In this document: piece after piece, positions 1-32,000 of the stretch | How the letters are laid out: the number at the start of each line of letters is the position of its first letter | How positions within the stretch are numbered: the first letter of the stretch is position 1 | Origin: Pseudomonadota bacterium | GTDB taxonomy: Bacteria; Pseudomonadota; Alphaproteobacteria; Micropepsales; Micropepsaceae | DNA: 32,000 bases | Assembly: GCA_018242105.1 (NCBI GenBank) | Contig: JAFECP010000013.1 | Coordinates: forward strand, 40,650-72,649 | Direction: 5' to 3' | Translations under genes and position numbers: made by a program | The notes under the pieces: generated by a model | Database searches by the model: none | Told to the model about the DNA's origin: nothing | What the model saw: the letters and a program-made list of their open reading frames with translations, nothing else

Positions 1-2214
1 CGCGCCGATCAAGCGTTGCGCGAGCCGCGCGTAGAACGTGCTGGAGGGTAGCGGTTTGGCGCCATCGGAAACCGTATCGTCCGGCGCATCGTAAACGAAA
101 ATGAGGTCGAGATCGGAACTCGCCGTCATTTCGCGGCTGCCGAGTTTTCCCATGGCAACGACCGCGAAGGCGCCTTTCGGGATACGGCCCACGCTGTGCG
201 CGAGTTCGTCTTCCGTGGCCGCCAATGACCCTGCCACCGAACATTCGGCGATATTGGTCAGCGCCGCACCGGCGGCCAACGCATTAAGCGTACCTTCGAT
301 GATCTGCACGCCGACGCGGAAAATCTGTTCCTTGGCGAACCGGCGAACGGCATCCAGCGCAGCTTCGTAATCGTTCGCCGCCGATAGCTGAACTCTAAGG
401 ACCGCATCAAGCTGCTCTCGCGACGGAAGCGAATTGAGAAAGCCACGATCCATCAGCGCATCGAGCACGCCAGGCGACCGCGCCAGATGATCTGCCAGTC
501 TCGGCGCCGAGCCGCAGATATTCGAGACCAGCTTCAGAAGGTGCGTGTTGGCGAGAAACAGCGAGAAGAGCTGCACGCCGCCCGGAACGCGGGAGACGAA
601 GCGATCAAATTGCGCGAACGCGGCATCGGGATCCGCCGTCGCCGCCAACGCATCCAGCAAAGCCGGCATCAGCTTTGTGAGGATTTCGCGGGCCCGTGCG
701 CTGCGAGTGGCGCGGATGCGCCCGTGATGCCAGCCGCGGATGGCATGGGCGACGTGATGTGGGTCGCGAAAGCCCATGCCCGAAAGCGTTTCGATCGTTT
801 CCGGATCGTCTTCAACGCCTGTGAAAACAAGGCTGCCTTCACTGGTCGCCAACGGCGCCGAACGCTCGAAAAGCTTGAGGTAATGGCTCTGCACCGTGTG
901 CAAGTGATGCAGTAGGACTTTGCTGAATGCCGCCGTATCCGCGAAGCCCATGAAACAGACAACGTGCGCGATCTCTTCTTCGGATTTGGGCAGGCTATGA
1001 GTCTGCTCGTCCTCGATCATCTGAAGGCGGTGCTCCAGCTTGCGCAGGAAATCATAGGCAAGTTCGAGATCGGCGGCGGTGCCGTCGGAGACCAAGCCTG
1101 CCGCGCGCAACGCCTCGATCGCCTTCAGCGTTTCGCGCGAACGCAGATTGGGATTACGGCCACCGAGAATGAGCTGCTGCGTCTGCGCGAAGAATTCGAT
1201 CTCTCGTATGCCGCCGCGCCCAAGTTTGATGTTGTGCCCGGCGACCGCGATGGCGCCATGCTTGCCGTGCGCGTGAATCTGCCGCTTGATCGAATGGATA
1301 TCTTCGATGGCCGCATAGTCGAGGCTGCGCCGCCAGACGAAGGGTTTGATCGCGTCAAGAAACGCGGCGCCTGCAACGGTATCGCCCGCGCAAGCCCGCG
1401 CCTTGATCATCGCCGCGCGCTCCCAATTCTGCCCCATGCCCTCGTAGTAGGCTTCGGCGGCGCCGATCGAGATTGCGACCTGCGTGGCACCGGCATCGGG
1501 ACGCAACCGCAAATCCACGCGGAAGACATAACCATCCGCCGTATTTTCGCTCAGGAGCCGCACAAGGCCCTTCACGATATCCACGGCGGCGCCACGCGCA
1601 TCGTCACGCTTGCGGAAAGGAAATCGCTGCGGATCGTAGAACGTGATCAGATCGACATCGCTCGAATAGTTGAGCTCGAAAGCGCCATACTTGCCCATTG
1701 CGAGCACAATAAGGCCCGTTTCCGCTTCGAGCCTGGCCGGATCGGATGCATCCATTTCCGCCTGAACGGCGGCCTGTCGCAGAAGAAATTGCAGCGATGC
1801 GCTGATGCAGACATCGGCAAACATACTCAGCGCAGTTGTTACGTCGCGCAGTTGCCAGATGCCCGCAATATCCGCCAGCGCAATCGTCAGCGCAGCTTCG
1901 CGTTTGGCGCGCCTGAGAGTTTGCATGACAACATTGATGTCGGCCGCCATTGCGATCGACCGGATGCCAGCCTCGATACCTTTCATAACCTCGCCAAGCT
2001 CCATGTCGAAAGCCTTGCGCAGGAATACACGATCGCGCAGCGCCAAACGGGCAAGGAACGAGCTGTTCCCGAACGCACCAGCGAGAATTTCGGCTTGTGC
2101 CGAAGATGGGACAAAGCCGTCCTCACCTTCTGCCAGCGCCGCCAATGTCCGCTCCGCGCGCGCTGGATCGAAGGGCAATGGAATTATCCGCGGGGGCTGA
2201 CTCGGCGCGTTCAT
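1..2214 (-). CDS. glnE: Glutamine synthetase adenylyltransferase / adenylyl-removing enzyme GlnE, first 738 codons. The 3' end runs off the left edge.
   Basis: Absent from the ORF track because no stop is reached. My reverse-strand translation from ATG 2214..2212 stays open to position 1. It reads MNAPSQPPRIIPLPFDPARAERTLAALAEGEDG...AMGKYGAFELNYSSDVDLITFYDP...GYVFRVDLRLRPDAGATQVAIS...EGMGQNWERAAMIKARACAGD, the GlnE nucleotidyltransferase signature. The + ORF 964..2235 is its antisense shadow. Confidence 0.9.
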   Translation of the reverse strand, partial: MNAPSQPPRIIPLPFDPARAERTLAALAEGEDGFVPSSAQAEILAGAFGNSSFLARLALRDRVFLRKAFDMELGEVMKGIEAGIRSIAMAADINVVMQTLRRAKREAALTIALADIAGIWQLRDVTTALSMFADVCISASLQFLLRQAAVQAEMDASDPARLEAETGLIVLAMGKYGAFELNYSSDVDLITFYDPQRFPFRKRDDARGAAVDIVKGLVRLLSENTADGYVFRVDLRLRPDAGATQVAISIGAAEAYYEGMGQNWERAAMIKARACAGDTVAGAAFLDAIKPFVWRRSLDYAAIEDIHSIKRQIHAHGKHGAIAVAGHNIKLGRGGIREIEFFAQTQQLILGGRNPNLRSRETLKAIEALRAAGLVSDGTAADLELAYDFLRKLEHRLQMIEDEQTHSLPKSEEEIAHVVCFMGFADTAAFSKVLLHHLHTVQSHYLKLFERSAPLATSEGSLVFTGVEDDPETIETLSGMGFRDPHHVAHAIRGWHHGRIRATRSARAREILTKLMPALLDALAATADPDAAFAQFDRFVSRVPGGVQLFSLFLANTHLLKLVSNICGSAPRLADHLARSPGVLDALMDRGFLNSLPSREQLDAVLRVQLSAANDYEAALDAVRRFAKEQIFRVGVQIIEGTLNALAAGAALTNIAECSVAGSLAATEDELAHSVGRIPKGAFAVVAMGKLGSREMTASSDLDLIFVYDAPDDTVSDGAKPLPSSTFYARLAQRLIGA

Positions 2215-2258
2215 GAAGCGCAGTTTATGCGCTGAAACGGGTATCCAAATCGAGCGGC

Positions 2259-3686
2259 TTATTTCGCGGCGATCTGAAGGGCCGGGTTCTCGGCTGGTGC
2301 ACGGGCGATCGCACGCGCCGTGTCATGCGGAAACAACAAACTCGCCTTGAGGCCCGGCATATTGTCGGCAAGCTCCAGACGCGCATTGTGGAGCTTGGCA
2401 ACGGCAACCACCAGGCTGAGGCCCAAGCCCGTCCCGGGTGAATGGCGGCTCGCTTCCAGCCGCACGAAGCGATCCAGCACGCGCACGCGATCGTCAACCG
2501 GTACGCCGACACCCGTATCTGCCACAATCAGTGAGACGCCTGCGGGCGTGTTTTCGATGGACACCCGGACCTTGCCGCCTTCGGGTGTGTATTTGATGGC
2601 ATTGTCAACCAGGTTCGCCAGGGCTTGCGCGATAAGACGCTTGTTGCCGGCAATCATTGCTTCGCCGCTTGGCGCCACATCGAAGGTGAGCCCCTTTTCC
2701 TCGGCCAATGGACCGTAGAGTTCGGAGATGCCTTCCACGACGTCGCGTAAATCGATCTGCGCCATGGCCTCTCGGGCCATGCCCGCCTCGGCCTCGGCGA
2801 TCAGCAACAGCGCGTTGAATGTCGCGATCAACTGATCGATCTCGACGGCTGCGGATTCGATCTCTGTGTATTCCGCACTCTCCGGCGGCAGGCGGCGAAG
2901 CGCGGCATCGATGCGATTGCGCAAGCGATTGAGCGGCGTTCGCAGGTCATGGGCGACCGAATCCGTCACTTCGCGCATCCCGCGCATAAGCCGCTCGATG
3001 CGATCGAGCATCTGGTTCAGGCTCGTCGCCAGCGTGTCGAACTCATCGCCGGAGCCGCGGATCGGTATCCGGCGCGACAGGTCCCCACCCATGATTTCGC
3101 GGCTGATATCGTTGATCGAGTCCAGCCGTGCAATCAGGTTCCGGCTCATGAATCCCCCGCCGATCACGCCCAGCACCAGCATCAGCATGAGGCTCCATGG
3201 CAGCGTCGTGCTGAACAGGCGCACCGTCTCGTGGCGCTCATGCACATCGCGCGCGACGAGAAGCTGGAAACCGCCAGTCAGCGCAAAGATGCGGCCTCGC
3301 GCACGTCGCAATGTTGAAACGCCGCCGACGCGCCGTTCGTAGTTGAACTCGATGAAGCTGTTTGGCCGGTAAATGATCTGCGGCCAGCCATCCAGATTTC
3401 CGGCGATGGGATGGCGCATCTGATCGGTCAGAAGATACAGACTCTGCCCGCCGCGCACCGAGCGGCTGATGATGACATTGGCGAGGCCGCCCAGACCGAG
3501 GCGCTGATACTGTTCCGAAAGTCCCAATATTTCGGCATCGATTGTCTGATCGGTCTGCATGTCGAGCGCACGTTTGGTGTTCCAATACGTGAACGCGACG
3601 AGCCCCGCGGCGGAAATCGCGAAGATGGCGATATAGATAAAGACAATCCGGAACGCGAGAGTCCGGAAAAGCCTAGGCGCGCGCAC
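2259..3686 (-). CDS. Sensor histidine kinase (two TM segments, HAMP-like linker, HisKA, HATPase)
   Basis: 475-aa ORF. H-box SVAHDLRTPLNRL, N-box NLVDNAIKYTP, G-boxes DTGVGV and GTGLGLSLV. Hydrophobic segments FRIVFIYIAIFAISAAGLVAF and LMLMLVLGVIGGGFM. The start codon at 3686..3684 is GTG and overlaps the regulator stop by 14 nt. Confidence 0.85.
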   Translation of the reverse strand: MRAPRLFRTLAFRIVFIYIAIFAISAAGLVAFTYWNTKRALDMQTDQTIDAEILGLSEQYQRLGLGGLANVIISRSVRGGQSLYLLTDQMRHPIAGNLDGWPQIIYRPNSFIEFNYERRVGGVSTLRRARGRIFALTGGFQLLVARDVHERHETVRLFSTTLPWSLMLMLVLGVIGGGFMSRNLIARLDSINDISREIMGGDLSRRIPIRGSGDEFDTLATSLNQMLDRIERLMRGMREVTDSVAHDLRTPLNRLRNRIDAALRRLPPESAEYTEIESAAVEIDQLIATFNALLLIAEAEAGMAREAMAQIDLRDVVEGISELYGPLAEEKGLTFDVAPSGEAMIAGNKRLIAQALANLVDNAIKYTPEGGKVRVSIENTPAGVSLIVADTGVGVPVDDRVRVLDRFVRLEASRHSPGTGLGLSLVVAVAKLHNARLELADNMPGLKASLLFPHDTARAIARAPAENPALQIAAK

Positions 3687-4350
3687 GGATCATGTAGCCG
3701 GCGCCGCGCACCGTATGAAGGAGCGGTGCATCGAATCCCTTGTCGATCTTCGCGCGCAGACGCGAGATATGCACATCGATCACGTTGGTCTGCGGATCGA
3801 AATGGTATTCCCACACGCTTTCCAGAAGCATGGTGCGCGTCACCACCTGGCTGGCATGGCGCATGAGATATTCCAGCAGACGAAACTCACGCGGTTGCAG
3901 ATCGATGGATGCTTCCCCGCGCTTCGCGGTGCGGGTGAGAAGATCCAGTTCCAGATCGCCAACCTGAAGGCGCGTCTTCACGGCGGCAGGATGACGCCGG
4001 CGCATCAGCGCGTCGAGCCGCGCCAGCAATTCGACGAAGGCATAAGGCTTGGTGAGATAATCGTCGCCACCGGCCTTCAGCCCTTTGACGCGATCGTCCA
4101 CTTCCGATAGCGCGCTGAGAAACAGAACCGGCGTCACATTGCCGTGCTGGCGCAACTCTTCGACGAGCTTCAGGCCGTCCATCTTTGGCAACATGCGGTC
4201 CACAATGGCCACGTCGTAGGGGCGCGACAAGGAAAGCGACAGACCGATCTCGCCGTCATCTGCGTCATCGACCACATGACCCGCCTCTTTGAGGCCGTTC
4301 ACCAGGTAACGCTGGGCTTCAAGATCGTCTTCAACCACAAGAATGCGCAT
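3673..4350 (-). CDS. OmpR/PhoB-family response regulator
   Basis: The track ORF 3673..4476 was trimmed to ATG 4350..4348 (MRILVVEDDLEAQRYL...), which is preceded by AGGAG (CAGGAGTCTTTTATG). Receiver domain with DVAIVDRMLPKMDG. Winged-helix C-terminus LQPREFRLLEYLMRH...NVIDVHISRLRAKI. Confidence 0.9.
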   Translation of the reverse strand: MRILVVEDDLEAQRYLVNGLKEAGHVVDDADDGEIGLSLSLSRPYDVAIVDRMLPKMDGLKLVEELRQHGNVTPVLFLSALSEVDDRVKGLKAGGDDYLTKPYAFVELLARLDALMRRRHPAAVKTRLQVGDLELDLLTRTAKRGEASIDLQPREFRLLEYLMRHASQVVTRTMLLESVWEYHFDPQTNVIDVHISRLRAKIDKGFDAPLLHTVRGAGYMIRARA

Positions 4351-4437
4351 AAAAGACTCCTGAATCGTCAATTTCTGAAATGGGTCCGCGCCGGCGGCAG
4401 CAACGGGGGGATGGGGCCGCCACCACCGGCGCGGGGG

Positions 4438-4471
4438 CCGGACAACGCGGACTTGCGTCCGCGCGGTCCGG
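4438..4471 (-). other. GC-rich interrupted stem-loop between degP and the response-regulator gene (possible attenuator or RNA processing/stability element)
   Basis: CCGGAC-AA-CGCGGAC-TTGC-GTCCGCG-CG-GTCCGG is 13 paired positions around a 4-nt loop, lying 11 nt past the degP stop. There is no U-tract, so it is not a canonical intrinsic terminator. Confidence 0.3.
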
Positions 4472-4481
4472 TACACAGTTC

Positions 4482-6035
4482 CTATGCACCCAGTTTGATT
4501 GCCACGAAGCGCTGACCGCCCTGGCCCGTGACGAGGACCAGAACCGTGTCGCGATGCGCTGCCTGCGCGGCCGCCACGCTGGCCTTCACATCTTGCGGCG
4601 ATCGCACCGGATGGTTCGCGATCGATACGAGAACATCGCCAGGCTCGAGACCTTTATCCGCTGCGTCACTGTTGGGATCGACCTTGGTGATGACGACACC
4701 GTTCACGTTGCCGCCAAGATTGAAAGCCCGGCGTGTTTCAGGCGTGACGGCGGCCAGCCCCAGCCCCATCGCTTGCGCGGTCTCCGCGGGATGGCTGTTG
4801 CTGTGTGGAGACGCCGAAGCGACCTGCTGATCCTTCTTCGCGCCGATCTTCACTGTGAGCGTTTTGTTGTTGCCATCGCGCACGACGGTAAAGGCCGCCT
4901 TCGAACCGGCCGGAAGCGCGGCAACACGGCGTGTAAGATCGCGAGAATCTTCCACGGGCTTTCCGTTCACGGCGAGAACGATATCACCCGCAACCATGCC
5001 GGCCTGCGCCGCGGGACCGCCTGGCGAAACACTGGCGACGATAGCGCCCTTCATGTTCTTGGATCCAAGGCTCGCGGCCATTTCCGGCGTGACACTTTGA
5101 ATCTCGACGCCCAGATAACCGCGCGCGACGTGGCCATGCGCCTGCAATTGCGCCACGACGTCGTGGATGGTGGACGCCGGGATAGCGAATCCGATGCCCA
5201 CACTGCCGCCGGATGGCGAGAAGATCATCGAATTCATGCCGATGACCTTGCCCTGGATGTTGAAAGTCGGGCCGCCCGAGTTGCCGCGGTTGATCGGCGC
5301 ATCGATCTGGATGAAATCTGTGTACGGCCCGTTTCCGACGTCGCGGCCGATGGACGAGACGATGCCGGCGGTCACCGTGTTGCTGAGGCCGAAGGGATTG
5401 CCGACAGCGACGACCCAGTCGCCAACGCGCACCTGGCGGTCATCGCCGAACTCGACCGACGGCAGCGGCTTGTCGCTTTTCACTTTCAGCAACGCAACAT
5501 CTGTAGCGGCATCGGTGCCGATCAGCTTGGCGGTGAATTCGCGGCCATCGGGAAATTTGACGGTTATCTTCTTGCCGCCCTGAACGACGTGGTTGTTCGT
5601 GACGATGTAGCCGTCCTTATTGATGACGAAGCCCGACCCCATCGCGATCGCCTTGCGCGGCACGCCTTGGCGGCCTTGCCCGCCGAACTGGTTGAAGAAA
5701 TCGCGGAACGGTTCGGGAATCTGGTCGGGATCAAAGTCCGCGGTCTGCTTCACCTGCTCTTCGACGGTAATCGTGACGACGGCGGGGCTGACGCGCTCCA
5801 CCAGATCCGCGAAGGAGAACGGCGCGCCGCTCTCGATCATGCGTGGTGTCGTCGGATGCGGGGCGACGGCGAGGGGAGCAGGTTGTGGCTTCTGCGGCGC
5901 GTGCTGCTGTTGCGGCTTTTGCCCGGGTTGCGTCATCGCAAAGGCGCCCAACCCGCCGACCACCAACACACCAGCAGCCACCGAGGCGAGCAAGCGGCCG
6001 CGAAATCCTTGAAAAACCTGATCCGTCTTCTTCAT
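4482..6035 (-). CDS. degP: Periplasmic serine endoprotease, HtrA/DegP/DegQ family (trypsin-like domain plus two PDZ domains)
   Basis: 517 aa with a signal-like N-terminus LLASVAAGVLVVGGLGAFA. Catalytic motifs are TNNHVV (His), DVALLKV (Asp) and GNSGGP (Ser). Two PDZ-like regions (GVEIQSVTPEMAASLG..., GVVITKVDPNSDAADKGLEPGDVLVSI). ATG 6035 is preceded by GGAG (GGAGAAAAAAATG). Confidence 0.92.
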   Translation of the reverse strand: MKKTDQVFQGFRGRLLASVAAGVLVVGGLGAFAMTQPGQKPQQQHAPQKPQPAPLAVAPHPTTPRMIESGAPFSFADLVERVSPAVVTITVEEQVKQTADFDPDQIPEPFRDFFNQFGGQGRQGVPRKAIAMGSGFVINKDGYIVTNNHVVQGGKKITVKFPDGREFTAKLIGTDAATDVALLKVKSDKPLPSVEFGDDRQVRVGDWVVAVGNPFGLSNTVTAGIVSSIGRDVGNGPYTDFIQIDAPINRGNSGGPTFNIQGKVIGMNSMIFSPSGGSVGIGFAIPASTIHDVVAQLQAHGHVARGYLGVEIQSVTPEMAASLGSKNMKGAIVASVSPGGPAAQAGMVAGDIVLAVNGKPVEDSRDLTRRVAALPAGSKAAFTVVRDGNNKTLTVKIGAKKDQQVASASPHSNSHPAETAQAMGLGLAAVTPETRRAFNLGGNVNGVVITKVDPNSDAADKGLEPGDVLVSIANHPVRSPQDVKASVAAAQAAHRDTVLVLVTGQGGQRFVAIKLGA

Positions 6036-6125
6036 TTTTTTCTCCGTGCGAATTCACCGGCCACCACGAGCCATACCCCCGCGTCGAGGGTCAGCCCTAC
6101 GCCTGTTATCTTACTCGTTTCTGTC

Positions 6126-6153
6126 TGTGATATTAACATCTTGTAATATTACA
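6126..6153 (-). promoter_or_regulatory. Candidate operator in the AT-rich degP upstream region: two adjacent near-palindromic boxes
   Basis: TGTGATATTAACA (6126..6138) and the perfect palindrome TGTAATATTACA (6142..6153) sit about 90-120 nt upstream of the degP ATG. This is the most AT-rich stretch in the left half of the window. No binding factor can be assigned from sequence. Confidence 0.25.
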
Positions 6154-6182
6154 GAATCCTGATCCGAAGCTTGGACCGCGAA

Positions 6183-6596
6183 CTAGGGGCTGCCCGATTC
6201 CAGCCTTTTGCGCGCGCGGACAATCACAAGCATCACCGCCGCTCCCCCAATCAGCAAAATCCCGAGAGGGCCAAACCAGAGCGCATAGGTAAGCGGCTCA
6301 AGAGGCGGTTTCATCAGGATGAAATCTCCGTAGCGCGCAACGAGATATTGTTCAACCTGTTCGTCGCTGTCGCCAGCTTTAATTCGCACACGGATCAAAT
6401 GCCGCAAATCCGCCGCAAGCGGCGCACTCGACTCGTCCAGCGATTGTCCCTGACAGACAACACAACGAAGTTCCTTTTGCAGCGCCACCGCGCGCGCTTC
6501 CAACTTGGGGTCGGCGAGTTTTTCGGAACCGGCAACCGCGAACGCTGCATGGATGCAGAGCAGACTAAAAAACAGCGTAAGCAGAACGCGTTTCAT
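6183..6596 (-). CDS. ccmH: Cytochrome c-type biogenesis protein CcmH (CycL)
   Basis: Signal peptide MKRVLLTLFFSLLCIHAAFA, the hallmark LRCVVCQGQSLDES (CXXC) motif, and a C-terminal TM segment. The track ORF 6183..6650 was trimmed to ATG 6596..6594, which overlaps the ccmF stop as ATGA. Confidence 0.9.
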   Translation of the reverse strand: MKRVLLTLFFSLLCIHAAFAVAGSEKLADPKLEARAVALQKELRCVVCQGQSLDESSAPLAADLRHLIRVRIKAGDSDEQVEQYLVARYGDFILMKPPLEPLTYALWFGPLGILLIGGAAVMLVIVRARKRLESGSP

Positions 6597-8518
6597 TCCG
6601 CCGCCGCCAGCTTCGCCTCGGACACACGGCGCGGACGCAACCTTCCCCAAAAACTTGCGATACCGCCCAGCGCCATGAACGCGCCGCCGAACCAGATAAA
6701 CGGTGCAAGCGGGCTGACATAAGCGCGGATAACCCAGCCGCTACCGCGCTGGTCCCCCAGCGCGAGATAGAGATCGGAGAACCCCGTGGTGCGAATGGCA
6801 GTTACCGCCGTCGCCTGCCCTTCGACGGGAAAGGCGCGCTTCTCCGGCGCCATCGTGGCAATGATGCGATTGTTCGCAATCACGCTCACCGTGGCGCGTT
6901 CGGCCAAATAATTCGGACCGTGCAGAAGCTGCACACCTTCCAGACGCAGCGTGTAACCGGCGATCGGCATGGTCTGGCCTGGCTTGAGAAGATCGAGCGC
7001 CTCGCTACGCCAGAGGGTCGTGCCGGTGATGCCCAGAAGCGTGATGCCGAGGCCTAGATGCGCCAGCGCCGACGCGAACGCGCCGATCGGCAAGGCGCGA
7101 ATATCGCCGCGCTTCGCAAGATCGATCCCCGCGGCGGAGATCGTCCACAGGCCCAGCCCGAACGCCATCGCGGCGACCAGCGAACGCGGCGTGACGAACG
7201 CAAGCACCGCCAGCACCGCGACAAGCGCGATTCCGAAAGCCGGTGCAAGAACGCGCAGCGCCGCGCGCCAATCGCCATTGCGCCAGCCGAGACGCGGGCC
7301 GAATGGCACAAGCGCGATAAGCACGACGAAGATCGGCGCAAAGGTGATCGCGAAATAGGGCGGTCCGACCGAAATCTTCTGACCGGTCATCGCATCCAGC
7401 AGCAAAGGATAAAGCGTCCCGATGAACACGGTCGCAGCGGCGGCGGACAGCAGCACATTGTTCAGCAACAACGCACTTTCCTTGCTGACCGGCTCAAACG
7501 CCGTCCCGCCCTGCAACTGCGGCGCACGCCACGCAAAGAGCGCCAACGCACCGCCAATGGCGGCAACCAGCATCGCCAGAATATAGACGCCGCGCGTGGG
7601 GTCGCTGGCGAAAGCGTGGACCGACGACAACACGCCGGAACGCACCAAGAAGGTGCCGATCAGGCTCAGCGAGAAACCCAGAATAGCCAGCAGCAAGGTC
7701 CAGCTTCGGAAAGCGCCGGTGCGTTCGGTGGCAAGCGCGGAGTGGAGCAGCGCGGTCGCGATCAGCCAGGGCATGAGCGCCGCGTTCTCCACCGGATCCC
7801 AGAACCAGAATCCGCCCCATCCCAGAACGTAATAGGCCCACCAGCTTCCCAGCGTGATACCCAGGGTCAGCGCAATCCATGCCAGCAACATGAAAGGACG
7901 TGCCGCACGCGCCCACGCGGCATTGGATTCACCCGTGATGAGCGCCGCGGCGGCATACGAGAACGCCGCGGACAGGCCGACATAGCCGATGTAGAGCATT
8001 GGCGGATGCATCGCCAAACCCGGATCCTGCAGCAGCGGATTCAACCCCGCGCCTTCAAAGGGCATCGGATCCAGGCGCAGAAACGGGTTGGATGTGAACA
8101 GTATGAAAAGAAGAAATGCGCAGGCGAGCAATCCCTGAACACCCAGCGCCGCCGAGGTCAGCCGCGCGCTGCCGCGCTGTGCGAACACGATGAAAAGCGA
8201 ATAGATCGCCAGCACGAAGACCCACAACAGCATGGAACCTTCGTGGCTGCCCCAAACGCCGGTGATCTTGTAGATCATCGGCTTGGCGGTGTGCGAATTC
8301 TGCGCGACGTTGAGCACGCTGAAATCGGACGTAACGAACGCATAAGTCAGCGCGCCGAACGCCAGCGCCACGAAAACGAACATGCCGATGGCGGCGCTGG
8401 ATGCAATGGCGCGCGATGGCGATGCCGTCTCGCGGGCGCCTGCCAGACCGGCGATCGCCATCACCACCGACAATGCAAACGCCAGGGCGAGCGCGAGCTG
8501 GCCGATTTCTCCGGTCAA
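6593..8518 (-). CDS. ccmF: Cytochrome c heme lyase subunit CcmF (CycK)
   Basis: 641-aa polytopic membrane protein with the Trp-rich heme-handling motif WGGFWFWDPVENAALMPWL. The start codon in the track is TTG (8518..8516), overlapping the ccmE stop as TTGA. The N-terminus MTGEIGQLALALAFAL fits CcmF. Confidence 0.92.
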   Translation of the reverse strand: MTGEIGQLALALAFALSVVMAIAGLAGARETASPSRAIASSAAIGMFVFVALAFGALTYAFVTSDFSVLNVAQNSHTAKPMIYKITGVWGSHEGSMLLWVFVLAIYSLFIVFAQRGSARLTSAALGVQGLLACAFLLFILFTSNPFLRLDPMPFEGAGLNPLLQDPGLAMHPPMLYIGYVGLSAAFSYAAAALITGESNAAWARAARPFMLLAWIALTLGITLGSWWAYYVLGWGGFWFWDPVENAALMPWLIATALLHSALATERTGAFRSWTLLLAILGFSLSLIGTFLVRSGVLSSVHAFASDPTRGVYILAMLVAAIGGALALFAWRAPQLQGGTAFEPVSKESALLLNNVLLSAAAATVFIGTLYPLLLDAMTGQKISVGPPYFAITFAPIFVVLIALVPFGPRLGWRNGDWRAALRVLAPAFGIALVAVLAVLAFVTPRSLVAAMAFGLGLWTISAAGIDLAKRGDIRALPIGAFASALAHLGLGITLLGITGTTLWRSEALDLLKPGQTMPIAGYTLRLEGVQLLHGPNYLAERATVSVIANNRIIATMAPEKRAFPVEGQATAVTAIRTTGFSDLYLALGDQRGSGWVIRAYVSPLAPFIWFGGAFMALGGIASFWGRLRPRRVSEAKLAAAE

Positions 8519-8958
8519 GTTCCGCCTTCTTTCCAGCGGCCCGAACGCTTCAGCGCATCGACGACTTCCGGCGGCATATATTTCTCATCATGCTTGGCGA
8601 GCACTTCGGTGGCGTCGAACGTGCCCGTGCCGTTCAGCGCACCCATCGCCACGATACCCTGCCCTTCGCGAAACAGATCCGGCAGCACGCCATGGAATTC
8701 CACCGGCACGGCCGCGCGGCCGTCGGTCACCACGAAACGGACATTGGCATGCGCGCCATGGCTGACGCTGCCTTTCTCCACCAATCCACCGATGCGAAAC
8801 GCAACGCCCGGCGACACATGTTTCGCGGTGATGTCGGACGGGCTGTAGAAATAAAGAACATTGTCTTTCAGCGCGCCCAGCACCAGCACAGCGCCACCCG
8901 CACCGGCCGCAAGAAGCGCGGCGGCGAAATAAAGGCGGCGGCGTTTTCTGGGATTCAT
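8515..8958 (-). CDS. ccmE: Cytochrome c heme chaperone CcmE (CycJ)
   Basis: N-terminal anchor RRLYFAAALLAAGAGGAVLVLG and the heme-binding H-x3-Y motif in LAKHDEKYMPPEV. The track start 8964 is TTG. I prefer ATG 8958..8956 (MNPRKRRR...). Confidence 0.92.
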   Translation of the reverse strand: MNPRKRRRLYFAAALLAAGAGGAVLVLGALKDNVLYFYSPSDITAKHVSPGVAFRIGGLVEKGSVSHGAHANVRFVVTDGRAAVPVEFHGVLPDLFREGQGIVAMGALNGTGTFDATEVLAKHDEKYMPPEVVDALKRSGRWKEGGT

Positions 8959-9087
8959 CAACAAAGCCGGACCGTTGGACGCGCGGGACTATATGGGTGC
9001 GCTCCCGCCCGGTCCACGCGGCGGCGCGCCGCCCCGCTTCCGCCGGAATCCCTTGCGAATCTGCTAGTATTCCGAAGGGGGATTGCC

Positions 9088-9675
9088 ATGCGCATCACGC
9101 CTTTCCTTGCGGTCGCCGCGGCGCTGCTGCTTGCCGGCTGCTTTCCGCCGGTAACGACGCATCCCGTGGGTACGACGGCCACCATTGCGAACGATCCGGC
9201 GCTCATCGGCTTGTGGCACGGAAAAACCGATCAGCCGGCGGATCGGCGCGGCCTCTACTTCCATTTCCTTCCAGCAGGCGACAATACGATCACGGTTGTG
9301 ATGGTTCAGGCCGGCAGCGAGCCGGACGGCGGCTGGATGGTCGCCTCCATCACCACCGCGATGCTGGGCGGCAATCACATCATGAACGCGCAGTTGAAAT
9401 TCAGCGACGGCAAGGCGGAGAACGACGACCGTCCGGGCACCATTCCGCTGCTTTATCGCTTCGAAGGCCTTAACCGTATGGTGCTTTACCTCATGGACGA
9501 AGACGCGACCAAGGCGGCCATCAGGGCGCACAAGATCGCAGGCACGGTGGAGCAAGGCCAGTTCGGTGACGCGACGATCACCGCATCGCCCAAGGATCTC
9601 GATGCCTTCCTCGCGACAAGGAAAGGCGCTGCCCTATTCGGCGAGCGCTTCGCGACGCTAACGAAAATGGAATGA
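9088..9675 (+). CDS. Hypothetical lipoprotein (195 aa)
   Basis: This is the last 195 codons of track ORF 8401..9675. ATG 9088 is preceded by AGGGGGA. Lipobox signal MRITPFLAVAAALLLAGC. I recognise no family. Confidence 0.7.
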   Translation: MRITPFLAVAAALLLAGCFPPVTTHPVGTTATIANDPALIGLWHGKTDQPADRRGLYFHFLPAGDNTITVVMVQAGSEPDGGWMVASITTAMLGGNHIMNAQLKFSDGKAENDDRPGTIPLLYRFEGLNRMVLYLMDEDATKAAIRAHKIAGTVEQGQFGDATITASPKDLDAFLATRKGAALFGERFATLTKME

Positions 9676-9677
9676 AC

Positions 9678-10034
9678 CTAATGACCCGATTGGTGCAGAA
9701 TCTCATGCCCAAGACCGGTGTCGTAGGTTAGCCCGTCCGGTGTCAGCGTGATGCGATGCGGCCAGTCGCCCCGCGCCACGCCCTTGCGGGTGAGCGCGTT
9801 CCAGACCTTTTCATTGAAGAGACCTGTCGCATCGCTGCCGCGCACCACCGCGTCGCCCAGATGAAAATGATCGCCATGAGCCGGCGGAAACCGCTCAATC
9901 GTCGCTTCGCCGGGGCCAGGCCCGGCGACCGCGCCGCCAGGCGCACGCACCATGGCTTGCAGCAAGGTGAGCGTGCGCAACTGCAGCGGATTGAGTTTCA
10001 GCGGGTTCTGCTTCGGCGCCATTCCATTCCCCAT
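9678..10034 (-). CDS. Hypothetical protein (118 aa), apparently translationally coupled to the upstream CoA-transferase
   Basis: Track ORF 9678..10244 was trimmed to ATG 10034..10032 (MGNGMAPKQNPLKLNPLQLRTL...), which shares one nt with the upstream stop (TGATG). Third-position GC looks coding-like. No recognisable domain. Confidence 0.5.
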   Translation of the reverse strand: MGNGMAPKQNPLKLNPLQLRTLTLLQAMVRAPGGAVAGPGPGEATIERFPPAHGDHFHLGDAVVRGSDATGLFNEKVWNALTRKGVARGDWPHRITLTPDGLTYDTGLGHEILHQSGH

Positions 10035-11470
10035 CAAATCTGCCAGCGCGGCTGATCCGCGCCTTGTTCCGGCGGCGGCATTCGCCAGACCGGTGGCGTC
10101 TTCGACATCCGCACGACCGGCGCCAGATGAACCAGCCGCCCGCGCGTCGTTTCGCATGACTGGAAATATCCGTCGAGTCCCGCCGCCGGATTCCAGTTCT
10201 CCGGTATCCGGCCGGGCTCGCTGCGCGCCAGCGATTGCAGCCATTGCGCCGTGGCGCAGAGCGAGACTTCCACGCGCCAGCTTCCGCCTTCCCGGATGCG
10301 CCGGAGCAGCGCCGCGATGGCGCCGGCCGCCGCCAGATAGCCGGTGATGTAGTCGCAGGCCGCCGCCGGGACGAGCTTCGGTACAGCGTCCTCACCATAG
10401 CGTTTGGCTGTGAACGCGCCCTGCTCGACCGCGATGCCTGTCGCGCTTTGGGCGAGTTGCTCCCAGCCGCGGCGGTTCGCCCATGGCCCTTCGCTGCCGT
10501 AACAGCAGATCGCGACATGGACGATACCCGGAGAAAGCTCCGCAAGCGCCTGCGGCGAGAATCCAAGTTTCGCCAAAGCGCCGGGGCGATAAGAATCGAT
10601 GAAGACATGCGCATCGCGAACCAGCGCGCGCATGGTTTGCGCATCATTGGCTTTCGCAAGATCGAGAAACGCCGATCGTTTGCCGAGGCCTGTATCCAGA
10701 TCGAAGAGCGCGATGGTCGGCAACCCCGGCGCGCGGATGCCCAAAACATCCGCACCATAGGATGCCAGCGTTCGGCCTGCCGATGGTCCAGCGAGAACGC
10801 GCGTGAGATCGAGCGTGCGGATGCCGTCGAGCGGCGTGGCGGAATCCGCGAGCCGCAATGGCGGCGCATCGCCAATCCGCACAAGCTTTATGGGTGGCGC
10901 GTCCGCGAGAGCACGGCCTTGCGGTGAGGTGCGCCATTCTTCCGCGGTGCGGACAACCGCGCCGCACAGATTCCTGCCGGCCAGCGCGTCTTCCAGTTCG
11001 AATGCGTTCCATTTCGCCACGGCGGCGGCGAGGCTTTCCGGCGTATTCTGTGCGCCCAGCAATTCCAGCGTGCCGCGTTCCAGATGCGGAAAGCCGCCAT
11101 GCAGATGGATGTGATGGCCATCGCCAGCGCAATAGATGCCGACCGTGACGTTGCTCTCGGCGGGGCGCGGCACAGGATTTCCGTCCAGCCGCAACAATGC
11201 GAAGGACAGCAGAGACGAAGCCGCAGCACTCAGATCGACGCCGATATCCTGCCGCGTTCCGCTGCGGCACTGCCAGATTTCATCGGCTGCGGATGCGCCA
11301 AGCCCCAACGCAGCGGCAGCCGCGCCCGCCACGCAAAACGGCGTGGGCAGCAAGGGATCGTCGCCAGAGAATTCGGGCGGGCGCAGCGGTGCAATGCCGA
11401 CGGTCCGGTTGAGCGATGCGAAAGCTTCGGCGGCGATCATGCTTTTCCCCGTTTTCGCGGTATATTCCAT
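10034..11470 (-). CDS. Family III CoA-transferase (CaiB/BaiF type) with a ~210-residue N-terminal extension
   Basis: The signature LDGIRTLDLTRVLAGPSAGRTLASYGADVL lies about 210 residues from the N-terminus, followed by DSYRPGALAKLGF and a typical C-terminal part. The track start 11488 is TTG. The first ATG is 11470 (MEYTAK). ATG 11440 (MIAAEAF) has a GGGGAA purine tract upstream. The start is therefore uncertain. Confidence 0.78.
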   Translation of the reverse strand: MEYTAKTGKSMIAAEAFASLNRTVGIAPLRPPEFSGDDPLLPTPFCVAGAAAAALGLGASAADEIWQCRSGTRQDIGVDLSAAASSLLSFALLRLDGNPVPRPAESNVTVGIYCAGDGHHIHLHGGFPHLERGTLELLGAQNTPESLAAAVAKWNAFELEDALAGRNLCGAVVRTAEEWRTSPQGRALADAPPIKLVRIGDAPPLRLADSATPLDGIRTLDLTRVLAGPSAGRTLASYGADVLGIRAPGLPTIALFDLDTGLGKRSAFLDLAKANDAQTMRALVRDAHVFIDSYRPGALAKLGFSPQALAELSPGIVHVAICCYGSEGPWANRRGWEQLAQSATGIAVEQGAFTAKRYGEDAVPKLVPAAACDYITGYLAAAGAIAALLRRIREGGSWRVEVSLCATAQWLQSLARSEPGRIPENWNPAAGLDGYFQSCETTRGRLVHLAPVVRMSKTPPVWRMPPPEQGADQPRWQI

Positions 11471-11506
11471 CAAACGGCCGCGCGGCAATCGCGGCAGCAG
11501 GGAGTG

Positions 11507-12709
11507 ATGCGCGTGGCGGGTCCGTTACAAGGAATTCGTGTCGTCGATTTCGGCCGCTACATTGCGGGACCGTTCTGTGCGGCTTTGCTGGGCGATCTTG
11601 GCGCCGATGTGATCCGCGTGGAGAAGCGCGACGGCCGCGAGGATCGTACGCTGGTCTCGCTCGGCGAGAGAGAAGACGGCAGCCCGCGCGAAGGCGCGAT
11701 GTTCCTGCAGATGAACCGCAACAAGCGCGGCCTGACGCTCGATCCCGCACACGAAAAAGGCCGCGATGTCGTGCGCCGCCTGATCGCACAGGCCGATGTG
11801 GTTATCGCCAATCTGCCCGGTGAAACGCTCAAAAGCCTTGGCCTCGATTACAACAGCGTGTCCGCGATCAATCCGCGCGCGATTCTTGGCGTGGCGACCG
11901 CGTTCGGGCTGGAAGGCCCCTATTCCAATCGCGTCGGCTTCGACGGCATCGCGCAGGCGATGAGCGGCGCGGCCTATTTCGCCGGCACCGAAGACCAACC
12001 CGTGCGCGCCGCCGTGCCGTGGGTGGATTTCGGGACGGCATCGTTGCTGGCGCTCGGCATCGTTTCGGCGCTGCGCGTTCGAGACGAGACGGGCAAAGGC
12101 CAGATGGTCGAAGGCGCGCTGCTGCGCACGGCGGCGACATTCTTCAGCCCCACCCTGATCGAAGAAGAAGTTCTGAAGCTCGGCCGCACACCCTCCCTCA
12201 ACCGCAGCCAGACGGCGGGCCCTTCCGATATCTTCAAGACAAAAACCGGATGGATCACGGTCGCGGTGAACGGCGATCCGTTGTTCCGGCGCGTGTGCAA
12301 GCTGATCGGCGCGACCGAATGGCTCGAAGACAAGCGCTTCGCGTCCGACAAGCTGCGCGGCGACAATGGCGAAATCATTTCCGCGCGGGTGGCGCAATGG
12401 TGTTCAACACGCACCAGCAACGAAGCGATCACGGCCTTCGAAGGCGCGCGTGTTCCCGCCGGCCCGGTCTATACGATGCGCGAAGCGCTGGACGACCCGC
12501 ATCTGAAGGCGAGCGATATTCTCACCACCGTGGATTTTCCCGGCATCGGCCTGGCGCCCATCGCCGCGACGCCCGTGAAGCTCCACGGCACGCCCGGCGA
12601 AGTGCGCCGCCGCGCGCCGGAACTGGGCGAGCATTCCGATGAAATCCTGCGCGAGCTTGGATACTCGCCGGCGCAGATCGAGGATTTGAGAACGTCCGGC
12701 GTGGTTTGA
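11507..12709 (+). CDS. Family III CoA-transferase (CaiB/BaiF type), 400 aa
   Basis: This is the last 400 codons of track ORF 11084..12709. ATG 11507 gives MRVAGPLQGIRVVDFGRYIAGPFCAALLGDLGADVIRVEKRDG, the canonical N-terminal family III motif. Later motifs include ANLPGETLKSLGLDY. The upstream part of the track ORF is antisense to the neighbouring gene. Confidence 0.88.
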   Translation: MRVAGPLQGIRVVDFGRYIAGPFCAALLGDLGADVIRVEKRDGREDRTLVSLGEREDGSPREGAMFLQMNRNKRGLTLDPAHEKGRDVVRRLIAQADVVIANLPGETLKSLGLDYNSVSAINPRAILGVATAFGLEGPYSNRVGFDGIAQAMSGAAYFAGTEDQPVRAAVPWVDFGTASLLALGIVSALRVRDETGKGQMVEGALLRTAATFFSPTLIEEEVLKLGRTPSLNRSQTAGPSDIFKTKTGWITVAVNGDPLFRRVCKLIGATEWLEDKRFASDKLRGDNGEIISARVAQWCSTRTSNEAITAFEGARVPAGPVYTMREALDDPHLKASDILTTVDFPGIGLAPIAATPVKLHGTPGEVRRRAPELGEHSDEILRELGYSPAQIEDLRTSGVV

Positions 12710-14125
12710 TCAGGCGGCGGCAGGCATGGCCGCGCGGCCGCGGCGGCGCAGCAGATCGGCTTCTTCCTGGCTGAAGATAAGTGCCGCCATTTCCACGGTG
12801 AGATGGAAATAGGCTTCCGCGTTGAGCCGCCGGTCGCCCGTTGCCGAACGCAATTCTTTCAGCAGATCCTCTGTGTAACTCTTGAGCATCGATCCGATTT
12901 CATCGCTGGCTTCCTTGTTGCTGGCGCCGAACGAAGCCGCGGCCGCGAAATGACGGCAGCCCGACACCAGGCGCGCATAGGTGACGGCGCGATCCGATTT
13001 GTCGGGGTCGGTGTGATGCGCCAGATCGGGCGTGCGCGGTCCGCCGGCATAGCTTCCTGACTTGACCGTGGGCAGCGCGGCCGAAACTTCCTTCACCGCG
13101 CGCTCCATGAAGCCATCCATGACTTCGGCGACAGCGGCGCGGTCGCCCAGCAGGCGTTGGCCCCATTTTCCGTTGCGGCGCATTTCGATGGCTTTCACCA
13201 TGCCGGTGGAGAGCGTCGTGAAATTCGTCAGATGGCCCACCAGCTCGTCGGCATCGAAATGCTGCGCGCGTGTGGCGCGGATCATCGAGGTGTAATATTC
13301 GATATCGCCGAACAAAATCTCGCCGACCAAGCCCATGTCCGTCGAGCTGATGAGCGTGTCCTGCGACTGGCGCGTGACGTTCATCGGCAGCTTCAAGGCT
13401 TCCCACGGACGCTCCAGCCGCTGCATCGCCACCACGGCGACATAGGGCGCGGCTTCCGGCACCGAACCCGCGAGGCGGTCGTAGATCTCCCGCAGCTTCC
13501 AGACGAAATCCTCCGTCAGGCTGGGCAGCGGCTTGGGGATTTTCGATTGCAGATCCAGAATATCGCTTCCGACCGACAGCAGAACCGCCATCTCGCGGGC
13601 GTCTTCAATCACCAGATCGGTTTCCAGAACGGTGCGCGCGGCTTTGCGGCCGCGTTCGCTATCCAGTGCGGAGAGGATGGCTTGCGCCGCCACTGTCCAA
13701 AATTGCACCGCCGGGCTCATCGTCTCATCGTGGCGGCCGGAAAGAACCGATGTCTTCACGCCTATGGAAAAAGACGCGGCGGCATCCGGCGCGAGCGTTT
13801 GCGACACCCAATTCCAAACCGGCATGATGGAGCTGCGCGCGATGCGGCCCTTCTGCTTCTGCATGCGCGGCGTCATCGACAGCAGATCTTCGAATGGCCG
13901 GCAGAACAGGCGAAGCGGCGTCGCAGCCCGGTCGTAGGACTGTCCGCGGCGCAGAACCGGACGAAGGCCGTCGAGAATAAGTTCGTGCGGGAGCAACTGG
14001 CCTTCGTTCAGCCGGTCGATCTCGATGGCTTTCGCGAGACGCGAGGCGACAAGCGGCGGCAACGCCCCCAGCAAACCCTGAAGCTGTTGAGTCTTGTTCG
14101 AATCCATAGTCCCGGCATTCCCCAT
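12710..14125 (-). CDS. Conserved hypothetical protein, 471 aa, apparently all-helical, no recognised domain
   Basis: Long uninterrupted ORF starting at ATG 14125 (an alternative ATG is 14107, MDSNKTQ). Amino-acid composition looks coding-like. Its stop codon directly abuts the stop of the convergent CoA-transferase gene (12709/12710). Confidence 0.7.
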   Translation of the reverse strand: MGNAGTMDSNKTQQLQGLLGALPPLVASRLAKAIEIDRLNEGQLLPHELILDGLRPVLRRGQSYDRAATPLRLFCRPFEDLLSMTPRMQKQKGRIARSSIMPVWNWVSQTLAPDAAASFSIGVKTSVLSGRHDETMSPAVQFWTVAAQAILSALDSERGRKAARTVLETDLVIEDAREMAVLLSVGSDILDLQSKIPKPLPSLTEDFVWKLREIYDRLAGSVPEAAPYVAVVAMQRLERPWEALKLPMNVTRQSQDTLISSTDMGLVGEILFGDIEYYTSMIRATRAQHFDADELVGHLTNFTTLSTGMVKAIEMRRNGKWGQRLLGDRAAVAEVMDGFMERAVKEVSAALPTVKSGSYAGGPRTPDLAHHTDPDKSDRAVTYARLVSGCRHFAAAASFGASNKEASDEIGSMLKSYTEDLLKELRSATGDRRLNAEAYFHLTVEMAALIFSQEEADLLRRRGRAAMPAAA

Positions 14126-14201
14126 CGAAACACAGGCATAGCCCGTATTTCCGGTTCTATGACCCTAATACCGTACCGTTAACGGGGCCTTGCAAGATGA
14201 T

Positions 14202-15617
14202 TCAAATGATAGCGGGCAGGGCCAGCCGGGCCTCGAATCCGCCCATGGAACTGCGCCCCAGGCTAAGAGAACCGCCATAAAGACGGGCAATATCGCGGAC
14301 GATGGCGAGGCCGAGGCCGGAGCCGGGAATGCTTTCGTCCAGCCTTTCCCCCCGTTCGCCGATGCGGGAAAGCTCGTCCAGGCTGAGGCCCGGGCCGTCA
14401 TCGCCGACCACAATTTCCAGTAGTGTACCCGATATGCTACGCGCCGAAACTGCAACACGCGACTGCGCCCATTTGCAGGCGTTGTCCATCAGATTGCCGG
14501 CCATTTCTTCGAGATCCTGGCGTTCGCCGCGAAAGCACAAGCTGTTCGGATGCTCCAGCGCGATCGTGATCCCACGTTCGACATGGATGCGGCCCAGCAC
14601 GCGCGCAAGATCCTCGATGACGGGCGAAACTTCCGTGCGGTTGCCCAGCGCGTTCACCGCCCCGGCGGCGCGGGCGCGCGCAAGATAGTGATCCACCTGG
14701 CGCCGCATGGTGCCGACCTGCTTGATCACGCTATCCGCGAGCGGACCCGGTTGCGCGGAGGCTTCGGTGGTGATCACCGATAACGGCGTCTTCAGGAAAT
14801 GCGCGAGGTTGGACACATGAGTTCGCGCGCGCGCCACGACCTCTGCATTGTGCTCGATCAACCCGTTCAGCTCGCTTGCCAGCGGCGCGATCTCCCGGGG
14901 AAATCTGCCGTCGAGTTTGCGCGCGCGGCCATCGCGGATGCGGGCAAGCGCCTTGCGCAACTGGCGCAACGGCAAAAGACCGACGCGCACCTGTATGAAT
15001 ATGCCGCCAATCAAGCCCATCCCCAGCACCACAAACGACCACAACAGCGTCTCGTTGAAGTCCGCGACTTCATCTTCGACCTGGGTGGAATCGCCGGCGA
15101 CGAGAAAGCGATAATCCCGCGTGTCCTTCAGCGACGGTGTGTCGGCGATGGGAAATTTCACTTGCCGCGACACGATCCGCAGGCGTTGCCCCTCGGGGCC
15201 TTCGCCATGGCTCCATTCCACGCCATTGCGAGTCAGCGTGTCCGTAACCTTGATCGTATGATCCCAGAGCGAACGGGAAATCTGCGGCAGGCTCGCGCCT
15301 TTGCCTTCAGGCGCAATCTGCCAATACCAGCCCGAATAGACGCGCTCGAAGCGCGGATCGGTGAAACGTCCGCGGAGCGAGACTTGTCCGGCCGGCCCAG
15401 GCTCCGCGGCGGCGATCATGCCATCGAGGTCGAATTTCAGGCGTGCGTCGAAATCGCTTTCCACCGAAGACCGGAAAACGCCGGACAGGATGAAGCCGCC
15501 GACGACAAGCCCCAGGATCGTCCACACCGCCGCGGCAGCAATCAGCCGCGCCTGGAGGGAATCAAGCCTTGGCGCGATCTTCGTCCTGAGCGTTCGGATC
15601 GTCGAGGCAATAGCCAA
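14202..15617 (-). CDS. Sensor histidine kinase (periplasmic loop, HAMP, HisKA, HATPase)
   Basis: H-box SNLAHFLKTPLSVI, N-box GNLMDNACKWA, G-boxes GDDGPGL and GSGLGLAIV. TM segments AAAAVWTILGLVVGGFILSGVF and LLWSFVVLGMGLIGGIFI. The track start 15617 is TTG and overlaps the regulator gene by 56 nt. No ATG alternative lies upstream of TM1, so the start is uncertain. Confidence 0.82.
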   Translation of the reverse strand: MAIASTIRTLRTKIAPRLDSLQARLIAAAAVWTILGLVVGGFILSGVFRSSVESDFDARLKFDLDGMIAAAEPGPAGQVSLRGRFTDPRFERVYSGWYWQIAPEGKGASLPQISRSLWDHTIKVTDTLTRNGVEWSHGEGPEGQRLRIVSRQVKFPIADTPSLKDTRDYRFLVAGDSTQVEDEVADFNETLLWSFVVLGMGLIGGIFIQVRVGLLPLRQLRKALARIRDGRARKLDGRFPREIAPLASELNGLIEHNAEVVARARTHVSNLAHFLKTPLSVITTEASAQPGPLADSVIKQVGTMRRQVDHYLARARAAGAVNALGNRTEVSPVIEDLARVLGRIHVERGITIALEHPNSLCFRGERQDLEEMAGNLMDNACKWAQSRVAVSARSISGTLLEIVVGDDGPGLSLDELSRIGERGERLDESIPGSGLGLAIVRDIARLYGGSLSLGRSSMGGFEARLALPAII

Positions 15618-16251
15618 GGCCGCGCACCGTTTGAATCACGTTGATGCCGAGCTTCTTGCGAAGGCGGCCGACAAACACTTCGATGGTATTCGAGTCGCGA
15701 TCGAAATCCTGATCGTAAAGATGTTCCACCAATTCGGTGCGCGATACCACCTTGCCCTTGTGATGGGCGAGGTAGGAAAGCAGCCGGTACTCAAGGCTGG
15801 TCAGCTTCACCGGATTGCCGTCCACAATCACGCGTGACGCGCGCGTGTCGATCTTGAGCGGGCCGACATCGATTTCCGATGTCGCAAGACCGGCGGCGCG
15901 GCGCAGCAGCGCGCGCACCCGCGCCAGCAATTCCTCCGTATGGAACGGTTTGGCGAGATAATCGTCCGCGCCGGCATCGAAGCCGGCCACCTTGTCGCTC
16001 CAGCGGTCGCGCGCGGTGAGGATGAGCACCGGCATGGTGCGGTTCGCCTGGCGCCATTTTTCCAGAACCCGGACGCCATCCATCTTCGGCAAGCCCAGAT
16101 CGAGGATCACCGCGTCGTAGGGCTCCGTATCGCCGAGGAAATGCCCTTCCTCGCCGTCGCTTGCCGTGTCCACGACATAGCCCGCGTCGCTCAGCGCTTT
16201 CTTGAGAAGGCGCTGCAGATCGGAATCGTCTTCAACCAATAGAATGCGCAT
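15562..16251 (-). CDS. OmpR/PhoB-family response regulator
   Basis: MRILLVEDDSDLQRLLKKAL..., DAVILDLGLPKMDG, and winged helix LTSLEYRLLSYLAHHKGKVVSRTELVEHLY...IEVFVGRLRKKLG. ATG 16251 lies 3 nt after the stop of the upstream PepSY gene. Confidence 0.92.
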   Translation of the reverse strand: MRILLVEDDSDLQRLLKKALSDAGYVVDTASDGEEGHFLGDTEPYDAVILDLGLPKMDGVRVLEKWRQANRTMPVLILTARDRWSDKVAGFDAGADDYLAKPFHTEELLARVRALLRRAAGLATSEIDVGPLKIDTRASRVIVDGNPVKLTSLEYRLLSYLAHHKGKVVSRTELVEHLYDQDFDRDSNTIEVFVGRLRKKLGINVIQTVRGLGYCLDDPNAQDEDRAKA

Positions 16252-16254
16252 GTG

Positions 16255-16797
16255 TTATCCGCCGTGATGTCCGCGGCCGCCGCCACGCCCGCCATGATCT
16301 CCACCATGCCGGTCCGGACCGCCGTCCCAACCGTTTTGCCCCCCGTTCCAATTATGCTCGCGATTTCCTGAACCGTGCTCCCAATAGCCGCGCCCGCGAT
16401 AAAAATTGCCATCGCCACCGTTGTATTGGCCATTGTATCGGCCGCGCCGCGAGCCTTCGAAATCCGGCGGCGGCGTATCGGGCGGCGGCATGTTGTTGCG
16501 ATAGCCGCCGCGCTTTTTGCCGTGTTCGACCCCGAGCACACGCCCGGTGCGTGCATCGGTATCCAGCCAGATCACCCGGCCTTCCGGCGTCATCCATTTC
16601 AACCGGTAATGCGGATTGCCGCCCTCATCGTTGAAGGGACCGTCCGCATCGTAAAATGTTCCGGGATGATCGCGACGTATCTGCGGCAGCACCCGGTCCA
16701 GCGGCTGCACGTCCGGCGCGCGGCGCGGCTGAGCGATAGCAGGCTGCAAGCCCACTGCCACCACGGCCAAAAACGCCAGAAACACGAGCCGGAACAT
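16255..16797 (-). CDS. Secreted PepSY-domain protein with a Gly/Arg/Asn/His-rich low-complexity C-terminal tail
   Basis: Signal peptide MFRLVFLAFLAVVAVGLQPAIAQ. PepSY-like core YRLKWMTPEGRVIWLDTDARTGRVLGVE. The tail reads RGRYNGQYNGGDGNFYRGRGYWEHGSGNREHNWNGGQNGWDGGPDRHGGDHGGRGGGRGHHGG. It is the first gene of the PepSY-RR-HK unit. Confidence 0.75.
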   Translation of the reverse strand: MFRLVFLAFLAVVAVGLQPAIAQPRRAPDVQPLDRVLPQIRRDHPGTFYDADGPFNDEGGNPHYRLKWMTPEGRVIWLDTDARTGRVLGVEHGKKRGGYRNNMPPPDTPPPDFEGSRRGRYNGQYNGGDGNFYRGRGYWEHGSGNREHNWNGGQNGWDGGPDRHGGDHGGRGGGRGHHGG

Positions 16798-16826
16798 TGG
16801 GGTTTTCTAACTTTTCCGCGATGAAC

Positions 16827-16842
16827 GGCGCATGAATGCGCC
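16827..16842. promoter_or_regulatory. Perfect 16-bp palindrome upstream of the PepSY-RR-HK operon (candidate operator or 5' UTR hairpin)
   Basis: GGCGCATGAATGCGCC lies 30-45 nt upstream of ATG 16797. Function is not deducible from sequence. Confidence 0.25.
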
Positions 16843-17111
16843 ATCCAGAGTCCATTCAGCCCGGCAGGCGCAATCTTCCTCCCAGATGAATTGCTCTGCC
16901 GGTTTGAATTTTCACCATAACCGAAAGAGCAGCGGCCTTGAGGCCGGGTCTTGCGGCAAGCCCCTCCCCGTAAGGCACGTCGCCGTCAAGCGAGAGCCCG
17001 CATCGGAGAAATCCGGTGCGGGTCTCTCATATATGGTGCCACGCGGCCGAGACATGCCGCCTTTGGTATTTGAATTGCAAAATGCCGGGGGTACCCCCAC
17101 CCCCCTCTTCC

Positions 17112-17786
17112 TTATGCCGTTTCACGCACCGTCAGATATTCGCCCGCGGGTGCACGTTCGCTAACGAGGCCGTTCACCGGCGCGGATTCGTCGGCCACCC
17201 CGATGCCCATGCCGCAGAAGATCATCTCGTTTTCCGGCACATTCAGATATTCGCGGATCTGCGGATGAAACATCGCCCAGGCTTCCTGGGGGCAGGTGTG
17301 CAAGCCGTGTTCGCGTGCGAGCAGCATGATGCTTTGCAGGAGCATGCCCAGATCGGCCCATTGGCCCTGCTGCATCTGCCGGTCGATGGTGAAGATCAAT
17401 CCCGCCGGCGCGCCGAAAAATTCCCAGTTCTTCGAAAAGAATTTCAGGCGCGATGCCTTGTCTTCGCGCGGGATGGCCATGGTCGCATACATCTGCTCGC
17501 CGACGCGAAAGCGGCGCGTGCGATACGGTTCTGTGAGGTCAGGCGGATAGATGTGATATTCGGGCGGCGTGCCCATGGGATGTTGATTGCGGAATTCGGC
17601 GACGCGGCGCACCAGTTCGTCGCGCGCGGGGCCGATCAGCGCATAGACTTTCCATGGCTGCACATTTCCGCCCGACGGCGCGCGCGCAGCCTGCACGACG
17701 ATCGTCTCGATCGTCTCGCGCGAAACCGGATCGGATTTGAACGCACGAACGGTTTTGCGCGTGGCGAGTGCTTCGCTGACGTTCAT
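17112..17786 (-). CDS. Nitroreductase-family oxidoreductase (224 aa)
   Basis: The N-terminus MNVSEALATRKTVRAFKSDPVSRETIETIVVQAARAPSGGNVQPW is the classic nitroreductase-fold signature. ATG 17786 has GAGG 6 nt upstream. Confidence 0.88.
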   Translation of the reverse strand: MNVSEALATRKTVRAFKSDPVSRETIETIVVQAARAPSGGNVQPWKVYALIGPARDELVRRVAEFRNQHPMGTPPEYHIYPPDLTEPYRTRRFRVGEQMYATMAIPREDKASRLKFFSKNWEFFGAPAGLIFTIDRQMQQGQWADLGMLLQSIMLLAREHGLHTCPQEAWAMFHPQIREYLNVPENEMIFCGMGIGVADESAPVNGLVSERAPAGEYLTVRETA

Positions 17787-17817
17787 GGCGGCCTCAATGA
17801 AAACACGTCCAGCATGG

Positions 17818-17862
17818 CAAAAAGACCCGCCACGTCAATGCGAATGGAATTGACGCGGCGGG
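17818..17862 (-). terminator. Rho-independent terminator downstream of the 55-aa membrane protein gene
   Basis: On the minus strand: CCCGCCGCGTCAAT-TCCATTCGC-ATTGACGTGGCGGG (13 of 14 positions pair), followed by TCTTTTTG. Confidence 0.7.
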
Positions 17863-17894
17863 AAGTTGCCGATCTTAAGCGAAATGCCTGGCGA

Positions 17895-18062
17895 CTACGA
17901 CGCGGAGGCGGTCGAAACGCCGTGGCGCACGGTCATCGCGAGGATCGCCGGCACGACAAGGTTGATCGCCTGTTCCGGCGCGAGATTGCCGGTGAGAAAA
18001 CCGCCGAGCGCGCCCAGAATGGTGAGCACACCGGCGATATAGGTCTTGTATCCGGAAAGCAT
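17895..18062 (-). CDS. Small two-TM membrane protein (55 aa), of a type I associate with phage or GTA accessory genes. A holin-like role is only a guess.
   Basis: Track ORF 17895..18200 was trimmed to ATG 18062..18060, which has a near-perfect SD (AAAGGAGAAATCATG). Product: MLSGYKTYIAGVLTILGALGGFLTGNLAPEQAINLVVPAILAMTVRHGVSTASAS. Confidence 0.6.
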   Translation of the reverse strand: MLSGYKTYIAGVLTILGALGGFLTGNLAPEQAINLVVPAILAMTVRHGVSTASAS

Positions 18063-18091
18063 GATTTCTCCTTTTTGTTTGGATGGGTTGA

Positions 18092-18132
18092 TAAAAAAAT
18101 CGGCCGCGCGAACATTTCCGTCCGCACGGCCG
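18092..18132 (-). terminator. Rho-independent terminator immediately upstream of the small membrane protein gene
   Basis: On the minus strand: CGGCCGTGCG-GACGGAAATGTT-CGCGCGGCCG (9 of 10 positions pair), followed by ATTTTTTTAT. It ends about 30 nt before the SD of the 55-aa ORF. Confidence 0.65.
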
Positions 18133-18236
18133 AACGCATCGGCAAAACCGCAATGCCAGACGGCTTGCCGACATGTCTGGAATGTCTGATGGAGTGCCAA
18201 GTACGGTTCCGCAGTGCTTGGGAATCGGCTGTGGCG

Positions 18237-18950
18237 ATGTTAGTTTCTGCCTGCCTTCACAAGGATGAATCTGGTTTGACGAACGCGACGGCGAGCATCA
18301 GAGAAAAACCGAATCACATCCTCGCGCTTCTCACTGACCTTGCGGACGATGAAAACTTGGCAAGGTTCACCAGCATATTCGGCTCTCGGTTCCGCATCTA
18401 TCGTTCACGCGATGAACTGGAACGGCCTGGGGCGGAGTCCACGCTGCTGTCTTTCTCGACATCGGTGATTGTCCCACAGGATATCTTCGAGCGATTTCCC
18501 GGCGGCGCTTACAACCTGCATGCCGCATCGCCGCGCTATCCCGGACGCGATCCCCATCACTGGGCGATCTATGACGGTGCCACGGAATACGGCGCGACGC
18601 TGCATGTGATGGGCAAGCGCGTCGATGATGGGCCGATTATCGATGTCGAGCTTTTCGCTGTCGCACCGGATGAGAAACCGATGACGCTTCTCGAACGTGC
18701 CAACGTGGCTGCGTTTGAGGTGCTCGCGCGGAACGCCCCGCGACTGATGAGCGCAAAGCCCCTCACGTCGAACAGTAAACTTGTCTGGAGTGGGAAGAAA
18801 CATTCGCGAAAAGACTTTTTGGATATGTGCCGCCTCGACGCGAGCCTTTCGCGTGAGGAATTCGAGCGGCGCGTGCGGGCATTCGATGTGCCGCACCACG
18901 ACAATCTCTCGATCACATTGCACGGTCGCAACTTTCGCCTCGAAAAATGA
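18237..18950 (+). CDS. Formyltransferase-like protein (Formyl_trans_N-type core), lower GC than its surroundings
   Basis: This is the last ~237 codons of track ORF 17016..18950. The core NLHAASPRYPGRDPHHWAIYDGATEYGATLHVMGKRVDDGPIIDV matches the N-x-H...LP..RG...I..G....G.T.H.M....D.G.I pattern of Fmt/PurN-type enzymes. The start is uncertain: ATG 18237, ATG 18189, or TTG 18276 after AAGGA. By my hand counts the GC is in the mid-50s percent. Confidence 0.68.
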   Translation: MLVSACLHKDESGLTNATASIREKPNHILALLTDLADDENLARFTSIFGSRFRIYRSRDELERPGAESTLLSFSTSVIVPQDIFERFPGGAYNLHAASPRYPGRDPHHWAIYDGATEYGATLHVMGKRVDDGPIIDVELFAVAPDEKPMTLLERANVAAFEVLARNAPRLMSAKPLTSNSKLVWSGKKHSRKDFLDMCRLDASLSREEFERRVRAFDVPHHDNLSITLHGRNFRLEK

Positions 18951-18957
18951 GCTACGC

Positions 18958-20499
18958 TCAGAGCCTTGCATCCAGAGCCAGATAGGCCGATTCACCGAGA
19001 TAGAGATTTCCCATGTCACCCACCGTTCCATTGAAACTTGTGCCAGCTTGCAGCCGCAAGACGATAGCGCTGCCAGTGTCGGCACCAGCCGTGGTCACAG
19101 TCAGCGCACCACTGATGGTCAGAAATCCGCTGCCAGCATTGTCGTAGAAGTTGAGTTGATTGCCGCTGGGTGAGCCACCGGCCCAGCTAGGGTTGCTATG
19201 CCGCAATACTGGAATACCCCGCATTTCCACCGGAAACTGGAACGGGCCATCGATGGTGAACGAAGCGGACTTCTGCATCAGGAAGCTTGCGGCCGCGAGG
19301 CTGCCGTTGGCGCGGCAGATGTCCTGATAGAAGCGCTTCGCGAGAAGAACTTCCCTCGGCCGGGGCCGCACGATGAACGGGGAATGCGCGGCATCGGGCA
19401 CATCGGCGAAGCTTGCCCCGGCAACAAGCGGCAGCACGCCAAGGCCCGTGATCTGAAAAACATCCGATGTCGCCGCCACCGCGTTCGCCGTTCCCGTGGC
19501 GCCACTGCAATCGCCCGCCGCCCACGCATCCGGCGTGCCGAGGCGCGAGGCGCCACCGGCGACGCAGATCGTGGCATAGAGACCGACGCTGGTGTCGATC
19601 GCCCAGGTTCCTGCCGTGTCGCCGGTGTTGACCAGAACGGATTTCATTTCCCATGTGTCAGCGGCATTGATGCTGAAGCCGAACGGATAGGAGCGCGTCT
19701 TGCCGGCATTTCGCAGCGATCCCGAAAACGCGCCAGTGCGATGCGACTTCACCCAGAAGAAGATTGCGCAGGCATTGGCCTGCGCCGTTCCGAATGCGAG
19801 CCGCGCGGCGTTCAGCCCTTCCACCGGAATGACGAGAGACAACTCGTCATTCACGCCGAGCGCAGATTGCGCCGTGGTGACCGCCAGTTTGAGCGAATTG
19901 CGAAAACCGGGCGGGCAATCCGCGACCTGCTGCGCGGATGCCGTGAAGCTTCCGCGGAAGGCCGCCATCACGCCATCGACAAGATATTTGGTCTGCAAGG
20001 TTCCGGTGGCTGAGAGCGCGACGCTGTTCACACCGTTCTCCTGGCTCACCTCCATGCCGCCGTTGATGTTGAGCAGCAGATCCGCCATCGCCTCGATAGG
20101 CGCGGCGCGGATGGCGGCGCGCGTCTGGTCCGGCACAAGGAGCGCGGGCGCGAGCGTGGCCGAATAGTCCAGCCAGTTGCCATCGTCATAAACGACGATC
20201 GCAGCCTCGTCGCTGACATAGGCGACGAGTCCCGCAAAGGGCGTGTAGAAGCGCCAGCCGCCATCGGCGCAATAGGCGATCTTGCCGTCCTGCCCCGCCC
20301 ATGCGCCGGTGCCGATGGCTTTGATCAGATAAGTGTCGCCGTCGGCAGGCGATGACGGCGGCGCGGAAAGATCGCGGTCCAGAAAGCGGGCGCAGAGCAG
20401 CGCATCGAATTGATAGAGCGCTTCATTGTGGGTGACGTGCTTTTGCGCCTGTGCGGCCGCGAGCAGCGGCGCACCGGCGCGCGGTGTGGTGTCTGTCAT
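18958..20499 (-). CDS. DUF2793-domain protein, putative GTA tail fibre or receptor-binding protein (513 aa)
   Basis: The N-terminus AQAQKHVTHNEALYQFDALLCARFLDRDLSAPPSSPADGDTYLIKAIGTGAWAGQDGKIAYCADGGWRFYTPFAGLVAYVSDE matches my memory of the DUF2793 signature. The remaining ~400 aa are Gly/Ala/Thr/Ser-rich and look beta-rich. It lies directly downstream of g15. Confidence 0.8.
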   Translation of the reverse strand: MTDTTPRAGAPLLAAAQAQKHVTHNEALYQFDALLCARFLDRDLSAPPSSPADGDTYLIKAIGTGAWAGQDGKIAYCADGGWRFYTPFAGLVAYVSDEAAIVVYDDGNWLDYSATLAPALLVPDQTRAAIRAAPIEAMADLLLNINGGMEVSQENGVNSVALSATGTLQTKYLVDGVMAAFRGSFTASAQQVADCPPGFRNSLKLAVTTAQSALGVNDELSLVIPVEGLNAARLAFGTAQANACAIFFWVKSHRTGAFSGSLRNAGKTRSYPFGFSINAADTWEMKSVLVNTGDTAGTWAIDTSVGLYATICVAGGASRLGTPDAWAAGDCSGATGTANAVAATSDVFQITGLGVLPLVAGASFADVPDAAHSPFIVRPRPREVLLAKRFYQDICRANGSLAAASFLMQKSASFTIDGPFQFPVEMRGIPVLRHSNPSWAGGSPSGNQLNFYDNAGSGFLTISGALTVTTAGADTGSAIVLRLQAGTSFNGTVGDMGNLYLGESAYLALDARL

Positions 20500-20516
20500 A
20501 TTTGTTTTTCCTGTTG

Positions 20517-20635
20517 TTTCCTCCCCCGTTTACGGGGGAGGTGCTGAGCGAGTGCGAAGCGGAGGGGGCCGCCTCACGAATTCCCCCTCCGGCTCACTGC
20601 GTTCGCCTCCTCCCCCGTAAACGGGGGAGGAAAAA
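20517..20635. repeat. Nested-palindrome repeat, copy A (intergenic, between the g15 stop and the DUF2793 gene start)
   Basis: TTTCCTCCCCCG-TTTA-CGGGGGAGG + TGCTGAGCGAGTGCGAAGCGGAGGGGG + loop + CCCCCTCCGGCTCACTGCGTTCGC + CTCCTCCCCCG-TAAA-CGGGGGAGGAAAAA. The terminal hairpin modules are inverted copies of each other. Confidence 0.88.
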
Positions 20636-23600
20636 TCATGCGAAGAAAATCTCCGCCGTCTTGCCCGCGCCGCGCCCCACAACGCTGGAGAGCTGATAGA
20701 CGGTGAAGCGGAACGGCGAGGGCAAGCCGGACGGAAAATCGGCCGCGATCTGCGCGGCGGAATATGCAAGCGGCGCGGCGGCGTTGTTCAACGCGCGCTT
20801 CACCGCGCCCGCGCCGTCGAGGATCTCAACATCGTAGGCTTCGGCGGTTTCGCTCATGGGAATTTCGGTTTGATCCCAGCCGTCGCTGCCGGGCGAGCGG
20901 TCGCGGCGAATCCAGGAGAGGCGAAGATCGCCGCTGTCTGCATAGACCGCGCCCAACTGGCATGGCGCGAGAGGACGCATGCCGATGCCTTCGAATTGCA
21001 GTTCTGCGCCCCTATAGGCGGAATCGGAGATGGGCTTGCCTTTGGGACCCCACAGATATTGGAACGGCAGCGCATATTGATCCTGTGCCAGCGAAAGCTG
21101 CTGCAGCGCATTGTTGAGAACGACCGCCCGCGCGCCGGCAAGAACCGGATCGCGCATCGCGCCTTCGGTGCCCGCCTGCCCGCGCAGCAACCGCGACAGC
21201 ATCCATGTGCCCGGCGCGGTGAGCGTTGCTGCGGCGAATTGCAGGATTTCCCAGCCGCCGTCTTCATTCTCAATGGCGAGCGCATTGCCGCCCGCGAAAA
21301 CGGAAAGATCGTCCTGCGATGCCAGCGTGCCGTTATAGAGTTTGATACCGACACTGTTCACATCGTCCCAGCGCCAGGCGGGGCCGGAGAACAGATCGGT
21401 GGTGGTCTCGCCGATATCGGCGGCCAATGTGAGCGCGGTGTCGAGCTGGAAATTGGAATCCGTCGCGCTGCGCAGGATGAAGACCGAGCCGGGCCACGGA
21501 TCGGCATAAGCCGCGGCCAGCGGCGCCCACGCATTCCGATCGCCGCCCAGCAAAGGCAGATCGAGAAACACCGTCAGCGCACGGCCCGGCGCGGCGGGCT
21601 TCGCCGCCGCCAGAACGCGCGCCGCACCGGCGAATATCTCATAGATCGACGGATCGGTGGCGATGGCCTGAATGCCGCGCGCGCCGGCATCGCCGATCTC
21701 GTTGAGGCGCAGGCGGTGTGTGCGTCCGCCCGCGCTCAATTCCACTTCATCCGCCGGATCGAGCGACAGCCAGGATGGCGCGAGCGCGAATTGCGCCGTC
21801 TCCCGCTGCACCCACGCATCCTGCAACAGACGCGCGCCGATCCCGGAGGCCTGCGCCTGGTCCATCACGATGGGCAAGGTGGATTGCGCAACGCGGTCCG
21901 ACGCCGCCACCAGCCGCCGCGCTTCGGTGACGGATTGGCGGTAGTCGCCCGCATCGATGTAAACGACGCGCGAAGCCAGCGGCAGATCGGTTTCCTGCGC
22001 TCTGGTGAGCGAGAAGCCGAAGCTTGCATCGCCATCAGGCATGACGAGATCGCTTTCTTCCAGCGCCGTGGCGGCGGGCTGGCCGCGCATGCGGAACTTC
22101 ACCACGCCTTCGCTCTCCACCGCGTCGAAATGATAGGCGACCGACAGCGGCGTGATCGCATCGCGCGGGCTCATCGTGCCGGTGACGGCGAAACCGGTGA
22201 CGATGCCGGTGAGGCCGGAAACATCGTAAGCGGTGAAATTCGCGTCTTCACACAGCGCCGCAACGAGATCGGCGAGTTGCACCGCGCCAAGGCGCCCGTT
22301 CAGCCAATGGCCCAGCGTATAGTTGCCCGCATCACCCCACACATTCGACAGCGCCGGAAACGCCGGATAGGGCCGCGCGTCCCAGCACCATAGCCGCGTG
22401 TTCGCGATATCGACCATGCGGCCGGAATAAACGGACGACACCGGATTGTTGGCGTTGTTTGTCCAAAAATTCAGATGCGCTTCGAGGAAACGCCGCTGGA
22501 TGAGATCGTCCCGCGTGCCGTTCGAGTAATAGGGCAGGAAGCTTTCGCTGGATTTGGGATCGACGAAGACATTGGGCTGGTTGGAGCCCTTGTCCACCGC
22601 GGGGCATCCCAGCTCGGTGAAGACGATGGGCTTGCTCTGCGGCGCCCAATCCGTGGCGCTCGCGCTTTCGCTGCCGCCGGCGCGGTCATAATGGGTGCTG
22701 CTCCACCAGTTCCAGAAATCCTTCGCGCGCCAAACCCAAGGCTTGCCGAGCGCATCGGTGACCGGCGCGCGGGTTTGCGCGGCGCGGTCCGCATCGCTGG
22801 CATAATACCAGTCATAGCCCTCGCCGCCCCGGATGTTGCGCGTGAGATAAGCCGCATCGTGGATGCCGGTTGGGCCGTTGGCCGCGTCGTAATCCAAATG
22901 TGCCGTGCCATCGCGCCAATCGGAGAGCGGCATGTAATTGTCGATGCCGATGAAATCGATATTGGCGTCGCTCCACAGCGGATCGAGGTTGAACAGCACT
23001 GCGCCGGGCGCATCGCCCGTCTGGTGGTTGTTGTATTCGCTCCAGTCGGCGGCGTATCCGATCTTCGTGCTGCTGCCCAGAATCGCGCGCACATCGGCGG
23101 CGAGCGCCTTCAATGCCGCGACCGCCGGATAGGACGTTGCGCCGTCCCGCACCCGAGTGAGCCCGCGCAGTTCGGAACCGATCAGGAAAGAGTCCACGCC
23201 GCCCGCCGCCGCGCAGAGATGCGCATAATGCAGCACCATGCGCCGGTAGCCCCAATCGCTGCCGCCGGTCCATGAAACAACGGCGCCGTTGACAATGAAA
23301 TCGGATATCCGCGCGCCGCCGAAGAAGGCGCTCACCTGCGCTGCCGCCGCGCTTGTTTTGTCGGGCGAGCCGGAAACGCCCGGCGCGGGATCGCAGGTGA
23401 TGCGGCCGCGCCAGGGATAAGCGGGCTGGCCGTTCGCGCCGGTATAGGGATCGGTGAGCGCGTTGCCTTGCGGAACATCCATGAACAGGAATGGGCAGAA
23501 CATCACCTTCCACCCGCGCGCTTTCAGATCCGCGATCGCCTGCACGACGCTTTCGTCCGACGGTGTGCCGCCATAGGCGGGGCGGCCATCCACCGTGCTC

Positions 23601-24595
23601 ACGACATGCGCAGCATCGCGCGCGATGCCGTTGACGCTCCATATCTCGGGATAGGTTTGCTTGGTGGCGTTCTCCACGCCGGGCTTCACCGTGCAATCGC
23701 CGCAACGCAGATCGCCGCCGAACCAGCCGGCGACCAGCGATACCGCGCCGATGTTCGGTGCAAGCGCCTGTAACCGATCGAGTGAGGCGGCGATGTCGGC
23801 CACGCCCGCGGCGCTATGCGCGTTTTGCGGCGCGGTGGCGCCCGCGCCGTCGTCTGCAGTCACCACATCGGTGGCATAAACGAACTCGCCCGCGCCGGGG
23901 ATGAGCGCCACGCCGGGCAGAACATTCTCCAGCGCGCCGGGATCGGTATCGGAGATCGGGCGGACGATCTCGAACTGAAGCTGAGGTATGCGGTTGCCGA
24001 AAGCGGCAAGCGGCATGTCCTCGAACACGATATAAGAGAGGCCGCGATAGGCGGGCGTGTTGCCCTCCCCTTCGATTTCCTGGATCAGCGGGTCCTGCGG
24101 TTGTGTTTCATCGCCGGGATAGAAGCGCGTCGTGAAAGGCGACAGGTCCAGAAGATTGCCGTTGGCCCACGCACGGCCGATGGCGGCAACCCTGCCCGCG
24201 CACAAGCCAACCGCGAAAGAGATGGAATAGGCGTAATCGGTTTCGGTGACCGAACTGCCGCCGCCCTTGCCGCCCACGCTGGTTTTGGCGGTGCTGGATG
24301 TTTCCTTGAAGTTCGTCGCCCAGATGAGCTGCCCCGCCACGCGCATGCGCCCGAACACGCGCGGGATGGGCGCGCCTTCGGTGGAGGACTGGATGTTGAT
24401 GCCGCTGAGCCGCGGGCCTTGCCGCTGCATATTGGCGCCGGGCGCCAGCGTCGCATCGATCTCGCTGCCCGCGAACGCACCGATCGCGCCGCCGATGGCC
24501 GCGCCGGAGAGCGTGGCGCCGAAGATCGAGATGCCGCTGCCCAGCAGCGCATTGCCCACCGCCTCACCGGCGATGCCCAGAACAAGAGAGGCCAT
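20636..24595 (-). CDS. g15: GTA g15 homologue: large baseplate / host-specificity protein with a glycoside-hydrolase-like TIM-barrel (GTA_TIM) region and a phage-tail C-terminal part (1319 aa)
   Basis: Track ORF 20636..24664 was trimmed to ATG 24595. The N-terminus is MASLVLGIAGEAVGNALLGSGISIFGATLSGAAIGGAIGAFAGSEIDATLAPG...GPRLSGINIQSSTEGAPIPRVFGRMRVAGQLIWATNFKE. Mid-region: GVDSFLIGSELRGLTRVRD...IGYAADWSEYNNH...IDFIGIDNYMPLSDWRDG. Confidence 0.92.
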   Translation of the reverse strand: MASLVLGIAGEAVGNALLGSGISIFGATLSGAAIGGAIGAFAGSEIDATLAPGANMQRQGPRLSGINIQSSTEGAPIPRVFGRMRVAGQLIWATNFKETSSTAKTSVGGKGGGSSVTETDYAYSISFAVGLCAGRVAAIGRAWANGNLLDLSPFTTRFYPGDETQPQDPLIQEIEGEGNTPAYRGLSYIVFEDMPLAAFGNRIPQLQFEIVRPISDTDPGALENVLPGVALIPGAGEFVYATDVVTADDGAGATAPQNAHSAAGVADIAASLDRLQALAPNIGAVSLVAGWFGGDLRCGDCTVKPGVENATKQTYPEIWSVNGIARDAAHVVSTVDGRPAYGGTPSDESVVQAIADLKARGWKVMFCPFLFMDVPQGNALTDPYTGANGQPAYPWRGRITCDPAPGVSGSPDKTSAAAAQVSAFFGGARISDFIVNGAVVSWTGGSDWGYRRMVLHYAHLCAAAGGVDSFLIGSELRGLTRVRDGATSYPAVAALKALAADVRAILGSSTKIGYAADWSEYNNHQTGDAPGAVLFNLDPLWSDANIDFIGIDNYMPLSDWRDGTAHLDYDAANGPTGIHDAAYLTRNIRGGEGYDWYYASDADRAAQTRAPVTDALGKPWVWRAKDFWNWWSSTHYDRAGGSESASATDWAPQSKPIVFTELGCPAVDKGSNQPNVFVDPKSSESFLPYYSNGTRDDLIQRRFLEAHLNFWTNNANNPVSSVYSGRMVDIANTRLWCWDARPYPAFPALSNVWGDAGNYTLGHWLNGRLGAVQLADLVAALCEDANFTAYDVSGLTGIVTGFAVTGTMSPRDAITPLSVAYHFDAVESEGVVKFRMRGQPAATALEESDLVMPDGDASFGFSLTRAQETDLPLASRVVYIDAGDYRQSVTEARRLVAASDRVAQSTLPIVMDQAQASGIGARLLQDAWVQRETAQFALAPSWLSLDPADEVELSAGGRTHRLRLNEIGDAGARGIQAIATDPSIYEIFAGAARVLAAAKPAAPGRALTVFLDLPLLGGDRNAWAPLAAAYADPWPGSVFILRSATDSNFQLDTALTLAADIGETTTDLFSGPAWRWDDVNSVGIKLYNGTLASQDDLSVFAGGNALAIENEDGGWEILQFAAATLTAPGTWMLSRLLRGQAGTEGAMRDPVLAGARAVVLNNALQQLSLAQDQYALPFQYLWGPKGKPISDSAYRGAELQFEGIGMRPLAPCQLGAVYADSGDLRLSWIRRDRSPGSDGWDQTEIPMSETAEAYDVEILDGAGAVKRALNNAAAPLAYSAAQIAADFPSGLPSPFRFTVYQLSSVVGRGAGKTAEIFFA

Positions 24596-24611
24596 TTTGA
24601 TTTTCTTTCTT

Positions 24612-24647
24612 CCAAACAAAAACGGCGGCCCAATGGACCGCCGTTTT
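24612..24647 (-). terminator. Strong rho-independent (potentially bidirectional) terminator between the TPR lipoprotein gene and g15
   Basis: AAAACGGCGG-CCCAATGGA-CCGCCGTTTT is a perfect 10-bp stem. On the minus strand it is followed by TTTTTGTTTGG. It lies 22 nt after the TPR stop and ends 17 nt before the g15 ATG. Confidence 0.75.
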
Positions 24648-24668
24648 CCAAATGCGTGGTTCAAGTGT

Positions 24669-25337
24669 TCAGGGTGTCACGCCATAGCCGGCATACGTCT
24701 CAGCGACCTTTGGATCGATCGCTTTCGCTGCTGCGATGTCAGCATTGCCGTTTTGCAGGTCTGCCGTCTTCAATCGCGCGAGCCCGCGTACATAAAACGG
24801 CGACGCGGCTTTCGGATAGATGGAAAGAACTGCGGTAGTATCCGCAATCGCGGCAGAATAGTTCTTCATTCTGAATTCGACGAAGGCCCGGCTGTTCAAC
24901 GCGGCCGCGTCGCCGGGGCGCAGCGCAAGCGATTGATTGCAATCCGCCAGCGCCTGATCGAAAGGACCGCCGACCACTGCCCGGTCGAAACAGAGATTTT
25001 CGTAGATGCCCGGTCTGTTGGGATCGTGCCGACCACCCAGCGTCGTCGCTTGTTGGAGATCGGCGATGGCCAGATCGAACTTTCCGAGTTCCTGATAGGC
25101 GATCGCGCGCCCGTAACGCGGCCAGGAATAGCCCTGCCATACCATGGCCTGCGCTGCTGTGGTGCAATCGATCACGCGCTGCTCGGCGGGCTGCCCTTCG
25201 CGGCCCAGGCATCTGCCGGCGATATCCGTGGCGCCGCGCCCGACTTGCGCAAAGCCGGGCACACCGGCAGCGGCGGGCGCGCCACAACATGCAGCAAGAA
25301 CAAGAAGCGTGAGCGCAAATTCAGCGCGGTGTTTCAT
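24669..25337 (-). CDS. TPR-repeat lipoprotein (222 aa), non-canonical insert between GTA g14 and g15
   Basis: Track ORF 24669..25463 was trimmed to ATG 25337, preceded by AAGGGGGA. Lipobox signal MKHRAEFALTLLVLAACCG. TPR-like repeats include YGRAIAYQELGKFDLAIADLQQATTL and FDQALADCNQSLALRPGDAAALNSRAFVEFRMKNYSAAIADTTAVLSIYPK. Confidence 0.8.
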   Translation of the reverse strand: MKHRAEFALTLLVLAACCGAPAAAGVPGFAQVGRGATDIAGRCLGREGQPAEQRVIDCTTAAQAMVWQGYSWPRYGRAIAYQELGKFDLAIADLQQATTLGGRHDPNRPGIYENLCFDRAVVGGPFDQALADCNQSLALRPGDAAALNSRAFVEFRMKNYSAAIADTTAVLSIYPKAASPFYVRGLARLKTADLQNGNADIAAAKAIDPKVAETYAGYGVTP

Positions 25338-25404
25338 ATGTTCCCCCTTCGAAAACCTGCCCGCCCTCAAGAGGGTTCCATAACCATTGGTGGAGGACAA
25401 ATAT

Positions 25405-25938
25405 TTACAGCCGGAATACTGCCACGGTCTTTTGCTTCCAGAACAGCGAAAGCATCTCTTCATTCACGCACTTGTTCTGCCGCGCATGAATGAGCGTGAG
25501 CTTTCCTCCCCCGTTTACGGGGGAGGTGCCGAGCGCAGCGAAGGCGGAGGGGGCCTCCTCCCCCGTAAACGGGGGAGGAAAAGCACCTATGATCCCGCAA
25601 TGCTTGGCGGGACCGTTCGGCAGCATGCGAAAGAGCGCGGTGTCGCCGGGGGCGATGTCGCGCTTGTCGATCTCGCGCAGGTGGCGGGAGAGCGCTGCAT
25701 ATAATGTCTCCTCGCCGGTCGCTTCCGCCCAGTCCGGCGAATAAGGTGGCGCGGTTTCGGGTTCTTCGCCATGCAATTCGCGCCACACGCCGCGCAGCAG
25801 GCCCAGGCAATCGCAGCCCGCGCCTTTCACGCTCGCCTGATGGACATAGGGCGTGCCAATCCAGGAGCGGGCGGCTTCGACAATTTGCGCTTGCGAATTT
25901 TGCACGCGGAGACGCGGAGGCGCGGAGTCGTCCACCAT
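25405..25938 (-). CDS. g14: GTA g14 homologue, NlpC/P60 cell-wall peptidase, carrying a 27-codon in-frame repeat insertion
   Basis: IVEAARSWIGTPYVHQASVKGAGCDCLGLLRGVW (catalytic Cys), AKHCGII (His), LTLIHARQ (third triad residue), with C-terminus WKQKTVAVFRL. The start is uncertain: ATG 25938 (MVDDS), ATG 25950 (MTERM) or GTG 25905. The rest of track ORF 25405..26265 is read-through of repeats. Confidence 0.85.
   Translation of the reverse strand: MVDDSAPPRLRVQNSQAQIVEAARSWIGTPYVHQASVKGAGCDCLGLLRGVWRELHGEEPETAPPYSPDWAEATGEETLYAALSRHLREIDKRDIAPGDTALFRMLPNGPAKHCGIIGAFPPPFTGEEAPSAFAALGTSPVNGGGKLTLIHARQNKCVNEEMLSLFWKQKTVAVFRL
25502..25582. repeat. Nested-palindrome repeat, copy B (short form, 81 nt, intragenic in g14)
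   Basis: TTTCCTCCCCCG-TTTA-CGGGGGAGG + TGCCGAGCGCAGCGAAGGCGGAGGGGG + CCTCCTCCCCCG-TAAA-CGGGGGAGGAAAA. It lacks the second inner arm present in copies A, C and D. Confidence 0.88.
25903..25928. repeat. Left arm of a 26-nt long-range inverted repeat (three CGCGGAG units)
   Basis: CACGCGGAGACGCGGAGGCGCGGAGT pairs with the reverse complement of 26065..26090 at 24 of 26 positions. Confidence 0.6.
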
Positions 25939-25944
25939 TCTCTC

Positions 25945-26044
25945 CGTCATGGCCGCCCGCGTGACGGCCATCCATTTTCCAGAGGCGCGCGAAACCTGCT
26001 CTGCTTCTGGAAAATGGGTCCCCGGCATAAGGCCGGGGATGACG
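25945..26044. repeat. GTCATCCCGG-type palindromic repeat, copy F (degenerate, between g13 and g14)
   Basis: CCGTCATGGCCG...CCATTTTCCAGA-N22-TCTGGAAAATGG...CCCCGGC-ATAAG-GCCGGGGATGACGG. The termini CCGTCAT and ATGACGG are inverted. The right end matches the CCGGGATGAC end of copy E. Confidence 0.6.
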
Positions 26045-26064
26045 GTTGAGGGAGCAGGAAATGA

Positions 26065-26090
26065 ACTCCGCGACTCCGCGGCTCCGCGTG
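26065..26090. repeat. Right arm of the 26-nt long-range inverted repeat (three CTCCGCG units)
   Basis: ACTCCGCGACTCCGCGGCTCCGCGTG lies 5 nt downstream of the g13 stop in mRNA sense. Confidence 0.6.
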
Positions 26091-26095
26091 ATTTT

Positions 26096-26977
26096 CTAGT
26101 TTCCATATCTGCTGCCTCCATCCATCGGCTGGCTGGCGGTGGGATAGGCCAGCACCGCGTCGTTGCCGGGCATGTAGGGGAAGCCGCGGAAGTTGATCGC
26201 GTTGTTGAACTTGCTCTTGCAGGTGGCAAATTGCTTGTCGCATCCGGCGGTGATGGTGAAGGCATCGCCCGCCACGACCGCCTCGCTCATGGACTGCCAG
26301 AGCTCGATGGCGACGCCGGTGTGACGCTTCACTTCCATGGCGCGGCCCTTGTTCGCGCCGCCGGTCCACACAAGCTTGCCGCCGGTGAACCAGCCATCGC
26401 CGAAACTGCCGAGGCCGCTGACGGTGAAACGCCGCGCATCCGTGGCGCTGACCACCGCGCCGTCCGCACGGAATGCAGCGCGCGTGAGGTCGATGGTGCA
26501 GCGCGCATCGCCCAGATCGGCGTCGCAGCCATAGCCGAAGCAGCGCCCGACCGGCTGGTTCAAGATGTGGGCGAGCCCGCGCACCTCCGCCGTGAAGGCG
26601 CATACCCCACGTTTAACCTCGCCAAGATTTCCCTTGCGCATGAGCACGCGCTGGCTCACGTCGCTCCAATTCACGCGCCAGATCTCGATGCTCGCGTTGT
26701 CATAGAGACCGGCGGCAAGATCGGCGTCGTTGAGCGTGGACGACGACAGCGCGCCACTGACGGAGAGATTGTCGATCGCCAGATCGAGCAGGGACTGCAC
26801 TTCGGTGGCCGTGAAACCGGACGCGGCTTCATAGGTGACGCCATCGAAAGTCAGATCGGCATCGTGATCGGTGAAGCCTTGGGTAGCGCCATCGTTGCGC
26901 GCTATTTTCCAGCACCAGCACAAGGTGGTGGCGCCGCTATCGAGATGCGCCTGCATGCCTTCCGGCAAATTTTTCAT
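26096..26977 (-). CDS. g13: GTA g13 homologue (DUF2163 plus BR0599-type C-terminal domain, baseplate hub)
   Basis: MKNLPEGMQAHLDSGATTLCWCWKIARNDGATQGFTDHDADLTFDGVTYEAASGF... and C-terminal CDKQFATCKSKFNNAINFRGFPYMPGND. I prefer ATG 26977 (GGAG 7 nt upstream) over the track start 26995. Confidence 0.88.
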   Translation of the reverse strand: MKNLPEGMQAHLDSGATTLCWCWKIARNDGATQGFTDHDADLTFDGVTYEAASGFTATEVQSLLDLAIDNLSVSGALSSSTLNDADLAAGLYDNASIEIWRVNWSDVSQRVLMRKGNLGEVKRGVCAFTAEVRGLAHILNQPVGRCFGYGCDADLGDARCTIDLTRAAFRADGAVVSATDARRFTVSGLGSFGDGWFTGGKLVWTGGANKGRAMEVKRHTGVAIELWQSMSEAVVAGDAFTITAGCDKQFATCKSKFNNAINFRGFPYMPGNDAVLAYPTASQPMDGGSRYGN

Positions 26978-27004
26978 TTCATGCTCCATTGTCATGGTGA
27001 GAGA

Positions 27005-27631
27005 CTAGAGAGCCACTTCCACAAGAGGTATCGACGGAATCTCGCCCGCCGAGAAATTCGCCAGGTTGATCGAGAGCTGATCGGTGTCGAAGCGGACCGG
27101 CGTGTCGAAGGCGAAGCCCGCCGTGATCGCCGCGCCGCGGGCGGGTGGAGTGGTGAAGGTGACGAGGCCGGTGATGGAATCCACTCCGAAGCCGGTTGTT
27201 TGCGTGATTCCATCCACCGCGACGGTCACCGAACCGGCGGCGGGCTTCTTGATAATCCGCGTCCAGCTTGCGGGGCCGGAGGTATAGACCTTCTTCAACG
27301 GGAAGACAGTCGTACTGCCGTCGCCGGTGCCCAATGGCTGATCGGTGGCGGCGACGGTGCCGCCCGGCGCGCAGGATTGGTTGTCGGTGAAATCCTGCAG
27401 GCGGAATCCGTAAAGCCGGCCCATGCGCGCTTCGAAGAAGGCGATGACGGCGTGAAGGTCGTCCAGCGTCTTCACGCCGAAGCCGACATCGTAGGCGCGG
27501 CGGGAATTGGCCCACACCGCGTTGCGCTCCTCGAAACCGGAACCGAGCGTGACGATCTCCGTCTTGCGCGCCGGCCCCGCCGTGGAATGCATGGCGATGG
27601 AAGTAGGGAACTGAATTTCGTGGAAGTTCAT
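27005..27631 (-). CDS. g12: GTA g12 homologue (DUF2460 / TIGR02217-type distal tail protein)
   Basis: Track ORF 27005..27736 was trimmed to ATG 27631. MNFHEIQFPTSIAMHSTAGPARKTEIVTLGSGFEERNAVWANSRRAYDVGFGVKTLDDLHAVIAFFEARMGRLYGFRLQDFTD is the family N-terminus. Confidence 0.88.
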   Translation of the reverse strand: MNFHEIQFPTSIAMHSTAGPARKTEIVTLGSGFEERNAVWANSRRAYDVGFGVKTLDDLHAVIAFFEARMGRLYGFRLQDFTDNQSCAPGGTVAATDQPLGTGDGSTTVFPLKKVYTSGPASWTRIIKKPAAGSVTVAVDGITQTTGFGVDSITGLVTFTTPPARGAAITAGFAFDTPVRFDTDQLSINLANFSAGEIPSIPLVEVAL

Positions 27632-27667
27632 GGTAGTCTCTGTTGCGAGTTGATCGAAGCTGCTGGC

Positions 27668-27922
27668 ATGACACCGAAGCCCTGGTTCAGGTTTTTCTCC
27701 AAATGGGGACTGCCGTATCTCATCCTTCCCATTCATCCGATGGGATGCGGATTGATTTTGGCATTCATGTTTGGCGCTCTCGCTTGGGGAGCATTTTGCA
27801 TGTTCTGCAGGGGCGTCGGCCTGTTATCAGACAGCTTCGTTCCTGCAGTGCTCTTTTTGCCGCTCCTGTTTGCGTACATTCTCTTCATGCGGACTGTGCT
27901 CGAACATTCTGAGAAAAAATGA
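27668..27922 (+). CDS. Candidate small hydrophobic protein (84 aa) on the opposite strand, inside a low-GC insert between g11 and g12
   Basis: This is the last 84 codons of track ORF 25853..27922: MTPKPWFRFFSKWGLPYLILPIHPMGCGLILAFMFGALAWGAFCMFCRGVGLLSDSFVPAVLFLPLLFAYILFMRTVLEHSEKK. It has two clear hydrophobic helices and AT-rich third positions. There is no convincing SD, so coding status is unproven. Confidence 0.4.
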   Translation: MTPKPWFRFFSKWGLPYLILPIHPMGCGLILAFMFGALAWGAFCMFCRGVGLLSDSFVPAVLFLPLLFAYILFMRTVLEHSEKK

Positions 27923-27935
27923 ATAGCGGTCGCTG

Positions 27936-28472
27936 CTAAAGATTCCTCTGTCCTCTCGCCAACGCTCTGCTCATCATCGCGGCGATCTGGCTTTCGCTTT
28001 TCAGGAAGCTTTGCGCGTCGCGGGCGTTCACGTTCAGCACGATGGAGGCGCGCGACGGCGCGGCGAGATTGGCGTTCGAGGTGATGGCGCCGTTCTCGCT
28101 CGGCGTGAACAGTTCCGGGCCTTGCTCGCCGACGAGATAGGTCGCGCCCGGCGTGACAGGGCCGCCCACCGCGCGGCCACCGGCGACATCGAACAGCGAA
28201 CTCGCCAGATCGGAGATCAATCCTTCCACGGGCTTGGCGATGAAATCCTTCACCGCCACGCGGTCGAAGTCGGCCAGGATCGCGTCCACCATTTCGCTCA
28301 TCGAGGTTTTGCCGCTCACGGCGGCGCGCGCGATGGTGTTCGCCACAGAATTGAAGCTGGAATTCACCGTGCGCTCGATGGCGGCGCTGGTGGAGGCCAC
28401 CGGGCCGTTCGCGAAATCGGCGAAGGCTTGCGCCGCATCGTTCAGCACAGAGTCGATTGCATTATTGCTCAT
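27936..28472 (-). CDS. g11: GTA g11 homologue, short tail tape measure protein (178 aa)
   Basis: MSNNAIDSVLNDAAQAFADF... with the conserved TYLVGEQGPELFTPSENGAI motif. The short length fits a GTA-type short tail. Confidence 0.85.
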   Translation of the reverse strand: MSNNAIDSVLNDAAQAFADFANGPVASTSAAIERTVNSSFNSVANTIARAAVSGKTSMSEMVDAILADFDRVAVKDFIAKPVEGLISDLASSLFDVAGGRAVGGPVTPGATYLVGEQGPELFTPSENGAITSNANLAAPSRASIVLNVNARDAQSFLKSESQIAAMMSRALARGQRNL

Positions 28473-28569
28473 CGGGATAGGCTTTCATCATCTGCTCGAA
28501 ATCGGCGCGGGGGAGCGGGGCGCGCGGTTTTGCACCCGCGCACGCCGCGTTCCATTCGATCACGCTCAT
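28462..28569 (-). CDS. g10.1: GTA g10.1 homologue (rcc01693-like), minimal ATG-initiated form. The conserved frame extends upstream without a start codon.
   Basis: ATG 28569 gives MSVIEWNAACAGAKPRAPLPRADFEQMMKAYPDEQ. The stop TAA 28464..28462 overlaps the g11 start. The same frame is open upstream to at least 28740, reading ...PFGRWRQRLAFGLGRLKLSPNDFWS, and contains no ATG, GTG or TTG. Confidence 0.55.
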   Translation of the reverse strand: MSVIEWNAACAGAKPRAPLPRADFEQMMKAYPDEQ

Positions 28570-28595
28570 GCTCCAGAAATCATTTGGCGACAGCT

Positions 28596-28946
28596 TCAGG
28601 CGGCCGAGGCCGAAGGCGAGCCTTTGCCGCCAGCGGCCAAAGGGTCGCTCACCTCGCGGTTCACCAGCGCGAACACATCGGCGATGGCCTGCACGATGGT
28701 GGCCAGATCGACAGGCAGCCTGAGCACATCGTTCGCCGTCACGTCATGCCCGCCCGCGCGCAACAGTGCCGCGGCAACGGCGGCGATGTCCCCGGTGGCG
28801 AAGGATTTGAGGCGCGTAGCGAGATCCGAAAGGCTCGCCACGTTGAACGCAGCTTCGATCTCGGCCAATGCGCCGAGCGTGAGCCGCATCGTGAATTTCT
28901 CTCCTGCGGCCAGGAAGGATGTTTCGCCGCGAGCGGGGTTTGTCAT
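28596..28946 (-). CDS. g10: GTA g10 homologue (rcc01692-like, tail assembly chaperone-like), 116 aa
   Basis: Track ORF 28596..29096 was trimmed to ATG 28946, which has GGAGG 7 nt upstream. MTNPARGETSFLAAGEKFTMRLTLGALAEIEAAFNVASLSDLATRL... The extension in the track is read-through of repeat copy C. Confidence 0.8.
   Translation of the reverse strand: MTNPARGETSFLAAGEKFTMRLTLGALAEIEAAFNVASLSDLATRLKSFATGDIAAVAAALLRAGGHDVTANDVLRLPVDLATIVQAIADVFALVNREVSDPLAAGGKGSPSASAA
28638..28644 (-). other. Candidate -1 programmed frameshift heptamer C CCT TTG in the g10 zero frame
   Basis: The g10 codons GAC CCT TTG place CCCTTTG in X XXY YYZ phase. A -1 slip enters the g10.1 frame. A GC stem GGCGGC...GCCGCC starts 6 nt downstream. 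Confidence 0.35.
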
Positions 28947-28963
28947 TTGGTTTCCTCCATAAA

Positions 28964-29092
28964 TTCCCCCCCCGTTTACGGGGGAGGTGCTGAGCGCGCA
29001 CCTCGCGCGCGAAGTGGAGGGGGACTGTCGCGCGGGCGGCCCCCTCCAGCTCACCTCGTTCGCGTCCTCCCCCGTAAACGGGGGAGGAAAAA
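28964..29092. repeat. Nested-palindrome repeat, copy C (intergenic, between the g9 stop and the g10 start)
   Basis: TTCCCCCCCCG-TTTA-CGGGGGAGG + TGCTGAGCGCGCACCTCGCGCGCGAAGTGGAGGGGG + loop + CCCCCTCCAGCTCACCTCGTTCGCG + TCCTCCCCCG-TAAA-CGGGGGAGGAAAAA. Confidence 0.88.
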
Positions 29093-29509
29093 TCATGCGC
29101 TTGTGAACGCGAGGGCACCCGCCGACGCCAATGTCATGCTGAGCTTCAACTCCCCGTCATACGGCCCGTCATAGGCGAGCGCGGTGAGCTTGAACGGGCC
29201 TTGCACCGTGCCGAAGCTCGGGATGACGATCTGATAATTGGTCAGCGCCTGGTTGAAGAACGCCGTTCGCAGCGCCGCGTCCGACACGGCATCCTTGAAC
29301 ACGCCGCTGCCGGAGATGGACGCGGATTTCACGCCGCCGCCATCCAGCAGTTCGCGCCACTGATCGGCGGAGTCCGCATTGGTGACGTCCACCGTCTGCG
29401 CATTGAACGACAGCGTCGTGGCGCGCAATCCGGCGACGGTGGTGAAATTCTCCGGCGACGCACCATCGCCGATCTTGATGAGCAGGTCTTTGCCTTTTTG
29501 AGCAGTCAT
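29093..29509 (-). CDS. g9: GTA g9 homologue, major tail (tube) protein, TP901-1 family
   Basis: Track ORF 29093..29530 was trimmed to ATG 29509: MTAQKGKDLLIKIGDGASPENFTTVAGLRATTLSFNAQTVDVTNADSADQWRELLDGGGVKSASISGSGVFKD. Confidence 0.88.
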   Translation of the reverse strand: MTAQKGKDLLIKIGDGASPENFTTVAGLRATTLSFNAQTVDVTNADSADQWRELLDGGGVKSASISGSGVFKDAVSDAALRTAFFNQALTNYQIVIPSFGTVQGPFKLTALAYDGPYDGELKLSMTLASAGALAFTSA

Positions 29510-29534
29510 TTCTCTTCTCTCTTTCAACAACTGT

Positions 29535-29643
29535 TGTCATCCCGGAAGCGGAGCGCAGCGAAGCTATCCGGGACCCATTGTGCCGCGTGCGCGATGGGTC
29601 CCGGCTCGGCGCGATGCGTCCGCATCGCTTGGCCGGGATGACA
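29535..29643. repeat. GTCATCCCGG-type palindromic repeat, copy E (intergenic, g8-g9)
   Basis: Perfect 11-bp termini TGTCATCCCGG...CCGGGATGACA. Inner stems GGGACCCAT-N15-ATGGGTCCC and GCGATGCG-TCC-GCATCGC. It contains the 13-mer GAGCGCAGCGAAG, which is also present in copy B of the other family. Confidence 0.72.
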
Positions 29644-29649
29644 GTGGTG

Positions 29650-30060
29650 TTATGCCGGCTCGGTCACAGCTCTGAACCGCAGCGTTGCGCTGTAGGTTTC
29701 GCCGTCCGTCTCCCGCGCGTAATCGCAATTCAGAAACCGCAGATCCACCAGCGCGTGGCCGTTGAGCGAGAGGGTGGCGTTGTTGAGCCGGAAGCGGATC
29801 GCATCGGCGATGCTCTTGCTCTCCGCGTGGCCGCCATTGCGCGACCAGGCGGTGACGGCGAAGACATGCTCGCTGCCCTCTTCCGTCGCGGTGCCGGCGT
29901 TGGTCTCCTTGCCGTCGCCCAGCACCGCATAGGGAAAGGACGCGCCGCGCGGCACGGCATCGTAAATCCGCGGCGGCGTGCCGAGCAGCGACTGGATCGT
30001 CCCGTCGCCGGACAGCGCCGCGAACACCGCGCCCTGCAACGCGAAGCTGGCGTTGGTCAT
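29650..30060 (-). CDS. g8: GTA g8 homologue (DUF3168-type tail completion protein)
   Basis: Track ORF 29650..30327 was trimmed to ATG 30060, which overlaps the g7 stop as ATGA. MTNASFALQGAVFAALSGDGTIQSLLGTPPRIYDAVPRGASFPYAVLGDG... Confidence 0.82.
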   Translation of the reverse strand: MTNASFALQGAVFAALSGDGTIQSLLGTPPRIYDAVPRGASFPYAVLGDGKETNAGTATEEGSEHVFAVTAWSRNGGHAESKSIADAIRFRLNNATLSLNGHALVDLRFLNCDYARETDGETYSATLRFRAVTEPA

Positions 30061-30365
30061 GGCAGTTCCTCGCATTCGAGCGTGAGATAGTTGCCGCCGC
30101 CGTCCAGCACCGCATGGATGCGGAAGTTGCGCGTGCCGATGGCGGCTCGCTGGCCGGTGGCAATCGCGGCGTTGCGGCGGATGATGAGCTTGTGGCGCAC
30201 GCGGCTTTCCACCGCGTCCGGCCCATAGACATCGCCGCCGGATTGTGGCGCGATCCGCGTCCATAGCGTTGCGACGGTGTTCCAGCTTTCGCTGTAACCG
30301 CCGCCGCCGTCGGGAATCATCGTGCACGCGAGAACGCGCGCGCGCTGGTTCAGTTCGCCGATCAC
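30057..30365 (-). CDS. g7: GTA g7 homologue, head-tail adaptor (TIGR01563-like)
   Basis: (M)IGELNQRARVLACTMIPDGGGGYSESWNTVATLWTRIAPQSGGDVYG... The GTG start 30365..30363 overlaps the g6 stop as GTGA. Confidence 0.85.
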   Translation of the reverse strand: MIGELNQRARVLACTMIPDGGGGYSESWNTVATLWTRIAPQSGGDVYGPDAVESRVRHKLIIRRNAAIATGQRAAIGTRNFRIHAVLDGGGNYLTLECEELP

Positions 30366-30922
30366 AGCTTCACCACGCGATAAGGGGCCAGAAGCGCGAG
30401 CGCATCCTGCGGAAGTTCCGCCGCTTCGTCGCCGCGATGGGCGTAAAGCACGGCGGCGATTTGCAGGATCGCCTGCTGGAGCGGCGCGGGAACGTCGCTT
30501 GCCGCGCCATAACCGGCGGTGAAGGCAATCGCGATGGCGTTCAGCGCGCGCAGATTCACCGGTGGCGAAGCGTTTGGCTTCAGCGCCAGCCGCGCGGGCG
30601 ATGCGGCGCTATCGAATTGATAAGTTGAAGCATCGAGAACGATTGGCGTGCCGTCCATCGCATAGGCCGTGACCGACGCCACGCTTTGCAGCGGCGGCAA
30701 CGGAATCTCGACGATGCCGTTGCAGGGCCAACCATCGAGCCAGAGCGTCCAGCTCTGCGTGACGAAGGCGCGGCCGGTGTTCCACTCGGCGCGGGCGCGC
30801 GCGGCGGCGATGAGCGACGTAATCAGCGCGTCGTCATCTGTGGTGTCGACGCGCAAATGCGCTTTCGCCTGATCGAGCGTGATGGGCTCGGCGGAGGGCG
30901 GGGTGGTGAGTTGTAAAGACAT
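30362..30922 (-). CDS. g6: GTA g6 homologue, gp6-like head-tail connector
   Basis: Track ORF 30362..31030 was trimmed to ATG 30922: MSLQLTTPPSAEPITLDQAKAHLRVDTTDDDALITSLIAAARARAEWNTGRAFVTQSWTLWLDGWP. The extension in the track is read-through of repeat copy D. Confidence 0.85.
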   Translation of the reverse strand: MSLQLTTPPSAEPITLDQAKAHLRVDTTDDDALITSLIAAARARAEWNTGRAFVTQSWTLWLDGWPCNGIVEIPLPPLQSVASVTAYAMDGTPIVLDASTYQFDSAASPARLALKPNASPPVNLRALNAIAIAFTAGYGAASDVPAPLQQAILQIAAVLYAHRGDEAAELPQDALALLAPYRVVKL

Positions 30923-30930
30923 GATGATCC

Positions 30931-31071
30931 TTTCCTCCCCCGCTTTGCGGGGGAGGTGCCGAACGAATGTGAGGCGGAGGGGGTGGCTGCGGCGAAGCAA
31001 GTTCTGCTCTGCTATCGCCACCCCCTCCACCGCTTCGCGGTCCCCCTCCCCCGTAAAACGGGGGAGGAAAA
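30931..31071. repeat. Nested-palindrome repeat, copy D (intergenic, between the g5 stop and the g6 start)
   Basis: TTTCCTCCCCCG-CTTTG-CGGGGGAGG + TGCCGAACGAATGTGAGGCGGAGGGGG + ~40-nt loop + CCCCCTCCACCGCTTCGCGG + TCCCCCTCCCCCG-TAAAA-CGGGGGAGGAAAA. Confidence 0.88.
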
Positions 31072-31079
31072 GCGCCGCG

Positions 31080-32000
31080 CTAGCTGGCCGCGAACTTCAT
31101 TAGCTTGATGGCTTCGAAGTTCTGGACGCCGCCGCCGACGCGCTTGGTGGTGTAGAACAGCACATAGGGTTTGGCGCTGAACGGATCGCGCAGCACGTTG
31201 ATGCCGACACGGTCCACGATGAGATAGCCGCGCGCGAAATCGCCGAACGCGATGGAGAAGCTGTTCGATGCGATGTCCGGCATGTCTTCCGCTTCCGCCA
31301 CCGGATAGCCGAGCAGCGAGGCGGATTGGCCCGCGGCGACGCCCGGCTGCCAGATATAGTTGTCGTCGCCGTCCTTGAACTTGCGGATGGCGGCTTCGGT
31401 CTTGCGGTTCATCACCCAGGCGCCGTTGGCGCGGTAACCCTGCTTCGGCGCATAGGCGAGATTGATGAGCGCATCGGCTGGATCGGATGACGCAAACGCG
31501 CCATCCGCGCCCGACGCGACATAGCCCAGCTTGCCCCACGCCCACGACGCATCCGCCACGATGGTGGATTGCAGGAAGCCGGTGGGCTTGGCGGAGCCGT
31601 CGCCATTGATGAAGGCGGCGCCTTCCTGTTCGGCGAACACAATCTGCACTTCGTTGGCGAGCCATTGCTCGATGTCCACCTGCGCGTCATCCAGCAGCGT
31701 CTGCGTCGCGGCGGGCATCGCGTACAATTCCATCGCCGGGAAATCGAGCGCGGCGATGGTCGGCGTGGTGGTCTGCGTGCGCGAATCGGTTTCGCCGACC
31801 CAGCCGGACGCAGCTTCCACCGTCGTGACCGGCTTGCGATAGGTGTTGCCGCCGATCTGTTGCACCGTCGCCAGCGCGCGGATCGGGGATGCCTTCGCCA
31901 GAACGCGGTCGATGGTCTGCGCGATCTCCAGCGGCACGACATAGCCGCCATCGGCGTTGCTGCCCACGCTCATCGCCTTGGTTTCGAACGTGCCATCGCC
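31080..32000 (-). CDS. g5: GTA g5 homologue, HK97-family major capsid protein. C-terminal ~306 codons only; the 5' end is beyond the right edge.
   Basis: ...GGYVVPLEIAQTIDRVLAKASPIRALATVQQIGGNTYRKPV...MELYAMPAATQTLLDDAQVDIEQWLANEV...ANGAWVMNRKTEAAIRKFKDGDDNYIWQPG...GYLIVDRVGINVLRDPFSAKPYVLFYTTKRVGGGVQNFEAIKLMKFAAS. The frame stays open upstream of the track ATG 31973, as far as position 32000. Confidence 0.92.
   Translation of the reverse strand, partial: GDGTFETKAMSVGSNADGGYVVPLEIAQTIDRVLAKASPIRALATVQQIGGNTYRKPVTTVEAASGWVGETDSRTQTTTPTIAALDFPAMELYAMPAATQTLLDDAQVDIEQWLANEVQIVFAEQEGAAFINGDGSAKPTGFLQSTIVADASWAWGKLGYVASGADGAFASSDPADALINLAYAPKQGYRANGAWVMNRKTEAAIRKFKDGDDNYIWQPGVAAGQSASLLGYPVAEAEDMPDIASNSFSIAFGDFARGYLIVDRVGINVLRDPFSAKPYVLFYTTKRVGGGVQNFEAIKLMKFAAS

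Follow-up and report, generated by a model that had tools for sequence, protein, structure and literature searches.

Four palindromic elements lie within a single GTA operon, and the question they raise is whether they are regulatory parts of that operon or members of a wider repeat family. A preliminary description of the window (here, the whole stretch of 32,000 nucleotides that was analysed) tentatively presented them as a GTA-associated family of 3' stabilisers or partial attenuators that set structural-protein stoichiometry after g5, g9, and g15. Our data indicate that copies A to D are probably members of a non-autonomous REP/REPIN-like (MITE-like) palindromic family common in Alphaproteobacteria, which settles where it is tolerated and whose effects on RNA are incidental. 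The family is unnamed and newly seen, and its kind (REP/REPIN/MITE-like) is already known.

Anatomy and folding of the four copies

Sequence, pattern, and repeat searches all confirmed the four copies at the coordinates first proposed (Table 1), with the repeat search of the window recovering the same loci as direct and inverted repeat families. A single module, present twice in inverted orientation, makes up each element; the module is composed of a hairpin P1 (9 bp, G+C), a variable hairpin P2, and then the G-tract GGAGGGGG. Two inverted modules and a short spacer form a doublet of approximately 120 nt, with terminal inverted repeats (TTTCCTCCCCCG..) of about 25 nt. The terminal hairpin, CCTCCCCCG-N4/5-CGGGGGAGG, occurs eight times in the window compared to 0.01 expected from dinucleotide shuffles; a pattern search assigned 4-nt loops to six of these and 5-nt loops to two. 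The shared nested-palindrome architecture in the preliminary description is real but less uniform than proposed, since the left hairpin of copy C carries a single mismatch (CCCCCCCCG), the right half of copy D is a different module variant (GGG-ACCGCGAAGCGGT) than its left half, and copy B lacks the right inner arm entirely. The division into an A/C and a B/D subtype, including their flanks, had been read correctly. A covariance model of the half-element found seven full modules in the window (27.9-63.9 bits), two each in copies A, C, and D and one in copy B beside a bare second hairpin. We found no fifth copy in the 32 kb; since the next covariance-model match scored only 8.8 bits (E = 2.2), the left 20 kb is without a copy, as had been claimed for the core genes there. 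The 24 nt flanking P1 on the outside are conserved only in their T-rich last 3-4 bases (TTT or TAT).

Table 1. Coordinates of the four copies and of the genes around them
Feature	Coordinates	Strand	Description
Copy A	20517..20635	.	full inverted doublet
Copy A parts			P1 20520-20541; TG+P2 20542-20560; GGAGGGGG 20561-20568; spacer 20569-20582; CCCCCTCC 20583-20590; P2' 20591-20608; P1' 20609-20630
Copy B	25502..25582	.	shortened doublet, 81 nt (27 codons)
Copy B parts			P1 25505-25526; TG+P2 25527-25545; GGAGGGGG 25546-25553; P1' 25557-25578
Copy C	28964..29092	.	full doublet
Copy C parts			P1 28966-28987 (one mismatch); long P2 28988-29015; GGAGGGGG 29016-29023; CCCCCTCC 29040-29047; P2' 29048-29065; P1' 29066-29087
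Copy D	30931..31071	.	doublet, arms unlike
Copy D parts			P1 30934-30956; TG+P2 30957-30975; GGAGGGGG 30976-30983; central hairpin 30984-31020; CCCCCTCC 31021-31028; P2' (ACCGCTTCGCGGT) 31029-31041; P1' 31045-31067
DUF2793 tail-fibre-like gene	18958..20499	-	Pfam DUF2793; PHROG tail-fibre families; downstream of copy A
g15 (GTA TIM-barrel / Rcc01698-like)	20636..24595	-	Pfam GTA_TIM, E = 6e-149
g14 NlpC/P60 (C40) tail peptidase	25405..25938	-	carries copy B
g9 tail tube	29093..29509	-	Pfam Phage_tail_2, E = 8e-46
g5 major capsid	31080..31973	-	Pfam Phage_capsid, E = 3e-91; listed ORF probably N-terminally incomplete

Both alternative folds suggested for the element are real. Folded as RNA or DNA, each copy gave z scores of -7.5 to -10 relative to shuffles. 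A single long hairpin has the lowest energy, and the fold into local terminal hairpins is only 7-13 kcal/mol weaker. The RNA folding energies were -86.5 kcal/mol for copy A (z = -10), -90.5 kcal/mol for copy C, and -105.9 kcal/mol for copy D. Among the matches listed, hairpins of at least 4 bp, with differing stems, are formed by 108 of the 116 distinct P2 sequences, the minimum free energy of P2 per nt is -0.39 compared to -0.18 for shuffled sequences (p = 2e-19), and the P2 triloop is C-GNA-G in 57 of 71. The DNA mini-hairpin d(GCGAAGC), which is very stable, has this C-GNA-G motif, and these triloops would point to a single-stranded DNA route. Rfam returned nothing for the copies at gathering thresholds; its matches at E <= 5 were far below gathering and chiefly to miRNA-precursor-like long hairpins.

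Position in the GTA operon and an in-frame copy in g14

Copies A, C, and D lie 0-8 nt past the stop codons of g15, g9, and g5, which confirms that three copies directly follow these genes. Copy A abuts the g15 stop (TGA, 20636-20638, minus strand) and is separated by 17 nt from the ATG of the DUF2793 gene; copy C abuts the g9 stop (29093-29095) with 17 nt to the g10 ATG (28946), and copy D is 8 nt past the g5 stop (31080-31082) with 8 nt to the g6 ATG (30922). The native C-terminus of g9 (..FTSA*) is retained in relatives. Since the DUF2793 gene lies downstream of copy A, this copy is internal to the transcription unit rather than at its end. A terminator-like hairpin followed by a T-run is located at 18100-18133 on the minus strand.

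Given that the hairpins are G+C-rich and located at gene ends, and that some relatives carry true terminator-like hairpins after g5, we asked whether the copies act as intrinsic (Rho-independent) terminators and divide transcription of the GTA operon into several units. This is extremely unlikely. The U-tract that directly follows the G+C-rich hairpin of an intrinsic terminator is absent from all eight terminal hairpins (0/8); the copies resemble the terminators of phage capsid and tail genes in placing a strong hairpin directly past a structural gene but differ in what follows it. Each terminal hairpin has a T-run before it and an A-run after it, whichever strand is read. Furthermore, a terminator scan did not call the copy hairpins and found no excess (16 compared to 12.6 +/- 3.1), the genes downstream are essential GTA parts, and copy B is within coding sequence. 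Because no U-run follows the hairpins, the copies are neither intrinsic terminators nor intrinsic attenuators.

Copy B, which the preliminary description had not placed relative to a gene, is not intergenic. It is an 81-nt in-frame insertion in g14 with no frame loss, flanked by the catalytic His of 'AKHCG' on one side and the His of 'LIHA' on the other. About 25 g14 homologs are without the insert, and one relative (L130) carries a 120-nt in-frame version at the same site. Residues C42, H113, and H151 are invariant in 51 g14 homologs, and the NCBI annotation of the interrupted g14 is an intact 177-aa C40 peptidase (P0122). AlphaFold2 placed the insert between two strands with a pLDDT of 44-52, in a model that is weak as a whole (62). 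Repeats have inserted in frame in this g14 loop in 51 of 120 homolog clusters, which makes it a hot spot. Rickettsia palindromic elements (RPEs) and other MITEs are known to insert in frame (review PMC10969869). Copy B behaves as an RPE-like insertion: it is a palindrome whose length is divisible by 3, the catalytic residues are kept, and it adds a loop peptide of ~27 aa. Only behaviour is shared, however, since the present family has no sequence relationship to RPEs, is mostly extragenic, resides in a free-living soil alphaproteobacterium, and inserts into a g14 loop that is also the target of several unrelated repeat families.

Dispersal of the family and turnover at orthologous junctions

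Confinement to the GTA cluster holds within the window, but in many unrelated contigs the family is found beside housekeeping genes. The subtype 18-mer occurs in at least 120 metagenome contigs. Among the matches listed, we found 110 module matches in 100 of these loci, and GTA genes were present in 3 of 120 metagenome loci. Neighbours on unrelated metagenome contigs without a GTA include genes for asparaginase II, SDR, G6PD, ornithine cyclodeaminase, Ku, LigD, and a transporter; at the asparaginase, SDR, G6PD, Ku, and LigD genes, the module is located downstream. Full modules were present in 37 of 120 sampled genomes, mostly Alphaproteobacteria from many orders (Caulobacter, Brevundimonas, Mesorhizobium, Devosia, Reyranella, Rhizomicrobium, Maricaulis, Parvularculaceae, Allosphingosinicella, and others), and the right arm of copy D matches copies in Caulobacter, Mesorhizobium, Devosia, and Kumtagia loci. 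Given this placement beside housekeeping genes and presence across genomes, the family is not GTA-specific.

Among the matches listed, 18 of 71 module ends are no more than 12 nt away from a stop codon that closes a long GC3-rich ORF, compared to 2.4% of random positions, and the metagenome loci contain 32 doublets (median 119 nt), 26 solo copies, and two arrays. Four copies within 10.5 kb is at the high end relative to other loci. Several copies within about 10 kb occur outside GTAs too (L135, L229, and L171), and, among the matches listed, loci with and without GTA genes have similar rates of additional copies per 10 kb.

Related GTA clusters differ in which junctions are occupied. Copy A is missing at the same junction in L122, L130, and L331, copy B is missing in L122, L255, and L331, and the junctions of copies C and D are filled by other palindrome families in L253, L122, L254, L255, and others. 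In L122, an H-type copy lies between g8 and g9, and another family occupies the gap between g9 and g10. Since relatives lack A and B and unrelated palindromes occupy the same junctions, turnover is fast. No target-site duplication was visible at A or B compared to the empty sites in L122, L130, and L331 (80-89% identical), because these relatives are too diverged.

These distribution data contradict, and largely refute, the reading of the copies as GTA-associated stabilisers or attenuators that set structural-protein stoichiometry. Three copies directly past g5, g9, and g15, very stable RNA folds, and the recurrence of H-type copies in the GTA clusters of relatives are what this reading would predict, but it does not account for dispersal beside housekeeping genes, the similar rate of extra copies outside GTAs, the absence of A and B from syntenic relatives, the shifted occupancy in L122, or an in-frame copy in g14. 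The g15 product is not a high-copy protein. A special tie to high-copy proteins is not borne out, since the gaps between g6 and g7, g8 and g9, g11 and g12, and g12 and g13 are often filled as well. REPs within 15 nt of a stop codon reportedly lower, rather than raise, translation of the upstream gene (Liang, Rudd, and Deutscher 2015). We consider the stoichiometry reading very unlikely.

Known repeat families and the gap after the capsid gene

The proposed likeness to REP elements holds. REPINs are defined as inverted REP doublets that form hairpins (Bertels and Rainey 2011, PMC3116915). This definition fits copies A, C, and D, whose inverted modules span 119-141 nt and whose minimum-energy structure is one long hairpin. 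Similar to REPINs and BIMEs, the present family contains G+C-rich palindromic units and inverted doublets with a spacer, for which one long hairpin is predicted in single-stranded DNA or mRNA, as well as solo copies, and it is extragenic and near gene 3' ends. Its stems covary, which indicates that the palindrome is kept. In contrast to REPINs and BIMEs, it is without an unpaired GTAG or GTGG head (a GTAG or GT(A/G)G head is absent from the 24 nt outside P1), each arm contains two hairpins and a G-tract rather than a single palindrome, the arms are often unlike variants, and a cognate RAYT was not found in the fetched loci. The one RAYT-like gene within these 2.26 Mb (L039) is flanked by a different REP. 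None of the ORFs flanked by modules is transposase-like, no parent IS was found, and a RAYT tblastn against plasmids returned nothing; these searches linked no transposase to the family.

REPs of the GTAG/CGTC super-families occur in Alphaproteobacteria, have head-to-head dimers as their main form, are located <20 bp from ORF 3' ends, have termini that supply or abut stop codons and intragenic dimers that encode 20-30 aa, and in the case of CGTC REPs also occur without a known transposase (Di Nocera et al. 2013, PMC3733652). The present family shares their lineage, dimer form, proximity to ORF 3' ends, stop-abutting ends, and in-frame intragenic dimers. CGTC REPs have an unpaired CGTC/TGTC/CCTC tag, an 8-9 bp stem that opens with A/T pairs, a 4-5 nt loop, and a CCA tail (PMC3733652), of which the stem length (9 bp) and loop (4-5 nt) fit. 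Membership was rejected: the first bases, CCTC, form pairs with GAGG, every pair of the stem except one T-A is G/C, and TG or GGG follows instead of CCA. Two further palindromes of the window, at 25941-26045 and 29540-29650 with TGTCATCCCGG ends, resemble the CGTC type. Correia, ERIC, and Chunjie elements are similar in size (about 80-150 bp), terminal inverted repeats, co-transcription in operons, and stable RNA stem-loops, and Chunjie in lying inside operons without breaking them. The present elements differ in being G+C-rich rather than A+T-rich, in having no visible target-site duplication or known parent insertion sequence, and in that a promoter or IHF site is not evident in them.

Family membership, dispersal, presence or absence at orthologous sites, in-frame insertion, and folding were observed directly. 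We propose that the elements spread or are exchanged as DNA, most likely in the form of single-stranded hairpins on which a trans-acting enzyme operates. They would settle where tolerated, usually a few bases past a stop codon and, in occasional cases, within the frame of a protein surface loop, and four copies would have landed in the GTA operon of a Rhizomicrobium-like genome. Co-transcribed with the operon, they would form very stable RNA hairpins without U-tracts. By analogy to REP, ERIC, and Correia elements, the copies may block 3' exonucleases or be RNase targets, and they probably break translational coupling of neighbouring genes. Such RNA effects would be by-products and would not explain why the family exists.

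A function might instead belong to the site. We considered whether the GTA operon of this clade needs a strong RNA hairpin directly downstream of its capsid gene, and perhaps of other structural genes too, to stabilise or attenuate the message, such that palindromes landing there are kept and copy D (possibly C) is functional. Hairpins after the major capsid gene are common in phages. Among 42 non-redundant relatives (g5 identity of at least 77%), the gap between g5 and g6 is at least 60 nt in 41 and strongly structured in 38; its occupants belong to at least five unrelated palindrome families, and six relatives (L276, L301, L295, L274, L293, and L304) have a terminator there, in the form of a plain hairpin with a T-run. 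The same pattern would be expected, however, if the gap were simply old, permissive, and attractive to repeats, and the gap is just 15 nt in L282. The gap between g9 and g10 reaches 60 nt in 12 of 35 relatives, with an overlapping TGATG as the ancestral state, other gaps of the operon are often filled, and copy D has no U-tract. We regard a need for a hairpin at this site as a tentative explanation, clearly less probable than incidental settlement of a REP/REPIN-like family. A regulatory role is possible at the level of the site only. The proportion of structured gaps between g5 and g6 is beyond what passive tolerance would predict and hints at selection on that site and, since the gap after the capsid gene nearly always contains a strong hairpin, a site-level stabiliser or attenuator role after g5 is plausible.

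Structure and anatomy of the palindromic repeats

We found that all four palindromic repeat copies in the GTA cluster (A to D) match their preliminary description, and a repeat finder again recovered their loci, as direct and inverted families. The window has six occurrences of the hairpin CCTCCCCCG-N4-CGGGGGAGG and two of its N5 form, where dinucleotide shuffles predict 0.01. A covariance model of the half-element, trained on 44 diverse half-elements and run on the window with filters off, identified seven full modules of 27.9-63.9 bits. A, C and D each have two, and B has one together with a bare second hairpin. Since the next-best match reached only 8.8 bits (E = 2.2), the left 20 kb of the window is empty of copies, in agreement with the earlier claim.

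Relative to shuffles, each copy is predicted to fold strongly: the RNA fold has a dG of -64 to -106 kcal/mol, with z of -7.5 to -10, and the DNA fold has z of -7.8 to -10. The minimum-energy fold of A-D is a single long hairpin, and local terminal hairpins, if forced, cost 7-13 kcal/mol; with this difference, the two alternative folds proposed previously are both plausible. We considered whether A-D are intrinsic terminators and rejected this, since on either strand the terminal hairpins have a T-run before them and an A-run after them.

The anatomy of the family, referred to here as H-type, was derived by comparing several hundred related copies. The half-element unit consists of a first hairpin, P1 (CCTCCCCCG, a 4-5-nt loop and CGGGGGAGG), a TG or GGG linker, a second hairpin, P2, and GGAGGGGG. 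A full element is two such modules, inverted; across a spacer, the G-tract of one pairs with the other's C-tract. We counted 32 doublets (median 119 nt), 26 solo elements and 2 arrays, and the arms of a doublet are often unlike module variants, as in D. Two comparison loci, L245 (5912-6290) and L252 (3062-3223), hold tandem arrays of at least three half-elements spaced about 70-200 nt apart which, unlike the inverted doublets, lie in direct orientation. The variable part of the module is P2, yet hairpins of at least 4 bp, with many different stems, form in 108 of 116 distinct P2 sequences, and the minimum free energy per nt is -0.39 vs -0.18 in shuffles (Wilcoxon p = 2e-19). P2 triloops are C-GNA-G in 57 of 71 cases, a motif shared with d(GCGAAGC), a DNA mini-hairpin of unusual stability. 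This prevalence hints that the module hairpins may matter in single-stranded DNA.

The elements share inverted, hairpin-forming doublets with REPs and REPINs (PMC3116915), as well as placement less than 20 bp after ORFs, ends abutting stop codons and intragenic dimers of 20-30 aa (PMC3733652). They differ from the GTAG- and CGTC-tagged super-families in having no defining unpaired tag and tail. Copy B is like the Rickettsia palindromic element in behaviour but unrelated in sequence (PMC10969869). Rfam returned no family at gathering thresholds, and an E-value search gave sub-threshold noise, mostly of the generic long-hairpin (miRNA-precursor-like) kind. A literature search on the H-type hairpin sequence brought up unrelated papers only, those on GTA with palindromic repeats and on REPIN with Alphaproteobacteria had nothing about the element, and no name for it emerged from the literature searched. 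Our data indicate that A-D are real, unnamed REP/REPIN/MITE-like repeats.

Dispersal and proposed mobility of the family

The copies had been proposed to be confined to the GTA cluster and to act there as stabilisers or attenuators. The bare terminal hairpin is present in very many genomes and is too permissive a pattern to mark the family. Full modules were found in 37 of the 120 loci among the genome matches listed, mostly in Alphaproteobacteria of many orders (Caulobacter, Brevundimonas, Mesorhizobium, Devosia, Reyranella, Rhizomicrobium, Maricaulis, Parvularculaceae, Allosphingosinicella and others). The subtype-specific 18-mer CGGGGGAGGTGCYGARCG occurs in at least 120 metagenome contigs and in 12 IMG/VR contigs. 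Among the matches listed, the covariance model identified 110 modules across 100 metagenome loci, and GTA genes are present in only 3 of 120 metagenome loci. Genes ending beside a module include those for L-asparaginase II, an SDR, glucose-6-phosphate dehydrogenase, ornithine cyclodeaminase, Ku, LigD and a transporter. Of 71 module ends, 18 have the stop codon of a long GC3-rich ORF no more than 12 nt away, vs 2.4% at random positions. Several copies within about 10 kb are found outside GTAs too (L135, L229, L171); given one copy, further copies per 10 kb number 0.21-0.28 in metagenome loci vs 0.35-0.37 in GTA loci. Because of this dispersal, the few GTA loci and the comparable extra-copy rates, we conclude that the H-type family is not GTA-associated and that the window represents a local concentration of copies, at the upper end of the range. 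Confinement to the GTA cluster thus does not hold and a GTA-specific regulatory role is not supported. At the level of the site, a role behind the capsid gene is possible. A blastn search with copy D gave no match among PLSDB plasmids. We also rejected the elements as donors of Shine-Dalgarno sequences to the downstream gene, since start codons are not enriched at module ends (6/71 vs 11.6% in the control).

These comparisons show that H-type repeats are dispersed, that at orthologous sites they may be present, absent or replaced, and that they mostly sit just past stop codons, although in-frame placement can be tolerated. We suggest that the element moves or is exchanged as a DNA hairpin, on which an enzyme would act in trans. 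A RAYT motif scan of all fetched loci returned one gene only, with a different REP, and a tblastn search with RAYT gave no match among plasmids. ORFs between neighbouring elements include none that is transposase-like, and no target duplication was seen when A and B were compared with the empty sites of diverged relatives. In L039, a RAYT-like Y1 transposase gene (6350-7030) has its own REP (GAGCGGGCCTGGAGGCCCGCGGTCCCA) on both flanks. The contig also carries an H-type doublet 1.9 kb away, so this genome hosts two or more repeat systems.

Within GTA mRNA the elements would fold into very stable hairpins. These may stop 3' exonucleases or draw in RNases, effects described for the RNA hairpins of REP, ERIC and Correia elements (PMC10969869). 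The elements would also remove the translational coupling that relatives show. In 2015, Liang, Rudd and Deutscher reportedly found that a REP no more than 15 nt from a stop codon reduces translation of the gene upstream. With A and C beside stop codons, such an effect would oppose the idea that the copies serve proteins needed in high copy number.

Turnover at the junctions of GTA clusters

The source organism is uncultured and represented by a metagenome-assembled genome; its nearest named relatives are Rhizomicrobium (Micropepsaceae). As had been described, three copies follow g5, g9 and g15: D lies 8 nt past the g5 stop, while C and A start at the very next base after the g9 and g15 stops.

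Features of the GTA cluster and its repeats, in window coordinates
Feature	Position	Strand	Remark
g5 (capsid)	31080-31973	minus	as listed; ORF N-terminus probably incomplete
Copy D	30931-31071		
g6	30362-30922	minus	
g7, g8	29650-30365	minus	
Palindrome, another family	29540-29650		g8/g9
g9 (tube)	29093-29509	minus	
Small hairpin, g9 last codons	29097-29110	minus	
Copy C	28964-29092		
g10	28596-28946	minus	
Tape measure	27936-28472	minus	
89-aa ORF	27643-27912	plus	between g11 and g12
g12	27005-27628	minus	
g13	26096-26977	minus	protein MBS0273728.1
Palindrome, another family	25941-26045		g13/g14
g14	25405-25938	minus	C40 peptidase
Copy B	25502-25582		
TPR lipoprotein	24669-25337	minus	between g14 and g15
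g15	20636-24595	minus	
Small hairpin, g15 last codons	20640-20656	minus	
Copy A	20517-20635		
DUF2793 tail-fibre-like gene	18958-20499	minus	
Terminator-like hairpin + T-run	18100-18133		

The two further strong palindromes have ends TGTCATCCCGG...CCGGGATGACA, resembling CGTC-tagged REPs of Alphaproteobacteria, and bring the GTA cluster to six repeat elements; in L331, a syntenic Rhizomicrobium contig with 80-89% DNA identity to the window, this CGTC-like family is found instead at g11/g12 and g12/g13. The small hairpins at the ends of g15 and g9 are each followed by AUGAUUUUUCC, and A and C have the 14-nt flank CGCATGATTTTTCC in common. Since the g15 protein ends in FFA in the window vs FFS or FFF in relatives, A may have been copied from C along with a few flanking bases. 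Donation of the g9 stop codon by the element, considered because A and C share the flank CGCATGA, was ruled out, as the last g9 codon is native (..AGCGCA TAA in relatives); for g15, whose end is unlike that of relatives, donation of the stop codon is possible. The TPR protein has a lipoprotein-like signal sequence (MKHRAEFALTLLVLAACCG) and is outside the classical RcGTA gene set; L122, L130 and L332 have one or two genes of this type at the same place. The 89-aa ORF, on the opposite strand in an A+T-richer stretch, has a very hydrophobic C-terminal half (...GLILAFMFGALAWGAFCMF...LFLPLLFAYILF...) and no match in PHROG.

We compared 80 related GTA clusters chosen by capsid homology, regardless of the element. 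Copy A is absent from the g15/DUF2793 junction of L122, L130 and L331 (gaps of 13, 42 and 52 nt), and copy B from g14 of L122, L255 and L331. The ancestral state of g9/g10 is an overlapping TGATG; in the window's clade this junction holds H-type copies in L254, L255 and L272 and unrelated palindromes in L253, L122, L303, L290, L302, L256, L277 and L260, with L122 carrying its H-type copy at g8/g9 instead. Long non-palindromic insertions occupy g9/g10 in L273, L121, L289 and L257. The g5/g6 junction holds an H-type copy in the window, L253, L128, L283 and L291, and elsewhere a CCTCCCCTTGAGGGAGGG type, a GTCATCCCGG type, heptamer palindromes or, in L282, no occupant. A plain hairpin with T-run is found there in L276, L301, L295, L274, L293 and L304. 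These relatives are repeat-free at g5/g6, the hairpin and T-run being a terminator whose loop (CCTCCCC or TTCTCCCCC) is anti-Shine-Dalgarno-like and precedes the g6 ribosome-binding site by a few bases; judging from the sequence, the loop could pair with this site.

Occupancy of GTA gene junctions in the close clade
Junction	Gap of at least 60 nt	Strongly structured
g5/g6	41/42	38
g6/g7	15/26	15
g7/g8	0/25	0
g8/g9	13/22	8
g9/g10	12/35	8
g11/g12	14/29	5
g12/g13	11/28	9
g13/g14	3/21	3

Overall, many repeat families have colonised the GTA junctions of this clade and the identity of the occupant turns over quickly; only the post-capsid gap is nearly always structured.

In-frame insertions in the g14 loop and their implications

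Copy B is not intergenic: its 81 nt make up 27 codons within the g14 reading frame (...AKHCGIIG[AFPPPFTGEEAPSAFAALGTSPVNGGG]KLTLIHARQNK...), and in the NCBI annotation the gene, though interrupted, is an intact C40 peptidase of 177 aa. At this site, the loop is 6 aa in about 25 homologs (tblastn), and L130 has a 120-nt in-frame version of the element. All of 51 aligned homologs keep the catalytic Cys and the two His residues. We measured the loop from 'KHCG..' to '..IHA' in the best 120 homolog clusters of the protein collection (P0122-P0241) and found the base state in 69 and expansion to 12-69 aa in 51; since the counts come from protein matches, only in-frame cases can show. Translated repeats make up the extra peptides, and they come from at least six different palindromic families, among them H-type (FPPPFTGE...SPVNGGGK), SPLWGGR...SPQGGG, FPPPERGRSIREADRV...SLFKGGN, SPRPHACGGEG... 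and ATASLLER repeats. The L332 insert is a 132-nt palindrome (dG -83 kcal/mol) of a cousin family with the same P1/P2/G-tract plan. All tblastn alignments that reach beyond the loop cross it in one frame. An AlphaFold2 model of g14, weak overall (mean pLDDT 62), places the insert between two strands (pLDDT 44-52), which loosely supports its position in a loop. Together, these data mark one loop of the g14 tail peptidase as a hot spot where repeats insert in frame. Outside g14, an ORF scan across elements gave 39 candidate spanning ORFs; among the 10 longest, which we inspected, nine are spurious, Arg-rich frames of the kind usual in high-GC DNA, and the tenth, in L243, is a genuine gene that has the element upstream, so in-frame insertion is not shown to be common elsewhere.

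The surroundings of A-D, namely junction colonisation and the g14 hot spot, are more surprising than the copies themselves. A broader reading, which we consider rather unlikely, is that Rhizomicrobium-like GTAs use palindromic repeats as interchangeable parts: the post-capsid slot would have to hold a strong hairpin, refilled by whichever repeat family is active, and the g14 loop, between the second and third catalytic residues, would be a repeat-driven hypervariable region in which the inserts diversify the tail-tip surface. If they have no effect on expression or protein function, the elements would be ordinary selfish DNA.

For annotation, the elements account for the unusual gaps that GTA clusters show in this clade and for N-terminal extensions and loop 'insertions' in predicted GTA proteins. 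The GTA operon is generally portrayed as tightly packed, with translational coupling, yet it can absorb many hairpin repeats, one of them inside an enzyme gene, and stay intact. For repeat biology, the family is an unnamed compound module (P1, P2 and G-tract), widespread in Alphaproteobacteria and without a known mobilising enzyme, and its occupied, empty and replaced sites form a natural series that could reveal how such repeats move.

Follow-up and report, generated by a model that had tools for sequence, protein, structure and literature searches.

An exported TPR protein gene between g14 and g15 of a Micropepsaceae GTA cluster: candidate moron-like cargo at a variable junction

In alphaproteobacterial GTA clusters the gene of the NlpC/P60 tail peptidase, g14, is as a rule followed directly by the megatron gene, g15, and the finding of a further gene between the two in a Micropepsaceae genome raises the question of what this gene encodes and whether it serves the GTA, the cell that carries it, or neither. 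The window, the whole stretch of 32,000 nucleotides that was analysed, holds the following features at and around this junction.

20636 to 24598, minus strand: g15, the megatron, a baseplate multidomain protein and the downstream neighbour (NF048004, 1751 bits; Pfam GTA_TIM, Phage-tail_3 and Rcc01698_C).
About 24610 to 24648, minus strand: a hairpin and T-run resembling an intrinsic terminator, AAAACGGCGGTCCATTGGGCCGCCGTTTTTGTTTG, about 20 nt before the g15 start, which ends the TPR cassette.
24669 to 25337, minus strand: gene of a predicted exported TPR protein of 222 aa (open reading frame and translation), the sole junction cargo gene in the window.
25266 to 25337, minus strand: signal peptide, residues 1-24, read from the sequence, with an AAA↓G signal-peptidase-I site at its end.
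25287 to 25298, minus strand: lipobox-like LAAC, residues 14-17, read from the sequence.
25338 to 25404, minus strand: g14-TPR spacer of 67 nt, partly conserved with loci L001, L003 and L092.
25342 to 25349, minus strand: Shine-Dalgarno sequence, AAGGGGGA, with the ATG 4 nt downstream.
25405 to 25905, minus strand: g14, the NlpC/P60 tail peptidase and upstream neighbour (TIGR02219, 1.1e-43).
26096 to 26995, minus strand: g13, the baseplate hub (Pfam Phage_phiJL001_Gp84_N and Phage_BR0599).

An earlier note on this DNA had placed a 222-aa gene with several TPR repeats and a strong Shine-Dalgarno sequence of its own between g14 and g15 on the same strand, and the open reading frame, the Pfam matches, the profiles of the neighbouring genes and the position of AAGGGGGA relative to the ATG bear this out in full. 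Orthologous loci keep a G-rich Shine-Dalgarno sequence, with a G-run of varying length. The predicted product, which begins MKHRAEFALTLLVLAACCG, matches the Pfam families TPR_1 (E=2.8e-14) and TPR_9 (E=8.6e-13), both past the cut-offs, and its AlphaFold2 model (mean pLDDT 87.7) is an all-alpha solenoid over residues ~32-217, with helices paired across residues 51-217. The best fold matches to this model are consensus TPR, OGT, SPY and MamA. By profiles and predicted solenoid alike, the protein is a TPR repeat protein. The neighbouring g14 starts at a GTG (25905) or an ATG (25938), and its match to TIGR02219 covers positions 2-100 of the 134 of the profile only. This copy carries an in-frame insertion of 23 aa from a palindromic repeat at 25502-25582, further copies of which were found, and alignment with six relatives shows it to lie after the catalytic His (AKH) and before LIHA.

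Comparison of the junction across genomes shows that the gene in the window represents, with one copy, an array of paralogous genes for exported TPR proteins that is specific to this lineage. The locus scans used an alignment of the C-terminal module (A2); alignment A1 was too diverse. TPR genes lie between g14 and g15 in 7/23 Micropepsaceae species representatives, and g14 adjoins g15 in the other 16. Outside the family none of 56 alphaproteobacterial clusters has a TPR gene at this place or a TPR relative within 7 kb; g14 adjoins g15 in 54 of these 56, with a spacer of no more than 200 nt, in agreement with the canonical order assumed by the earlier note. The survey of the junction proposed there thus restricts the TPR genes to the Rhizomicrobium/Micropepsaceae lineage, and the outcome that would have told against the idea of an accessory gene, conservation across the order, was not what was found, given the absence of the gene from 16/23 Micropepsaceae and 56/56 other clusters. 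Nor does the gene have the fixed position across Alphaproteobacteria that marks a core RcGTA head-tail gene. The note was right that there is an extra gene in the window, but this is no one-off insertion: the junction bears from 0 to ~5 tandem genes of a single exported TPR family, with arrays of 2 to ~5 genes in ten loci (L007, L012, L087, L089, L092, L094, L106, L107, L128 and L143). The first TPR gene of several relatives directly adjoins or overlaps g14, as by an ATGA overlap in L089, and ATGA overlaps also join array genes in L007, L012 and L087. The cassette has been cleanly lost in L005, and the junction of L023 holds periplasmic cargo of a second kind, a secreted TonB_C protein along with a TonB_C-TPR fusion. 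In the surveyed GTA clusters TPR genes occur at this position alone, and the association spans clades whose g15 N-termini are merely 66-88% identical to that of the window. In the literature searched there is no description of such an exported TPR array within a GTA cluster.

Orthologues in the same g14-g15 slot are 69-86% identical and, as estimated from substitution rates, are under purifying selection: dN/dS is 0.10 between the window gene and the L002 orthologue (80% identical), compared with 0.11-0.17 for g12-g15. The GC content of the gene, judged by eye in the earlier note to be lower than that of its neighbours, does lie in that direction (0.616 against 0.63-0.65 for g14 and g15), but the overall gap is small and g12 is similar at 0.617; it is GC3 that is clearly lower, at 0.655 against 0.73-0.82 in the flanking GTA genes, the minimum among plausible genes of the window. 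Junction TPR genes are lower in GC3 than g15 in 22/22 loci, with one array gene (L094) equal to g15. Judged by GC3, the codon use of the junction TPR genes is host-like and unlike that of the GTA genes. A recent foreign import of the cassette was considered and rejected, because the GC3 of junction TPR genes follows the GC3 level of each host.

The N-termini of these proteins predict that they leave the cytoplasm via a Sec signal peptide. A hydrophobic, signal-like N-terminal region is present in 70/86 homologues, all junction paralogues inspected begin with signal peptides, and the AlphaFold2 model has pLDDT <50 over residues 1-33. Cysteines C116 and C133 are invariant or almost so and the consensus shows a second, N-terminal Cys pair; two conserved pairs would fit an oxidising periplasm. 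The earlier note had read the signal peptide as that of a lipoprotein. The window copy does have the LAAC motif, but with the pattern [LVI][ASTVI][GAS]C at the end of the signal peptide, and conservation among orthologues as a requirement, a lipobox-like motif is found in 5/7 orthologues, one of the others (P0005/L092) having Phe instead of Cys and the other (P0007) an atypical LVMC. Outside the orthologue group of the window the motif occurs in merely 2/79 homologues. Lipoprotein status is doubtful, because two of the seven orthologues lack the lipobox Cys or have it in an atypical setting, while an AxA↓G signal-peptidase-I site, 7-8 residues past the lipobox, is present in all seven.

The strong terminator that the earlier note had assigned to the gene stands up as a hairpin and T-run conserved across loci. 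A simple terminator scan did not detect the hairpin; folding and comparison showed it, with a 13-bp stem and an ATT loop in a 70-nt TPR-g15 spacer that folds at -26.4 kcal/mol. Nine related loci keep it; in their alignment (A5) eight of the pairs are invariant, as is the TTTT, and one pair is compensatory. It occurs once per locus and at the same position in L006, L012, L023, L087, L092, L109 and L128, a GCGGCGG hairpin variant takes the same place in L001-3 and L007, and loci that lack TPR genes also lack the hairpin. Arrays adjoin g15 with no terminator in L010 and L021. In most lineages, then, the array is closed before g15 by a conserved predicted terminator hairpin. A scan for sigma-70-like promoters found no site in 20000-27000, the consensus used being weak for Alphaproteobacteria.

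Taken together, these features are best read as those of accessory, moron-like periplasmic cargo. As with the phage morons (lambda bor/lom and the HK97 gp15 type), a gene is added between two that stand side by side in relatives, on the strand of the late operon, with its own predicted terminator, a deviating composition and an envelope product. Read-through of such a terminator by late-operon anti-termination is expected, and in the Caulobacter GTA the protein GafZ lets RNA polymerase pass terminators inside the cluster, even the foreign rrnB T1 (PMC11150451). The term moron, used in the earlier note, is nevertheless apt only in part: the insertion, Shine-Dalgarno sequence, conserved terminator and GC3 agree with it, but the strict definition is only partly matched because no promoter was found and in several relatives the first TPR gene begins within or directly after g14, where it would be translationally coupled to g14. 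The present case further differs from phage morons in that a GTA takes the place of the prophage as host element, and the cargo is an expandable array of host-family paralogues rather than a single foreign gene.

These paralogues were recruited to the junction from a wider family of periplasmic TPR proteins whose genes stand alone on the chromosome. Many members are solitary and chromosomal in unrelated contexts (L004, L085, L086, L088 and 19 metagenome loci), and clustering of the neighbours of 38 non-GTA members gave no recurrent partner gene. At the same time 11 of 80 randomly picked metagenome members lie at the g14/g15 junction, and both family matches in IMG/VR (2/2) are GTA clusters. 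Junction and chromosomal members interleave in a family tree of low resolution, which does not support a single specialised GTA clade. A search of 1.84 billion proteins with a 44-member profile gave 54,188 matches at 1e-30, swamped by giant multi-TPR proteins and uninformative on family size. Among 50,697 phage records the window protein had no match and another junction paralogue only generic TPR matches at no more than 29% identity; the sole PHROGs match was phrog_7590, of unknown function, and the PADLOC defence profiles matched neither the window protein nor two other junction proteins.

The junction can be compared with several known systems. In the Tae/Tai amidase systems of type VI secretion, a wall-degrading enzyme delivered by a tail-like device is followed by one or more periplasmic immunity genes with signal peptides, and tandem immunity arrays are known, as in the Sel1-repeat immunity genes of PldB. 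The gene order at the junction is similar, a wall enzyme and then one or more genes of exported periplasmic proteins, but g14 is no toxin but a penetration enzyme present in single copy, and the PADLOC search gave no match. T5 Llp and Cor, small lipoproteins of the outer membrane encoded beside tail-tip or receptor-binding genes, plug the receptor FhuA and block re-entry; they share with the TPR protein an envelope-targeted product and a gene beside tail genes, but the TPR family consists mostly of non-lipidated periplasmic proteins. The precedent for the proposed mode of action is T4 Spackle (gp61.3), which inhibits the tail lysozyme gp5 in the periplasm and blocks entry (PMC7677548). Like Spackle, the TPR protein is small, exported and encoded within the element, and in the periplasm it could encounter a peptidoglycan hydrolase that a tail has delivered; Spackle differs in being the product of an early gene of a lytic phage, in not being a TPR protein and in having no sequence or fold relationship to the window protein.

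By this analogy the TPR protein probably acts on material of invading tails delivered to the periplasm, with an exclusion or damage-limiting effect like that of Spackle. The best explanation overall, to which we give even chances, is that the exported TPR array is moron-like cargo with such a role in the periplasm. In the periplasm of cluster-bearing cells the solenoid would serve as a scaffold that binds proteins. Candidate ligands, from the GTA or from related phage tails, are the tape measure protein, the megatron N-termini and the g14 peptidase after its ejection; by binding them it would keep damage to the wall in check or bar entry, as Spackle does by inhibiting gp5. The hairpin would keep cassette transcripts out of g15 in uninduced cells, and once the GTA is induced, an anti-termination complex of the GafZ type would carry transcription past it; the arrays and their fast turnover may reflect matching to diverse incoming tails. 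The earlier suggestion of a periplasmic protein that neutralises or handles a tail-delivered peptidase, for protection or exclusion, may hold in this form, and fits topologically only in the periplasm of a recipient, because g14 travels inside the GTA tail and is ejected there (PMC7296036). Several points weigh against the exclusion or damage-limiting role. The predicted binding partner is a candidate only and the promoter scan was empty. The g14 overlaps and the ATGA overlaps within arrays argue for co-transcription with the GTA operon in producers, which lyse. With about one g14 molecule per GTA particle (PMC7296036), protection from g14 may be needless, and exclusion of kin GTA would oppose gene exchange. 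Some arrays abut g15 with no terminator, there is no PADLOC match and no GTA-specialised clade is evident.

The specific partner system named in the earlier note was that of E. coli NlpI, by analogy with which an outer-membrane TPR lipoprotein would bind g14 and pass it to a Prc-like protease or restrain it. This reading is tempting, given a TPR protein gene directly after an NlpC/P60 gene, a canonical LAAC lipobox in the window copy and a g14 that is indeed delivered to a periplasm (of the recipient cell), and the two systems share the concept of an envelope TPR protein paired with an NlpC/P60 peptidase; it is nevertheless very unlikely and is corrected here. The profile search that the note had proposed gave no NlpI match in NCBIfam at E<=0.01, NlpI is absent among the 24 PDB matches of phmmer, and the best 50 PDB matches of Foldseek are generic TPR proteins and do not include it, so that there is no homology past the generic TPR fold. 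The lipobox, as described above, is unconserved among orthologues and almost missing from the family. Adjacency is not a trait of the NlpI family either, because nlpI and mepS are, to our knowledge, unlinked in E. coli. No prc-like gene was found within the window; a DegP-like protease is encoded at 4482-6035. NlpI grips MepS chiefly via the ~37-aa disordered N-terminus of MepS (PMC11211486), and this has no counterpart in g14, whose orthologues of ~143 aa begin their conserved catalytic domain ~10 residues from the N-terminus.

A further reading is a helper role in the producing cell: the genes, as part of the operon, would be made in the producing subpopulation only and exported before lysis, and would aid release or lysis (titration of regulators that govern the synthesis or hydrolysis of the wall is one possibility), or act on particles after lysis. 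The shared strand, the tight spacing, the ATGA overlaps, the lack of a detected promoter and the arrays that continue into g15 with no terminator all agree with this. However, a conserved strong predicted terminator before an essential gene is hard to explain if only the operon transcript matters, GC3 is consistently unlike that of the structural genes, and TPR genes are missing from two thirds of the related clusters and from all others; a producer-side role is unlikely. Much the same weight is given to the view that these are ordinary envelope proteins with no link to the GTA and that the junction is a permissive spot for the landing and duplication of copies. The many solitary chromosomal members, their interleaving with junction members, the host-like composition and the clean loss of the cassette in L005 speak for this view, but the strong enrichment at a single junction (11/80 random members and 2/2 in the viral collection), the persistence of the association across divergent clades, the presence of TonB_C proteins as a second periplasmic cargo at the same site and the lack of TPR genes at other cluster positions speak against it. 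Least probable of all, and barely worth entertaining, is a structural or assembly component of the particle, such as a fibre chaperone or a baseplate accessory. The location of the gene among the baseplate genes g13-g15 speaks for this, the signal peptides and conserved Cys pairs against it: the TPR protein is not a particle component, because it is predicted to be exported from the cytoplasm, where GTA particles assemble. It is moreover missing from most clusters, including those of the R. capsulatus and Caulobacter types, and no true homologue is found in the 50,697 phage records.

The exclusion or damage-limiting role can be taken further, although the extension is tentative and rather less likely to hold than the role itself. 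In this extended form the Micropepsaceae g14/g15 junction would be a dedicated and diversifying periplasmic countermeasure locus, terminator-insulated and made up of the exported TPR array and, in one lineage, of TonB C-domain proteins, whose products would bind or decoy incoming tail components. Its targets would be the g14 peptidase, the tape measure protein, the megatron N-termini and TonB-dependent entry; carriers would gain exclusion or damage control, and only the GTA anti-termination machinery would pass the terminator. GTA head-tail clusters are usually regarded as streamlined, vertically inherited sets of structural genes, and in contrast one lineage retains at a fixed junction, before an essential baseplate gene, an exported array of variable copy number under purifying selection. 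This raises the question of whether GTAs have exclusion or immunity functions, as prophages do, whether GafZ-type anti-termination is general enough to tolerate or exploit internal terminators, and what the ligands of a widespread uncharacterised periplasmic TPR family are. If the countermeasure reading is true, no module of the immunity or exclusion type would have been described in a GTA cluster before this junction.

The window contains an RcGTA-type gene transfer agent (GTA) head-tail cluster on the minus strand, in which the genes around the TPR gene are arranged as follows.

g12, minus strand: DUF2460 protein
g13, minus strand: Phage_BR0599 match (Pfam)
25405-25905, minus strand: g14, NlpC/P60 peptidase with its stop at 25405 (TIGR02219, 1.1e-43)
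24669-25337, minus strand: TPR gene, 222 aa
ATG at 24598, minus strand: g15, megatron (NF048004, 1751 bits, with GTA_TIM and Phage-tail_3)
Next after g15: DUF2793 gene

The extra same-strand gene described in the earlier note does lie between the g14 stop and the g15 ATG, with an SD sequence of its own (AAGGGGGA, 4 nt upstream of the ATG) and TPR repeats (Pfam TPR_1, 2.8e-14; TPR_9, 8.6e-13), both as claimed. An identical protein, P0001, is already on deposit from a 'Proteobacteria bacterium' MAG, where it is annotated as hypothetical. The length of the G-run in its SD region varies among near-identical contigs (G8, G7 and G5; L001 ~620-633, L002 ~2598-2610, L003 ~620-631 and window 25342-25349), which may be assembly noise or slippage altering translation.

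The first 450 residues of g15 were scanned against one genome per GTDB species, giving 80 loci in each of which g13, g14, TPR relatives and g15 were located. The 56 informative loci outside Rhizomicrobium/Micropepsaceae include those of Caulobacter, Hyphomonadaceae, Hyphomicrobiaceae, Rhodobacterales and Rhizobiales; 54 of them have a g14-g15 spacer no longer than 200 nt, and no TPR relative was found within 7 kb of g15 (0/56). The two long-spacer exceptions hold content unrelated to TPR. The L084 gap is 322 nt without a clear gene; in L046, from a Rhizobium MAG, the gap codes on the opposite strand for a small Transgly_assoc membrane protein (GlsB/YeaQ-type; 3595-4080, minus strand), the sole sizeable insertion among the 56. 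Within Rhizomicrobium/Micropepsaceae, g14 abuts g15 or lies within 175 nt of it in 16 of 23 loci, and TPR-bearing inserts of 0.75-2.3 kb occupy the junction in seven (L006, L007, L010, L012, L014, L021, L023). The survey shows that the TPR gene does not belong to the core GTA set, and its presence is patchy on the g15 tree. The locus L005 has a clean 0-nt g14/g15 junction (~134-135) although it is sister on that tree to the multi-TPR L007, which suggests either precise loss or recombination replacement by a TPR-less cluster.

The insertion had been read as a single moron, that is, one extra gene between two genes adjacent in related elements. The extra gene stands, but relatives carry arrays of variable copy number. 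Contigs with close homologues have the order g13-g14 (143 aa)-TPR (222 aa)-g15, and other loci hold the following.

L089: two TPR genes, the first overlapped by g14 (ATGA)
L087: four tandem TPR genes of 315, 269, 357 and 422 aa
L092: the window orthologue and a second TPR gene, 39% identical; g15 N-terminus 88% identical to that of the window
L094: an array including an 881-aa TPR protein
L143: about four TPR genes
L023 (Rhizomicrobium MAG), 2690-4144: TonB_C-TPR fusion; 4299-4736: separate secreted TonB_C protein (Pfam PF03544)

The IMG/VR contig L172 is identical to L092 in the junction region. Given the TonB_C proteins of L023, periplasmic cargo besides TPR also gathers at this site. All these junction proteins begin with a signal peptide, and most have in common a pair of N-terminal cysteines (C-x13-16-C), the motif C[WF]xRA...ALADC[ND] and a strongly conserved C-terminus (..SLYVRGLAK..GD..GG.ADIAAAKAIDPKIAxTYAGYGV.P). 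A few paralogues deviate: the C-terminus of a 427-aa L014 protein is unlike the others, and in a short subtype (L007, L106, L128) it is truncated. Identity to the window protein is just 30-45% for the paralogues, against 66-88% for the flanking g15 N-termini. The comparison shows the window TPR gene to be one copy of a lineage-restricted, variable-copy-number array at the g14/g15 junction.

Scanning metagenomes with the C-terminal module of the family gave 80 loci, of which 11 map to the g14/g15 junction, 19 have enough flank to be placed clearly elsewhere and the rest are on short contigs. Three more homologues (L004, L085/086, L088) sit among ordinary chromosomal genes, and the neighbourhood comparison found no recurrent neighbour gene of the non-GTA members. 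IMG/VR returned two matches only, both in GTA clusters, and no true homologue was found in the phage collection. The association of the family with the junction is strong, a single junction per genome making up a third of interpretable contexts. Junction members are mixed with chromosomal ones in a tree of low resolution built from the C-terminal 100 aa. The family is therefore a host periplasmic one, recruited to the g14/g15 site, possibly more than once.

Base composition bears on the same history. The lower GC noted earlier by eye is slight (0.616, versus 0.63-0.65 for g14 and g15) and is matched by g12 (0.617), but GC3 is clearly low, at 0.655 versus 0.73-0.82 for g12-g15 and ~0.72-0.77 for non-GTA genes of the window. 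TPR gene GC3 falls below that of the g15 N-terminus by 4-16 points in 22 of 22 junction loci, the single exception being one L094 array gene that equals it. Since this GC3 tracks the genome level while remaining below g15, the genes look like long-resident host-type genes; recent import was rejected. Nor do they follow the codon regime seen in GTA structural genes. In one study, 14 gene families have codon-adaptation trends that follow GTA genes, among them a tonB family and a TPR family, which may be a different one (PMC9765227).

An AlphaFold2 model of the window protein (44 homologues; mean pLDDT 87.7) places residues ~32-217 in an all-alpha TPR solenoid, with residues 1-33 disordered or a signal helix. 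Compared with the 80%-identical L002 orthologue, dN/dS is 0.10, similar to g12-g15 (0.11-0.17), and dS is 1.19, above their 0.43-0.78. A signal-like hydrophobic N-terminal segment occurs in 70 of 86 homologues; the protein is shown to be exported and under purifying selection. Among homologues C133 is invariant and C116 nearly so, with another pair of cysteines close to the mature N-terminus, as expected of a disulfide-bonded periplasmic protein. The window N-terminus (MKHRAEFALTLLVLAAC) contains the lipobox-like LAAC on which a lipoprotein could be proposed, but the motif is poorly kept: its Cys is Phe in orthologue P0005 (also in L092), the orthologue P0007 has an atypical LVMC, and just 2 of 79 homologues outside the window's orthologue group have a lipobox-like motif. 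The seven orthologues share an invariant AxA|G site for signal peptidase I, 7-8 residues past the lipobox Cys. Lipoprotein status is therefore doubtful.

The strong terminator also attributed to the gene was recovered: the 70-nt TPR-g15 spacer, which folds at -26.4 kcal/mol, contains a GC-rich hairpin of 13 bp with TTTTTGTTT directly behind it. This hairpin (ACGGCGG..CCGCCGTTTT) has a single copy in each locus, ~20 nt upstream of the g15 start, in the window, L006, L012, L023, L087, L092, L109 and L128, and a GCGGCGG variant has the same position in L001-3 and L007. No further copies were found elsewhere in hairpin-bearing loci. Loci without TPR genes lack it, as do arrays abutting g15 (e.g. 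L010, L021). Across nine aligned loci 8 pairs and the TTTT are invariant and there is one compensatory change. A conserved hairpin resembling a terminator thus closes the array in most lineages. Given that its conservation exceeds that of the upstream TPR genes, the 3' boundary of the cassette has a single origin and is under selection. A strong terminator ahead of the essential g15 calls for an explanation. The anti-termination complex that GafZ forms in Caulobacter takes RNA polymerase past GTA-cluster terminators, even past rrnB T1 (PMC11150451). The simplest reading follows phage-moron logic: cassette transcripts in uninduced cells would end before g15, and the induced GTA operon would read through the cassette terminator. 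A promoter scan found no promoter of the TPR gene, and co-transcription is favoured by how tightly the gene is coupled to g14 in some relatives.

Other features were observed in the window. A palindromic element of ~80-140 nt has four copies in the GTA cluster, three intergenic and one in g14, and its core motif has 12 matches versus 0 expected by chance.

20517-20634: after g15
28963-29091: before ORF 28596-28940
30931-31070: before ORF 30362-30925
25502-25582, minus strand: in frame in g14, two inverted CCTCCCCCGTTTACGGGGGAGG units

The g14 copy lengthens the peptidase by 23 aa (FPPPFTGEEAPSAFAALGTSPVNGGG region) between AKH, which holds the catalytic His, and the LIHA motif, leaves the frame open and is missing in six relatives; it resembles the Rickettsia palindromic elements inside coding genes. 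A separate palindrome with 43-nt arms (25944-26045) fills the ~150-190-nt g13-g14 spacer, whereas g13 and g14 overlap in relatives. An 84-aa ORF opposite the GTA genes (27668-27922, plus strand; starts MTPKPWFRFFSKWGLPYLILPIHPMGCGLILAFMFGALAWGAFCMF...), very hydrophobic with 2-3 predicted membrane helices, lies in a low-GC (0.51) g11-g12 gap of ~300 nt, just 69 nt in L002, and may be a second, window-specific insertion. Downstream of the cluster, 2259-6035 encodes a HAMP/HisKA kinase with an OmpR-type regulator (two-component) and a DegP/HtrA-type periplasmic PDZ protease, and ccmF lies at 6593-8518; no Prc-type protease was found in the window.

The earlier note had likened the gene to E. coli NlpI, a TPR lipoprotein that binds the NlpC/P60 peptidase MepS and hands it to Prc. 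This relationship found no counterpart in NCBIfam profiles (best matches weak and generic: MamA, PrsT, Tgl), among the matches of a PDB sequence search, or in the Foldseek PDB top 50 (consensus TPR, OGT, SPY, APC, MamA). The chief NlpI contact of MepS is its ~37-residue disordered N-terminus (PMC11211486), a segment that g14 lacks. In the producer, g14 is packed in the tail channel in the cytoplasm and reaches the periplasm only on ejection into a recipient (PMC7296036). Given the negative searches, the missing docking segment and the restriction of any g14-periplasm meeting to the recipient, membership of the NlpI family was rejected, and an NlpI-type proteolytic adaptor is highly improbable. 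A functional analogy is possible, in which the window protein would bind or neutralise, in the periplasm, a wall hydrolase delivered by a tail. A precedent closer than NlpI is T4 Spackle, which inhibits the tail lysozyme gp5 from the periplasm (PMC7677548). In gene order, effector-immunity pairs of type VI secretion offer a further one.

It is tentatively suggested that the TPR proteins act in the periplasm of their carriers on components delivered by GTA or related phage tails, resulting in exclusion or damage limitation. Under such periplasmic action, the arrays and the TonB_C cargo of L023 would represent diversification against differing incoming tails. A producer-side helper for lysis or release is unlikely, and an unrelated passenger at a permissive site equally so; that the protein is a component of the GTA particle is barely credible. 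Full-text searches yielded no paper describing accessory cargo of GTA clusters, whether TPR genes, morons or anything else, and nothing on Micropepsales GTAs. The genes are moron-like cargo, itself of a known kind, which here forms an expandable array within a GTA cluster.

Follow-up and report, generated by a model that had tools for sequence, protein, structure and literature searches.

Can a palindromic DNA repeat lie in frame between two catalytic codons of a peptidase gene and leave a protein that is still made and still folds? The question is raised by g14, the NlpC/P60 peptidase gene of a gene transfer agent (GTA) cluster in the window, i.e., the whole 32,000-nt stretch of DNA analysed here. 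The cluster shows the RcGTA-type gene order, namely capsid, connector, tail, tape measure, g12 (DUF2460), g13 (BR0599), g14 and g15 (GTA_TIM), and the order of the window ORFs is that of the called genes in the related loci L081, L203 and L204. The genes neighbouring g14 are intact, with 62–90% amino acid identity to related loci. The ancestral g14 start codon, which overlaps the g13 stop codon, is preceded by a Shine-Dalgarno sequence GGAGG (26119–26115), and the database annotation of the protein (P0001) places the start at ATG 25938, for a product of 177 aa. Coordinates of the relevant features are collected in Table 1.

Table 1. Coordinates of g14, its catalytic codons, the adjacent GTA genes and the palindromic repeats in the window.
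Feature	Position	Strand	Remarks
F1 copy A	20517–20634	.	Intergenic, directly after the g15 stop codon; -87.6 kcal/mol
GTA g15 (megatron/host-specificity protein)	20636–24664	-	Without repeat-derived insertions
GTA g14, NlpC/P60 peptidase	25405–26106	-	233 aa from the ancestral ATG (26106–26104); stop 25405–25407
His151 codon (LIHAR)	25486–25488	-	Third member of the catalytic triad; lies 5 residues past the insert
F1 copy B	25502–25582	-	81 nt, encodes FPPPFTGEEAPSAFAALGTSPVNGGGK, in frame within g14
Catalytic His113 codon (KHCG)	25600–25602	-	8 residues before the insert
Catalytic Cys codon (GCDCLG)	25807–25809	-	C44 in P0001 numbering; column invariant in 120 homologues
Nested compound palindrome	25903–26090	-	Two other repeat families; in frame after the first 5 g14 codons
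GTA g13 (Phage_BR0599 family)	26096–26995	-	Adjoins g14 upstream; stop codon overlaps the ancestral g14 start
F1 copy C	28963–29091	.	Intergenic, major tail gene (stop 29093)/next gene (start 28946)
F1 copy D	30931–31070	.	Diverged variant; intergenic, capsid gene (stop 31080)/head-tail connector gene (start 30923)

When the 27 codons of the repeat were removed, the NCBIfam model TIGR02219 aligned over positions 2–132 of 134 with 161 bits (cut-off 81.9), and with the insert present the score was still 151 bits, with the alignment stopping at residue 122. A Pfam scan gave no match to the window g14 whether the insert was present or removed, PF00877 falling below threshold, and PF00877 is precomputed for many close g14 homologues. 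A sequence search of the PDB with g14 returned nothing at E ≤ 0.01; by structure, the best Foldseek matches in the PDB were MepS, LytE, Spr and CwlO (probability 1.0, E 1e-4 to 1e-3). The window gene shares with g14 of RcGTA (Rcc01697) the TIGR02219 family, the position between g13 and g15 and a core of about 140–150 residues, and differs from it by 23 additional residues at the turn between the two catalytic histidines, where RcGTA g14 has no insert, and, should translation begin at the ancestral start, by 69 additional residues after codon 5.

On the minus strand g14 reads ...PNGPAKHCGIIGA[FPPPFTGEEAPSAFAALGTSPVNGGGK]LTLIHARQNK...WKQKTVAVFRL*, with no stop codon in 25502–25582, so the frame runs through the 81-nt segment to the normal C-terminus, in agreement with the initial annotation. 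That this segment is a REP-like palindromic repeat lying in frame between two catalytic residues was likewise borne out by its arms, its fold and its multi-copy matches. The two arms (25502–25526 and 25557–25581) are 25 nt each and 100% complementary, and the RNA fold reaches -64.7 kcal/mol (z = -7.4 against shuffled sequences). The strict palindrome is 80 nt long (25502–25581), base 81 completing the whole number of codons. Copy B is a deletion derivative in which one inner arm has lost about 40 nt. Its two terminal hairpins, taken together with all that lies between them, cover 74 nt, and of the 31 complete copies of its family (64–169 nt) only one is shorter.

The repeat is indeed multi-copy, as had been claimed, with four copies in the window and many more in metagenome contigs. 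Its 22-nt terminal hairpin, CCTCCCCCGTTTACGGGGGAGG, was matched 12 times in the window on both strands with up to three mismatches, where no match is expected, and these 12 matches define copies A, B, C and D of the family here designated F1. The unit is a GC-rich hairpin of 22–25 nt, and complete copies are doublets of 64–169 nt in which two inverted 25-nt hairpins enclose two inner arms; F1, a non-autonomous palindromic repeat, resembles a REPIN or a MITE. Most copies are intergenic, and about 7 of 116 (~6%) in metagenome contigs lie in frame within recognisable genes, a figure obtained by a GC3-based screen with loose limits followed by reading of the translations. Besides g14, the hosts of these coding copies, identified by conserved-motif reading only, are PriA-like (L098), oxoprolinase-like (L106), CoA-transferase-like (L120), DNA-ligase-like (L141), HrpB-like (L154) and terminase-like (L162) ORFs. 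A closer relation of copy B to the copy in L081 was considered and dropped: the inner arm of B matches all copies at 24–28 of 30 positions, so that shared descent and independent insertion are not separable by it. A phmmer search for a RAYT/IS200-type transposase among the 7563 ORFs of the window and related loci (~0.8 Mb) gave no match, a weak result with an IS200 TnpA sequence as query. The Rfam search of the 20–32 kb part of the window returned no family; what it listed below threshold were unspecific long hairpins, plant miRNA precursors among them, and these were rejected as meaningless.

What the insertion changed was determined by comparison with orthologues free of inserts. The distance between the two histidines is 38 residues with the insert and 11 after its excision, as initially annotated; the value of 11 is not the usual one, since every uninserted orthologue has a spacing of 15, with a turn of five residues (e.g., HCGILASNPQGLTLIH). 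With the 81 nt excised, the turn falls 4 residues short of that in every orthologue without an insert, and the present allele is therefore not a clean insertion but the result of an insertion plus a 12-nt loss of the target plus an internal deletion of the element. The net gain at the turn is 23 aa (69 nt), 12 nt of the original loop being lost, and a 23-aa gap relative to the window g14 was retrieved by tblastn in 11 related genomes. An old long loop typical of the family was rejected as an explanation: P0007 and P0008, which come nearest in core sequence (80% identical), have the five-residue turn, and the inserted segment is a DNA repeat present in several copies.

All three catalytic residues, C44, H113 and H151, are present in the window g14, in columns that are invariant or nearly so in 120 homologues, and the other family-invariant residues are likewise intact. 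The peptidase of RcGTA has never been resolved structurally (PMC7296036), and the location of the insert was read from predicted models. In the AF2 model of the window g14 (pLDDT 72), strands E113–120 and E146–153 are separated by a coil at residues 121–145 with pLDDT of about 45–55, and the AlphaFold model of P0007, which has no insert, shows this hairpin closed by a tight turn (E100–109, E112–118). In these models the His-bearing strands pair as a beta-hairpin, the distal two-residue turn of which is replaced by low-confidence coil. The description of the insert site as an active-site loop was consequently overstated, the site being the tip of the beta-hairpin, and both the papain-like NlpC/P60 core fold and the hairpin pairing are predicted to be unchanged by the insert.

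The insertion had been expected to be absent from orthologues. On the contrary, the same turn holds repeat-derived inserts in 47 of the 120 closest, Rhizomicrobium-like g14 homologues (39%), about 60% being without insert. Among 202 g14 sequences aligned by HMM, internal insertions of at least 6 aa were found at the His-His turn in 52 sequences and in the preceding loop in 4 (8 entries, as each of these inserts is divided between two neighbouring columns), and none elsewhere in the 141 core columns. The inserts at the turn, of 7 to 66 aa, belong to at least five unrelated peptide and DNA families, with borders that lie a few codons apart from one family to the next. Several of the families are palindromes present more than once on the contig that carries them: further copies of the inserts of L015, L204 and L001 were seen in the same locus or in related ones, chiefly at junctions of GTA genes. 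The inserts of L015 and L204 and the single-copy insert of L203 fold at -77 to -132 kcal/mol, the short insert of L001 at -30 and that of L011 at -9.3 kcal/mol. Because these loops, too, are DNA repeats, the original idea is extended rather than refuted. In 17 related loci, each gene being available in 13–17 of them, g12, g13 and about 1000 aa of g15 had no repeat-derived insertion. We conclude that selfish palindromic DNA has landed repeatedly in g14 and is most likely tolerated there.

How often this site was hit is a separate matter. L081 and L082, independent assemblies from other samples, have the same repeat family at the same codon, and the GCT...GCT flanks of the window copy B are not common to them. 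F1 and the related family F2 show identical borders in at least four lineages, F1 in both orientations, and in one clade nearly all members are inserted, with differing families. Because the F1/F2 borders are identical in several lineages, the independent insertion events are fewer than the inserted sequences; the neighbour-joining tree used to count gains, with about 130 columns as its basis, has poor resolution. A single old insertion, later replaced in situ, inverted or recombined, may account for part of the pattern.

A second site of g14, located directly after the start codon, is occupied in the window by the nested compound palindrome (-118 kcal/mol, z = -9.4, at the g13|g14 junction), the outer arms of which (25903–25928 and 26065–26090) enclose a loop containing an inner element at 25944–26045. 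Compared with empty sites, the net gain is 207 nt (69 residues), and the frame is open from the ancestral start. Of 16 related loci, 13 have a repeat insertion at this site, and each of these insertions has a length that is a multiple of three and is stop-free from the ancestral start. Counted from that start, 92 of the 233 residues of the window g14 are repeat-derived.

Between the window and L081, dN/dS is 0.17 upstream and 0.15 downstream of the insert, values that cover the whole time since the two sequences split and are blind to a very recent loss of function. With dN/dS around 0.15 on both sides, g14 is predicted, from these comparisons, to be translated through the repeat, and the loop is most likely tolerated. 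The explanation we favour, to which we assign a probability of about 0.7, is that an F1 element inserted into the turn codons of g14 and that selection for the frame left a read-through protein with a tolerated loop. F1 would have entered the turn codons of the beta-hairpin bearing His113 and His151; the outcome is an 81-nt segment, a net 23 codons, in frame and stop-free. Selection on the frame of the essential C-terminal third of g14 would have kept only frame-restoring derivatives, since g14 of RcGTA degrades peptidoglycan and its deletion gives tail-less heads (PMC7296036). The read-through product would combine an intact NlpC/P60 core with a flexible loop rich in Pro and Gly, which sits on the hairpin tip at a distance from the catalytic centre and would be tolerated, not useful. 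Such repeats are abundant at the gene junctions of the GTA clusters of Rhizomicrobium-like bacteria, and the permissive places of g14 would be three, i.e., after the start codon, in the loop before the His strand and at the His-His turn, where members of several repeat families have landed or displaced each other, resident hairpins possibly attracting new copies. Read-through of g14 would yield peptides spanning GIIGAFPPPFTGE... and ...NGGGKLTLIHAR, and N-terminal ones from METRKSRG...

The initial annotation had named three outcomes, a tolerated loop, an inactive but translated enzyme and an effect at the RNA level. The downstream dN/dS of 0.15 best supports the first, to which an RNA-level effect may be added; the hairpin of -65 kcal/mol within the mRNA could impede translation, a point against read-through. 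REPs stabilise upstream mRNA in operons, and hairpins of the GTA transcript could be kept for mRNA stability or processing, for ribosome pausing or for the ratios of tail proteins, the peptide being a by-product. The great stability of the hairpins in g14 and at the g13|g14 junction fits such a role, as does the confinement of the strong hairpins of the window (≤ -70 kcal/mol per 120 nt) to its GTA part, with five places in 20.5–32 kb and none in 1–20.5 kb. The terminal hairpins of the g14 copies of the window and L081 differ at 1 of 50 positions, with a synonymous dS of 0.7 in the flanks, which fits nucleic-acid constraint but follows equally well from a recent transposition or from gene conversion by other copies of the repeat. 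Since the same site also holds unrelated families of 7–66 aa, some of them weakly folding as in L011, since about 60% of close orthologues are free of any insert and since no Rfam family was matched, we consider an RNA- or DNA-level role unlikely. Loss of peptidase activity, with g14 still translated or a young pseudogene, kept for tail-assembly structure or in a decaying GTA cluster, is suggested by the lengthening of the spacing between two catalytic residues from 15 to 38 and by the 92 repeat-derived residues; tail assembly in RcGTA needs g14, and a structural role could hold the frame without catalysis. We judge this distinctly unlikely in view of the intact catalytic and family-invariant residues, the dN/dS of 0.15–0.17 on both sides, the unchanged predicted core fold and hairpin pairing and the intact neighbouring GTA genes; moreover, occupation of the site in 39% of close homologues would be improbable were each insertion lethal to the enzyme.

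The hotspot could also reflect insertion preference and not only a selection filter, the repeats or their transposase recognising a DNA feature of g14 or a resident hairpin. The hotspot is specific to g14, about 1500 aa of adjacent proteins being free of inserts, and the shared F1/F2 borders with F1 in both orientations, the inner element nested in the loop of another palindrome and the clade filled by different families all point in this direction. Neither a conserved target motif nor a consistent direct repeat indicative of target-site duplication was found around the 31 complete F1 copies, the borders vary by a few codons between families, and identical borders are also expected from shared descent with gene conversion; we therefore regard active targeting as possible but doubtful. 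Going further, g14 of Rhizomicrobium-type GTAs could be a homing site for several palindrome families whose translated, hypervariable loops and mRNA hairpins are used by the cell, for example in tuning the dose, packaging or release of the tail-lumen peptidase or GTA operon expression, a rather unlikely proposal in our view. Finally, the exact g14 allele of the window is known from a single contig of one metagenome-assembled genome and repeats commonly cause misassembly, so that a repeat collapsed into the wrong place had to be considered. An artefact of this kind is hardly credible given the same family at the same codon in L081 and L082, other families at the g14 turn in other assemblies and the perfectly continuous frame and flanking codons.

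To our knowledge, in-frame coding palindromes are textbook matter only for Rickettsia. Of the Rickettsia palindromic elements (RPEs; Ogata et al. 2000, 2002; summarised in PMC10969869), a sizeable fraction lies in frame in unrelated genes and is judged compatible with the fold of the host protein. Like RPEs, the F1 elements are short alphaproteobacterial palindromes with many copies, found in frame in unrelated genes and adding a peptide segment, and in the models, made for g14 only, the insert is fold-compatible, sitting at a beta-hairpin turn with the core unchanged. Unlike RPEs, which reside in the reduced intracellular genomes of Rickettsia, F1 is hosted by free-living, GC-rich soil bacteria (Rhizomicrobium-like), most of its copies are intergenic with about 6% in coding sequence, and several unrelated families occupy one codon position in orthologues of one small protein. 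We know of no description of such multi-family occupation of one codon position as an RPE feature, and F1 is not expected to resemble RPEs in sequence. The F1 copy in g14 hence resembles coding palindromes of the RPE kind, the unusual part being the recurrent hotspot.

Other comparisons are only partly fitting. REPINs are REP doublets mobilised by RAYT transposases and described as extragenic (Bertels and Rainey 2011, PMC3116915); F1 shares with them the inverted short hairpin units forming one long hairpin, the mainly extragenic location, the tens to hundreds of copies, the lack of target-site duplication and the conserved sequence populations, and differs from them by its in-frame genic copies. 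The F1 hairpin lacks the GTAG/CGTC tag that typically marks one end of the unit in REP super-families (PMC3733652), neither the tags nor their complements occurring in TTTCCTCCCCCGTTTACGGGGGAGG or its immediate flanks. Bacterial MITEs with intragenic in-frame copies include ERIC, BOX and the Anabaena MITEs (review PMC10969869). With these F1 has in common a length of 64–169 nt, perfect 25-nt terminal inverted repeats, a non-coding origin and occasional in-frame ORF fusions, whereas it differs from MITEs in having no target-site duplication around its copies.

The process known from RPEs is thus seen in free-living, GC-rich soil Alphaproteobacteria, where one of its targets is a structural GTA enzyme. 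The orthologues form a natural series with 0–66 extra residues at one turn and 0–69 after the start codon, all in frame, which bears on the insertion tolerance of an NlpC/P60 peptidase and tail-lumen protein, on the repair of the frame by selection after repeat invasion and on the homing of palindromes to existing hairpins. If homing at two or three fixed g14 positions were true, perhaps via insertion into the hairpin of a resident copy, selfish palindromes would supply a domesticated virus-like particle with rapid and site-directed variation. For annotation, many such g14 genes are called from a start codon that lies 3' of the ancestral one, and the NlpC/P60 domain of repeat-bearing g14 is missed by Pfam.

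The reading of g14 (the GTA NlpC/P60 peptidase gene, minus strand) given in the initial annotation was exact: repeat copy B is an 81-nt, stop-free, in-frame segment and a near-perfect palindrome, with 25-nt arms that are 100% complementary and an RNA fold of -64.7 kcal/mol (z = -7.4). TIGR02219 (phage NlpC/P60 peptidase) aligned with the window protein at 151 bits, breaking at residue 122, and end to end at 161 bits when the 27 codons were removed. The claim that removal of the 81 nt gives the usual spacing did not hold, the His-to-His distance being 11 after excision versus 15 in the family. Indeed, the turn between KHCGIxx and LTLIHAR has 5 residues (SNPHG, EKDGA) in all uninserted orthologues, and tblastn against 11 related genomes set the gap at 23 residues, not 27; excision therefore leaves the turn 4 residues short. 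The window allele is best read as an insertion combined with a 12-nt target loss and the loss of one inner arm (net +69 nt), copy B lacking the ~40 nt of one such arm when compared with the other window copies. Both losses would represent secondary repair, as expected if only frame-restoring derivatives survive, a step that we infer.

Repeats, genes and landmarks of the GTA cluster (window coordinates)
Feature	Position	Strand	Remarks
Repeat copy A (family F1)	20517-20634		intergenic
Shared bases at copy A	20626-20642		AATCATGCG
g15	20636-24664	minus	
TPR-like lipoprotein gene	24669-25337	minus	between g14 and g15; signal peptide ends in LAAC
Repeat copy B (F1)	25502-25582		inside g14
Start-site insert of g14	25903-26090		nested compound palindrome, two further repeat families; -118 kcal/mol, z = -9.4
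Database g14 start	25938		downstream of the start-site insert
g13	26096-26995	minus	
Ancestral g14 start (ATG)	26106-26104	minus	GGAGG 8 nt upstream; overlaps g13 stop
Repeat copy C (F1)	28963-29091		intergenic
Shared bases at copy C	29083-29099		AATCATGCG
Palindromic element, different family	29554-29618		between tail-completion and major tail genes; arms 30 nt, 73% complementary
Repeat copy D (F1)	30931-31070		intergenic

The 22-nt terminal hairpin CCTCCCCCGTTTACGGGGGAGG was matched 12 times in the window (both strands, at most 3 mismatches) against 0 expected, and four copies of the repeat ending in it are present, the three other than B measuring 118-140 nt. Outside the palindrome, copies A and C have 9 further bases in common, which include the last Ala codon and the stop codon of g15 and of the major tail gene, two unrelated genes whose 3' ends may have been supplied or overwritten by the repeat. 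Hairpins of -70 kcal/mol or below per 120 nt were found in five places (~20.5, 25.5, 29.0, 29.55 and 30.95 kb), all within the GTA cluster, and in none of the 20 kb of ordinary genes (window 1-20500), the GC content of the two parts being alike (0.62 and 0.64). Junctions between GTA genes seem to hold an excess of palindromic repeats, and the GTA cluster of the window's clade is unusually open to insertions.

The insert is not unique to the window: at least 6 extra residues occur at the same turn, between the strands bearing His113 and His151 (P0001 numbering), in 47 of the 120 closest homologues, where whole turns reach 66 residues. When 202 sequences (120 proteins and 82 loci) were aligned to an HMM of uninserted g14 members, internal insertions of at least 6 aa were observed at the His-His turn in 52 sequences and in the loop before the His strand in 4 (8 entries, as each insert is divided between two neighbouring columns), with none elsewhere in the 141 core columns. 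The inserts belong to many unrelated families with different borders, including FPPPFTGE...SPVNGGGK, PPPERGRSIREADRVG...SLFKGG, TSPLWGGRR...STSPQGGG, SPRPHACGGEG...PPRGGEG, ATASLLERG (in some cases tandem), PLEGGSKRGTRFG and others, and are placed before an intact EKDGA turn, within the turn or in its stead. Those of L015, L203 and L204 are long and form strong hairpins (-77 to -132 kcal/mol), the short one of L001 reaching -30, and further copies of the L015, L204 and L001 inserts lie in their own or related loci, chiefly at GTA gene junctions. No repeat-derived insertion was detected in g12, g13 or ~1000 residues of g15 in 17 related loci (each gene in 13-17 of them). Inserts are concentrated in the window's own clade, those of at least 12 aa being found in three Rhizomicrobium and one Rhodomicrobiaceae among 80 species-representative Alphaproteobacteria genomes; among representatives of clusters at 50% identity, a broader set, 8 of 96 carried a His-His turn insert of this length. 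L015 (~3270-3310), L082/P0015 and P0076 have a 12-13-residue insert of an 'ATASLHERG' family at a second internal position, in the loop that joins FRM to PRGPAKHCG; in other homologues this family is found at the His-His turn, with tandem 14-residue units in P0079.

In-frame inserts were likewise found just after the g14 start, by comparing the window (25903-26106, minus strand) with L001-L015, L081, L082, L203 and L204. Empty relatives have 22 or 25 nt between the g13 stop and the core Trp codon, and 13 other loci have 58 to 232 nt, owing to repeats inserted after about codon 5. All 13 inserts are in frame and stop-free; measured from 25 nt, their net gains (33 to 207 nt) are without exception multiples of 3, a result of probability (1/3)^13 if the lengths are unrelated, and hardly any two of the inserted sequences are alike. 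Counted from its ancestral start, window g14 has 233 aa, 92 of them repeat-derived.

In AlphaFold models built on the 120-sequence alignment, the catalytic-His strand of the uninserted orthologue P0007 (E100-109) pairs with the third-catalytic-residue strand (E112-118) through a 2-residue turn. The corresponding strands of the window protein are E113-120 and E146-153, residues 121-145 being modelled as coil (pLDDT ~45-55). From this strand pairing the insert, which in sequence falls between two catalytic residues, is predicted to lie in space at the far end of a beta-hairpin, and the original term "active-site loop" needs correction. The window model matches the solved NlpC/P60 enzymes MepS, LytE, Spr and CwlO (probability 1.0), and catalytic Cys44, His113 and His151 and other conserved residues are intact. 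Against L081, an independent assembly with the same repeat family in g14, dN/dS was 0.17 upstream of the insert (96 codons) and 0.15 downstream of it (31 codons). The C-terminal part has thus been evolving as protein, which favours read-through over a pseudogene. The g14 protein of Rhodobacter capsulatus degrades peptidoglycan, and particles made after deletion of the gene are tail-less heads; the protein is regarded as a monomer located in the tail lumen (PMC7296036). With such a role, the g14 frame would be under selection.

A neighbour-joining tree of the g14 core, poorly resolved, placed the window protein among uninserted sequences and gave ~20 presence/absence changes by parsimony. The same borders (a single residue, TTTCCTCC...GGAGGAAA and then CTCAC) are seen in the window, L081 and L082 and, judged by protein sequence, in P0003 and carriers of the related family F2. 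These inserts may be either recent, very site-specific insertions or one old insertion. Terminal hairpins of window and L081 differ at 1 of 50 positions, with dS = 0.7 at flanking synonymous sites; under a single old insertion, gene conversion would keep the likeness to the genomic family, and recombination between the 25-nt inverted ends would flip the element. The two distinguishable inner arms have the same orientation in window and L082 and the opposite one in L081. A comparison of the inner arms does not separate the two alternatives. If the count is limited to classes that differ in borders and are unrelated in sequence, there are still at least five independent insertion events.

We therefore consider the initial interpretation right in essence, apart from its spacing argument, its wording of the loop and the uniqueness of the insert, and give a probability of about 0.7 to a tolerated, translated loop that arose when a selfish palindrome invaded and deletions then restored the frame. 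An RNA-level role of the hairpins or true site targeting by the repeats may also apply, either being compatible with a tolerated loop. The point of interest is that repeats of several families share a hotspot in a structural enzyme of the GTA and are always in frame there.

F1 is also found elsewhere, the CCTCCCCCGTTTACGGGGGAGG 22-mer matching at least 120 metagenome stretches. Among the matches listed, complete copies measure 64-169 nt and show no target-site duplication, and about 7 of 116 testable copies are in frame within recognisable genes; hosts, assigned solely by reading conserved motifs in translations, include PriA (L098), oxoprolinase/hydantoinase (L106), CoA-transferase (L120), ATP-dependent DNA ligase (L141), HrpB (L154) and a terminase-like gene (L162). 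In this F1 behaves like the Rickettsia palindromic elements, for which in-frame copies inside genes are described (PMC10969869). Its architecture is closest to REPINs or MITEs, but it lacks a defining mark of each, the GTAG/CGTC end tag in the case of REPs and the target-site duplication in that of MITEs. A search of the window and the loci compared with it for IS200/RAYT-like ORFs, a weak test, was negative.

The minus strand of the window holds an RcGTA-type head-tail cluster, running downward from ~32 kb through capsid, connector, tail genes, tape measure, g12, g13, g14 and g15, and called genes of related contigs keep this order. The window g14 protein is 100% identical to one recorded in the database for a metagenome-assembled 'Proteobacteria bacterium', and most of its relatives are from Rhizomicrobium. 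The TPR-like lipoprotein gene is outside the classical RcGTA order; homologues (35-45% identity) lie at this position in L203, L204 and L082, and in L081 g15 directly follows g14. In related clusters, DUF559 (Vsr-like endonuclease) genes lie between GTA genes (L204 1033-1551 and 8639-8923), and ~2.5 kb separates g14 from g15 in L011 (3450-5977).
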